Under the pieces are notes generated by a model. That model saw only the letters and a program-made list of their open reading frames with translations. It ran no database searches and was not told the DNA's origin. A stretch of 64,000 nucleotides of DNA from Amphiscolops sp. MND2022. Lineage: Eukaryota. The position numbers and the translations under genes were made by a program. The stretch covers positions 31,744,001 through 31,808,000 of the forward strand of contig OZ076418.1 of NCBI GenBank assembly GCA_964187785.1. The letters are read 5' to 3'. Of this stretch, positions 1-64,000 are shown piece by piece; within the stretch, counting starts at the first letter, position 1; the number at the start of each line of letters is the position of its first letter.

Positions 1-2972
1 TTGTTGGAGAGTCCTAGATTGTTTTTATTGCCTTATTCTAGCCCTGTGGGCCTTGTACTAGTGTTTTTCCTGCGTGTCCTGCGTATTTCCGGGGTCTGAA
101 ACCGAAAATCGACAATTTCAGACAGTGTACCCCTTGTTTTTTGATAATACCTGTTGAAAATGTTAATCCGGCCTATCCGGAACTGGTTATAAAGGGTTTT
201 GTAGCTCTGTTTCAGTAAATTAGCAATGTATGGGGACTGGGAGGACGAGTGTTGAAGGCCCCAATTAGCTGACGACAGTGTGTGAGCACCTCCGACATCA
301 CACCTCCAGTACCCCTGTAGTTGCCGTATACCCACGTCAATCGGGTTATATTGCTAATTCTTGCTAATAATCGGCCCAAAAAGCATATTCCCAGGCCTGT
401 TCCCACTAAAATTAACTGGGGAAAATACCTTGTGGGTGTTTGGACCAGTTTAAAAAAATTTGAGCGCGAAAACCTTGAAAACAACACCATATATAGCTCA
501 AATACCGAATTTTGAGGTGTTGAAAGTTGAAATCTAGTAGAAAAGGATACGGCCAGTGGGAACACAAAAAAACGTTCCATCAGACCTACTAAGCCAGGAA
601 CAGAAAAATTTGCTGGGCTAAATTGTTGAAACATTGAGGAAATTAGCGATTTTTATAGAGAAAACATCAATTTTGGCCTAAAAGACCAAAATTGGTGAGG
701 GCAAAGCCTTGGGCACTTGTTCCCAAGCTCTAAGATCAGCCCAAAAACGTTGTTCCCGAGCTTGGTAGTACAAAACACTACTGCCAAGACAATTTTTAGC
801 ATTCCCCAATATAAATTGACACTTTAACTTCTGATTTTCTTTGATATACATAGACCTGAGTAGAGGACCCCATAGACCTGAGAATAATAACATCAAAAGT
901 AATAATTGAAATAACCCCACTCCCCTAAATAAAGTTGTCACACCTTCCTACTGTACTGTTAGAACCATCCTGAACATCTGGGAACCGAGAAACAAAAAGT
1001 TCCTAGGGAAAATACGTATTTTTCACATTGTTCCCAGAGTGTCAAAGGTGCAACTTGAAAATTATTTTGAGAGACGTTATTTGGAACCTGCCAGGTTTTG
1101 CTCGCCTATTTTCCGTTAGTATAGGGTATAACGTTGCAAACGCAGAAAACCGCGAGTAATTCCAACCAGTAGTGGCTGAGAAATAGCCGAAAACGCTTTT
1201 TTTTGCGACATTTTCGGAACACTGGAGTAGTGTCCCCAAGATAGGTCGAAATCTCTACTAGTAGGAGTAGCTCAAAACAGATTGCACCATCGTGTAGACC
1301 GCAAAAAGTTACGTTAGTAGTGTAGTTTTCGTAGCGCTACCATTACTAGTGATCGAGAAATCTTAGCCGCAGTTTTGCTCAAAAATCGTGTGGAAATTTC
1401 AAAAAAGAAATCGAATTTTAGTTGAGCATAGTGCAATACCTTCGGAGTATCCTAGCACTAAAATTCTTGCATTTTTGTACACACAGCACTAGATCCCGAC
1501 GATTTGTGCATTTTGAGCAGCTTGCTACTGCCCAATTTGGAGAAATTGACATTTTTGTGAATTTTGGCCCCAGGAAGTGACTAATAGGGTACATCATAGT
1601 TTTGTCAACTCGGATTGCGGAATATTGGCCTGGGCACCCCGCTATTTTGTTTTTCTGTTACGTGGGCATAATTCACGCTCGCATACAAAATTTCAGGTAG
1701 CTAGAAAGCCTAAAAGGCGAGTTCGACAGACTTTTGAAAACTTCACACCATAGTCGATTCTTCAAACAACATTCTGAAGCGACCCCAAGTCACGTATAAT
1801 CAATTTTGGCGCAACCGGCGGTGATTTTCCCACGACTTGGTCACAGTAGTATACCGTGTTATTTGTTCAGGTCGCTAGTAGCTCTAGAAGTGATATTCAC
1901 CTTCCCCAAGCGTGCACTTTGGCGAAAGAATTGCCGATTTTGAGAAATTTTGCGAAAAATTATACACTTTTCGTAGGTGTAGTTGCGAGTGAAGGTTTAA
2001 GCGACCCTAATTCTACACCAGGCATCCATAGCACGTCCCATTGAAGTAATCGGAATAGAGCTAGCTCAACCGTAAATTCTTGGGTTTGTCAAAAAGCTGT
2101 CTACGAGACATAGGAGTGCAAAACACAAAAACTGTATTTTCTCTCCCAACGACCACCAGGGTCACCTAAGTGCGAACTAATAGGAGCATTCACGTTTGCC
2201 TCGACTAAGAAGTGACGCGAGAGAGCTAGAACGCAATTAGGAGTTCTCTAGGAGACGTGGATAGTGGACGCGGTGCGTCTCGAGACAGAAAATTGAGTAT
2301 AGTAGCATCCGAAATTGTAAAGAACTGTGTTTCCATTGATCGTACTACGATCAGATTACGATAACTCTCTTGTTTGAAAGTGTCCTAACACATACTCACC
2401 CCCAAGGTCTAGTTCCCAACACCCCTTGTTGTAGCAACAGCACAGGTGCTCTCCTATTGAAAGTCAGTACGAATGACATAGTGTACGCTCCCAGAAGAAA
2501 AGCGCGGTGATTTCTTGAATAAATCCCTGCAAAGTTCTGATAGCGGGCCAAAACCTTTAGTTATCCCGACCACATAGCCCGTGGCTGGATAAAGCATAGT
2601 TTTGTGTGAGTAACTGTAAAAAAAAACTTAAAAAGCTTAACTTTAAATTTGCGTAGAATAACTATCTCCAGTTAGTGGGGAAACAAACCTTTCTGTTCTG
2701 ATTAGTGGTGACTAACACCAGTGCATGTAATCTTGACTTAGTGCATGTAATTAGGAGTGTGAAGTTTATGACAGTCAGCTGATCCCGAAATAGAATCAAG
2801 AGGGCGATCACGAGCTACAAACTCCAGAACCTAACAGTACGATAGTTTAGTTAGAATATCTGAGAAAGAGATATCAAAACCTCCATTTTGAGTTGCCTTT
2901 AATTCAATTTGTTGAAGAGAAGGAGTGAGTAAAAGACGAAAGAAAATCTAATTTAGTTGAGCTGCAAAAACT

Positions 2973-5531
2973 GTGCAAGTAAAAATGAGTTTGAGTGAGT
3001 GGGAATATTTGTTATTCGTGAGTGAGACATCATTGGAGTCTAGTGAATTTCATGCTACCAACCCGTTCGCGAACAACATAGAAGAGTTGCATACCCTAAG
3101 TACACAAGCTGAAATAGCACCGTTAGATATGATCGCCGACCTGTTTTTAGACGACGTAATGTCAGATAACGTGTCTAACAGTGAGCAAAATTCGCAAATT
3201 GCGCGTACAAGCCAAGCAAATTCCTCAAAGATGTCCTTTGATAGCACCGAACTTGCTAATGAAACTCCCATGAACCATACCAACGTATGGCCTCCTCTGA
3301 ACACTTCCGTGATTGTTACCGGGGACTGGCCGAACTCGAATAGAGAAGTAGCTACTAGCTCGGATATCAGTAAGTGGGTTGAGAATATGAATGTGGGCAT
3401 GACTTTGGGAGAAATCACCCCTCACCTGGGCACGAGCGCGGACCCACTGGGTTCCGGAGTACCAGTGTTTGATAGTAATAGAAATACACTGGGTGACACT
3501 GCGATAGCTCCTCCGGAAAGTCAGCCGGGAAAGCGGAAGACCAGAAAAGGAGTGACTCTCCAGAACTATGCCTCCACTACACCACCATTGCTGGGTCCCA
3601 GCACCTTACAACTGGAACGCACGGCCACGCCCCAACATTCCGATGTCGGCAATGCAGCATCCCCAAATTCGATGATCGCCAGAGGTATCAAAGAAACTGA
3701 AGCCATACGAGAAGATTTTGGACGTAGTATAGAACAATTGAAACGAGTCCACGTAAAGTTAGCCCAGGAAAACACTGACCATGTCCGTCGGGCAGAAGTT
3801 TTGGTGATGGAAGTAGAAGAGTTACGAAAGGAGGTGAGTGAGATCAAGATGGAAGGACGAGTCAACCAGGGCAAGATAGAAACGTCCGTGGCATCAGTCA
3901 AGGACCTGACGGAAAAACGTATATCGGAGATGACGGCAATAATGGTGCAAAGAGATCGGCAAGCGGATGAGCGCCTAAAACACATGTCCGAAATGATGCA
4001 CCACAGAGATTTGGATGTCGACAAACGCATGGTGGACCTCATGACTACGGTCCAGGATTTAACCCTAGGGGTGAGGACCGTAGTGGCGACGATACCAAAC
4101 CGTCCCTCACCCGTGCCGGTGGCACCAAACTTTGCAGACATACAATCTACGAGTGCGTTTCCCAGTCAGCACCCCTCCCATCGAGAAGTTGCCAAACGCC
4201 AATGTGTGACGAAACCGGATCAGACAAAACAGCCAAAGTTACAACCACCCGCAGCGTACAAGCAGGTGCCGATGAAAACCCAATTGTCAACAACCACTCA
4301 AACTGAAGTACAGCGCTGTGACATATCAGGCCCTCCCTCATTCGACCCATATGCTAGAGGTGCCTCAACGACTGGAGATTATTACTCAGCGGCCAGTGAC
4401 CAAAGGCACAGTAACATGAAAACAGCATCAGGAAGTACCGAATATCAAACTGCTGTTTCGTCAATTCTTGGCACAAAACGCTCAATGTTACCCCATAGTA
4501 ACGACCAATTACGGCCATTGGCCTCTAGCACGCAAAAGAAGACAATCTCGAGAAGGAACCTGAACACTGGAACGGTGGAAGGAGCTGCCAAGGACAAGGA
4601 CAATGCTCCGAACGCTATAGACAGCCAAGCGTTGGCGGAAGCAATAACCACCGCGATGTCCAAAGGTCTGGAGCCATTATTAGCAGCCAAAGAATCCAAG
4701 AACAAACCTACCAAGTATCGTGGCACACGCGATGGAATCGTGGATGGCTGGCTAATGCTGATGAGGCGTTACCTGGAAAAAGCCCATGCAAAAGACACTC
4801 CTTTAGACAAAGCATGGACCATAGTGGAGTTCCTAGAAAATGAAGCACGGGACTATATTACGAATAAATCGGAAGCGGAACGCGATACTGATGAAAAAGT
4901 CTTCGCGCTGCTAGCACGAAGATTTGGAACAGGATCTAATAAGATCCAAATACAACAACAATTCCGTACACGTAATCAGTCCCCAGATGAAGACTACATG
5001 CAATACCTTGACGCATTGGAAGGTTTGCGCAGCCAAGGTTTTCCCAACGAGGAAGTTGCGGTGAGGCGCTATGAAATTATGCAGAAAGTCATCGAAGGGG
5101 TACGAAGCTATGAATTGAAACGAAACCTTGCACTCATGTATGCACAGGAACAGTATGTGGACACACCCCCAACTGTGGAGGCCTTACGATTCACGGTACA
5201 ACAATACCTGCGTATGCGTGGTTCGACACGTTCGGAAAATTATCCTGCACCACAACAACAACAACAGCCGCCTGTCGCAGCGAACCCGCAAAACCAAGCA
5301 CAGGCAGAAGCCCCCCAAGCGCCCAACGCCCAGCAACTCCCACAACAACCCCCAGCTTTCCGACAACAACCGCAGCGAACATGTTTCAACTGTGGAGACC
5401 CTTCACACTTTGCAGCTGATTGTCCTTTGAAAGACGGAGCACGGAAACCAGTACAGCAAATAGTTAATTCGTGTCGCACGAACACAGCTGGAGAATGGGT
5501 GTGCCCATCGAACCCCATGCGGCATGAATGA
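2973..5531 (+). CDS. gag: Gag, element 1 (first ATG at 2985)
   Basis: 852-aa ORF; coiled-coil region; retrotransposon-gag-like core KPTKYRGTRDGIVDGWL...EARDYI...RRFG; Q/P-rich linker; zinc knuckle CFNCGDPSHFAADC. Confidence 0.9.
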   Translation: MQVKMSLSEWEYLLFVSETSLESSEFHATNPFANNIEELHTLSTQAEIAPLDMIADLFLDDVMSDNVSNSEQNSQIARTSQANSSKMSFDSTELANETPMNHTNVWPPLNTSVIVTGDWPNSNREVATSSDISKWVENMNVGMTLGEITPHLGTSADPLGSGVPVFDSNRNTLGDTAIAPPESQPGKRKTRKGVTLQNYASTTPPLLGPSTLQLERTATPQHSDVGNAASPNSMIARGIKETEAIREDFGRSIEQLKRVHVKLAQENTDHVRRAEVLVMEVEELRKEVSEIKMEGRVNQGKIETSVASVKDLTEKRISEMTAIMVQRDRQADERLKHMSEMMHHRDLDVDKRMVDLMTTVQDLTLGVRTVVATIPNRPSPVPVAPNFADIQSTSAFPSQHPSHREVAKRQCVTKPDQTKQPKLQPPAAYKQVPMKTQLSTTTQTEVQRCDISGPPSFDPYARGASTTGDYYSAASDQRHSNMKTASGSTEYQTAVSSILGTKRSMLPHSNDQLRPLASSTQKKTISRRNLNTGTVEGAAKDKDNAPNAIDSQALAEAITTAMSKGLEPLLAAKESKNKPTKYRGTRDGIVDGWLMLMRRYLEKAHAKDTPLDKAWTIVEFLENEARDYITNKSEAERDTDEKVFALLARRFGTGSNKIQIQQQFRTRNQSPDEDYMQYLDALEGLRSQGFPNEEVAVRRYEIMQKVIEGVRSYELKRNLALMYAQEQYVDTPPTVEALRFTVQQYLRMRGSTRSENYPAPQQQQQPPVAANPQNQAQAEAPQAPNAQQLPQQPPAFRQQPQRTCFNCGDPSHFAADCPLKDGARKPVQQIVNSCRTNTAGEWVCPSNPMRHE

Positions 5532-8500
5532 TGACTTAATGCCCGCAACCCTACCAGAACAAGGAACATCAGCATTTTGTGTTAATTGTGGTCATGTAGG
5601 CCACGTGACATCTGATTGTATGACGCCTCACAATGTTGCAACGAAAGAACAAGTAAAAGCGGCGTGGTACGCCCCGGCCGCAAACTCAACAGACTTTTGC
5701 GATTCAGAGGATCAAATAAGGGTGATCTCGACTTCAGAAGACGGAGGCCCATCACGCCCTGTGGTTGTAACTTGTGGTGAGAAACAAATCTTGACGACAC
5801 TTGAGGCACCAGCGCCTGACTGTACTGAAACACTAATATCCATCCATCTGTTGTTATCCGCGGAACAAAAGGCGCGTCCAAATCTCACATTAGCACAATT
5901 GAAAGGAGAACTGTGCCGCAATACCAGCTTGACGATAGCTTCGCGACCACTACCCCACTTTACCAGGAATGATGAGACCAAGCTGGCCCAGATACAGAGA
6001 GTGAAGACAATCGCGCCAGTCCCCGTAGCGATCACGGTTGATGGTGTGGACATGAGGTTTGATGCGATTGTTGTCCTGGAAGGACACTTTCCGCAAGGCC
6101 TATATCTGGGCAGGCAAGAACTGCGCTGTTATAGCATTGGAGTGCAAGATGCACAAGGAGAGGCCCAGATTGATGAGCGAGCCTCGCTAGTAGTAGCATT
6201 CGGAACTCCTCTGCAAAAGCCAATACCACTTTTCGGCATGATTGACACCGGTTCAGTAGTTTCTATCCTTTCATTTAGTGCCTACAAGAAGATTGCTTCC
6301 CAGCACACGCTGAGCCTATCACCATATGACGTTGAACTCTTCGCTGCCATTGGCAAAAGCATCACCACCGTGGGCATAGCCGAAGATGTAAATTTCCAGC
6401 TCGGCGGATACACTCTGAAGACCAACTTTGTAGTCATAGCCGATCATATTGGGTCAGAGGATTTCCTCTCGGGTCGCAATTTCTTGCGCACATACAACGT
6501 GTTAGTGGACCTGACAGCAATGAAAGTGACTATCCGCGACCCCAAAACACCTCGAATCTTTAAAGCCACACATGAGGTAAGCGAGCACGAACCATCGTTT
6601 GTAGTTTCCACTGAAGACGTAATACTAGGTCCATTCGAAAGGAAGATTGTGCGCGCGAAAATCATCACGCAACAACCTGACATTTTCCTGTTTCGTAATG
6701 TAACGGTCCAGTCATGTAGCATGAAGTCCATTTCAGTCTTTGTTTCAGAAGATACACTGACTTCGGTGGGAGAAGGAGGTATAGTATTTTTAGCCATCCG
6801 AAACCAAACTGATAAAGAACAAGTGAAAATCAAAGCACAAACTGTTATTGGCAAAGCGGCGCTTACCACTTTTGTATTGAACTCCGTTCTTATGCAAACT
6901 GAAGGTGAAGCTTCGAAGCTTTCTACCGAATATGTAAATCAAGTACATAGAAACTTTGATATGGACACCAGTTCAGAATTCAGTTCCTTTGCCCAAAACT
7001 TTTTATCTTCGACCGGACCGTCTGAGGCAGGTTTATCAGATAATGAAAAGCGCAAAAGGACAGATCCACAGCTGCTAAAAGCAATCCCAGGCCCTGACCT
7101 CTCTTCCGTCCTTTCTCCATGGGGGGAAGAGGCGAGAAACAAGTTAGAAACTATATTAAAAGAGTATGAAGACCTATTCATGAAAAATAAGTCTGACATA
7201 GGTAGGTGTAAGATTGCAAAGCACAAGATAGAGCTAGAGCCGGAGGCTATACCACACCGAGAAGGAGCTAGGCGAATGTCCCCTGATAAGGCGGCAAAAG
7301 CCAATCAGGAAGTGCAAAATTTGCTGGCCCTTGGTCTGATACAACCCTCCTACTCTCCGTGGGCCAGTGGCATAGTCATGGTGAAAAAGAAATCAGGCGA
7401 GCTTCGCTTTTGCTGTGACTTCCGCCCGCTAAATGATGTAACAGTGAAGGACGCATTTCCACTACCCAGAATCGATGAAAACCTCTCGAGGATTGGGAAT
7501 GCAAAGATCTTCACGAGCATCGATTTGGCGTGGGCCTTTTGGCAAATTCCACTGAAGAAGCGTGATCGCAGAAAAACGGCGTTCGCGTGTGAACTTGGCC
7601 TGTTTGAATGGCGGCGCATGCCCTTCGGGCTATGCAATGCATCGGCCACTTTTCAGCGATCGATCACGAGAGCTCTACAAAAGATCCAACAACGACATGG
7701 AAGCGTTGTCATGGCATACATAGATGACATAGTGATTGCGACAGAAACCATTGAAGACCACTTGGAAAGAATCAGAGAAGTGTTCGTGTGTCTCAGAGAA
7801 GCAGGTTTCAAGATGCGAGCAGAGAAATGTGACTTCATGCGCACTGAAACCAAGTACCTCGGAAGAGTAGTTTCGGCCGAAGGCATAAAGCCTGACCCGG
7901 CTGCTGTTAGCAAAATCCAAGAATGGATGCCCCCCAGAAACAGAGAAGAATTACAGAGCTTCCTTGGATTTGCGAACTACTACCGAGATTTCATTCCTTT
8001 TCATGCTGCTAAAGTGCAACCTATGCAGGAGTTATTAAAGAAGAACCAACACTTCTACTGGAAAGAAAGACACCAAGAAGCGTTCGATGCAGTAAAGCAA
8101 GCATTAGTCGACGCCACGGCTTTGGCAGCGCCTAACGAAGAAGGACGTTTCGTCTTAGACACGGATGCCAGTGCAGTTGCTATAGCCGGCATACTACACC
8201 AAGAGCAACATAACAATGGGAAAACCATTCTTCGTCCCATTGTTTATGGCAGCAAGTCACTGACTAAAACACAAATGAAATATGGCGCCCCGAAGCTGGA
8301 AATGTATGCAGTATTCTATTTCATCGAGAAATTTCATTCCTACCTTGCAGGTCGGGAATTCACGCTGCGCGTGGACAACCAGGCTCTCTCGTGGCTGAAG
8401 ACATATTCAATGGATCAAGCCATGATTGGACGCTGGATTGCGCGCCTCGACCAATATCATTTCAAGACGATCCACAGACCGCGCACACAAAATAGAAATG

Positions 8501-11500
8501 TGGACGGTCTTAGCAAAAGGACCAATGACTACGTACATCGGGAGAAGATCGTGGAAACTCTACCAGAAGTGAGCAAGGGATTCAGCTTCATGCCCCAAAA
8601 AGACTACGAAGAACTCCCCACTGTGCCTTATATCGACGAACATGGAAAATTTATTCCAAACCATCCAGAGCTTCCACCAGACGCTCGAGCACAACTTCCA
8701 GTGCTGTACATTTTGAAAAAGCCACCAAAAGAAGACCTAACCTCAGACCCGTCCTTGAGTTCCATACCATGGTACCCACAGGTGCAATGGGAAACAACTC
8801 CGACTTTGGCCGAAGACGACAGACCGAATTGTATCCTTAGCGTAACAACCAAAGTGCCGGCGGCACGTCTAGACACCACCCAACGTGACCCAGCACTGCG
8901 TAGATTGCCTACGCAGTGTCAAGAACAAGCTGACGTCCTCAGGCTAGTCGGGACTGAGCTTCACGAGCATCAGTCAACAATGCGAGGATTGAAAGATCTT
9001 CATCTAGCTCAAAACAGAGATATACATCTGCTAGCGCTGAAGAAACTCATGAAGAACGAGCCATTAGAGGATACGTTGTTCCCCGAAGACGTGCAGGACT
9101 TTGCCAAACGGTACTTTCACCAGAAGAAAGACTTACTGTTCCTGAATCAGAATGATATCTTGTGTGTCAACTACATTCCGCAGCAACGCGCGATGCACAT
9201 ACGACCGTGTATGATCGTCATGCCCCAGCTATACCAACACGAAATCTTGTACAGAGCGCACGACGAGTCAGGACACCAAGGCGTTGGTAAAGTGTTGGCA
9301 AGAATCCAGGAGCGCCACACTTGGCCAGGCATCAAGCGTGATGTCGTCAATCATATTAAGCACTGCTTAACATGCCAACAGACGAAACATCCCGCTGGGA
9401 ATCCCTGTTATCCGTTACAAAGTATCAACAGCAGCAACTTTAATGACCTAGTGCAGTTCGACCATTTGAAGTTGTGCAAAACAACGTCAGGAAATAATGG
9501 ATTGCTAGTCGTCATCGACCATTTCACTAAATTTGCAGAGGCAATCCCATGTGCACACGACGAATATGACGCCCAGACGACTGCAAAGATTATCCTGAAC
9601 AAATGGTTTGCAAGACATGGCACTCCTGCCAGGATGCAATCAGACAATGCCACCAATTTTACTGCTGAGATAGCTCAAGAACTGATGAAAGCTTCGCAAG
9701 TAAGCAAAATAACGTCTACTCCAGCTCATCCGAGAGGCAATGGTTTAGTGGAACGTCAAAACCGAACATTACTGACCTTGCTCCGAGTCTATACGTCTCG
9801 AAGATTGCTTGACTGGGATGAACACATAGACGGAGTCTTGGGCGCTTATAATTCAACCAGACATGCAACGACCGGATTTTCCCCGTATATGCTCCAACAT
9901 GGCGCAGAAAAATCCATACCACTCTCGTTTATATACCCAGAATTCGCAGCGCGAGAGTTTGAGTCCAAAGAAGAATTTGTGGAGCACCTACTTGCTCGAC
10001 AACAAGAAATCCTTGAACTTGTTCGCCGAAACACACACCAGGCGCAAATACGACAAAAACAGAAGTTCGACAAGCATTTGACAGCAAAAGCTCACGCAGT
10101 GGGTGATGCTGTTTGGGTTTTCTGCCACATAATTCCTAAAGGTGGCACCCGCAAACTCCTTCGTGCCTGGCGTGGACCTCACAAGGTCACAGATGTATTA
10201 CAAGATGGAAGATTATACGTTTTGGATACAGGAGAAAAGGTTCACTTCGAACGCCTGAAGAAGCATGTGCCTGCGCTGTGGGATTGGGCGGCACATCAAC
10301 CCTTTGGGTTAGACCAGAATGTTGCCATCATCGCAGACCCATACGTGGAGGAAAGTAATGAGGAAATAACGTCAGACATATCACGTGACTCATTTCTTCC
10401 AGAACAACTGCCAGAGGCATCATTCGAGATGGAACCGACCCCGCCCGTTCCCCCAAGCACGATTCAAACACGCACTCAGTCTGCTTTGGAACGGGGAATC
10501 CCTCGAAGACGATTCAGTCATTTTGGATACCCTTCTGAGTCGGAATCCGACCAAGAACAAATGGGTCAACCCATTGAAGAGCCACAACAACCAATGATCT
10601 ACCCTGATATCGACGATTTAGAACCACTGTATTCAGATCAAGAGGAGGTCAGGCCAGAACCAACACCAAGTCTGATACCCTCGCCATCAGGAACATCAAC
10701 ACCATTGCTCTCAAACCCAGCTTTAACCGACACATTGAGCAATTTTCCACTATTCAGTTCTCGAGCTGGTAGCTCGGCAGGACTACAAACTATCGAGGAA
10801 CCCGAACCCCAAGAAAGAACTGACAGAGAAATTCCAGAACCCGGACACAGCATGGAAACATCGCCATCATCGGGGAGAACCGCGAGTAGAAGAGGCAGGC
10901 CAAGAGGCAGACCTCCAAATCGTAGAAGAGGAAGTGCCAACTCATCAAGCAGAACACTTGCAAGCACGCACCGACCGTACACCAGATCAAGAGGCAGCTT
11001 GCGAACCAGAGCACAATCTCAAACCTTGGAACGTGCAATGACACTACCCAACATTGCAGAAAGTTTATCATCAGAGCAACCAGAAGCGGAACAAATAACA
11101 ACCTCACGAGCACCACCTTATTTGCTGCGACGCAATAGAACTCCTAGATATCGCTGCGGAACATGTGGTTCCCGTAACTGTAGTTGCGTCAACCTAATTA
11201 GTGGAAAACCACCGGACAAGCGATTGGCCCGGGGAGTAGACGCTCCTGCCCCAGACACAGCTGTTACTGAAACAACAGAAGACCACATGCAACACATCCG
11301 AAACATACAAGCTAAGGACCAAGAGGTTCCACAAGTACATCATGTTGTGATTACCGTGGAAAAGACCTATTCGAGCATTGGACCAGCCGTGGTCCCACCC
11401 CTGGAAACCACACTAAAAGCCATGCAAGAAACATCTCCATCAGACTGCTCCACCTACCGATTTAGGGAATGGACATGGCACGAAAAGAGTGGATTAGAGT

Positions 11501-12591
11501 TCACGTTGACCGCAATTATACCCCCACTCCCACCATCGATGATGTTTGGAAGAATAGAACCAAGTGACACGCGAATAGCAATGGTCCGCTGTATCACCGC
11601 GCGAAGACTATCGCAGCAATATGGTGTAACCTCCCCTCCTGGAGATGTGTATCACCCAACGGCTGGTTGGTGGCTTTTGGTCACCTCTTTGGACGAAACA
11701 TCACTAGTGACTCCAGGAACTTTACTGATTTGCTTGGAAAATTTGCGTACGCTTGTAGATTTCGAGGACACCTTATGCTTCCATCTAGCAGATATTTATC
11801 GTGGGAAATTCCGCAGTCAACATTGGTTACAACTACTAGCTATCATCTTTTGTCGCCAAGCCAAAATACGCCTGTTAGACAAACACACGTATACATTCGA
11901 GAACCCAGTGACCGTGCTGGAAGCACTCTCCGTAGTTCACGATTGGTCTTGCACGAACTTGGGAGACAGACCTTTACGCAGAACAGTGTGGCAAGACCGT
12001 AAGGCCATTTTGGATCATCTCACACCAATTCAAGACAATCAAAACACAGTCACGGGAAAACTATTGATAACGCATCCGAAGATCAAACCGAACTATCTAT
12101 CATGGATTTATTACGAAGAAACTGACATTTTGCAAGCCAGGGGTACCGTAATAATATGCTGTCCGGCAGATCTTCTGTCACATTCAGCAATGGCGCGCTA
12201 CGTCATCAGGGAATATGGCCAGGAAGAAATTTTCCGACTACGCCCAGCCGTAGGAAAAGCTATTCACCTCACCAGATCACCCGCAACGCCGTGGAATAAC
12301 GAAATGTTCCTGCTAATCACCAGAGCCTCTAGTAAACACCCCATATTACATGATGTGCTACATCTGTGCCTGATAGACCTGGTGCAGAAGCTCACACGAG
12401 CACAAATCATCCGTATCCATCTTCCTATCTATGACCCTGAAAGATCAATCAACATGCTACCAGCTTGGTATTCAACGTTGAAAGATCATTTTATTGATTC
12501 CAATATCGACATAGTCCTCCATGATAGGGTGTATGTATCAATTGCGTTAGTGAAGACACACCATAACCATGTAAAATACAAATTTGACTGA
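5524..12591 (+). CDS. pol: Pol polyprotein, element 1 (second CCHC, protease, RT, RNase H, integrase, long C-terminal extension)
   Basis: CVNCGHVGHVTSDC; protease MIDTGS; RT IDLAWAFWQ and YIDD; RNase H LDTDAS; integrase HDESGH...CLTC, QFDH, SDN, VERQN, WRGPH. Confidence 0.96.
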   Translation: MNDDLMPATLPEQGTSAFCVNCGHVGHVTSDCMTPHNVATKEQVKAAWYAPAANSTDFCDSEDQIRVISTSEDGGPSRPVVVTCGEKQILTTLEAPAPDCTETLISIHLLLSAEQKARPNLTLAQLKGELCRNTSLTIASRPLPHFTRNDETKLAQIQRVKTIAPVPVAITVDGVDMRFDAIVVLEGHFPQGLYLGRQELRCYSIGVQDAQGEAQIDERASLVVAFGTPLQKPIPLFGMIDTGSVVSILSFSAYKKIASQHTLSLSPYDVELFAAIGKSITTVGIAEDVNFQLGGYTLKTNFVVIADHIGSEDFLSGRNFLRTYNVLVDLTAMKVTIRDPKTPRIFKATHEVSEHEPSFVVSTEDVILGPFERKIVRAKIITQQPDIFLFRNVTVQSCSMKSISVFVSEDTLTSVGEGGIVFLAIRNQTDKEQVKIKAQTVIGKAALTTFVLNSVLMQTEGEASKLSTEYVNQVHRNFDMDTSSEFSSFAQNFLSSTGPSEAGLSDNEKRKRTDPQLLKAIPGPDLSSVLSPWGEEARNKLETILKEYEDLFMKNKSDIGRCKIAKHKIELEPEAIPHREGARRMSPDKAAKANQEVQNLLALGLIQPSYSPWASGIVMVKKKSGELRFCCDFRPLNDVTVKDAFPLPRIDENLSRIGNAKIFTSIDLAWAFWQIPLKKRDRRKTAFACELGLFEWRRMPFGLCNASATFQRSITRALQKIQQRHGSVVMAYIDDIVIATETIEDHLERIREVFVCLREAGFKMRAEKCDFMRTETKYLGRVVSAEGIKPDPAAVSKIQEWMPPRNREELQSFLGFANYYRDFIPFHAAKVQPMQELLKKNQHFYWKERHQEAFDAVKQALVDATALAAPNEEGRFVLDTDASAVAIAGILHQEQHNNGKTILRPIVYGSKSLTKTQMKYGAPKLEMYAVFYFIEKFHSYLAGREFTLRVDNQALSWLKTYSMDQAMIGRWIARLDQYHFKTIHRPRTQNRNVDGLSKRTNDYVHREKIVETLPEVSKGFSFMPQKDYEELPTVPYIDEHGKFIPNHPELPPDARAQLPVLYILKKPPKEDLTSDPSLSSIPWYPQVQWETTPTLAEDDRPNCILSVTTKVPAARLDTTQRDPALRRLPTQCQEQADVLRLVGTELHEHQSTMRGLKDLHLAQNRDIHLLALKKLMKNEPLEDTLFPEDVQDFAKRYFHQKKDLLFLNQNDILCVNYIPQQRAMHIRPCMIVMPQLYQHEILYRAHDESGHQGVGKVLARIQERHTWPGIKRDVVNHIKHCLTCQQTKHPAGNPCYPLQSINSSNFNDLVQFDHLKLCKTTSGNNGLLVVIDHFTKFAEAIPCAHDEYDAQTTAKIILNKWFARHGTPARMQSDNATNFTAEIAQELMKASQVSKITSTPAHPRGNGLVERQNRTLLTLLRVYTSRRLLDWDEHIDGVLGAYNSTRHATTGFSPYMLQHGAEKSIPLSFIYPEFAAREFESKEEFVEHLLARQQEILELVRRNTHQAQIRQKQKFDKHLTAKAHAVGDAVWVFCHIIPKGGTRKLLRAWRGPHKVTDVLQDGRLYVLDTGEKVHFERLKKHVPALWDWAAHQPFGLDQNVAIIADPYVEESNEEITSDISRDSFLPEQLPEASFEMEPTPPVPPSTIQTRTQSALERGIPRRRFSHFGYPSESESDQEQMGQPIEEPQQPMIYPDIDDLEPLYSDQEEVRPEPTPSLIPSPSGTSTPLLSNPALTDTLSNFPLFSSRAGSSAGLQTIEEPEPQERTDREIPEPGHSMETSPSSGRTASRRGRPRGRPPNRRRGSANSSSRTLASTHRPYTRSRGSLRTRAQSQTLERAMTLPNIAESLSSEQPEAEQITTSRAPPYLLRRNRTPRYRCGTCGSRNCSCVNLISGKPPDKRLARGVDAPAPDTAVTETTEDHMQHIRNIQAKDQEVPQVHHVVITVEKTYSSIGPAVVPPLETTLKAMQETSPSDCSTYRFREWTWHEKSGLEFTLTAIIPPLPPSMMFGRIEPSDTRIAMVRCITARRLSQQYGVTSPPGDVYHPTAGWWLLVTSLDETSLVTPGTLLICLENLRTLVDFEDTLCFHLADIYRGKFRSQHWLQLLAIIFCRQAKIRLLDKHTYTFENPVTVLEALSVVHDWSCTNLGDRPLRRTVWQDRKAILDHLTPIQDNQNTVTGKLLITHPKIKPNYLSWIYYEETDILQARGTVIICCPADLLSHSAMARYVIREYGQEEIFRLRPAVGKAIHLTRSPATPWNNEMFLLITRASSKHPILHDVLHLCLIDLVQKLTRAQIIRIHLPIYDPERSINMLPAWYSTLKDHFIDSNIDIVLHDRVYVSIALVKTHHNHVKYKFD
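11560..12535 (+). other. Two tandem macrodomain-like folds (TARG1/OARD1 type) at the Pol C-terminus
   Basis: Domain 2 TDILQARGTVIICCPAD..AMARYVIREYG..EMFLLITR..LCLIDLVQKL..IHLP..DIVLH follows the TARG1 pattern (GDLF..LAHCISED..IAVLFKKKFG..YYLITK..SLEAMK..LSMP..KITVY); domain 1 is a weaker second copy; both conserved in element 2. Confidence 0.68.
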
Positions 12592-12898
12592 ATCACTGTG
12601 GCAAAAAAAATATGGGAGGCCACTCGTCCTGTTCTTAGCATATGTGTTGTTTGAGTCAATCCCTGAACTAGGTTTTAACGTGAATTGTCGAATCTGTTTT
12701 ATCTTATTGTCCTTTAATGTTTATCATATCAATTGCATTCATCAGCAATAGTATTTTAGCTCAAATTGACGTCTGTTGTTTTCTCTTTTCTAGTTCAGTC
12801 CTGTCAATTCCCATGCACTTGACGCAGCCAGTCGTATATCATCATATTTGCAGTATATCCACCATAGTCATTTATCCAAGGAGCTACCCATCTCTTTA

Positions 12899-15800
12899 AT
12901 GGACCAATCGGCTAGAACCCGCATGCCAACTCCATCAACAACAAGCTCGCAACCGAGCACCAGCAGAATGGACCAATCACAACCGCCAACGATTGCCACG
13001 CAAGAAACTCTCGTGTCCTCGCTGCCTGTCGAAGAATCTCAAACCAGAATTGACCAGCTTGGTCTGGTCCAATCGACCCTACAAGAGGCCCCTTCTCCAT
13101 CACTGGTGACCGGGATTGCCATACTAATTGCTCAAATGCAGTCTCTCGAAATACACCCGGACTTTACCCTCTCCATATCAATTGGAATTGGATCTTACCG
13201 CAGAACTGCGGAATTCCACAATGGCGCGTGGCAAGGTCATGATCTCACCCACCATTTTGATGACCACAGATCGCACCTGAGATATGGCGAGCCTAATAGG
13301 CCTCCCATGGAGCAGCAACGACGTTTTCAAACGAACCTGACGCAAGCACCTGCAATATCGTCGATAATTGCCCCTGAGAGCGCCCGCGACTGTCAATCAA
13401 CGCAACCACCACCTACACAGCAATTCACATGCCTTTTGCCAACAGTACCTCCGCCGATATTGACACTCCCACCATCATCCGCCCCAATTAGTGTCAGGCG
13501 CCTGGAAGAGAACAACAAACTCATGCTCCCTTCTTCTTTCAGGGGGGAAGGGGTAGAAGAAGCGCACACGAGCGCGCAGAACGCTGAAAATGCCACCCAA
13601 GATACAAACCAAAGACCGAGAACCATAATGATGCGGAACCCGCTCGACGTGCCCATCATGACAGATATGATCGGATTCCAAGACTCTTACGATGCCTTGC
13701 TACCTTCAACGTCGCAGGACCCACATCACCTAATAGGTTTTCAGGCCGACCCAGAACGCCAAGAACAACAGAAAAAGCAAGAACTAGCAGAAAGGCAAGC
13801 AGCCAAGGCCCCTATCGATCTCCGCGACGTATTGAATCGAAAGGAACAAAGCAAGATCGAACAGATAGTTCAAAAGAAAAGGGCCAGAGGCTTAGCCAAT
13901 TCGGATGCAACGAACTCCAGCCCGAATCCTTCCCCAGTGCAACAGCCGGAGCATAGGCGAGTGCGATTCTCTAATGAGCTCGTATCGCAGACAGAGGCAC
14001 GACAGCTTGACATTGCTGCCAGAGACGCGGTGCGTCTGCAGCGAGAAGCGAAATCAGAGAACCCAGACTCAGGATTGGATGTACAGAAATTCGAAACAGC
14101 TACCAGCAAAGGAAACCCAGAGGATGTGGAGAACTTCGAAAAAGCAACGATCGGAGTGCATTACTTGAGGCCCGTAAAGAAGCCAAAACTCCTTCTGGAC
14201 CGCATTCCTCCCTGGTTCGAGAGAGTAAGGGAGAATCTTCATAAAGACAAGTCATCATTGGTGAGGCCACTCCCGTCCAAAGTAAAATTAGCCATACAAC
14301 GACCAGCGAGATACGATGACCAACTGATGAGAAGCCGTGATTTCATGAGGGACGTAACAACCTCGCTCCCCATGGGCAAAGAGATGCTGCAAAAGACAAA
14401 GATTGCCTTGTTCATGGACTCTACGATGAAAGCAACGGCGAACATGAACAACACCCTCATGGATGTTCGCGTGATGAACTTGCCCTGCACATCGCTAGAG
14501 GAAATGGCCGAGGTGACCTGCAAGGTCTTCGGTCCCACCGCCAACCACACAGAGACAATTCCATTCCCCCCAATCCTGATATATAGCAATATGATAGACC
14601 ACTTGGCTCTTCGGGGAACGCAGAAATACTTTGAAGGGGGCAACCGTAGACTGACGGAAGAAGTAATGACAGGAGAGGTAGTTGCGTACGTCGAAGCAAT
14701 GAAGAATGTGATCAGGCGGGTGCAGCGAATGAAGCCCGTCGTAGGGGTAGTCTTTGTATCGCCCCCGGGATACGTATACTTACCTAAATCACTCCAGCAA
14801 CTGTTGTATCTGATATCAGAAGCATCCTACTCACAGAATTTGTCATTCTACATAATGCGTCAACCTGGCGTCCGGGTGAGAACTCTTATTCTGCATTCTT
14901 GGCGGAAATCTCGAAAGCCTTGCAGGCTTGTACCGGATACGAAGGAAACTCTCAGTTATTGGCCGATGATGCTACTGCCTTTGACTTTGGCATGCAAATG
15001 GCGCACCGCACCTTTGATGAGAATGGAGTACGCCGAGTCAAGGAGCCTAATGAAAAGGAACGGGCAAACATGATTGACAACGGATGGTTTGAAAGGAGAG
15101 ATGAGTCAACGCTAGATGAGAGGACGCACAACGCTAAATTCCACAAAGAGCTGCTAGCTCTCTTCAAGAAGACAGAAGGAATAAAACAAACTCGGACCGA
15201 CGCGACTGTTTTTCCAGTGGCGATACAAGCGATCGACGCAAAGCCCAACATGGTTTCCCCCACCCTGGTATTGTTAACAGTATTAGCTCAGAAGACAGTG
15301 CAAGAAAACCAAATGAACCCAGAGCATTCTTACCAATCTTGGCATGAGACGCTGCAGGTCACCTTGAATGAAACAGCACAAAGTCATGGAATTCCCTTCC
15401 CCATATTCTTGTATAATATCTCGTCATTTTGGGTACCAACGATGGTGCAGCGTGAAAGCAGCTTAGATGAGCAACAAGTCAGACTGTATGTAGAAGCAAT
15501 GCAGAGGGCCACAATTGCTGAGATCCTGGCCTACTTGATGGCCGTTGGTCTAGGCGCCGTCTACAAGGGCCCAGTGCATCTGGTGCAGAGATTGGTCCTA
15601 GCTAAAGCCAACTCCTGTCTACTCAGTTTTCTCATATTCACCAAGAACCAGCGGAATTGGATTAACGCCATTCTAAACACCCTGGACCCCGCTGGCGCTT
15701 TGAAGTTGCGCGCCCAGCTCGCCGAGAATATCGAAACACTATTGGCTTGGGTTTACTCAGCCTGGGTCAATGTCTCTGGCGTGATGAGCACTTTAGACGA

Positions 15801-17104
15801 CTCGCTGAGTCAAAGACCCAATAGCAATAACCTGCCAGGTTTCTTATTCCCCTCGCAGATAGCCAGCCTCATGTTGGTAGAAACTGAAGATCTAGTCCCC
15901 ATGATCGCACCCATAGTGTGGCCTATATTCGGTTCAATGATGGCCCTGAGATACCCCACACAGCCGCTTAGAGTTGCCGCAAGAGCACCTACATTATCTA
16001 TTCTACATTTTGTGGACCCTGAAGACGACGCCAGACAACCGGATTTTCGCCAACTTCCGACCACCAATGGCATACACGATTATTAAAGACAAGAAACAGG
16101 TCGAGTACAATTTCAGTGCCCTGATCCGAGCCAGAGCGCGGTGTGCTGTCCCTATGTCGCTAGAACTTCATCCAGTAGAATGGTTGCACGCTCCTGTAGA
16201 ACCCAGCACTGGAGCATTGCAAGGTTTTACCAGCTGGGATGAGCCAGGTATTCTCCGAGTACTAACCAACGCAGAACGACGCCTGGGTGGACGAAGAAAA
16301 GGCTCCACACCAGAAAGACTCCAGCATCGAATAATACAAGATGTATCCCGAATGTACAACCCTCGAGCGACACCGCAAGCTGATACAGCCAAAATCCTGT
16401 CTGACACTACGTATTGGGCAGACCCGCCAATAGTGGACAGAATGATCTACCAAGGGTTTCAAATTCTGAGGGCGACAGTTCCGAAAATTGCAAGAGAACC
16501 CAATAGATAGACCTTGCCTCTGATTGAAGAGATGCCGAGCAATCCACAAATGGCCATGGAAATCTTCTTGAGTCTGATAACCAAGCAGAGGGACGAAGGA
16601 AATACCGTATATGACAGTTATTTAAATGCAATTGGGACTTTCAAAGAAATATTTTTCCGATATGGACGCCAAGACCTCGCAGACCAGCTGCCAGAACTAA
16701 GCCCAGCGGGCTCGACCTCAACGAGACAGGCAGCAGGGCACGAGGAAGTTTCTACTGCTAAAAATACATCAACTTCCATGGTGTCAACCTCAAATCTAAT
16801 CAGCATTGCAATAGCTGCAGCACCAACCAACACCGATGTATCCATCCATAACCCTGAAACAGGTAACCCAACTACAGTCAACACCACCAATGCTACTTCC
16901 AATGATCAGACAGTACCGTTAGAAGCTTTGGAAGTCACGCCCACGTCGTTGACGAGAACACTAGCAGCCGATATCGAATTAGAATTGAACGAACTACCTA
17001 GCTTGAGTCAGCAAAACCTGCCGCCATCAGAAGTATTGACCGTATCATTAAATGAAGTGCTGCAAGATGACGATACTACCATGGATGACACTGGCCATGA
17101 ATGA
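12899..17104 (+). pseudogene. ORF3 of element 1 (~1400 aa reconstructed): accessory protein with central SGNH/GDSL-hydrolase-like domain
   Basis: ORFs 12848-15073, 14899-16086, 15974-16510 and 16514-17104 join by two frameshifts (~14855, ~16035) and one in-frame TAG (16508-16510); blocks are homologous to element 2 ORF3. Confidence 0.75.
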
Positions 17105-17560
17105 AACAAGTACTGAACTCGGCTAATCAAACCAAACTAACCAAAAACGTATTACGCCTCAGCAGTTATCAAAACAATAAGTGCTATTTTAGTTAACAAA
17201 GTATTAACATCATTTGGATTATTTTGCTAATGTAACTACCCGGTGGGTAGGTCCCAGCTTGTTGCCTGCCTAACTGCCAAAACAAGTGCAATTAAAGTTT
17301 TAGTAAAAACTTCTCCGCTTCCCTGGCTAAGTGTCGCAAAAGTGCAACCACCCTTAAAAAAACTTTTAAACTAGCCTGGAACGAATGGTAAGAGTTTTTA
17401 AAGAAACTGAATTTTATCGTCCCAGAATGCTAAAATGAAAAGTGCTAAATCGAAATTTTGAAGTAGTAAGATCTAAGAGGAAAACTGAAAATCACGTTGC
17501 TAAAACCATTTGTAAGTAGTGATGCATCCTTCTCCGTTTGCCGAGGACGACAAACAGTGG

Positions 17561-17571
17561 CCCGGGGAGGA
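17561..17571 (+). other. Polypurine tract, element 1
   Basis: CCCGGGGAGGA directly before TGTAACG; element 2 has CCCGGGGAGTGT at the same position. Confidence 0.75.
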
Positions 17572-18280
17572 TGTAACGTTCACCAGTCATCACCAAATTT
17601 TCGATGAAAAATTCGATCAAGGACCAGAAAGTGTGCGAATCAAAATGGCCGACCTGGCAGGTCGTTGAAATCAAAAAGAAGCAAAAAAAACGACACCCCA
17701 CACCGACCCAAAAAAGAAGAAAAGACGCTGATACGACGAGGAAGAACAAGAAAAATGCTCGGATTTGTGTCATCTCCCCAGAAAAGTGCGTTTTTAATAC
17801 AAAAACGTTCTGAGATCCAGATATCCCACAGCGAAGAAGATGAAGAAAATCGCGAATTCAATAGAAACATACCAGAAGTGCCAATCTTATTTAATTCTGA
17901 TGTCATTAGTATTGATTTGCAGATTTATGATGATGTCAGATCTGCCAGATCCTTGTGATGGAGTATTTAAACGTTATTTTCTGAAATAGAATGCATTTCG
18001 GCTAGAACCCTGTTTTCGGACCTCGGGAGTATGTAGGACCGCAGGAAGTCTTTAGGAACGTTTTTACATGCTTGTGGGACGTGTCCGGACTTTGAGTGTG
18101 CCGGCACGTCGCCACGGAGCTCTAATAAGAGGAGTCTCCACGGTGTTTTGGAAAAGTCCCTAGGAGACCTTTAGGGACGAAAAACTGGTATTTAGGCTTG
18201 TTATAGGACTATGGTCTCCTGTCTAGGCAACCTAAGTATTGTCCCAGTTCTGGTATGTGCGTTACTTGCTTGACGTTACA
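17572..18280 (+). repeat. 3' LTR of element 1 (709 bp)
   Basis: Starts TGTAACGT and ends ACGTTACA (8-bp terminal inverted repeat); preceded by PPT. Confidence 0.85.
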
Positions 18281-18917
18281 CGGCCAGGAAAAATTAGGAC
18301 TATGGATTCACGTATTGGTACCAAACCGTCATGAACACTTACGAAACAGGAAGCTACCTCAAAACCTGGAAATTATAGCTGGCAAAATGAGTCATAGATT
18401 GAAGCGGTAAATAGAATCTTGACGTCGGTGGATATACAATTCAAAATAACCTCAATAACGCGATGAAACATACTCAGAATACTCCTCAAATACAAGTAGC
18501 AACTTGTATCAGAGAGGCTTGCTCAAGCAGGGGAATAACGGGTACGACAGAGAGACCGGACCTTCCGAAGGAAGTTTACATTCAAAATCAAGTTCTTGCT
18601 CTAACTTGAACAGCGACTCAAATCAATCCCACTAAGAAATCGTCTTAAAGCAAAAAATCATTAGAATAAAACTTTCCAGAAAGAATATCTCAATTTCCCG
18701 AAACGAAGAGAATGACCAACTTTTTTGACTGGGACGTGCTTTGTTCCGAAGCTAAGGTACCCATGATTGACTTTTAGCGTCCTTATTTCATGAGACTGAT
18801 TCATTATTAGCTCCCTGTAGGCAGGAAATCGATGCCTCAAAAAGGTCAACTACCGTTTTTGTCTTCAAGCTTCCATTTCTCTAACGTTAGGTTTTTGAAA
18901 GATTCCTGGAGATCTAA

Positions 18918-19009
18918 TGTAACGTCCAACAAGGTACGTACATACCAGAGGTTGGTTGGATAATTCCTATATTGCCTTGACAGGAGATCATAAATTTACT
19001 ACAAGCCTA
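18918..19009 (-). mobile_element. Inverted solo LTR of the element-1 family, left piece (its 3' end)
   Basis: TGTAACGTCCAACAAGGTACGTACATACCAGA...GACAGGAGATCAT...ACAAGCCTA aligns to the reverse complement of 18190-18280. Confidence 0.75.
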
Positions 19010-19727
19010 TGTAACGGTAAATTCTGGTACCAAACAAAATTCGATCAAATTGCAAAATTTCGTTCAAATCTGACGTGGCAGGCTGAGCATGTTTCAATCG
19101 AAGCACCTGCCCAGAATAACAGCAAAGGAGACAAGGCAAGCCGCCCGCGAAGCCGAACGAGTGAGAACCTGGCTAAAAGACAGCTATCCGCACCGAAATC
19201 CACGGTGTAGAATCCGGAATTGAGAAAAAAACACTACATTTGTATCAAAAACCCGAGGAATATGGTATTGTCCTGAGTTCTCCAGTGGTGTCCTGGGGAT
19301 GTTGCCAGCTCGAGCGCTGGTTACCCATTTGATATTTTTCCATAAACTTGATGTAGTTTGAGTATTTGTGATAAATATTTAGATTTACATGCTCGAGAGC
19401 TGTTGCATAACATCTGTACTGTTAATTCGATTATTGGCCATTTACTGATTCCCACTATGGCAAAATTCAACTCAGTCTTTCAGACCCCTTTTTACAGGCA
19501 AATTAAGCAGTGTTCTTTAGTCTAAGGAAGATACCTGTTATTTTTGGCAATAAAAGACTGGGACCATGCCAGAGAGCGTCCAACAAGACATCCCCCTCCT
19601 TGGGACTAGCAGTGTCCGTTGGAGGTAAAATGGACTAGGACTGTGAAAATCGAAGTCCCGGATAAATTTCATGTTTTTAGTTTCTCCACTTTTTGTTTCA
19701 GCCAACCGCTTACCGCTTTTCGTTACA
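19010..19727 (+). repeat. 5' LTR of element 2 (718 bp)
   Basis: TGTAACG...CGTTACA; homologous to 42745-43462 and 45648-46364 (about 15 differences in the first ~205 bp versus the 42745 copy, counted by eye). Confidence 0.92.
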
Positions 19728-19742
19728 CAAAAACACACTTTT

Positions 19743-19759
19743 TGGCGACCACAGAGGGA
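19743..19759 (+). other. Primer binding site, probably tRNA-Arg(UCG)
   Basis: TGGCGACCACAGAGGGA; the 3' end of animal tRNA-Arg(UCG) predicts TGGCGACCACGAAGGGA. Confidence 0.65.
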
Positions 19760-22087
19760 TCGTCTTGGGAAGCTTTCCCCAGCGATTTTTGAAAGATCTG
19801 GCCACCTGTTGAATAGCGCCAAGCTCGTTTCAACTCTGACGAAGACGTAGAGACCAGAACAGAATTTTACCTGGTTTTTATGTCTTGTGTATTACTGGAA
19901 GCTGAAATGGTGTTGAGCCAGAGAAAAACCGAAAAAATCTCGTTTTCAGTTGTGAAAATGGCCTTTTTTGCAAAAAAATTGTCAAGTTTATGTGGTGTGT
20001 TGTGTAACCATAAGCGGTTATCCTTTTGCAGGTGTAGGTGATCGTAGCAGGTGGGTTTTCGGAGCTATTTTCAGCCGTTTGATACCATGCAAGAGGGTGC
20101 CTGGTGGATGGTTAGCCATGATCCAGTCGGGCGACAGAGGGGTGAAATCGTGTGTTGCAGACTTTTTACTCCCATTTCTCGTGGAGACGTCCTAAAGGTA
20201 TGGTTTTTGATGGACTGCTAGTGCAAGCTTAGGCAATGCTAATGGTCCAAACTGTGTATCTCCATCTGGTCTAGATGTGGAGAAAAAGCGCGGTGAAGGT
20301 ACACCCCTGATAGCCGAAAGTGTCGCTCAGATGGCTTATGATTGGCGAAAATTTATAATTTGAATTTTTTTCGATGGGGATTTGTTGGTGCAGGCCAGTA
20401 CCACTTTTTCAAGATTTTAACGACAACCAATGAAGTGTTTTGGTGCGAAAAAGATAGCACTTCTTTTGAAAAAACCACAGTTTTGGCGTTTTTTGGTGTT
20501 TTTCTTGGTTTTGAGCACTAGTGCTTGCTAAAGCTGAGAGGAACAGGGTGAAAAAGGTTTTAACAGCAGCTACTAACCTCGAGAGAGCTGGTACTACGAA
20601 AGAATAGCGCTAATCTGGCTTTTGTAAAAGAGAAAAGTGCCAAACTTGTACCAAAAAATGTGAAAAAATGGAAAAAAAGGTCAAAAAAGTACCCAGAAAC
20701 ACAAGTGTACACTAGTGTATGTGCATGAAAACTTAGTGTACTATGGTTGCTTGAACGGAACTGGCCTCTAGGGCACTGATCATAAACTTCCTGTGGACTT
20801 AGCAAACCTTAGATTGGTGTTTTTGCCAAAAACTCGTGTTTTTAACTGTTTTCAGGCATCTTAGAATGTATTGTCTGAAACTCTGAGGTGTGAAGCTTGT
20901 TTGAAAGTGGGGGGCCTCTGGACCCTATTTTTCTGTTAATATAGTGAAAATAACGTGTGGTGGTGAAAACCTCATGTATTCTCATTGAGTGCTGGGAAAA
21001 ATGGAAAAACGCACTGAATTTGATCAATTTTCCACAAAACAGGACTGTCATTGAAGACTGACTAAAAAGTGGGTAAATTTTCGTAACTACTACTAGAATA
21101 AAAGCTAGTGCCAAAAATTTGGTGAGCGTAACGGTCACCAAAGTCGCGAAAAGTCAATTGGAGGTTTAGCACAGTGCTACTGAAAATGCAAAACAAAAAA
21201 GTGTCTATTCGTGAGTAATGTCCATACCGGGTCCAAAACTTAAGGGAGCCCGCGTTCTTCAATTTGACCACTTTAGTGGCATTGTGGACATTTACTGGCA
21301 TAGACTATCAAGTTTGGTGGAAATCCGTGCAGTACTTGGCGAGAAAATTGCAAAAACGTGTTGTCATTTTTTTGCAGTTTTTCAGAGTTAAATTGGTACC
21401 TGAGTTGGAGGGTGGGGTCAAATTGCCACTCACCATTGTGTATTAGGTTAGTGACTACGTTTTTGCAGAGAATCTGAGCTCGCTAGCTCTTTCCAGTGGA
21501 TGGCAATCTTGAGAAAGACGTGAAAAACAGTGAATTTTGGTACAAAGTGGGAAAACCCGTCTGTACCTAGGTAAAGTCGTGTGGAAGGGGCGCAGCTCAA
21601 ATCGGTGTTCATTCCTGTAAACCTACATGTGCCTAGGATCTACTGATTAGGTTTGGGCGTGATCCGACGCGAGGTTCTGTTGTCAACGCGAGCCACTTTG
21701 GTGTTGTAACGAAGGTTCCGGAACAATAAAAAGTTGTTGCAAACGTGACCGAGGAAGAAATATCCTGTACCAGGTCAATTGTCCGTCCCAGTGAGCTGGT
21801 AGGAAGGTGCTGGGTAAATATCAGCACTATACGAGCTTTAAAACGCAATTCGGAAATTTGGAGCAATGAAAAGTGCTGTTTTTCTTGAGATTTCACCGAG
21901 ACAACCAAGAGACCCAACCTTTGGAGGGGCTCCTGGGAACCCGTGTAGCGTGTGTAAGTGGCCTTGTTATTGTCCGTGAACTTGTATTAAGTGTTCCGAG
22001 TCTGCATATGCACGTTAGGTGTCTTTGCTTATCTTAGGTTAAAGTCATAAGCGCCTGTGTGTGAGGAATTGAACTTAGGCAACAACC

Positions 22088-24700
22088 ATGGTGTGGCTAC
22101 CAAGTGCCATACGTCGCCTGAAGTCATTCTTTGTGAAGGGCGACGATAGCTCCTTACCGATGACAGAGTCTACTGCTTCTGCAGATGACATCAGCTCGGC
22201 TCAGCGAGAATGGTCTTTTAACACCGAGAACTTAAACATTGGGCAATGGTCGTCAATCGAATCCTCAGTAGATGGTTCACGCCTTCCAGGAGAAATGTCT
22301 GACGAAGTGATTACTGAACAGCAACGTAAGAAGGAGTTGGGTGCAATGGCTCCCAACAAAGAGGGTTCCTTGGTATCCGAAGGGTCCCGACGCACTGCCC
22401 AATGGGTCGACCAGTTGGGGAGTGGGCGGTTTCCAACACATCCTGGGGAGGATGGATGGCCAAATTCAAATGTAGTTGGCGCGTCGGACGGCGAGGGGTG
22501 CTCTCGCGCACCCGCTGAGGATGTCAATCGAGCCGAGGGCGGCTGCACCGCCAGCCGGGATACGGCAGACTAGCTGCGAGACATAACTTTTTTTGGGGGG
22601 GGGTATTGATGAGCTACGCTAGACACAAGCTGGAAAGGGTTACTCGACCCTGTGTGTAGCATGGCAAGCATAAGAAAGGCCGACCCCCCATGCTGAACGT
22701 TACTGGTGAAGTACCCCGCGCCCGAAGTGAGGCCGGTTCCGTCGCCTCATCACGACGATCATCAGCATTCCAGGCAGTGGCAGAAGCCGCCAACGCAAGG
22801 ACCGCCATACTGGCAGTAGAGGCGGAGGCACAGAGAGTCCAAGCTCAGCTGGCCAGCACGCGTGCTGAGTGCAACGAACAACACCAGGCAATAACTGCCG
22901 AATTCGAAGCTGTGCACAAGTCAGTACGAGAGGAGTTACAAGTCAGTGACCAACTGCGTACTGCCCAGAATGTCCAAACTGTCAGGGTGGACGCCATGGG
23001 CCACCGTTTGGGAGAATTGAATGACTGGCTACTTCAGCGAGAACTGCGTATGGAAACCCAGTTTTATGACTTGAGCAACCAAATGAATGCGATGCCGAAC
23101 GCTACGGATGTCCTGCGCAGTCTCCAAGCTGAGCAATTGCAAGCGCCTACAGTAGGTGTGAAGGCGGGGCCTGTGAATGCAGTACCTGCACCTGCGAGTT
23201 CAGCACCTGCGAGTTCCCTGAAACCTAGCACCTACAAGCTCGTGGTGGGAGAAACCACCGTGGTGAACCCGATTTTGCTGCCGATTAATGGTCCAGTACT
23301 GCCTGAGTCTGATGTGGAGCGTAAGCCTGCACAAGTGCAGGTGAAAGGACGTCATGACCCAAGTTCCGCACTGTTATCCACCAAAACTACCCTGATGACC
23401 AATACTCATGATCAAGGGGTGGATCTCATAACGTTGCATTCCACTGAGATCGATTTGTTCATTAACAAATCTATCCTAGGATGTCAGACCGATCATGCTG
23501 TGTTTTGTGTCAGCGCAGATTATGTTGTACGGACCCAGTTCACTGTATTTCACTGCAGATGATGGTGCGCCCTCGGGCAACCCCTGTGGAAGCAGCACTC
23601 GGAAAAAGGAATAAATAGTTGCTGATGTATCCATACAAGCTACCAAGGGTAGCGACGATGCCTCCGTGATGGAAGAAGCGAAGGAAGACTCTGTGGTTAT
23701 CTCCCTCGAGCAACTTAGGTTCACGGCTGCCATATCGAAGGCATCCTTGCTAGCTGGAAGGGACTTAGCACAGACCCGGCCTAGTGTCTATCGAGGGTCT
23801 CGTGAGGGTTCCATTGATGGATGGATCTAAGTAAGGGGACGCGATCTGAGAAGAACTCATTCTAAGACCTCCTTGGATGACCATGCATGGAGCATAATTT
23901 GACACTCTGAAGCCCAGGCTGGCAACTACATCATCAATAAGGCCGAGTCTGAACGTGATACTCCAGAAAAGTTGTTCGAGCTGCTATCCAGTCGCTTCTG
24001 GAAACCGTATGCAAGGACGCCAGGCGTGTCAAAGTCGAGCTCAGCTCGAAAAGGAAGATTGGATGCAATATTTAGATGCTTTGGAGGGTCTCCGTAGTCA
24101 AGGGTTCCCTCAGTAGTCCACAACCACTAAGCATTATGAAATCCTGCAGCGAATTATGGAGGGCGTGCGCGTTCCCGTACTGCGGCGAGAACTGCTCGTT
24201 GTGTATGGCTCCGAACCCTTCTTGACCGACCCACCAAAGGTGGAGTCATTGTGCTTCACTACACGTCAGTTACAGCGCAACCGTCCTAAAACTGCATAAC
24301 AACCGTATGACTCGCGTTTAGCCCTGAGGTCTAGACCTCATCCCTTCGTTCCTTTGCAACCGAACAAAATGGTAAAGCCGCAAGGTGTGTTGCCACCCTC
24401 TGCGCCACTGTCTACGACACCTGCAGTCCCTGCCGCTGAGGCTCCCGCCGTTAGAGCACCAGTGGGAGCTTGCTTCAATTTTGGGCAGAGTGGGTATTCT
24501 GCCCGTGAGTGCCCTAATCGAGATTCAGCTCGCAAGCCCCTGGCAAAACAACCAGTTTGGGATGATGCAACAAGGGCAACAGTAGAGAACCTCCCTGAAT
24601 GTACAGCTGAGTGCTGACTAGGAGCACAGTTTTGTGTGAACTGTTTCTTGACAGACCACGTGGCCTCACAATGCACGGAAAACCCAGTCCGTGACGACTT
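22088..24700 (+). pseudogene. gag: Degraded gag of element 2
   Basis: Fragments 22088-22573 and 22690-23562; SVYRGSREGSIDGWI near 23785 matches element 1 capsid motif; knuckles CFNFGQSGYSAREC and CVNCFLTDHVASQC; many stops and frameshifts. Confidence 0.8.
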
Positions 24701-27700
24701 TGTCTTCAGTCGGTGGGCTGAAACGGACGCTGCCGGTGTTGTCACACAACTACTCCTGCAGAAGATGATCGCGTTTTAGTTCTACATCCTGCAGAGGAAA
24801 CCATGATGTGTCTTCCACGAACAGTGACGTGTGAAGAGAAACATGTACATACCAGTTTAGAGCCGACAACATTCGATCCTTTTGGACGAACTCTGATTTC
24901 AGTACGTTTAGTGCTAGCATCGGTACGCAAGCAACGCCATGATTTGACCCTACGGGAGTTAAGGTTGGTGTTGGCCGCCAATCCAGCCTACAAGCAGATT
25001 GAGGTGGGACGGCCGGATGAGTGGTACGTAGAGGGAGTGTCTAGGACGTTGTCGTCTTACGCTCCCGTTTCTGTCAGTGCCTCACTCGACGGCGTTGATA
25101 TGAAACTTGATGCATGTGTGGTGATGGACAAGTTCCCTCCTGGATCTGCTTGGAACCTCAGGAACTACGATGCTACAACATAAACCGACAAGAGCCGACT
25201 GGAGTAGCCCGTATTGATGAGCGTGCGTCGCTCGTCGTGTCTTTTCTGGTACCCGACAACGCACCCATATCTTTGAGAGGCTTTATCGAAACTGGCTCCG
25301 GTGTATCTATCCTGAAATTTTCGGTGTTCAACTGAATTGCGGTGCAGACAGGCGCCATGTTACGCCCTTACCGCATCGATTTGTATGCTACAAATGGGAA
25401 GACCATCAAGACATTCGGTGTGGTACAGCGTGTGCGCTTCCAATTGGCTGGTTATGAGTTGGAAACTAACTAACTTTGAAGTTGTGAACGATGCAATGGG
25501 AGAAAAGACTTTTTGTTGTGTCGAAACTTTCCGCGGACCTACAAGATCCTGGTCAACTTGACGGCCATGAGGATAATGGCGCGAGCGCCTGTGAAGCCCG
25601 TATGGCACCGCGCCCATACTCAGTTTAGCGATTCTGACTCTGCCGTTCCGATAGCTTTAGCTCAGGAAGTGGTACTACAGCCAATTTAACGAATGGTAGC
25701 TCGAGCTGCCGTGGTACCTGATGACACACCGTCATCAGACCGGTGGTAAATGATGTCTTATACGTTAGGTCTAACGAAACTGAGGTTATTTTTTCGCCTG
25801 AATTTGAGTTTCTGTCTTCTACTGACACAAGTAAGAAAGGTTTGTCGTAGCGTGAAATTCGTAAGCGCACTTATCTGGAGTTAATGGCTCCAATTCCTGG
25901 ACCTAATTCCCAACTTCAGTTAGTTAAGGACTTCAAAAAATCATTGGCCATTATACTCAATGAATGTGATGATTTGTTCATGAAACATAAAGCGAACATT
26001 GGCCGAAGTATTAATGTCAAGCATCCGGTCGAGGTAGAGCATATGCTGTACCACATCGTTACGGTGCACGGAGAATGTCTCCCGACAAGGCTGAACGCGC
26101 TAATCAAGAGGTGCGTAGCCACTTGGCCTTGGGGATGATACAACCCTCTTTGCCTCCTGGGCCAGCGGTATCGTGATGGTTAAGAAAAAGAACGGGGAGT
26201 TGCGCCTTTGTTGCAACTTCCGCCCACTAAATGAAGTAACCACCAAAGATGCCTATCCCTTGCCCCGCATCGAAGAAAGCCTGACAGACTAGGCAAGGCT
26301 AAGATCTACACTAGCCTTGACATTGCCCGGGCGTTCTGGCAAATTCCTGTCAGGAAAGCTGACAGGCACAAAACTGCTTTTGCTTGTGAACTAGTTCTTT
26401 TCGACTGTAGACGATGGTCATCGGAATGTGTAAACCTTCAGCTACTTTTCAACGAGCAAGAGCCCGAGCGCTACGGAAATGTGTGAATCGTGAGGGCAGT
26501 ATGGTAATGGCTTCATTGCCACAGAAACCGTGGAGGATCAAATGGTCAGCTTGCGGGATGTGTTTGAATGCCTCCGCGAAGCCGGCTTCAAAAAGATCTT
26601 AGCCAAAAGTAATTTCATGAATTGAGAGTTTAAATACTTGGGCCGCGTAGTCTCTGCGGAAGGGGTGAAGCCCGATCACAAGGCAGTTGGACATTCTCCG
26701 CAACAAAACGGAATTGCAAAATTACTGGGCTTTGCCAACTACTATCGTGAGTTTATCCCGTGGCATGCTAAGATGGTTGCACCCTTGCACGCCGTCACTA
26801 GACTCAATGCAACCTTTGCATGGGCTCCTGACCAACAATAAGCATTCAATGATATAAAGATGGTCTTGATCGAAGCAATTGCGTTAGCGCAGCCTGACTC
26901 CGAAGGCGAATTGGTGTTGGATACTGATGCCAGTGCGGTAACAATTTCCGGAATTCTGCATCAGTGGCAAGGGCCTCTAGAGCAATGCCGCTTTTGAGTC
27001 CCAATGTATATCGCGGTAAAAAACTGACGGTCACCAAAGCCAAGTACGGGGCACCAAATTTGGAATTGTACGGTGGCTACTACTTCATTGTGAAAAACCA
27101 CAGTAACCTCTGTTCTCGAAAGTTCACCTTGCGTGTCGACAATCAGGCACTTTCGTGGCTGAAGACGTATTCCACCGACCAAGCGGTGATAGGCCGATGT
27201 ATAGTGACACTCAAAAAGTATTACGTTCAGGTGGAGCATCGCCCGAGGACTCTGCATTGCAACGCCGATGGTCTAAGTAAACGCATTAACGACTATCGGT
27301 ATCGGGAACACTGGCTGGAACAGCTACCGCCTGTAGCTGAACGTTGGAACGTTCTCTCACAAGACGAATTCGACAAACTACCAACTGCACCTTGGTTTGA
27401 TGTGCAGGGGAGAGTGATACCAAATCACCTAGACTTACCGGCCCGTCTTCGCAATATGGCGCCTGTAGCTCCTAGCCCTGTTTTTCGTATAAATCGCCGA
27501 ACTCAGCGCCTAAAACAACAAGAAATGCAAAAGGAGGCACTCCGGGAACCATCGCCACTGTTGCCCCTGCCCGAGCTGCACGCTCATGAAGACTTTTATC
27601 CGAACTATCCAGCAGACAGGATCGATGTGACGGAGGAAGCGAGCCAAGATTACCTTTTGCCGACTCATGTTGCAAACGTCCCCTCGCGGACTGTTTACTC

Positions 27701-30700
27701 GCTGGCTGACACGAGCAATAGAGCAATGCAAAGTGCTCCATCTGGAGTGCGCGACACCATTATTGCCCTTTGGGACCTAGACATAGAACTTCATGAGCAT
27801 GCCAATACCGTGCATGGTATCAAGGACCTAGTATTGGCGCAAAACCTTGACGTCCATGTACTTGCGATCAAAAAGTTGGTCTTGAAGGAGACCATTGATT
27901 TTGACATTTTCCCGGAAGATGTACGCGAGTTTGCAAGTAACTACTTCAAACAAAAGAAGGAGCTTCTCTTCAGAAACAAGAACGGAATTCTTTGCATGCA
28001 GTACCCACCCACACAACGTCCGCTGCACGAACGTCCGTGCATGATTGTGATGCCGCAGTTATACCAACTTAAATTCTCTTTCGCGCTCATGATACCCTGT
28101 GACATCAAGGTATTTCTGAGGTGGTCGCACGGATCCAAGAACGTCATACCTGGTCTGGCATTCGCCGCAGCGTGCGCAAATATGTGAATCAATGCCTCAC
28201 GTGCCAGCAAGTCTGTGACAAACCGGGTGACGTCCGGTTTCACCTGAAAAACACCCAAAGTGGCTATTTCAATGAGTTGGTCCAATACGATCACCTGAAA
28301 AAATGTCCCTCTGACGATGGTAACACTGGCATTTTGATGATCATTGACCATTTTTCCAAGTTTGCTGAGGCTGTGCCTTGTAGTCGTGAGGACTACGATG
28401 CAATAATAACCTCAGAGTTACTTCTTCAAAAATGGTTTGCCCGACTTGGAACGCCTACACGTATGCAATCCGACAATGCTCCTATTCTCACTGCGGAGGT
28501 ACTAAATGAGTTTCTAAGAGCATCTCATCGTACACTCTTGACTTTGTTGCGTGTTTTCTGTTCTCGTCCCTGATTGGGATCAACAGCTTGACGAAGTCAT
28601 GGAAGCTTACAACTCCACAAGGAATGCAACCACTGGCTTTTCGCCATACATGCTCACAAAGGGTACCGAGAAGGCGATTTCCTCACGTTTTTATATCCTG
28701 AGTTCTCCACACAGTCTTTTGAGTCACATGAAGCGTATGTGGATCAAGTACTGGCTCGCCAACAAGAGATTCATGACCTGGTACGCCGTAACACGCACCA
28801 AGCCCAGCTCCGTCAGAAGCTGAAGTACGATCGTAATATCCGCATGCGCGCATATCAGATCGGCGACTTGGTGTGGGTCTTTTGCCGCTACGTGCCACAA
28901 AAAGGCTCGCCCAAGCTGATGCGTGCATGCCGCGGTCCGCACAGAGTAGTTCATGTACTTCAAGGAGGAAGTGTCTATGTCCTTGATACCAGAGAGAAGG
29001 TTCACTTTGAACGACTCAAACTGCACCAAAGCGGACCAATGGAATTGGTCGCTGCGCCTGTCGATTGCGGTGACATCGTCGTCCTGATGGATCCGGAACC
29101 GGAACGCTCTGCCGAACTTATTGACAATGACAAATCCCAACATTTGTACAAAACTGAACAATTACTTTCAGAGGTGTCGGATGTATCAATGCCCTCACGC
29201 AGGCGTCATTGGACGGACACACGCCTGCGAATCAAGATCCACGCAGGCGAATCGCGGATGTATTACCAGCAATTCGATTAATCCACCTCTGGCACTGATC
29301 ACGAAATGTCCGATGCTATGTTGCCCGTGCCACCTATCTACCTGATGCACACCACCCGGGGCTTAAAGCTCCCGTACCTCTGTCCGATGCATCCATATCC
29401 CCAAGTTGTCACCTGCCTTGGCTGTTTTCTAACTACGAGCATGTGCGCTCTCCGCAACCCCAATTGACTGATTCAGAGAAGGAACCCTCTTTGCTTCGAT
29501 CTTCATTACCGTCATTGATTAATCCTTCATTGACCAATTTCTTGAGTAATTATCCAATATAGCCCTCTGGTTCACAGCTACCTGGTGCACCAGACTCGAC
29601 TGTTGCCGTTGACCCACAGATGTCTGGTCCTGGCAGCACGGTCGCGCTCTCTGGAGCGTGGACCGTTCCTTCTTTCAACAGGGGTAGGGAGAGGCCACCC
29701 AAACCGCGAAAAAAAGTGCCAGTCCGGCCTGCAGGAACTAGGACAAAAAGAAGTACAACGTTGCAGAAAACGACGGAGCCTCAGGCTCCAACGACATCTG
29801 GAGCTCCCAGATATCATTTATGCAATTCGCTCCAACCGCGTTACAAGTGCGGTACTTGCGGACTGCGAGACTGTGTCTATATTTGTGACAAATACGGGGT
29901 ACATGTAGAGCCTGGTGGGCTCTACAGCCCAGCCCTGCATTGGTGGCTGTTGGTCACCGCCTCACACGTGGAAGCCATGGTGAAACCGTCGCATTTGTTG
30001 TCCTGCTTGGAAAGTCTTAGGACTTTCACCCATGTGGAGCTCATATTGTGTTTTCACAATGCTGACTGGTATCGAGGAAAAGTAAATTTTACCTGATGGT
30101 TGGTGTTGATCATTACATGCTTTACCAATTACCCAAGAATTAGCTTGTTGGTTGAGTGGACACACACGTTTGAGAATCCACTCCCGGCAAAGGCAACCAT
30201 AGGCACATTGGATGTCTGGGCAAAATTGGACAGTGAGAATAGAGCATTGCCGCGCTCGGTGTGGCAGGATTTAACTGCCGTACAGGGGCGTAGCCATCAG
30301 GTGTGTTTGCCATCTGATAACAGGCCCGGCAGAGAAATAGTGCAACCAGGTGTCTTGCGTCCCAACTTGGTCGATTACATCACGTACGACATGACTGGCA
30401 TTTTGCATGCGAAAGGCGACATAGCGTTGGCATTTCCCGCTGATTTAGACATCAATTCCGCCGCCCTGAGCTATGTCCTGTGCGAGTGTGGGAAAGAACG
30501 TGTGTTCTCGCTCCGGCCTCAAGAGAGCAAGATCCTGACACTTCCTCTATAGATGACAAAAAATGCTTCTCAGACTGTCCACTTGTTAGTGGCCCGAGCG
30601 AATCAGCGTGCACCGCTGATAGCCGATGATTATTTTCGTTGCATGGCCCAATCGATGCGGCGTCTAAACGAAAGTGGGTCTACTCCGATTCACCTACCTA

Positions 30701-30837
30701 TCTTAGATTCTGAAAGACCCATGTACTCCTCGATAAACTTGTACCGAGTGGTAATGGATTTTTTTGCGGATACAAACATTCGCATAATAATACATAACTG
30801 CGTGTATGTGTTCATACTCGGCATAGAGGCGGGCTGA
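24700..30837 (+). pseudogene. pol: Degraded pol of element 2
   Basis: Protease IETGS; RT with YIDD removed by a small deletion near 26513; RNase H LDTDAS; integrase fragments 28121-29281 lacking the VERQN segment (deletion near 28520); YKCGTCG motif and macrodomain-like tail 29880-30837. Confidence 0.88.
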
Positions 30838-31118
30838 CGTCATGAGTATTCTGGTTATGGGTAATTTTGTTGATGGAGTACCTTAAGTCCTCCTACGTAA
30901 TTGAATCTGTTATCGTTGCAACTATTTTTGTTCCTTATTGTTAGCTTAGTGTTAGTTTGAAATACTCGCATGTAAGTTAGCTGAGCCCCCTTAGGGAGCT
31001 CGTTTCTTTTTGCTTAAGTGGCAGTGAGCCCTATGCTCCGGCCGTAACGTGTAAAGTGATCACTAAATTATTTGACTCTTTGATTGATGCACTTATATTT
31101 TAGACCTATGACAACAGT

Positions 31119-34100
31119 ATGGCGTTTTGTCCGAATGCCTCTTCGACACTCTCAGTGCCTACCAGCACTCCTAGAACCCAGGAAGCTGCTCGAGCGCAGC
31201 GGGTCAGCCAAGTGCAATGTTTAGAGGAACGATTGAGAAACGGAATCCCGACTGTCACCGTTGCAGGAATAGCTGCAATGCTGGCGCAGTTAGAGACGCG
31301 GCAAGTGCTGCCAAATGTCGGTGTCTTTGGTCGTCGAGGTAGCGGGTTTCCAGCGTACCATGACCTATCGAAATGGTACCTGGGATGGTACAATCTCACT
31401 CACCCGTTTTTGGATGACCGATCCACAGCCATCTACGGACCCAGTCAGAACACTGTATTTGAGCAAGAAGCATCCTTGAGGATGCTACAAGCTGCCTCGG
31501 GGACACCACAACTATCCCAGCCTCCGCAGCTAAGTGCTTTTTAACATCAAGTGCCCAGGCCGGTCGCGAAAACACCAGGGTATTCGGGTTCTCCTGCCTT
31601 TGGAGCACCCCGAGTGCCAACCTTGGCATCACAAACCTCTCAGAGTGGAACACAGACTGCTCGGGAGCCTTCGGGCTCCCGCTTACCTCCTTTGTCCATC
31701 CTAGATTTGACTCTCAGAGATTCCGGAGAAGAAGCAGTATTCGTGGCTTTGCAGGCTGTAGCCAATGACCCTGATCCTACTGATTTGTGCGAGCCGTTAA
31801 ACTGCGACTACCAGGGATTGCTGGCCTGTAGCAGGCTCCTGCGCAGTCCCCGAGGTCGCGCCACCTATCGAATCGGCACCTATGGAAGCTAGCGAATCGC
31901 AGTCACACTCTGTTGCAGGCCCAAGCTCTACTCCAGTTGAGGAACCAGGACGCAAAAGGTCGTCACAAGAGGTGACCAGTTCGGCCACCACTGCAGCCAG
32001 ACAAACAACGTCAGGAGCCCAACATGAGGAGCGTAGTGATTGCTGTGACACCAAGAACTGAACAACGAAGCTCCTCATCAGCACAAGTATCCATGAATGA
32101 GCCAATGCAAACCATTGAGTCAGAGGTTGGCAATATCTCCAGCTCTGTGCCCTCGGGCACTCCTTCGCCTTCGGCTGCACCAGTGGAAAGACCCGCCGAG
32201 CCGTTGCGACCTGCCTACCTACCACCGTCTGAGGACGTGTCTGGCTCAGTAGTAATGCGAGACTCCAGACACATTTGGGACGCTGCTGATTTCTTCAATG
32301 CGCAGATGGTCTCGATGAGGAAGCGCGCTCCCCCAGCGGTTGAAGATCAGAGGGTGGTGGATCAACACTCATAGTCGCCCATGTCACCCGTCCATTGAGA
32401 GCTCATGATGCTGATATGAGCGAACAGGCCTGGGAAATGCGTTCCCGGGAAAATCTCCATAGGGGGCGGCACAATTGCTTGGTTTTCTTGCTACGAAACT
32501 TGAACGAGCAGTTTCCCCTGCGCTACGTGTTGCGCGAAGGCGAAACGTGAGAGGAAAACACTAGGTTTGCACGAAACGTGAGGTCGCTAAGACCTTTATT
32601 CAAGAGTTTAGTGCAACGCAATCGCTGTTGTGTAGTGGTCGATTCCACGTTCAAAACTGACCTTCATGTGGTCGATCTATTGCCAAAGGTAATGGTTGTC
32701 ACCATGCCACTATCACGGATTCCAGAAATGGCAGGAATGGTTGTAGCAATGTTTGCGCCTCAGCTTATGGGCTCACTAAAGGAGCCGCCACTACAACGTG
32801 TGATATTTGCCAATATGATCGATCACATGGCGTGCGAAGGTCTGCTTGTAGAAGTCAACAGTACGATGCAGGATGTACAACATCCAGAGAGAGCAGCCCA
32901 GCTGCTGACCGTAGTGGCGAACGCCATGGAATTAGCCATGGAGATCCTTCGGGATCAAATAGGAGTGTCAGCACTGTCGTTTCTTCTCCTGGCTTAATGT
33001 TTAATGTGCTGGGAGAGGAATTTTCAGAGGTTCGTATACTTGTTATCCGAAGTGTGTAAGAGCAGGCGCATCGACGTTGCCATTTGCGCCCATAACCTGC
33101 GTGTCAACAACAAGGACTTGAGGCCTGCAGCCATGTCATATCATGGGTACCTGGCCGCAACTTCCTGAGTGCTGCAGTCAGTAGAACGCCATGAAAACGC
33201 CCAGAATTACTCCTGACCACTCCGATTTCTTCGATCATGGAATGAGAATGAGTCGACTTATGTTCGACTAGAATGCCCACTGGATTATGCGGGAAGCCAC
33301 TCCTGTCGAAAGAGAAGCAATGCACTGCCACAACTGGCTGATGCCAAATGCAACCGAGGTCCCCATTCGTGGAGACTTGACGGAAATGATCAAGTCGGAA
33401 AATGGCCATCGATGCGAGATGTCGAAAGATCAATTCTTAAATCCGTTTCGCTGCGGATACCGAGTCAATCAAGTTGCCCATTGGATTGAGATATATCATC
33501 GCTCAGGAAACTGTGAACTTGAACGCTCAGACTGAAGCCGGTGTGAAATGACGGTAGGGGAGGTAATAACGTTAGCACTACCCATGGGCCGCAAAATTTA
33601 CAGCTGGTCCTATAGCCATAATGTCGGAAGTGGCCGTGTCGACCTCATCCCATTCTACATATATCTAGTCCTGTCACAAGTACAGCTGCGTAGCCTGGTT
33701 CGCCTAGGGCATGTCTTGAGTGTCCCCAGATATACAGGATTACACGGCGCAGCTTTGGAGGATGTGTACCTCTCTGGAGCATTGGCTGTACTCCAAACTG
33801 GTCTACGCGTCAGGGCTGTTTGTCGGAGTTGATCAAGTGCAACCGCTACACGACCCTACAGACAGCTTCCCTGGGAGACTGCAGGATTCCCCATGCCACA
33901 GCAACTAGCCGACTTGACGTTGGCCGAAGTTGAAGACATGATACAGGTAGTGGCGCCTGTGCTGGCCCCTGTCTTTGGTCCGATCGACCTCGCTCGTTAA
34001 CCCACGAAACCCGTAGCCATGGCTGTACGAGTGCAGACGGCATCGATATATACTTACTTGCAAGGAGCGCATCCCATGAACTATCAGCGTATGCTGGATA

Positions 34101-35100
34101 GCGTGCTGAGCGGAGAGATGCCTCAGGCATACACCACCATCAAAACTAAGAAGCAGTTGGAAGAGAATTTGATGGGTGTCCTGTGGGCCAGAACCCGGAA
34201 AGCCTGTCCCCTGCCGCGGGAGCACAGCCCTGTGAACTGGTATGCTGCTCCAATGAGCATCAATGGCTACCCATTTAGATTACGCTGGAATCAAGAGACT
34301 TTGAGGAAATCAATCCGAGCCAGCTCGCGAGCTGTTCTTCGTGTAGATCCGCATTATGTGTTCGGATTCATTGCCTTCCGAAGTCGCTATTGGAACGATC
34401 CGGTAGGTTGGGCGCGTGCTTGTCCTTTGACTCGCGGTCCCGACTGCCTACAGCACCAGATACAACACTTCGACGTGGCCAGATTGCTGTCGTGGATTGG
34501 CAGTGCTGCCCAGGTGCGCCAAAGATACTTGAGAAGCCGCATTACTCCAACCAAGCGAGACACCTTTGGTTATCGCAAAGTAAAATGACCATGTCCGGCG
34601 ATATGCCCCTGTCGATGCATGCCTCTGTCGATGCATGCCCCTGTCGTGCCGAGTGTGAAGAACAAGCGTTGTAGATATAAATTGCCGGGTTTGCAGCCTG
34701 TAAAAGAGCTTGCGAGATCTAGAGACCTCCCAACTGGGTCTCAAAAAGGATATCCCTGGCTGGGAGGATGAGCGACAGCAGGCGTTCGCGCCTAGTATGA
34801 CCATGTCACTGGATCAGCCCGTGATGGTGGCTGCATTGGCTCCTGCTACGGAACCAGTGACAGATCCCTTAGATCCTCAGGTGCCGGCAGCAGTGCCAAA
34901 ACCAGCGGAGGTACAGGCCGCAGAACTAACACCCAGTGCATAATTGGTACAACCCGTAAAGGACCTCGTGATCGCCGTGTCCGATTAGGAAGATGAAACT
35001 GTGGTTACTTCGCCACGTAGAAGAGCCTCGGCATCGATGAGAAATGCCCTAGATAGTGATTCTGAAACCCAAGAACACAGCAGGCGCAGTTGAACGCAAA
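31119..35100 (+). pseudogene. Degraded ORF3 of element 2
   Basis: VAGIAAMLAQ and YNLTHPFLDD match element 1 VTGIAILIAQ and HDLTHHFDD; VVDSTFK and IFANMIDHMA match FMDSTMK and IYSNMIDHLA; PQAYTTIKTKKQLE matches PMAYTIIKDKKQVE; end coordinate approximate. Confidence 0.78.
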
Positions 35101-38100
35101 AAATGTCGTATTTTGGAGCGTTTGCGCTCCCTATGATCCGACTCATTTCAGCCAAAATTTTACTGAACTTAAAACTGTTCTTGCCGTACTCATAGGTGCT
35201 TATATTACCATGTCACCAAGTGCAATCTTTGTTGATTCAGTTGAGATTTTATTTAATTAGTTACGCTTTGCACTACAGCTTGGCTTCATTGGTTGTATGG
35301 CCAATGAGTGCGCCTGCCCATGGGCCGCAAAATTTACAGCTGGTCCTATAGCCATGTTGTCGGAAGTGGTCATGTCGACCTCATCCCATTCCAGATATAT
35401 CTAGTCCTGTCACAAGTACAGCTGCGTAGCCTGGTTCGACTAGGGCATGTCTTGAGTGTCCCCAGATATACAGGATAACACGGCGCAGCTTTGGAGGATG
35501 TGTACCTCTCTGGAGCATTGGCTGTACTCCAAACTGGTCTACGCGTCAGGGCTGTTTGTCGGCGTTGATCAAGTGCAACCGCTACACGACCCTACAGACA
35601 GCTTCCCTGGGAGACTGCAGGATTCCCCATGCCACAGCAACTAGCCGACTTGACGTTGGCCGAAGTTGAAGACATGATACAGGTAATGGCGCCTGTGCTG
35701 GCCCTGTCTTTGGTCCGATGGACCTCGCTCGTTAACCCACGAAACCCGTAGCCATGGCTGTACGAGTGCAGACGGCGTCGATATATACTTACTTGCAAGG
35801 AGCGCATCCCATGAACTATCAGCGTATGCTGGATAGCGTGCTGAGCGGAGAGATGCCTCAGGCATACACCACCATCAAAACTAAGAAGCAGTTGGAGGAG
35901 AATTTGATGGGTGTCCTGTGGGCCAGGACCCGGAAAGCCTGTCCCCTGCCGCGGGAGCACAGCCCTGTGAACTGGTATGCTGCTCCAATGAGCATCAATG
36001 GCTACCCATTTAGATTCCGCTGGAATCAAGAGACTTTGAGGAAAACAATCCGAGCCAGCTCGCGAGCTGTTCTTCGTGTAGATCCGCATTATGTGTTCGG
36101 ATTCATTGCCATCCGAAGTCGCTATTGGAACGATCCCGTGGGTTGGGCGCGTGCTTGTCCTTTGACTCGCGGTCCCGACTGCCTACTGCACCAGATACAA
36201 CACTTCGACGTGGCCAGATTGCTGTCGTGGATTGACAGTGCTGCCCAGGTGCGCCAAAGATACTTGAGAAGCCGCATTACTCCAACCAAGCGAGACACCT
36301 TTGGTTACCGCAAAGTAAAATGACCATGTCCAGCGATATGCCCCTGTCGATGCATGCCCCTGTCGATGCATGCCGCTGTCGTGCCGAGTGTGAAGAACAA
36401 GCGTTGTAGATATAAATTGCCGGGTTTGAAGCCTGTAAAAGAGCTTGTGTGATCTAGAGACCTCCCAACTGGGTCTCAAAAAGGATATCCCTGGCTGGGA
36501 GGGTGAGCGACAGCAGGCGTTCGCGCCTAGTATGACCATGTCACTGGATCAGCACGTGATGGTGGCTGCATTGGCTCCTGCTACGGAACCAGTGACAGAT
36601 CCCTTAGATCCTCAGGTGCCGGCAGCAGTGCCAAAACCAGCGGAGGTACAGGCCGCAGAACTAACACCCAGTGCATAATTGGTACAACCCGTAAAGGACC
36701 TCGTGATCGCCGTGTCCGATTAGGAAGATGAAACTGTGGTTACTTCGCCACGTAGAAGAGCCTCGGCATCGATGAGAAATGCCCTAGATAGTGATTCTGA
36801 AACCCAAGAACACAGCAGGCGCAGTTGAACGCAAAAAATGTCGTATTTTGGAGCGTTTGCGCTCCCTATGATCTGACTCATTTCAGCGAAAATTTTACTG
36901 AACTTAAAACTGTTCTTGCCGTACTCATAGGTGCTTATATTACCATGTCACCAAGTGCAATCTTTGTTGATTCAGTTGAGATTTTATTTAATTAGTTACG
37001 CTTTGCACTACAGCTTGGCTTCATTGGTTGTATGGCCAATGAGTGCGCCTGCCCATGGGCCGCAAAATTTACAGCTGGTCCTATAGCCATGTTGTCGGAA
37101 GTGGTCGTGTCGACCTCATCCCATTCCAGATATATCTAGTCCTGTCACAAGTACAGCTGCGTAGCCTGGTTCGACTAGGGCATGTCTTGAGTGTCCCCAG
37201 ATATACAGGATAACACGGCGCAGCTTTGGAGGATGTGTACCTCTCTGGAGCATTGGCTGTACTCCAAACTGGTCTACGCGTCAGGGCTGTTTGTCGGCGT
37301 TGATCAAGTGCAACCGCTACACGACCCTACAGACAGCTTCCCTGGGAGACTGCAGGATTCCCCATGCCACAGCAACTAGCCGACTTGACGTTGGCCGAAG
37401 TTGAAGACATGATACAGGTAATGGCGCCTGTGCTGGCCCTGTCTTTGGTCCGATGGACCTCGCTCGTTAACCCACGAAACCCGTAGCCATGGCTGTACGA
37501 GTGCAGACGGCGTCGATATATACTTACTTGCAAGGAGCGCATCCCATGAACTATCAGCGTATGCTGGATAGCGTGCTGAGCGGAGAGATGCCTCAGGCAT
37601 ACACCACCATCAAAACTAAGAAGCAGTTGGAGGAGAATTTGATGGGTGTCCTGTGGGCCAGGACCCGGAAAGCCTGTCCCCTGCCGCGGGAGCACAGCCC
37701 TGTGAACTGGTATGCTGCTCCAATGAGCATCAATGGCTACCCATTTAGATTCCGCTGGAATCAAGAGACTTTGAGGAAAACAATCCGAGCCAGCTCGCGA
37801 GCTGTTCTTCGTGTAGATCCGCATTATGTGTTCGGATTCATTGCCATCCGAAGTCGCTATTGGAACGATCCCGTGGGTTGGGCGCGTGCTTGTCCTTTGA
37901 CTCGCGGTCCCGACTGCCTACTGCACCAGATACAACACTTCGACGTGGCCAGATTGCTGTCGTGGATTGACAGTGCTGCCCAGGTGCGCCAAAGATACTT
38001 GAGAAGCCGCATTACTCCAACCAAGCGAGACACCTTTGGTTACCGCAAAGTAAAATGACCATGTCCAGCGATATGCCCCTGTCGATGCATGCCCCTGTCG

Positions 38101-41100
38101 ATGCATGCCGCTGTCGTGCCGAGTGTGAAGAACAAGCGTTGTAGATATAAATTGCCGGGTTTGAAGCCTGTAAAAGAGCTTGTGTGATCTAGAGACCTCC
38201 CAACTGGGTCTCAAAAAGGATATCCCTGGCTGGGAGGGTGAGCGACAGCAGGCGTTCGCGCCTAGTATGACCATGTCACTGGATCAGCACGTGATGGTGG
38301 CTGCATTGGCTCCTGCTACGGAACCAGTGACAGATCCCTTAGATCCTCAGGTGCCGGCAGCAGTGCCAAAACCAGCGGAGGTACAGGCCGCAGAACTAAC
38401 ACCCAGTGCATAATTGGTACAACCCGTAAAGGACCTCGTGATCGCCGTGTCCGATTAGGAAGATGAAACTGTGGTTACTTCGCCACGTAGAAGAGCCTCG
38501 GCATCGATGAGAAATGCCCTAGATAGTGATTCTGAAACCCAAGAACACAGCAGGCGCAGTTGAACGCAAAAAATGTCGTATTTTGGAGCGTTTGCGCTCC
38601 CTATGATCTGACTCATTTCAGCGAAAATTTTACTGAACTTAAAACTGTTCTTGCCGTACTCATAGGTGCTTATATTACCATGTCACCAAGTGCAATCTTT
38701 GTTGATTCAGTTGAGATTTTATTTAATTAGTTACGCTTTGCACTACAGCTTGGCTTCATTGGTTGTATGGCCAATGAGTGCGCCTGCCCATGGGCCGCAA
38801 AATTTACAGCTGGTCCTATAGCCATGTTGTCGGAAGTGGTCGTGTCGACCTCATCCCATTCCAGATATATCTAGTCCTGTCACAAGTACAGCTGCGTAGC
38901 CTGGTTCGACTAGGGCATGTCTTGAGTGTCCCCAGATATACAGGATAACACGGCGCAGCTTTGGAGGATGTGTACCTCTCTGGAGCATTGGCTGTACTCC
39001 AAACTGGTCTACGCGTCAGGGCTGTTTGTCGGCGTTGATCAAGTGCAACCGCTACACGACCCTACAGACAGCTTCCCTGGGAGACTGCAGGATTCCCCAT
39101 GCCACAGCAACTAGCCGACTTGACGTTGGCCGAAGTTGAAGACATGATACAGGTAATGGCGCCTGTGCTGGCCCTGTCTTTGGTCCGATGGACCTCGCTC
39201 GTTAACCCACGAAACCCGTAGCCATGGCTGTACGAGTGCAGACGGCATCGATATATACTTACTTGCAAGGAGCGCATCCCATGAACTATCAGCGTATGCT
39301 GGATAGCGTGCTGAGCGGAGAGATGCCTCAGGCATACACCACCATCAAAACTAAGAAGCAGTTGGAGGAGAATTTGATGGGTGTCCTGTGGGCCAGGACC
39401 CGGAAAGCCTGTCCCCTGCCGCGGGAGCACAGCCCTGTGAACTGGTATGCTGCTCCAATGAGCATCAATGGCTACCCATTTAGATTCCGCTGGAATCAAG
39501 AGACTTTGAGGAAAACAATCCGAGCCAGCTCGCGAGCTGTTCTTCGTGTAGATCCGCATTATGTGTTCGGATTCATTGCCATCCGAAGTCGCTATTGGAA
39601 CGATCCGGTGGGTTGGGCGCGTGCTTGTCCTTTGACTCGCGGTCCCGACTGCCTACTGCACCAGATACAACACTTCGACGTGGCCAGATTGCTGTCGTGG
39701 ATTGACAGTGCTGCCCAGGTGCGCCAAAGATACTTGAGAAGCCGCATTACTCCAACCAAGCGAGACACCTTTGGTTACCGCAAAGTAAAATGACCATGTC
39801 CAGCGATATGCCCCTGTCGATGCATGCCCCTGTCGATGCATGCCGCTGTCGTGCCGAGTGTGAAGAACAAGCGTTGTAGATATAAATTGCCGGGTTTGAA
39901 GCCTGTAAAAGAGCTTGCGTGATCTAGAGACCTCCCAACTGGGTCTCAAAAAGGATATCCCTGGCTGGGAGGGTGAGCGACAGCAGGCGTTCGCGCCTAG
40001 TATGACCATGTCACTGGATCAGCCCGTGATGGTGGCTGCATTGGCTCCTGCTACGGAACCAGTGACAGATCCCTTAGATCCTCAGGTGCCGGCAGCAGTG
40101 CCAAAACCAGCGGAGGTACAGGCCGCAGAACTAACACACAGTGCATAATTGGTACAACCCGTAAAGGACCTCGTGATCGCCGTGTCCGATTAGGAAGATG
40201 AAACTGTGGTTACTTCGCCACGTAGAAGAGCCTCGGCATCGATGAGAAATGCCCTAGATAGTGATTCTGAAACCCACGAACACAGCAGGCGCAGTTGAAC
40301 GCAAAAAATGTCGTATTTTGGAGCGTTTGCGCTCCCTATGATCCGACTCATTTCAGCCAAATTTTTACTGAACTTAAAACTGTTCTTGCCGTACTCATAG
40401 GTGCTTATATTACCATGTCACCAAGTGCAATCTTTGTTGATTCAGTTGAGATTTTATTTAATTAGTTACGCTTTGCACTACAGCTTGGCTTCATTGGTTG
40501 TATGGCCAATGAGTGCGCCTGCCCATGGGCCGCAAAATTTACAGCTGGTCCTATAGCCATGTTGTCGGAAGTGGTCGTGTCGACCTCATCCCATTCCAGA
40601 TATATCTAGTCCTGTCACAAGTACAGCTGCGTAGCCTGGTTCGACTAGGGCATGTCTTGAGTGTCCCCAGATATACAGGATAACACGGCGCAGCTTTGGA
40701 GGATGTGTACCTCTCTGGAGCATTGGCTGTACTCCAAACTGGTCTACGCGTCAGGGCTGTTTGTCGGCGTTGATCAAGTGCAACCGCTACACGACCCTAC
40801 AGACAGCTTCCCTGGGAGACTGCAGGATTCCCCATGCCACAGCAACTAGCCGACTTGACGTTGGCCGAAGTTGAAGACATGATACAGGTAATGGCGCCTG
40901 TGCTGGCCCTGTCTTTGGTCCGATGGACCTCGCTCGTTAACCCACGAAACCCGTAGCCATGGCTGTACGAGTGCAGACGGAGTCGATATATACTTACTTG
41001 CAAGGAGCGCATCCCATGAACTATCAGCGTATGCTGGATAGCGTGCTGAGCGGAGAGATGCCTCAGGCATACACCACCATCAAAACTAAGAAGCAGTTGG

Positions 41101-42272
41101 AGGAGAATTTGATGGGTGTCCTGTGAGCCAGGACCCGGAAAGCCTGTCCCCTGCCGCGGGAGCACAGCCCTGTGAACTGGTATGCTGCTCCAATGGGCAT
41201 CAATGTCTACCCATTTAGATTCCGCTGGAATCAAGAGACTTTGAGGAAAACAATCCGAGCCAGCTCGCGAGCTGTTCTTCGTGTAGATCCGCATTATGTG
41301 TTCGGATTCATTGCCATCCGAAGTCGCTATTGGAACGATCCGGTGGGTTGGGCGCGTGCTTGTCCTTTGACTCGCGGTCCCGACTGCCTACAGCACCAGA
41401 TACAACACTTCGACGTGGCCAGATTGCTGTCGTGGATTGACAGTGCTGCCCAGGTGCGCCAAAGATACTTGAGAAGCCGCATTACTCCAACCAAGCGAGA
41501 CACCTTTGGTTACCGCAAAGTAAAATGACCATGTCCGGCGATATGCCCCTGTCGATGCATGCCCCTGTCGATGCATGCCCCTGTCGATGCATGCCTCTGT
41601 CGTGCCGAGTGTGAAGAACAAGCGTTGTAGATATAAATTGCCGGGTTTGCAGCCTGTAAAAGAGCTGGCGAGATCTAGAGACCTCCCAACTGGGTCTCAA
41701 AAAGGATATCCCTGGCTGGGAGGGTGAGCGACAGCAGGCGTTCGCGCCTAGTATGACCATGTCACTGGATCAGCCCGTGATGGTGGCTGCATTGGCTCCT
41801 GCTACGGAACCAGTGACAGATCCCTTAGATCCTCAGGTGCCGGCAGCAGTGCCAAAACCAGCGGAGGTACAGGCCGCAGAACTAACACCCAGTGCATAAT
41901 TGGTACAACCCGTAAAGGACCTCGTGATCGCCGTGTCCGATTAGGAAGATGAAACTGTGGTTACTTCGCCACGTAGAAGAGCCTCGGCATTGGTGAGAAA
42001 TGCACTAGATAGTGATTCTGAAACCCAAGAACACAGCAGGCGCAGTTGAACGCAAAAAATGTCGTTTTTTGGAGCGTTTGCGCTCCCTATGATCCGACTC
42101 ATTTGAGCCAAAATTTTACTGAACTTAAAACTGTTCTTGCCGTACTCATAGGTGCTTATATTACCATGTCACCAAGTGCAATCTTTGTTGATTCAGTTGA
42201 GATTTTATTTAGTTAGTTACGCTTTGCACTACAGCTTGGCTTCATTGGTTGTATGGCCAATGAGTGCGCCTG
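33581..42272 (+). repeat. Tandem array of five ~1735-bp units (ORF3 3' part plus start of 3' UTR of element 2)
   Basis: Units start at 33581, 35317, 37052, 38787 and 40522 (lengths 1736, 1735, 1735, 1735, 1751); identical junction GCGCCTG|CCCATGGG; 189-aa ORF recurs every 1735 bp. Confidence 0.96.
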
Positions 42273-42744
42273 CCTCACTTGCTGATATTATTGAAATAAA
42301 AGTGACAACGACTTGAAAGAAATTCTGCTATTTTTTGCTTAGGTCGCTCGCGGCGTTCTTGAGTTGCCATAGCCTAAAATTGAAGTTTTATCCCCATTGA
42401 TTTCTAGTTTACTGTCTTGTGAATTCTATCGAATGCTGTATGTGTAGCAGAGACCAAGCAATTTTAGACGCAATTGATCGTCAGAACGTGTTTTTAACGG
42501 TTGAAAACCCTAGCTTTTGAGCTGGTGCTAAAACATCGTCTACCGTTTTAATAAAATACACAGGCAGTAAAAGGTTACATACGGAAAAAACGCAAACTTG
42601 GTACCAAAAATAAGCTGCAAAACAAGGATTCTTTCTTGTCTCTTGATGTCTGGAAGACGACCCATAACAGTCCAAACAACCCTGTTCCAGGACGAGGCCC
42701 TGTGATGCTTACCAGAGACGACAAGTCAGAAGCCCGGGGAGTGT

Positions 42745-43462
42745 TGTAACGGTAATTTCTGGTACCAAACAAAATTCGATCAAGTTGCAAAACTTCGTTC
42801 AAATCTGACGTGGCAGGCTGAGCATGTTTCAATTGAAGTACCTGCCCAGAATAACAGCAAAGGAGACGAGGCAAGCCGCCCGCATAACGGAACGAGTGAG
42901 AACCTGGCTAGAAGACAGCCATCGGAACCGAAATCCACGGTGTAGAACCCGGAATTGAGAAAAAAACACTACATTTGTAGCAGAAAGCCGAGGAATATGG
43001 CATTGTCCTGAGTTCTCCAGTGGTGTCCTGGGGATGTTGGCAGCTCGAGCGCTTGTTACCCATTTGATCTTTTTCCAAAAACTTGATGTAGCTTGAGTAT
43101 TTGTGATGTTTATTTAGATTTACATGCTCGAGAGCTGTTGCATAACACCTGTCCTGTTAATTCGATTATTGGCCATTTACTGATTCCCACTATGACAAAA
43201 TTCAACTCAGTCTTTCAGACCCCTTTTTTACAGGCAAATTAAGCAGTGTTCTTTGGTCTAAGGAAGATACCTGTTATTTTTAGCAATAAAAGACTGGGAC
43301 CATGCCAGAGAGCGTCCAACAACACATCCCCCTCCTTGGGACTAGCAGTGTCCGTTGGAGGTAAAATGGATTAGAACTGTGAAAATCTAAGTCCCAGATA
43401 CATTTCATAGTTTTAGTTTTTCACTTCTTGTTTCAGCCAACCGCTTAGCGCTTGTCGTTACA
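42745..43462 (+). repeat. 3' LTR of element 2 (718 bp)
   Basis: Preceded by AGAAGCCCGGGGAGTGT; TGTAACG...CGTTACA. Confidence 0.92.
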
Positions 43463-43516
43463 CAGAAACTAATTTATTTCCTCCCGACATCACAGTTTTA
43501 GCGTCGAGGAGACTCC

Positions 43517-46418
43517 GGCGCAGCTTTGGAGGATGTGTACCTCTCTGGAGCATTGGCTGTACTCCTAACTGGTCTACGCGTCAGGGCTGTTTGTCGGAGT
43601 TGAGACCACGGCGCAGCTTTGGAGGATGTGTACCTCTCTGGAGCATTGGCTGTACTCCAAACTGGTCTACGCGTCAGGCTGTTTGTCGGAGTTGATCAAG
43701 TGCAACCGCTACACGACCCTACAGACAGCTTCCCTGGGAGACTGCAGGATTCCCCATGCCACAGCAACTAGCCGACTTAACGTTGGCCGAAGTTGAAGAC
43801 ATGATACAGGTAGTGGCGCCTGTGCTGGCCCTGTTTTTGGTCCGATCGACCTCGCTCGTTAACCCACGAAACCCGTAGCCATGGCTGTACGAGTGCAGAC
43901 GGCATCGATATATACTTACTTGCAAGGAGCGCAACCCATGAACTATCAGCGTATGCTGGATAGCGTGCTGAGCGGAGAGATGCTTCAGGCATACACCACC
44001 ATCAAAACTAAGAAGCAGTTGGAAGAGAATTTGATGGGTGTCCTGTGGGCCAGGACCCGGAAAGCCTGTCCCCTGCCGCGGGAGCACAGCCCTGTGAACT
44101 GGTATGCTGCTCCAATGAGCATCAATGGCTACCCATTTAGATTCCGCTGGAATCAAGAGACTTTGAGGAAAACAATCCGAGCCAGCTCGCGAGCTGTTCT
44201 TCGTGTAGATCCGCATTATGTGTTCGGATTCATTGCCATCCGAAGTCGCTATTGGAACGATCCGGTGGGTTGGGCGCGTGCTTGTCCTTTGACTTACGGT
44301 CCCGACTGCCTACAGCACCAGATACAACACTTCGACGTGGCCAGATTGCTGTCGTGGATTGACAGTGCTGCCCAGGTGCGCCAAAGATACTTGAGAAGCC
44401 GCATTACTTCAACCAAGCGAGACACCTTCGGTTACCGCAAAGTAAAATGACCATGTCCGGCGATATGCCCCTGTCGATGCATGCCTCTGTCGATGCATGC
44501 CCCTGTCGTGCCGAGTGTGAAGAACAAGCGTAGGAGATAGAAATTGCCGGGTTTGCAGCCTGTAAAAGAGCTTGCGAGATCTAGAGACCTCCCAACTGGG
44601 TCTCAAAAAAGATATCCCTGGCTGGGAGGGTGAGCGACAGCAGGCGTTCGCGCCTAGTATGACCATGTCACTGGATCAGCCCGTGATGGTGGCTGCATTG
44701 GCTCCTGCTACGGAACCAGTGACAGATCCCTTAGATCCTCAGGTGCCGGCAGCAGTGCCAAAACCAGCGGAGGTACAGGCCGCAGAACTAACACCCAGTG
44801 CATAATTGGTACAACCCGTAAAGGACCTCGTGATCGCCGTGTCTGATTAGGAAGATGAAACTGTGGTTACTTCGCCACGTAGAAGAGCCTCGGCATCGGT
44901 GAGAAATGCCCTAGATAGTGATTCTGAAACCCAAGAACACAGCAGGCACAGTTGAACACAAAAAATGTCGTATTTTGGAGCGTTTGCGCTCCCTATGATC
45001 CGACTCATTTCAGCCAAATTTTTACTGAACTTAAAACTGTTCTTGCCGTACTCATAGGTGCTTATATTACCATGTCACCAAGTGCAATCTTTGTTGATTC
45101 AGTTGAGATTTTATTTAGTTAGTTACGCTTTGCACTACAGCTTGGCTTCCTTGGTTGTATGGCCAATGAGTGCGCCTGCCTCACTTGCTGATATTATTGA
45201 AATAGAAGAGACAACGACTTGAAAAAAATTCTGCTATTTTTTGCTTAGGTCGCTCGCGGCGTTCTTGAGTTGCCATAGCCTAAAATTGAAGTTTTATCCC
45301 CATTGAGTTCTAGTTTACTGTCTTGTGAATTCTATCGAATGCTGTATGTGTAGCAGAGACCAAGCGATTTTAGACGCAATTGATCGTCAGAACGTGTTTT
45401 TAACGGTTGAAAACCCTAGCTTTTGAGCTGGTGCTAAAACATCGTCTACCGTTTTAATAAAATACACAGGCAGTAAAAGGTTACATACGGAAAAAACGCT
45501 AATTTGGTACCAAAAATAAGCTGCAAAACAAGGATTCTTTCTTGTCTCTTGATGTCCGGAAGACGACCCATAACAGTCCAAACAACCCTGTTCCAGGACG
45601 AGGCCCTGTGATGCTTGCCAGAGACAAGTCAGAAGCCCGGGGAGTGTTGTAACGGTAATTTCTGGTACCAAACAAAATTCGATCAAGTTGCAAAACTTCG
45701 TTCAAATCTGACGTGGCAGGCTGAGCATGTTTCAATTGAAGTACCTGCCGAGAATAACAGCAAAGGAGACGAGGCAAGCCGCCCGCAAAGCCGAACGAGT
45801 GAGAACCTGGCTAGAAGACAGCCATCGGAACCGAAATCCACGGTGTAGAACCCGGAATTGAGAAAAAAACACTACATTTGTAGCAGAAAGCCGAGGAATA
45901 TGGCATTGTCCTGAGTTCTCCAGTGGTGTCCTGGGGATGTTGGCAGCTCGAGCGCTTGTTACCCATTTGATCTTTTTCCAAAAACTTGAAGTAGCTTGAG
46001 TATTTGTGATATTTATTTAGATTTACATGCTCGAGAGCTGTTACACAACATCTGTCCTGTTAATTCGATTATTGGTCATTTACTGATTCCCACTATGGCA
46101 AAATTCAACTCAGTCTTTCAGACCCTTTTTTACAGGCAAATTAAGGAGTGTTCTTTGGTCTAAGGAAGATACCTGTAATTTTTAGCAATAAAAGACTGGG
46201 ACCATGCCAGAGAGCGTCCAACAACACATCCTCCTCCTTGGGACTAGCAGTGTCCCTTGGAGGTAAAATGGATTAGAACTGTGAAAATCTAAGTCCCAGA
46301 TACATTTCATAGTTTTAGTTTTTCACTTCTTGTTTCAGCCAACCGCTTAGCGCTTGTCGTTACACAGAAACTAATTTATTTCCTCCCGACATCACCGTTT
46401 TAGCGTCGAGGAGACTCC
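43517..46418 (+). repeat. ~2.9-kb tandem duplication of the element-2 3' end, 3' LTR and 54 bp of flank
   Basis: Repeats the sequence from ~40688 to 43516; begins with a ~90-bp internal doubling (43517-43603). Confidence 0.92.
45648..46364 (+). repeat. Duplicated 3' LTR of element 2 (717 bp)
   Basis: Same PPT, termini and downstream flank CAGAAACTAATTT as 42745-43462. Confidence 0.92.
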
Positions 46419-46991
46419 TCATTTAGAGCTCCGTGGCGACGTACTGGGACACTCGAAGTCCAGACACGACCAAACAAGCTCGTAAAAACAGTTTTTAGCG
46501 TTCCTGAGGCTTCTTACATACTCCCGCGAGGTCCAAAAGGGCAATTAGCTGAAATACACTCTATTTGATCTAAGGGGTGACAAAAATAGAGGATATAGCA
46601 AATCATACATCATCAAAAACCTGAAAACTGTAGCAAGACAGCAAAAGTGAGCCGATGTAACATCTAAAACAATATCAGCGAGTTTTGAGTCTCCAGTACA
46701 GTGCGTAATAAAATTGTACTTTTCTTCTGTGGAGTTCTTCATCTTGGGGGCAGAACTTCGGGTTTTGTCGTTAAACGGTACGTTTTTCGGCACTGGAAGG
46801 CAAAACACGGTTTTTTTGGGATAACCCTGAGTCTCTGATAGCTTTTCGGGGTATTAGCTTGAAGTGTTCTTTGTCAACCGTTTTTTCAACTAACCTTGTG
46901 TGCCTGCCATGTCGGACATTTATATTTTTGTGCGGTAGTTAGATTTTATCAACAATTTCTAACAGGTGGCACCAAATTGGTGAACGTTACG
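46365..46991 (-). mobile_element. Inverted solo LTR of the element-1 family, right piece (its 5' part)
   Basis: 46410-46565 aligns to the reverse complement of 17985-18140; GGTGAACGTTAC at 46979-46990 is the reverse complement of the LTR1 start; the two pieces sum to 719 bp. Confidence 0.75.
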
Positions 46992-47311
46992 TAAACTGTA
47001 GGTAAGCCTATCAGTTACTCAAATTGCGCTGCAGATTTTTTGAAAAAACCTACTGGGCTATCCATGAAATTTAAAACAAGCCGGGAACCGCCCAAGTCGG
47101 CGGCGCCAAAGGCACAAAAAGAACCCAGGGCACGTGGATTTAATATCACTTGTTGAATAGAGATTTTCCGAAAATCCAAAAAAGTTTTATTTTGGACTAA
47201 AATCATGACCCTAAAGTTCACGTTGGACGCTATTTTGTGAAATTCTGGGAAGAATAGATAACGTTATACGAGAAATGAAAACGTTATATACGATCTTGGA
47301 ACACTTTACAA

Positions 47312-47742
47312 CCGAACTTCGTAAACGATATATCCGAACTTTGAAAACGCTACATCCGAACTTTGAAAACGATATATCCGAACTTTGAAATCGTTGCATC
47401 CGAACTTTGAAAACGTTACATCCGAACTTTAAAAACGTTATATCTGAACTTCCAAAACGTTACATCCTAACTTTGAAAACGATATATCCGAACTTTGAAA
47501 ACGTTACATACGAACTTTGAAAACGTTATATCCGAACTTTGAAAATGTATATCTGAACTTTCAAAACGTTACATCTGAACTTTAAAAACGTTATATCCGA
47601 ACTTTGAAAACGCTATATCCCAAATTTGAAAACGTTTTATCTGAACTTTGAAAATGTATATCCGAACTTTGAAAACGTTATATCCCAACTTTGAAAACGT
47701 TACCTCCGAACATTGAAAACGTTACATCAGAACTTTGAAAAC
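47312..47742. repeat. Minisatellite, ~22-bp unit GAAAACGTTATATCCGAACTTT, about 19-20 degenerate copies
   Basis: Head-to-tail units read directly; no spacers. Confidence 0.92.
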
Positions 47743-48157
47743 ACCAACAAGGAGCGTTCGTATGTAACGAGTTTTGTTTATAATAAATTTTCCAGCAGAA
47801 ATATGGAAAAATATCAAATATGAAATCAGGGAAACTTTCCAAAAGTTTGGAGCCAACCTGTTGAATTGTTTTTTCTGAGAAGTTTTCTTGTACTAAAAAC
47901 CCTTTTTGTGCGTTTTTTCAGTCAAAAAATTAGTCATTTTTCTTGACGTTCTTGGCAAGATCTTGCAAGATCGTACATATTCTTGGCGCTCTTGGTAAGA
48001 ATCTTGTCAAGATTCTAACCAAGGCTTTCAGGAAATTGCATGATTTTTGGTAAGAGTTTCAAGATGATTTACACTGGGCAATCATTTCAATAAAGCATCA
48101 CAAAAACGATTGTTAGGTTCTGTTCTTTTCACTGTTTCTACATCTTTGAAATTGCAG

Positions 48158-48275
48158 GCTACTTCCTTGTGGACACACTGTTTGTGGGCCTGAATCGACG
48201 GAAAAGTGTATTGAAAATCTCGACTCGAAACAAAATGGTGAAATACGATGCCCAGAATGCCACGCTGATCACAAG
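48158..48275 (+). CDS. Probable host exon encoding the C-terminal half of a RING finger (TRIM/RING E3-like)
   Basis: Pyrimidine tract plus TTGCAG acceptor; AAG|GTAATA donor; reads LLPCGHTVCGPESTEKCIENLDSKQNGEIRCPECHADHK. Confidence 0.62.
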
Positions 48276-48769
48276 GTAATATTTAAAATCAAACTTTTAT
48301 GCCAGTCAAAACTTTTATCCATGTGTTTCTGCCAATTGTCTTTACATCATAAGGTTACAAAAAAGTGAACATGGCCAATTTTTGGATTTATTAACAAAAC
48401 TAGTGACATTGCCAACAGCGTAAGTCAACAACAGTTTGAATGAATTCTGAACAATAGTTTTTTCCCGTTCAAATTGAATTTTTCACAGTAGATGTTTTTC
48501 TTTAAAATGTGTAGGAAATATTGTCGGATATAAGTCATTCGAAAACAAACGGGACTACAGAGCTGAACGGTCGTTGGGTTGAAAAGTGAGATCCAAACGA
48601 AATTGTTTACCAACATGGTTTTGAAAACTGAACAGCTTATGAAACCCCCAAACAAACGTTTCCTGACTCTACAAATACTGAAAATTTTAAAAAGTTTCAA
48701 AATGAAATTATCCAAAAAATCATTAAATTAATTCAATCTTTGCGTAAGGACATTAATTACCTATCAAAG

Positions 48770-50050
48770 AAAACGAGAATGAACCGCAGCGTTATTCACG
48801 CGAAAATTTTTTAGTGATCTCAAATTTACCCTTGGGTAAAGACATGTCTTACAGTGCAGACGTTATAGAAATCCTTGAAAAGTATTTGGGCATAGAGGTG
48901 AATGAATGAGATCTACAAGCTTGACATCCCCTGTCCAAAATCTACATCAAGCAGAACCCACCACCTGTGATTGTCAGGTTTCTACATTTCACCATTGAGG
49001 ACAGAATTTTTGGACGAAACTACGTGCTCAAAGGTTAGACAAATGCAAAAAACGTTTTTCCCGGAACTTTAACGAGAAAGAGCTGTTGAGAGCTGATTCG
49101 GATCTTTCGGACAATGCGCCAGGCTTACAATGCAAGACAAGTCCGTAAATTGCTGTGCCTCCGATCTTGATCAAAAGTGAAAATGATGTCCGAACCCAGA
49201 TTATCGCAGCTACATGTGATTTTTTTGCATCTGGAATTTTGCATCTGGAAAAGCAACAAAAGTCAGTTACAAGCCTGAAAAAAAAACAAGAAAAGAATTG
49301 AAGACACCAGTGGAAGGAACAAAATTAGATAACTCCAAACTTCATAAACGCAAAACCAGAGACGCTGTGTTGAGCTCGTTAAATACGAAATCAAAAGCAG
49401 AGATACTAAACCTCAGGAAATCCTGAAGATTGCAAACAAGGTACTTGACAAATCCATGCATGACAGGCGGTCTGGAGATTGAGTTTTTCAGATAACAAGA
49501 ACACCTTTCTAGGCTTGAAAATTCAATCACATCATCGTCTTTTTTTGACGAACTGCAGAAAGAATCAAACAATATAACCAACCACCCAAAATATGTTTTC
49601 CGTGATTAAGACTGACTAAGAAGTAAACGGAGAAAACAAAAAACGGAAAAACACCTGACCGAAAATTATGATTTAGGAAAATACAAAAAATTCCATCAAT
49701 GGGTTCCTCGCCACTACAAGGTTGACTTAGAATGTGCGATTAACTATAATCGAAAAAGATTGAGGAGAAAATACATTCAGATTTTCTGGGTTGTATATAA
49801 GCCATGAGCGCTTAGAAATAGAAATTTTCCTCAACTTCCGGAACTTGCTGAAGTTTGTATGAACTCTAAAACATGATTTGGTGACTTTACAATTGATACA
49901 ATCAGGTATAGCAAATTAAAAGATTCTAGAACCTTAATTGCTCTGTTGTTTCAAGCGCTAGAATCCTGTTCTAGAATCCACTAGAGTCACATGAACATCG
50001 TCAACATGCTTTTAACCTTAGGTGGACCAGGAAAATTCCGGATTCATCCA
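48770..50050 (+). pseudogene. Remnant of a non-LTR retrotransposon (ORF1 RRM-like region and endonuclease scraps)
   Basis: QRYSRENFLVISNLP...YLGIEV...PPPVIVRF...VLKG resembles LINE ORF1; GDFTID at 49880 resembles the APE GDFN motif; many stops; boundaries approximate. Confidence 0.45.
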
Positions 50051-50756
50051 AAAATCTGGTTCTTAAACTTTAAACCGCAATATTTCTTACAAACGATTTA
50101 TAGCGCGTTCAAAAGAGGACAATCAGGGCTTTCAATTTGATTTTTGAACTGCTGGGCTGGGGGCCCGCTAGCGAGGGCCCCTTGCGCGCAAACACACTGG
50201 CTCCCGACATTGCGCCAAAACATTGCACGCCTCGTTTCTCTGGATGCCTTTCAGAATGTTTCAAAAGATGCTAGGGTTACTTTGACCCAGATTCGATACC
50301 AGGGGAAAAAGTGCCAAAAACGAAAACTGGAAATACGGAAAATCTGCGCCTAATAAAAAATTTTGGTCCCAATTTCTCGATTTCGGGTACAGAATGTCAA
50401 TATTCCGAGAAAAGACATGCAATGCTATGTAAAATCGTCTGAAAATCTTTTTCAAGAGTTTTCTTTACCATACAGTCAGCTAGTTCGTTTAGAAGTTCGT
50501 AGAAACTGACTGGTACGAATTCGTACCAATGGTCCAATTAGGGTTAACGAGCTTTCCAGTGAAACACACAAAATATTAGAAATTTTTTAGTGATCATTAC
50601 ACAGTTGTCGACGAAATACGTATGGAATTAGTTCCGAGTAAAAAATGCAAGAGCTGTTCCAAACCGGGAACTTTAAAAACATTAAAGGTAAAGCCGTGCT
50701 TCAACCCAATCAAAAGTTGATGGAATCAGAAGGAACATTAACTCTTGATAACTTTT

Positions 50757-51099
50757 TGTTAGAACACTCGCTTCTACCGAAGTCAACTTCTTCCACTTCG
50801 TCAGCGGAGTTTCCGCTGTTTACAACTCTATCGGTCAAACAACCACGTTCTGAACTCACGTTGGATAAGTTGTCCACTTTGGATGATAAGCTCTCAATCA
50901 ATTTCAGAATCTCTCGTTGGTTCAATTCCGTGTCTCTAAGACGTTTTGAAATTTTATTTTCAATTTTATTGGAAATGTCCTCAAAGTCTCTATCAGACAG
51001 TAGGGCGTTTTCATCATTAGTCGAGCTCGCTACCTCTTCGTCTAACTGGCTAGTCGACTGGTCACTCCTGATTTTTCGTTTCTGAGATCTTTCCGGCAT
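50757..51099 (-). CDS. ORF starting inside the LTR, open to the LTR end (114 codons); probable Gag N-terminus
   Basis: ATG at 51099, MPERSQKRK...coiled-coil...ECSN; runs off the LTR into host DNA (track ORF 50710-51099). Confidence 0.6.
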
Positions 51100-51335
51100 G
51101 ATTTGGAAAAGTACTGATTAATAACACTTAATTAAGTCGGATGACAAAAACATTAATTGAGGTTAGTCAATCAGCTAGTTGATTAATAAGTAAATCAAAT
51201 ATGGTTAATACCGAATTCGTGAAAAGGTTCACAAGGAAATCCGAGAATAAAATTGAACACAATTTCAAAGAGCGAATAAAAAACGTTTTCAAAATCGGAA
51301 ACTGAATATCTGTCCTTTCCTAATCCCACTTCAGG

Positions 51336-51375
51336 TATATATACTTTACGCTAGACACGCGGGGAAAACCCCGCG
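51336..51375 (-). promoter_or_regulatory. Candidate LTR core promoter: TATATATA plus adjacent palindrome CGCGGGG-AAAA-CCCCGCG
   Basis: TATATATA 51336-51343; palindrome 51358-51375 contains GGGGTTTTCC on the minus strand; present in both LTRs. Confidence 0.4.
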
Positions 51376-52698
51376 CGTGAATTCACACCTCGTTCAGCTC
51401 GGCGTGCCTTCCAAGACGAGAAAATCCAAATAAGGTAGGCTTCCTCGGGATTCGGCATTCGGCTTCATCCCACTTTCAAGAGAAAGCGGGAATCACTTCC
51501 TGCCGCTTCCCAGTTCCGCGTCCCTTTCTTCTTCATTTCCCGCCTCTTCAAGACGCCGAGCTGAAGTTGGCACTGAAAATTCATGAACCTAGCTACTGAA
51601 GCGGGAAAAGGAACTGATTTTACATCGAAGAAATTGAAACTCTAAATAAAACAAATTGCACTAAATTGGGAAAATGGGATTTCAGGCAAAATTAATCTCA
51701 TCAACCGAACACAAAATGGTCAATTTTATGGAGTAACCCACTGATTAAAATTCTGGTCGTATGCCAGGACGATCTATTAATATGGATTTCCGGGACACAC
51801 GACCGGATTTTGAACATCATAATTTAGCGTGGGGGGGGTTTAACACAACTTTAATGGCTTCAGTAAATATTATATGCCATTCAATCAATAATTGATCAGA
51901 ACAAATTGATAATTAACACTTATTACAACGTAATTAATCTTTTACTCATTCTCAACTAAACGGTTGTCCCGGCGGTCGTCCCGGGGTGGTGTATTAACAA
52001 CACAGTAATATTTAAACAAAACCACTGCACAACGAATGAAGTATTGCTTTGGTGGGAGAATCAGGGCAAATTAACTATATCAATTAAGTTACACTTATGA
52101 TTAATGCACATTAATATTGGTTATATTAGGTAGGTTGTCCCGGTGGTTGTCCCATTTTTGGAAAGTAGGGTTTGGACGGCCAGGCGGTTGACCTGAACAA
52201 TAAATCAAATACTTTCATCGTTTAGATACTTCAATATTTCCATCGGTTGTTTATTGGTGGTTAGAGCTTCTTTTAAGTTCTGTGTTCACATTAAAATGGT
52301 ACAGCATTTATGTAGTAATATTATTGCTTCGGTTATTTGAAGCGTGCGGCCAGGCGTGCGTCCCAGCACTTGATCGACTGGTGAGCCGCCTGGTTTTGCT
52401 GTTCAGCTAGCGCGGTGTATTTGCGCTAATCGCTGATTGGTCCGATGAAATTGGAATGATATTATTCTGCTTTAGCTCCGTCGATATTGTAGCGGTAAAT
52501 TGATCAGCGTGCTGGCCGAGTTAATTTCGGTCGGTATGCTGGTCGCTTTACTGTAAACAAATTGCACTGATAGCACTTTAATATTATTTAAGTATTTACA
52601 TATTTATGTATTTTAGGTACTGCGCTGAGTTAACAATGTTTGTTGGATGGTTTAAGAGGATTGTTTGTTAATTGTTTCTTTCAGGTTCAGTGATGTTC

Positions 52699-53331
52699 TT
52701 ATTCGGTCCTTTTCTGGGTGATTTCTCCATTCCCTTCCTTTGGCGTTCTCCTTGTATTCAGTATTTCGCTGCTCTCTGAGGGCTGCGACAGTCCCCCGCT
52801 TTGTTGAGGGACGTCCACTATGGGAGGTAATGGAGAAATTGGCCTGAAAGGTGACGATATTGGCGGATGAAATACAGATTGTATCATTGAATCGTAGGAT
52901 AGCCAGGATGAGTCAGTTGTCCAGTCACTGCCCGAGAAATAACCAATTCAGCTGGTATCAGATATTGGGCTCATTGTCCCGTCATTGGGACTGTATAACC
53001 AGCTATTCATGTTGTCGTAATTTCTCGGTGGGCTCATGAATATGTCATCTGGTATAATCGGGTTGACGTTGGTAAATCTTCTGATCGGGAGTGTATCCTC
53101 TTTTGCTGTTGTTAATATTGAAGCTGGGGCTGTTTCGTGGTAAAGTACGATGTGTTCTCCTCCAGTGTTTATAATTTCGTAGACATCCTGAATAATAGGT
53201 GATTGTTCCGCCGGGTGGGGGTTATGTAGTAACTTAGGTGTTGATTGCGCCGCAGGGTTATTCAAATAAGCAGCTTGGTCGCGTTCCAAAATAAAACTAT
53301 CGTTTGATAAATTGAAATCGAAAGATGCCAT
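52699..53331 (-). pseudogene. Small sense-strand ORF of element 3 (~210 codons, one internal TGA) reading through the PPT into the 3' LTR
   Basis: ORFs 52948-53331 and 52699-52887 are in the same frame; Pro/Ser-rich; no recognised domain. Confidence 0.5.
52791..52802 (-). other. Polypurine tract, element 3
   Basis: AAAGCGGGGGAC directly before TGTCGCAG on the minus strand. Confidence 0.7.
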
Positions 53332-53602
53332 TGTAGTACTGATGAAAGTAATCGGCTATTGTAATAAGGAGGCTGATTGCGAATGAATGCTTAGCGACCG
53401 TCTCAGGAATAGCTGAGTAATTGAATGATAATTATGTTCTTTGTAGTTGTTCACGCCGCTTGCGTAGTTGGGAAAGTTTTCAGCTGGCAGACTGATTGAC
53501 TTCCATTACGTCATATTAATAGATTGTGATAATAATATTAGCGTTGGTTTTACGCCACGTCTTCGACTTTTGGTATCAGGTTTGAGTTTATTTCAGATTT
53601 GA

Positions 53603-56600
53603 GTGTTTATTATGTCGCTTTCGACTGATGAAGATGACCAGCGGATTTTGCGGTCTGGAAAAATTGGAGTTGTGGAGAGCGAGGGAGAAGGTATTTTGCT
53701 ACAGGAGGCAGGTCAAGAGAGTCATGAGGGAGAGAGTGAAATGGCGGGCGTTCTGCTGCTAGAGGCAGGTCAAGAAAGTCATGAGGAAGAAAGTGCTGCT
53801 GAGTCCCGATTGGTTATTGTTGAGTCAAGTGGTGAAGAAGTTATGGAGTCGTTGACTGGGTTGGAGTCCCAGTATGCTAAACGTGGTAGTGGATTCGGCG
53901 AGATTGATAATGATGACAGTTCTGATGACACGGGTTCTGAGAGTGCAAGTAACAATGGCAGTTCGGATAGTGACGATGCTGGTTCAATGCATTCGACAGG
54001 AAGTGATGCACGCCACAATTTGTACTATTTATGTGATTTAGAGGTAAGTTGCTTAGCGAAATGTTAGTGGCCAGCTAATTTTTCATGCTAGTATGCAGAC
54101 GCGTCATTTCATCCACCTTTCTTGCTGTTTTAGGATTGTCCGATGATTCTCGTGATGGTGATTATGTCCCTGGGTCTCACTCTGCCGTGGCATCTGTTAG
54201 TGGTGCTAGTCCATCTAAGCAAGGCCGTTGGTCTCAATCTGGAGGGTGTGCTGGGATGACCACTAGATCAGCGGCGTCGCCTATTGCAGGTTTTGAAGGT
54301 GGGTATTTCTTTCTTCCTCTATCATTATATAAATACCTTGACTGTGCTCGTTCGAATCATTGTTTCTGCTTATTGATGGGTACGAGTTGATTTCAGTTGG
54401 TTCTTCACAAGTCCATGGAGAATCTTCTATGGGATTGGATTCGTCTTCTTCCGATGCAATGGTTGTTCCCACTGTGGCCGACGAGCCTGTGTCGAGTGGT
54501 GGTGGTGATGCGGGTTTCCGACCAAAGCGTGAGCGTACACAGCATTCACGACCAGTAGAGGGGTTGGAGCGGTCAGTCATCCACAGTGAGTGGGCAAAAG
54601 GTTATTATCGTCTTCAATTAAGCGTATCGTGTGTCTTTTGGTTGGTGCCTTGTTGTTGGGGGGGGGGGGGCGTCGTGTTTGTGCGTTGATTTCTCTTATG
54701 AATTCGTTGTCTTTTAGCTGGACTAAAGGATGTGCCGGAGGGAGCGGTGTGCTTATCTGCTTCGCAGGTGTTGGCTTTCGGCCAGGCAGCTGTTCGTTTG
54801 GAGCGGACTCATAGTCGAGCAGAAGGACGTTCTCTTTCTCGTCGTAAGTTGTATATGTCTGTTGTTTGTTTGTTCGCAGTTGTGTCGTGATCCCACTTAT
54901 AGATGTTTAGGGGTACCATATGTCTTCAGGGTTGTCTGGGGGTGGGTTTGTGTCGAAGTAGTGTTATCGGGATGTAATTGTTCCTTTGTGTTTTAGAGTT
55001 GGACAAAATCATGCAGCTTCTCAAACAGAAAGGGATTCAGTTGGATCGGGCTCGGGGTCATTTGGACGCTGAGGAGGTGACTAAGAGCGAACTGTTTGCC
55101 AAATACGAGAGAAGGAAGAAACGGCAGACCGAGCGTCATGTTCTTCGAAGAAGCATGGCAATTCACCCCATTCCTCGTCTGTTTGTTAGCCAGAGGGCGG
55201 ACAAGAATCCAAACGGGTTCAACTGTGCCATATGTCGGAAGGACATTTCATTCTTGTGGCTGGGGGAACTCGAGATCTGGCGGCACTTTGGCTGTAAGAC
55301 TCATTTTGCCAAAGATCAGCGTTATCGTCTCGATCATGAGGATACCGTGTATACCGCCGCGTTTGATGAGATTGCTGTTACCACTATTCTTCCTGAGCTG
55401 CGTGCAGAAATTGAAAAGACGCCGCCAGTAGTCCTTGGTGAGAAAAATGCCTTCGCGGAGGATGAAGTGGATGCTCTCGTTGGAGTAGTCTCGAACGTTC
55501 CCTCTTCGACGCTTGTGGGTGGTCTGTTTGAGTTGTTGCGGAGCGGGGGTCTCACAGCTTCCTTAGAAGACTCTGGAGCCAGTTCAGGACAACGATTCCA
55601 GTTGAGACTAGCTATGCCCAGGCCACCTGGAGTAAGACTGAGTCGTTTGTGGTATTGAGTCAGACTCTGTATCCGCGTATTCTGCGTCGAGTTCAATCTG
55701 GCTGCAACAACTCCGAATTCAGTTTGACATTTCGCGAGGATGACACTGGGTTGCGGTGTTTCGTCTGTTTCTTTGCTGATGATATTATCCGTGAAGTATG
55801 TGTTCTCTGGGAGGAGTCTTCCGCGGGTTTGTGTGATGCTGAGATCAAGTGTTTGTCTCGAATTCTTGCCGTTCTTCCTGCTGGGCAGTCTCCTGTTGCA
55901 GTTCGTGGTTGTTCCTCCACATTATTCAATGTCTTCTCGAGCTGGTGCAAAACTGGAAGTCGTCCTGTGCCGTTGCCTGTCTTGGAGTATACGTCTGACT
56001 CGTTCAGGGATCATGTTCGGGAAGCTGGGCTGGTTGGAACAAGTTTGCTGGATCTTTTTGCCATACTGGATTATTTGTTATTGCGCTTGGTTAAAGCTGT
56101 TTGTCAACCTTGGCTGATGGGTTTATCTGAGTTTCACAGGTGCGTTCGCCAGCGTCAAGTTCCTTTTGCCTCTTTGTGCGCTGTTATTTCCGAGTTGATC
56201 CATCATTGGGACGACGTGAGGTTGTTCCTGAAGGAGACTGGGACTGTGATGCCGCCCAAAAGTAAACCTCCTCTTGACATAGCGCAGATGATACTTGCGG
56301 ATACTCTGGTTTTGCCTCTGCTGAGTGTCCTGCATGTGCTCGTATCCTGTTTCCAGGCCAGCTTTGAGAAGCAGTTTGCAACTGAAGTCACCGATTACAC
56401 GTGCCGTAATTATGCTGATTTCTGTTATTTTTATTGGGTGTTGCTTGGGAAAGTGAGAAAGTGTAGTCCGTTGCCTGAGATCGAAGCATGGAGCCAGTAT
56501 ATCGGTCTACCTTTGACGACATGGGCCAACATTGCGTATACGGAGTGCCTTCGAGGTGAGCCCCTTGTGACTGTGGCTTTATCGTCCTGCAGTGATGCTT

Positions 56601-57042
56601 TCCGGCGCACTTTCCTTCGTGAGTGTCAGGGTTTCCTTTTGGAATTCTTGAAGGTGCTCAATCAGTCTGCTTTTGCAAAGTCGGGTTGGCATCTAGTCTG
56701 AGTTGCTTCTCTCCAGATATGATGTTACTGGGCGATGAGTCATATGCTGTTGTTCTGTTCAAGGATCTGACCACCTATTTTTTGGACTGTGGGCGTCTAA
56801 CCTCGCTGGATTGCGAGGTGGCTGCTAACGAGTTTAAATTTTTGCTCGTTGAATTGCGCCGACGGAACAAACGGGTGGTTTCTTCTATCACAAACAGTTT
56901 CATTTTCTTGCGTGATTCCGGGCTACTGGATTGTCGTCTGAATTTGGATCGGGTTGTGCAGTTAGCTGCTATGGCTGTGGTTCCGCGTGAGATCTGTTAT
57001 CCGGTCGTCGACATGTCACTGAGTGGATCCAAGTTCTTATAA
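53603..57042 (+). pseudogene. Spliced antisense gene inside element 3: acidic N-terminus, C2H2/BED-like finger, hAT-transposase-like body
   Basis: Three GT-AG phase-1 introns (54299-54396, 54586-54717, 54844-54996) join open exons; CAIC-x16-H-x5-H; FSLTFREDDT-type strand; two single-base frameshifts (~55545, ~56680). Confidence 0.72.
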
Positions 57043-58430
57043 AGAAAAGATCTCTTTTCCAATTTGAAGGGGGGTTGCTACGAAGGTTGTATTTTCCTTT
57101 CCGGGGGGAACTAGGTTCTGGATTAGGTTCGGGTTCGGGTTGGATTTCCGGTTGATCGGGTTGGTTTTCTGGGTAGGCGTCTGGATCAGCATCCTGGGTA
57201 ACATTTTGTAGATTGTCTTCGCTGTCTGTTGATATGATAGTAGGTTCGCTATACGCAATGTGTTCAGGTGTCATCACGTAGTGTTCGAAACCAGACTGCC
57301 ATGCTAGTGCGTATAAATCATCGTGTAAGATTTCGACTTCGTTGTCTGGTTGGAAATCCTTTGTTTGAACCTGAATGTCTGGCAGACGGTTCTTGGTAGG
57401 GCATGGTTTCAGGCGTATCCTGTGTAGGATTTGTGTTTTGTTTGTTTGTAATTTACGAATTAGGTAATTATTGTTGGGGAGAGTTTTGACTATTACGATA
57501 GGTCCTGTCCATAAGAACTCCCGAAAAGGTAATTTCGATCCCTGGTTGTTTGCCTGGGGGTGTAGTGCATAGCAGTAGTCGTTTGCTGCTAATGGGTGAG
57601 CTGCTGTTTTTTTGTCATAGTACTGTTTGTACCGTATGTATGAGTGTAGGAGGTGTTTGCTCACTGATTCGTGTATCTTTCGGGTTTTTTGGACGACTTC
57701 TTCGCCTATGTCTGTTGTTGGATTTGGTTGTTGGTTCTGTTTAAGGCCAAATTTGAGAACGAGAACATTGTATGGTATTCTACCATGAAACACCCGACTG
57801 GGTTCGCACCCGAGTGCCGAATAATAGGTTGTGTTATAGTTTAGTGTGGCTGTTGGTGCGAACTGGTGCCACATCGTTCGTCTTTCTCCTGTTGAGATTT
57901 TCAGAGCTTCTTTAAGGGATGCGTGACAACGTTCCAGGATGCCTATCGTTTGGGCGTGTTTTGTTGTGGCGTGGCGTAGTTGAATGCCCAGTACGCGTGT
58001 TGTGTCTGCTACTACTTCTGACATGAATTGTGTTCCTTTATCGGTTATTATTGTTGTAGGCAGGTAGGCATGTCGAGTCATAATGTCTACTAGTACTCTT
58101 GCGATTGTCTTTGCGTCTATCCTGTTGACGCAGTATGTGAACAGGTAGCGTGAGAATATGTCCATGGCTGTGACTATCGCTGTGAATCCATTCGATGGTT
58201 CATCGAACGGGACGATGTCCATTTGTAGGGCGTCTTCTGGTAACAATGCTAGTTTGGAGGTATCAATCATTGGTGGGGTGAGGAGACGGTTGTCCGTCCG
58301 CTTTGTTTGCATGCATTTCATGCATTGATTGATGTGTTTGGCTATTTTTGCTGAAAGGCCTGGGTAGTAGTATTTTTCTCTACACTGCTGTATCACCTTT
58401 GTTATCCCAGGATGTTTGTCGTGCGATCCT
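57043..58430 (-). pseudogene. pol: Integrase of element 3 (N-terminally fused to truncated RT)
   Basis: HDKHPG...CMKC; QMDI, TDKG, LERCH; WTGPI; KYNLRSNP tail; boundaries approximate. Confidence 0.9.
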
Positions 58431-61104
58431 TGGCACCGAACTGACATTTAGCCATTGTCAGACGCAGCCCTGCTTCCCTAATGCACTGGAAGACCTCACG
58501 CAGGTTGTTCTTCAGCTCCTCGGCGGTATGGGTAGCTATCCCGATGTCGTCAACGTACTGGGCACACTTGTCAGCTTTTATGACTCGATCGAGGTACTCC
58601 CGCATATAGCTCGAGAAGGAAGAGAGGGATCTGTTGAGCCCTTGTGCGAGTCGCAGGTAGGCGATTGTCCGACTGGCAAAGTTGAACGCCAGGAGTTCCA
58701 CTGATTTCTGGTCCGCCATTTGCAGGACATGGTAGGCTTGCGAGCAGTCAAGCTTGCAGAACAGTTTCTTTCCAGCTAGGTGCTGCGCAGCGTCGGAGAG
58801 GGTGCTCACTGGATGGTTGTTATTTATATAGTCGTCGGAGATGAAGTTATTGATCTTTTTCAGGTCAACAAGAAGGCGAAGACGTCCGTTAGGTTTTCTT
58901 TGCGCAAAAATTGGGCTTGCGTACTTGCTGAAGGGGAGTGTCGTAACGATGTCGTAATAGTGCATCAGTGCTAACTCAACCGTTAAATGCTCTTTCAGAT
59001 TGACTGGGCATGGTAAACTTTGTCTGTACGCAGGTTGTTCTGATTTGGGGGTGAGTTTTATTTTGAAGTCATTGTTAATTCCAATGTCAAGGTGATGCCT
59101 TGCAAAGATGTCGTTGTATTCGACGAGGATCTCTTCTATGTCTCTCTTATCTTCGTCGCTAAGTTGAGAGTCAGTCCATTTGAAGTTGGCTAAGATTGTG
59201 GCTCTATCTTCGGGGCTGTTGTGTGGGTTGAGTTTCTGAATGTTTTCCAGTTCTTCTATCTCTCTGAGGATTCTGCTTTGGATAGGAGTGTGTTTTGATG
59301 GGTCTCCTGGATTATCTGGTGTAGGGAACCAGAAGTTCTGTGTTGTTTGGGGTTTTTCAGACGATTTCAGGAGTTCATTGACGTATTCGAGAGCCTGTTT
59401 TGTATTGTCTTCTGCTAAGACCTTGAGGGCTGCCGAATTGAGTGGATGAAGTTGTTTAGCTTCCTGGGGTGACAGTATAGTGAATTCTGCGACGTTTGCG
59501 TTCCTTTTGAGGGTGAAAGGGTTCGGTGATGTGTTGGTGACCCGTATTTCAATTTTTGAGTTCGAGACCGTGGATAGAGAGCTGGCCACTACTAGTTGGT
59601 GTTCTCCTGAGTATTGTTCGGTGGGGTGGACAATTCCTGTGGTGTTTGTTATGGTACGCAGGTTAATGCCAGCTTCAATTGTTATGCATTGGTCGGGCAT
59701 GATGGTGAGTTGGTTTTTGATGGTCACCTTGTGGTGTCTTGACACTGTTTCGTTGTCCTCTGCAGCGATTGCGTAGGTCAGGTGTGGGAAATGCAGCAGG
59801 GCTTGACTTACGTCTAGGATAGCGCTGTTGTTTTTCAGGAATGTTCGCCCAAGGATAGGACCTGTCATCTTTGTAGCTACAATGAACGTCTCTTTAAACG
59901 TCCAATCTCCTAATTCGAATTGGAGTTGGACGGCTTTCGTTGGCGTTTCTATGTCGCCGTTTGCGACCTGTAGCTTGAAGGCGGGTGGGTCCATTTCTTT
60001 GAGTATGTTGTCTGGGCTGACTGATTTGATCTTCTGGTATTCATTTTCTGGTAGGCAGTTGACGAGTGCCCCCGAATCAACTAGTGCGTCTACTGATAGA
60101 TTGTTAAAATCCATTGGGGCGAAAAGCATCTTCCGCTTCTTTTTTAGGTTGATGGCTGAGAAAATTGGTACGCATTTCTCGCTTGTGTCTGGATCTGTGA
60201 TAACGATTTCGGTCAGTTGTTTGTTGGTGTAGATCCAGTCTTCGTCTTGTTCTGGGATGTGTAGTTCTCTGGTTGGGCTTTGAGTGCCGGTGGGTGATCT
60301 GTCTATCGCTGAGTTAGTTTTTGCCTTTTGGTTGAATTCGCGGGTGAGTGTTCGTCTGACACGGCGGGTTCGAGGTTTTGCTGTTGATGTGGTTGCCTCT
60401 GTGGGGTCCCCTGCTTCTTTGTTGTTGGCTGAGGATTCGTGGGTAGAATATTGGTGTTCAGGGCTCTGTGGACTAGAGGGGGACGACGTCATAGCTGCAC
60501 GTATTTCGTTGGAGGTGGCTGGGAGTTTCTTGGGTGACCTAAAGTCAACCAGTGGTGTTTGGTTATTGTGTTTGAGAATCGACTTTAGGGAAGTCGTTGG
60601 CGGCGTTACGATCACTGTGATTTCTGTGTCGTGTTCTTCTTCAGCCTGTGGTTAGGGAGTATGACTTATGTCGTCTTTCCTTTTTGGAGTTGTTGAGATG
60701 TTCATGTTGGTTTTAGCTACGAAGTCGTGAAATGGTACGTTGATTGACTGTCTGAAGATGAGGTTTTCGGTGTCGTATAGAGTTTCGTTGTAGTATGGGT
60801 CACATTCGAAGTCTGGGTCATAAATGTAAGTTTCGGGTGTGGAGCTGGGAAGTAGTGGTCTACGGGTAGTGTTGTAGTGGGTAGGGTTTTGGGTGTACCA
60901 GTCGGGGTAGGGGAGTTTGTCAAGGGTGTTCTTGTTAAATTTAATGAGACGTCGGATGAGCCATCGTCGCTGCCCGTCGATCGATGGTTCTCCTGAGCAT
61001 TCCATAAACAATTCTTTATCAAAGTCTTTCGGGGGTTCAGAGATGGTGTAATATCTGAAATCGGTGTAGTCCCCGAAGCGAAGATGTGGCTTTAATAGTT
61101 TTTT
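58402..61104 (-). pseudogene. pol: Pol N-terminal part of element 3 (protease and RT), RNase H deleted
   Basis: LVDSGA protease; KLDCSQAYH and YVDD in RT; ends at KCQFGAK then jumps to integrase; in-frame stop at 60652-60654. Confidence 0.9.
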
Positions 61105-61885
61105 GGCTGGGTAGGTTGTTGTATCGCGGCTGGTGGTTGTTGGTTTGCTTGGGGTTGTTGCATAATTTCGGGTGTGGTTGATTGAGGTAGAGGTATGCTG
61201 TTCGAGCCGGTTGGTTTAGGTGTCTTCCACCATGTGGGGCGGTTTGCCCAGTTCGCACCCGAGTAGCAATCCTTGGTTTCGTGGCTTAGTTTACCACAAG
61301 TTTCGCAGGGGTTGGTGTTATTTGTGTTGGGGGTTCTTTGGCTTCGTTTATCTCGGTTCGTCTTCCTACAGTTGCGGAGGAGGTCGCCCTGATGTCCGCA
61401 ACCGAAACATGTACTCGCGGTTTTCGGGGGTTTTTCCTGGTTGGGGTGGTTAGTGGGTTCTACGTTATGTATGCCCGTAAATGTCGTGGATTCTGGATTT
61501 GCCAGTCCGTTGAGTTCCATCTCCCGCTCTAGGTGCTGCACCATTGTCTCGTATGACGCTGTTTCAAGGCGAGCTTGGTTTAGTACTCTTTTAAGGTGGG
61601 CGGGCATCTTTGCGTAAAACGAGGTCTCTATAAACCTGGGCGCGTCGTCCGCGTATGCCTCTTGTGCCAGCTTCTGATAGATTTCTAAGAAATCTTGGAA
61701 GGTTTGTTTCGCCAGATCGAATGTGAGGTTCTCCCACTTGCACCTGGCGGTGGCCACTGATTGTGTTTTTACGTATCGTCTTCTGAACCCGGCAATTATG
61801 TCGGTTATGTTGGTTTTGGTTGTTTCGCTCATATTCCGGAAGGTTTGCAAGGCGTCTCTTCGCAGCAGTGAGTGAAAATAGTGTG
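61092..61885 (-). pseudogene. gag: C-terminal part of element-3 gag (5' part deleted)
   Basis: HYFHSLLRRDALQTF capsid-like helices; knuckles CFGCGHQGDLLRNC and CETCGKLSHETKDC; abuts the truncated 5' LTR. Confidence 0.82.
61098..61104 (-). other. -1 ribosomal frameshift heptamer A AAA AAC between gag and pol
   Basis: CCA AAA AAC TAT TAA in gag frame; the -1 frame continues open into pol. Confidence 0.75.
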
Positions 61886-63478
61886 TCAAATATGGTTAAT
61901 ACCGAATTCGTGAAAAGGTTCACAAGGAAATCCGAGAATAAAATTGAACACAATTTCAAAGAGCGAATAAAAAACGTTTTCAAAATCGGAAACTGAATAT
62001 CTGTCCTTTCCTAATCCCACTTCAGGTATATATACTTTACGCTAGACACGCGGGGAAAACCCCGCGCGTGAATTCACACCTCGTTCAGCTCGGCGTGCCT
62101 TCCAAGACGAGAAAATCCAAATAAGGTAGGCTTCCTCGGGATTCGGCATTCGGCTTCATCCCACTTTCAAGAGAAAGCGGGAATCACTTCCTGCCGCTTC
62201 CCAGTTCCGCGTCCCTTTCTTCTTCATTTCCCGCCTCTTCAAGACGCCGAGCTGAAGTTGGCACTGAAAATTCATGAACCTAGCTACTGAAGCGGGAAAA
62301 GGAACTGATTTTACATCGAAGAAATTGAAACTCTAAATAAAACAAATTGCACTAAATTGGGAAAATGGGATTTCAGGCAAAATTAATCTCATCAACCGAA
62401 CACAAAATGGTCAATTTTATGGAGTAACCCACTGATTAAAATTCTGGTCGTATGCCAGGACGATCTATTAATATGGATTTCCGGGACACACGACCGGATT
62501 TTGAACATCATAATTTAGCGTGGGGGGGTTTAACACAACTTTAATGGCTTCAGTAAATATTATATGCCATTCAATCAATAATTGATCAGAACAAATTGAT
62601 AATTAACACTTATTACAACGTAATTAATCTTTTGCTCATTCTCAACTAAACGGTTGTCCCGGCGGTCGTCCCGGGGTGGTGTATTAACAACACAGTAATA
62701 TTTAAACAAAACCACTGCACAACGAATGAAGTATTGCTTTGGTGGGAGAATCAGGGCAAATTAACTATATTAATTAAGTTACACTTATGATTATTGCACG
62801 TTAATATTGGTTATATTAGGTAGGTTGTCCCGGTGGTTGTCGTATTTTGGAAAGTAGGGTTGGACGGCCAGGCGGTTGACCTGAACAATAAATCAAATAC
62901 TTTCATCGTTTAGATACTTCAATATTTCCATCGGTTATTTATTGGTGGTTAGAGCTTCTTTTAAGTTCTGTGTTCACATTAAAATGGTACAGCATTTATG
63001 TAGTAATATTATTGCTTCGGTTATTTGAAGCGTGCGGCCAGGCGTGCGTCCCAGCACTCGATCGACTGATGAGCCGCCTGGTATTGCTGTTCAGCTAGCG
63101 CGGTGTATTTGCGCTAATCGCTGATTGGTCCGATGAAATTGGAATGATATTATTCTGCTTTAGCTCCGTTGTTATTGTAGCGGTAAATTGATCAGCGTGC
63201 TGGCCGAGTTAATTTCGGTCGGTATGCTGGTCGCTTTACTGTAAACAAATTGCACTGATAGCACTTTAATATTATTTAAGTATTTACATATTTATGTATT
63301 TTAGGTACTGCGCTGAGTTAACAATGTTTGTTGGATGGTTTAAGAGGATTGTTTGTTAATTGTTTCTTTCAGGTTCAGTGATGTTCTTATTCGGTCCTTT
63401 TCTGGGTGATTTCTCCATTCCCTTCCTTCGGCGTTCTCTTTGTATTCAGTATTTCGCTGCTCTCTGAGGGCTGCGACA
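61886..63478 (-). repeat. 5' LTR of element 3, missing its last ~440 bp
   Basis: Matches 51195-52790 with roughly 15-20 differences seen by eye; lacks the equivalent of 50757-51194. Confidence 0.9.
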
Positions 63479-64000
63479 CTTTTCTTAATTAAGCAATTCG
63501 CGACGTCGTTGATCGATATGCACCGGAGCGATTTGTTTCTTCCAAAGGTTTGTCATTGAATGATCGGATGACATGAGGCTCAAAAGTGATATAACAAAAC
63601 TAGATGTTCTGTTCCAGAAAGGATTTATCCATACGAAACAAAAAAATCAGAAAGAACCGAAAATTTGTGTCACGTCTTTGGTATCCAACGCAAAAAGATT
63701 GCGTAATCACTGAAAGTCAGCCTGAACTCTACTGCAAAAAATTATTTCAGAACTCTGAAGACATTTAACAGAAAGTGTTCCGAGGCAGAATATTGAAACA
63801 CTGAATAAACATTCGCGTGATTATCAGATCAAAAGTAGCTGAAGCTCTACACATTTCAGAGTGTATTTGTTTCATGCCGACAATTGGAAAAGCAATGATT
63901 TAGAAAAACAGAGGAAAACTAGCTTTGCAATTCGATGAAGTTCTGAAAGAAAATTTATTGACAGTGACGGTATCAGCATTGCAAATTTAAATATTGTCAA

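Follow-up and report, generated by a model that had tools for sequence, protein, structure and literature searches.

A conserved ORF3 with a predicted SGNH pseudo-esterase domain in the envelope position of a giant Ty3/Gypsy lineage

Unrelated retroelements repeatedly carry esterases, which may serve catalysis or lipid binding. The closest published precedent for the protein described here comes from bdelloid rotifers, in which the Vesta1 LTR retrotransposon has TG..CA ends and carries a separate GDSL/SGNH ORF3 after pol, in the env position. In that report, a membrane role for this ORF3 is only proposed, the ORF3s of LTR elements are said to come typically from spliced messages, rotifer ORF3s show no departure from neutrality within a genome, and GDSL derivatives that lack catalytic residues are noted in Athena-L (Penelope-like) elements (PMC5408684). 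An SGNH fold is also found in non-LTR ORF1 proteins (CR1/L2, RTEX, Penelope) such as ZfL2-1, a small coiled-coil protein in a gag-like position with an active Ser-His-Asp triad; its esterase binds anionic phospholipids as well as liposomes, shows no binding to oligo-A RNA, and keeps its liposome binding when the active site is mutated (PMC3905857). Among host genes, Oskar contains the OSK domain (PDB 5a4a), a non-catalytic, RNA-binding SGNH fold inside a larger protein, with Asp in place of the nucleophilic Ser; the same source states that the residues of SGNH triads may be permuted, or contributed by more than one chain (PMC10792757).

The window examined here, a 64-kb stretch of Amphiscolops sp. 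MND2022 DNA, contains a 19.1-kb element (element 1) with an ORF3 where an envelope gene would sit (Table 1). Its gag-PR-RT-RH-IN order, TG..CA LTRs, polypurine tract, primer-binding site and Ty3-like reverse transcriptase (RT) are those of Ty3/Gypsy elements (Metaviridae), and the best solved RT match of pol is Ty3 (E 1.5e-75; next distinct protein 1.2e-47). From the sequence, we take one pol motif to be the protease and the integrase GP-H motif to be a variant of GPY/F. Elements of this lineage measure 18-19 kb, with a primer site offset by 15-17 nt from the LTR, and the internal part of element 1 spans 17.7 kb; no tRNA genes were detected in the 64-kb window. The 5' LTR is situated immediately to the left of the window (contig positions 31743185-31743892) and differs from the 3' LTR by 10 mismatches and 1 gap. 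Because LTR pairs in the lineage are 98.4-99.6% identical, we regard this abundant lineage as recently active. Gag and Pol occupy a single frame in two other copies; the window's gag/pol shift is therefore probably a lesion, and the conserved frame, first described as a third ORF, is the second one in those two copies.

Table 1. Coordinates of features in the window (position 1 is the first letter of the stretch)
Feature	Position	Strand	Basis or remarks
gag part	2961..5531	+	CX2CX4HX4C knuckle; zf-CCHC E 4e-5; PNMA-like capsid region, PNMA E 0.003
pol	5464..12591	+	RVT_1 5e-36, RT_RNaseH_2, Integrase_H2C2, rve; protease-like; long C-terminal tail
Putative degenerate macrodomain, Pol C-terminus	12085..12543	+	hhalign probability 89%, E 2.4e-6, 126 columns
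Splice-acceptor-like site (pyrimidine tract + YAG)	12764..12793	+	ahead of ORF3; candidate from sequence
ORF3, broken copy	12899..17104	+	ATG at 12899, stop ending 17104
Conserved ~87-aa N-terminal block (W-x-G-x-D/N-L)	13049..13309	+	family alignments
SGNH-fold pseudo-esterase domain (predicted)	14393..14946	+	AlphaFold model, structural searches, alignments
SGNH landmark, Ser	14420-14422		
SGNH landmark, Asn	14588-14590		
SGNH landmark, Asp-His	14597-14602		
Arg at catalytic-His position	14869-14871		beyond first frame break
Mostly helical C-terminal region	14947..16710	+	conserved in all families
Hydrophobic 19-mer, invariant P-I-F-G then R-Y-P	15892..15948	+	hydropathy, family alignments
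Polypurine-tract-like segment	17556..17571	+	
3' LTR	17572..18280	+	709 bp, TG..CA
Decayed ORF3 of element 2	~31119..35099	+	homologous ORF, another family

Several features separate this ORF3 from its rotifer counterparts. Vesta ORF3s keep their catalytic residues and lack coiled-coil and transmembrane parts, whereas here Arg occupies the inferred His position; Vesta elements bear a dUTPase and LTRs of 159-551 bp, whereas a domain scan found no dUTPase in element 1 and the LTRs are ~710 bp (PMC5408684). Moreover, in our lineage the SGNH domain is a ~190-aa part of a 1,400-aa protein, and Pol ends in a putative degenerate macrodomain. A preliminary reading of the sequence alone (the sequence-only reading) had considered a giant SGNH ORF3 in a macrodomain-bearing Gypsy element to be unusual, but this novelty was overstated since Vesta1 is already in print (PMC5408684).

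The extent and env position proposed for the ~1400-aa frame were borne out, as was the presence of the four motifs from which an SGNH-like domain had been suspected. The window copy is covered by four reading frames (12794-15073, 14788-16086, 15950-16510 and 16511-17104), with frame breaks near 14850-14860 and 16040-16056 and a stop at 16508-16510. Natural uninterrupted paralogs encode 1,364-1,541 aa, and copies of 1,400-1,450 codons are common in the genome. In each of two own-genome searches, all 150 scored candidates were ORF3 matches, which is beyond chance, and hand counts gave uninterrupted frames of at least 1,400 codons in 33 and ~62 of the 150, respectively, so that intact copies number in the dozens and belong to several families. 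Relatives extend down to 21-28% identity, and some come from DNA outside this genome. One of these outside homologs, P0010, used as a query, located no locus among metagenome and viral contigs; a search for longer homologs, at 2,698-5,000 aa, found none. One divergent homolog labelled as a bacterial MAG protein resides on an 816-bp contig, and we treat it as probable contamination instead of a transfer.

A second element in the window (element 2) carries an ORF3 of another family, ~22-28% identical to that of element 1, whose 3' part is tandemly repeated up to ~45000. The window ORF3 matches it by tblastn (E 9e-20 and 1e-17), a paralog links the N-terminal blocks (E 5e-18), and the N-terminal, SGNH-like and C-terminal blocks are all shared despite deep divergence, as first perceived. 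In 7/7 between-subfamily pairs, dN/dS is 0.10-0.12 for the whole of ORF3 and 0.07-0.10 for the SGNH part, with 0.09-0.14 for the N-terminal block; these values, near 0.1 at dS >1, indicate purifying selection rather than neutral evolution. In this giant Ty3/Gypsy lineage, ORF3 is an accessory protein under selection.

The SGNH assignment is supported by structure prediction. An AlphaFold (AF2) model of this domain from a natural paralog (pLDDT 90, pTM 0.89) was matched in a VIA structural search to 1bwp (Z 11.7, rmsd 3.5, 176 aligned) and 3p94 (Z 11.6), over a model range of ~69-260. There were 49 chains at Z of at least 8, and among the best 50 matches listed the titles are almost all SGNH/GDSL; the fold-search matches listed are confined to model residues 17-262. 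Foldseek gave a probability of ~1 (best E 5e-4), and thus an SGNH fold is predicted. Profile searches gave no such match. The canonical, ZfL2-1-type esterases of the same genome have no significant hhalign match to the ORF3 profile (probability 0.5%), a Pfam scan for Lipase_GDSL and relatives had no match at E up to 10, Pfam/NCBIfam scans of ORF3 returned nothing meaningful, PDB sequences searched with ORF3 profiles yielded no SGNH match (a designed PPR repeat, by chance, or nothing), and the ESM Atlas held no usable match for the SGNH part.

What distinguishes this domain is its pocket, for which the residue register derives from motif spacing relative to the genome's own canonical esterases and from predicted secondary structure. 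The tallies that follow include near-identical copies and therefore overcount independent events. Block I reads x-D-S-T, with Ser in 35/36 right after strand E72-76 of the model. At the block II oxyanion slot, whose register comes from a weak local alignment, Cys (18 of 45) and Leu (18) prevail and Gly is seen in 3. Block III reads N-x-x-D-H: the canonical Asn slot is hydrophobic (Asn 0/47), although an Asn two residues before it (46/47) could serve instead, and it is followed by Asp in 44/47 and His in 40/47; in place of this His, the P0187 family has Asp and P0051 has Tyr. The blocks initially read as the SGNH "G" and "GxND" are thus non-canonical. Block V reads hydrophobic-R-P (W-R-P in the window copy), with Arg in 35/38 and His in 0/38, whereas canonical esterases of the same genome have D-G-I/V-H-P at the matching place. 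Across six deep families (21-49% identity), 64 positions are invariant, none of which is His or Cys. The label "hydrolase" is therefore not supported for this domain. The ORF3 core is likely a pseudo-esterase, in which a modelled SGNH fold has apparently lost its catalytic His. Block V lies just past the first frame break and was not reached by the sequence-only reading.

Beyond the SGNH domain, ORF3 has long P/S/T/Q-rich linkers and a C-terminal region whose model is confident at residues ~390-520 (pLDDT 80-94) and poor over much of 535-800 (<50). Med5 and other helical-scaffold leads for this region scored under 0.9 in the ESM Atlas and were not accepted. The hydrophobic 19-mer is the top hydrophobic window in 6/6 families (Kyte-Doolittle 1.6-2.3); it is Pro-rich, low-confidence in the model and ~400 aa ahead of the C-terminus. 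We consider it a candidate membrane-inserting segment, although it may be a buried helix. Upstream of ORF3, a pyrimidine tract plus YAG resembling that of the window copy is present in 20 other copies listed, from three family groups, and at 31098-31103 in element 2.

With considerable confidence, we conclude that ORF3 is a functional pseudo-esterase ORF and not an Env. Arg at the expected catalytic-His site makes membrane binding likely rather than lipid cleavage, and our favoured but tentative proposal, by analogy with ZfL2-1, is a non-catalytic lipid- or membrane-binding adaptor for the particles of the element. A subgenomic RNA spliced at the conserved acceptor would supply ORF3 apart from Gag-Pol, and the protein would stay on the cytosolic side. 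Its remodelled pocket (invariant Ser, Asn, Asp and Arg) might bind, without turning it over, a ligand of anionic or acyl type (a phospholipid head group, for instance), while the conserved hydrophobic segment would dip into the membrane. The helical region and disordered linkers might contact Gag particles or the RNP and so bring these to a membrane, where they would be assembled, be transported or leave in vesicles. We count in favour of this adaptor the lost catalytic residues, the liposome-binding precedent of ZfL2-1, the hydrophobic segment, and the conserved acceptor together with the spliced origin typical of LTR-element ORF3s. Against it count the near-invariant Ser, because a pure binder needs none, the only mildly basic paralog SGNH region (31 K/R, 25 D/E), and the RNA binding of OSK, which is the one well-known SGNH domain without catalysis (PMC10792757).

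That last point leads to an alternative which we judge unlikely yet worth weighing, namely that ORF3 is an Oskar-like RNA or RNP scaffold. Its dead SGNH domain would bind RNA through a pocket lined by Arg and join the disordered linkers in building granules that shelter or sort element RNA, for example away from small-RNA silencing. OSK is among the structural matches (Z 8.2-8.3), the linkers have suitable composition, and a His-to-Arg change might suit phosphate binding. However, OSK ranks 46th, below many esterases (top 11.7), and lacks the Ser that ORF3 keeps; the retroelement SGNH domain that was directly tested did not bind oligo-A (PMC3905857), and the conserved hydrophobic segment is left unexplained.

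We hold it improbable that ORF3 acts in counter-defence, in which it and the macrodomain of Pol would decoy or block host restriction through protein contacts with the SGNH fold as a mere scaffold. Such a role would fit the joint travel of two apparently dead enzyme folds in an abundant, recently active lineage. The macrodomain-like Pol tail noted earlier is supported against canonical macrodomains of the same genome, whose glycine-rich loops (M-S-A-G-I-A, I-G-C-G) it has replaced, and it adjoins ORF3 in 31/32 fetched ORF3 loci. Pfam, NCBIfam and PDB profile searches with the tail were negative, and a possible second macrodomain copy upstream (11450-11930) reached an hhalign probability of only 1%. 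Yet every folded part of ORF3 has low dN/dS, these pairwise comparisons show no hint of arms-race divergence, and no host partner is known.

We think it quite improbable that ORF3 is a rewired enzyme that remains active as an esterase, acyltransferase or deacylase by pairing its Ser with the block III His, Arg or a base from another chain. The well-kept Ser, Asn, Asp and block III His, along with the permutable or shared triads described for SGNH proteins (PMC10792757), would allow it, but the replacement of that His in two families leaves no invariant His and the oxyanion Gly is mostly lost. We consider it very improbable that ORF3 is a true but unrecognised envelope or fusion glycoprotein, despite its position, acceptor-like site and hydrophobic segment. 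Read from its ATG, an upstream exon aside, ORF3 has no signal peptide (N-terminal hydropathy is at most 0.7, and negative in 5/6 families); it has no invariant Cys, and Pfam, PDB and viral fold searches gave no fusion-protein match. The initial view that ORF3 is not a typical env and lacks a signal peptide stands, whereas the absence of an obvious anchor must be qualified by the conserved 19-mer. The reading of ORF3 as a neutrally evolving passenger or as a fragment captured from a host gene, to which the broken window copy and the neutrality reported for rotifer ORF3s (PMC5408684) might point, has a negligible chance of being correct and is refuted by a dN/dS of ~0.1 and by the dozens of copies, from several families, in which a 1,400-codon frame is open.

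Given a fold under strong selection in families only 21-28% identical, with its catalytic His apparently gone, this lineage is a kind of natural experiment that speaks for binding rather than cutting. Its integration is also unusual. Three-bp target duplications accompany TG..CA ends in 23/25 independent insertions (4 bp in 1), which departs from the 4-6 bp stated for LTR elements other than Troyka and from the published rule that Troyka alone has 3 bp (PMC12440569). Troyka (Kuafuortervirus) shares these duplications and a single Gag-Pol frame; however, it has CG..CG ends, a CX2CX8-10HX4C knuckle, LTRs of 100-400 bp and an internal part <7.7 kb, without a GPY/F motif or envelope ORF, whereas the RT of element 1 is Ty3-like (PMC12440569, PMC11673190). 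We rejected Troyka membership on termini, knuckle and size. Literature searches, in a collection short of subscription papers and Repbase Reports, listed neither a TG..CA lineage with 3-bp duplications nor an SGNH ORF3 with a His-to-Arg change. These duplications point to a changed integrase geometry. A broader scheme, which we regard as improbable, is an undescribed Ty3/Gypsy lineage whose integration geometry is its own and independent of Troyka, whose primer site is offset and two of whose enzymes are disarmed; there the pseudo-esterase would take the place of Env, anchoring particles cytosolically for vesicular cell-to-cell movement without a fusion glycoprotein. Finders that demand 4-6 bp duplications would miss this very abundant family. 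In the window copy, 2/3 bases of the target duplication match.

The third ORF of element 1, a 19.1-kb Ty3/Gypsy element whose length follows from the position of its 3' LTR and from a 5' LTR lying just left of the window, belongs to a functional gene family. The conserved ORF of about 1400 aa described in the sequence-only reading is present as a single long frame, now in four pieces: the frame is broken near 14850-14860 and again near 16040-16056, and a stop occupies 16508-16510. When the central domains of elements 1 and 2 were used to search the 1.07-Gb genome that holds the window, 2,706 and 2,521 first-look candidates, respectively, came up, which are not copy numbers, and all 150 of the 150 candidates scored for each query were matches. 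The size of this genome and its TE content would point to an animal host. By hand count, 33 of 150 (element 1 query) and about 62 of 150 (element 2 query) sit in frames open for 1,400 or more codons. The family is under selection: Nei-Gojobori dN/dS values against the reference copy L021, with long copies as a chosen subset, were 0.25-0.41 in five close pairs and 0.10-0.12 in seven between-subfamily pairs. By region, these seven pairs gave 0.07-0.10 for the SGNH part and 0.05-0.09 for the helical part; in three pairs dS was saturated and no ratio was computable. Three pairs from the family of element 2 gave 0.10-0.19.

Features of the window
Feature	Position	Strand	Remarks
Leader of element 1, about 3 kb	1-2960		ahead of gag
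Gag of element 1	2961-5531		long N-terminal extension
Putative degenerate macrodomain region of Pol	11404-12543		end of Pol; profile comparison
ORF3 of element 1	12899-17104	+	env position
3' LTR of element 1	17572-18280	+
Decayed ORF3 homolog of element 2	about 31119-35099
1,735-bp tandem array, 3' part of element 2 ORF3	33578-46418		about 6 copies, 97-99% identical
Duplicated 3' LTR after the element 2 array	42745-43469 and 45648-46371
22-bp tandem repeat	47232-47779		about 18 overlapping copies listed
Third, unrelated Gypsy-like element	51195-63478	-	gag, protease, RT, integrase; 1.6-kb direct repeats, 98.9% identical

A library-wide protein search found 363 ORF3 homologs at E <=0.001, and because at least one of the best 150 is identical to DNA of the genome holding the window, many may derive from that genome itself. 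Two divergent families, both on short contigs, are absent from it (best identity there 29-33%), and thus the ORF3 family is present in other DNA as well. One homolog, P0125, is a database entry for a hypothetical protein assigned to a bacterial MAG; its 816-bp contig is probably host DNA in a bacterial bin. In another, P0001, the C-terminal half of ORF3 is duplicated internally, in a way that resembles the ORF3 array of element 2.

Sequence-profile searches yielded no profile that recognises ORF3, and the proposed SGNH-like domain was judged on two AlphaFold models of a natural paralog, one covering residues 431-1272 and the other residues 431-740. The first 300 residues are confident (short model pLDDT 90, pTM 0.89) and structural searches matched almost only SGNH/GDSL proteins, so the SGNH fold holds as a prediction. 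The top VIA match was brain PAF acetylhydrolase (Z 11.7, rmsd 3.5, 176 aligned), with a GDSL lipase at Z 11.6, Oskar OSK at 8.3 and 49 chains at Z >=8. Foldseek probabilities were near 1 with modest E-values, the best (5e-4) being to a designed scaffold. Helices make up most of the C-terminal 550 residues, partly at low confidence.

The active site was tallied over an alignment of 48 sequences that each cover 100 or more domain residues (10 of 58 rows dropped), many of them related copies. Of the SGNH motifs read earlier from the sequence, block I keeps D-S (Ser in 35/36). The block-II Gly slot holds Cys or Leu (Gly in only 3/45), block III reads N-x-x-D-H with Asn at the canonical slot in 0/47 and two residues earlier in 46/47, and block V is hydrophobic-R-P (Arg 35/38, His 0/38), at a place that reads D-G-I/V-H-P, ahead of the last helix, in the genome's canonical esterases. 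This register was set by the spacing of the motifs and by predicted secondary structure; a profile-profile comparison gave no significant match. Six deep families at 21-49% identity share 64 invariant positions, none of them His or Cys, and the set includes D507, S508, N564, D567, P622-P623-G624 and R665. The core is best read as a pseudo-esterase whose conserved pocket has been remodelled. The genome also carries several multicopy canonical SGNH esterase families (L096-L120; G-D-S, G-x-N-D, D-G-I/V-H-P), probably in other mobile elements.

Upstream of ORF3 lie a PNMA-like gag region with a zinc knuckle and a pol region encoding RT, RNase H and integrase; of the solved structures, Ty3 is the best match to this RT (E 1.5e-75). 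A single frame encodes both Gag and Pol in copies on two other contigs (C9 and C2), but they occupy separate frames in the window copy, whose LTR pair has 10 differing sites and one gap. The Pol C-terminus appears to be a degenerate macrodomain, with a possible second copy upstream in tandem: against canonical macrodomains of the genome it gave an HH probability of 89% (E 2.4e-6), with the glycine loops replaced, and 31 of the 32 ORF3 loci compared have it next to ORF3. Other elements of the genome have canonical-looking macrodomains in long ORFs (L158-L178). The SGNH ORF3 of this lineage, regarded earlier as unusual in a macrodomain-bearing Gypsy, is real, but an ORF3 of this type in the env position is already published for rotifer Vesta1. 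In Vesta1 the catalytic residues are intact, whereas element 1 has Arg at the His slot, and catalytically dead GDSL derivatives are described from Athena-L elements (PMC5408684). A literature search, with most subscription journals and Repbase Reports outside its scope, found neither a His-to-Arg SGNH ORF3 nor a TG..CA lineage with 3-bp duplications.

The protein is built from a small N-block that is conserved, a long linker of low complexity, the SGNH-like core bearing a helical cap, a helical region, a hydrophobic 19-mer and an acidic tail. The 19-mer is conserved, contains Pro and is the top hydropathy window in 6/6 families (KD 1.6-2.3). ORF3 has no leader, no signal peptide having been found in it, in agreement with the earlier view that it is not a typical env. 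Ahead of ORF3, in the window and in the 20 other copies compared, lies a pyrimidine tract with YAG at its end, which suggests an env-like spliced message.

Tentatively, and at somewhat short of an even chance, we favour a protein that would be translated from this spliced message and remain cytosolic, its dead SGNH pocket and hydrophobic segment holding anionic lipid or membrane and so bringing element particles there. This role draws mainly on the ZfL2-1 esterase, which binds phospholipids and liposomes, not oligo-A, with active-site mutants retaining liposome binding (PMC3905857). An RNA scaffold like Oskar, whose OSK is among the structural matches, is a rather unlikely second reading. A decoy serving counter-defence is less probable again, and a rewired, active enzyme slightly more doubtful still. 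A true Env is highly improbable given the missing signal peptide, and at these dN/dS values a neutral passenger can practically be dismissed.

LTR ends were analysed at 30 LTR loci in each of two ORF3-bearing families (L066-L095, L125-L154) and resolved in 23 and 29, with solo LTRs and LTR pairs supplying 15 and 14 rows. Removal of two rows with a duplicated flank, one repeat of the same insertion and one misclassified 5' LTR left 25 insertions. Target-site duplications of 3 bp with TG..CA ends occur in 23 of these (one, in an A run, is ambiguous); one insertion shows 4 bp, and in the window copy 2/3 bases agree. According to Kojima 2025, 3-bp duplications are made by Troyka and those of 4-6 bp by other LTR elements (PMC12440569), and both families show a length published as Troyka-specific among LTR elements. 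Membership was nevertheless rejected, because Troyka is described there as having CG..CG ends, a different knuckle and a much smaller size.

A PBS usually lies 0-3 nt from the 5' LTR. Here a PBS-like TGGCG motif lies 15 nt (11/11) or 16-17 nt (5/5) beyond it. The spacer is fixed at 15-17 nt and ends in a T run (5' LTRs L067, L074, L082, L083, L094, L125-L153; window ~19730-19750); it was not found after 3' LTRs.
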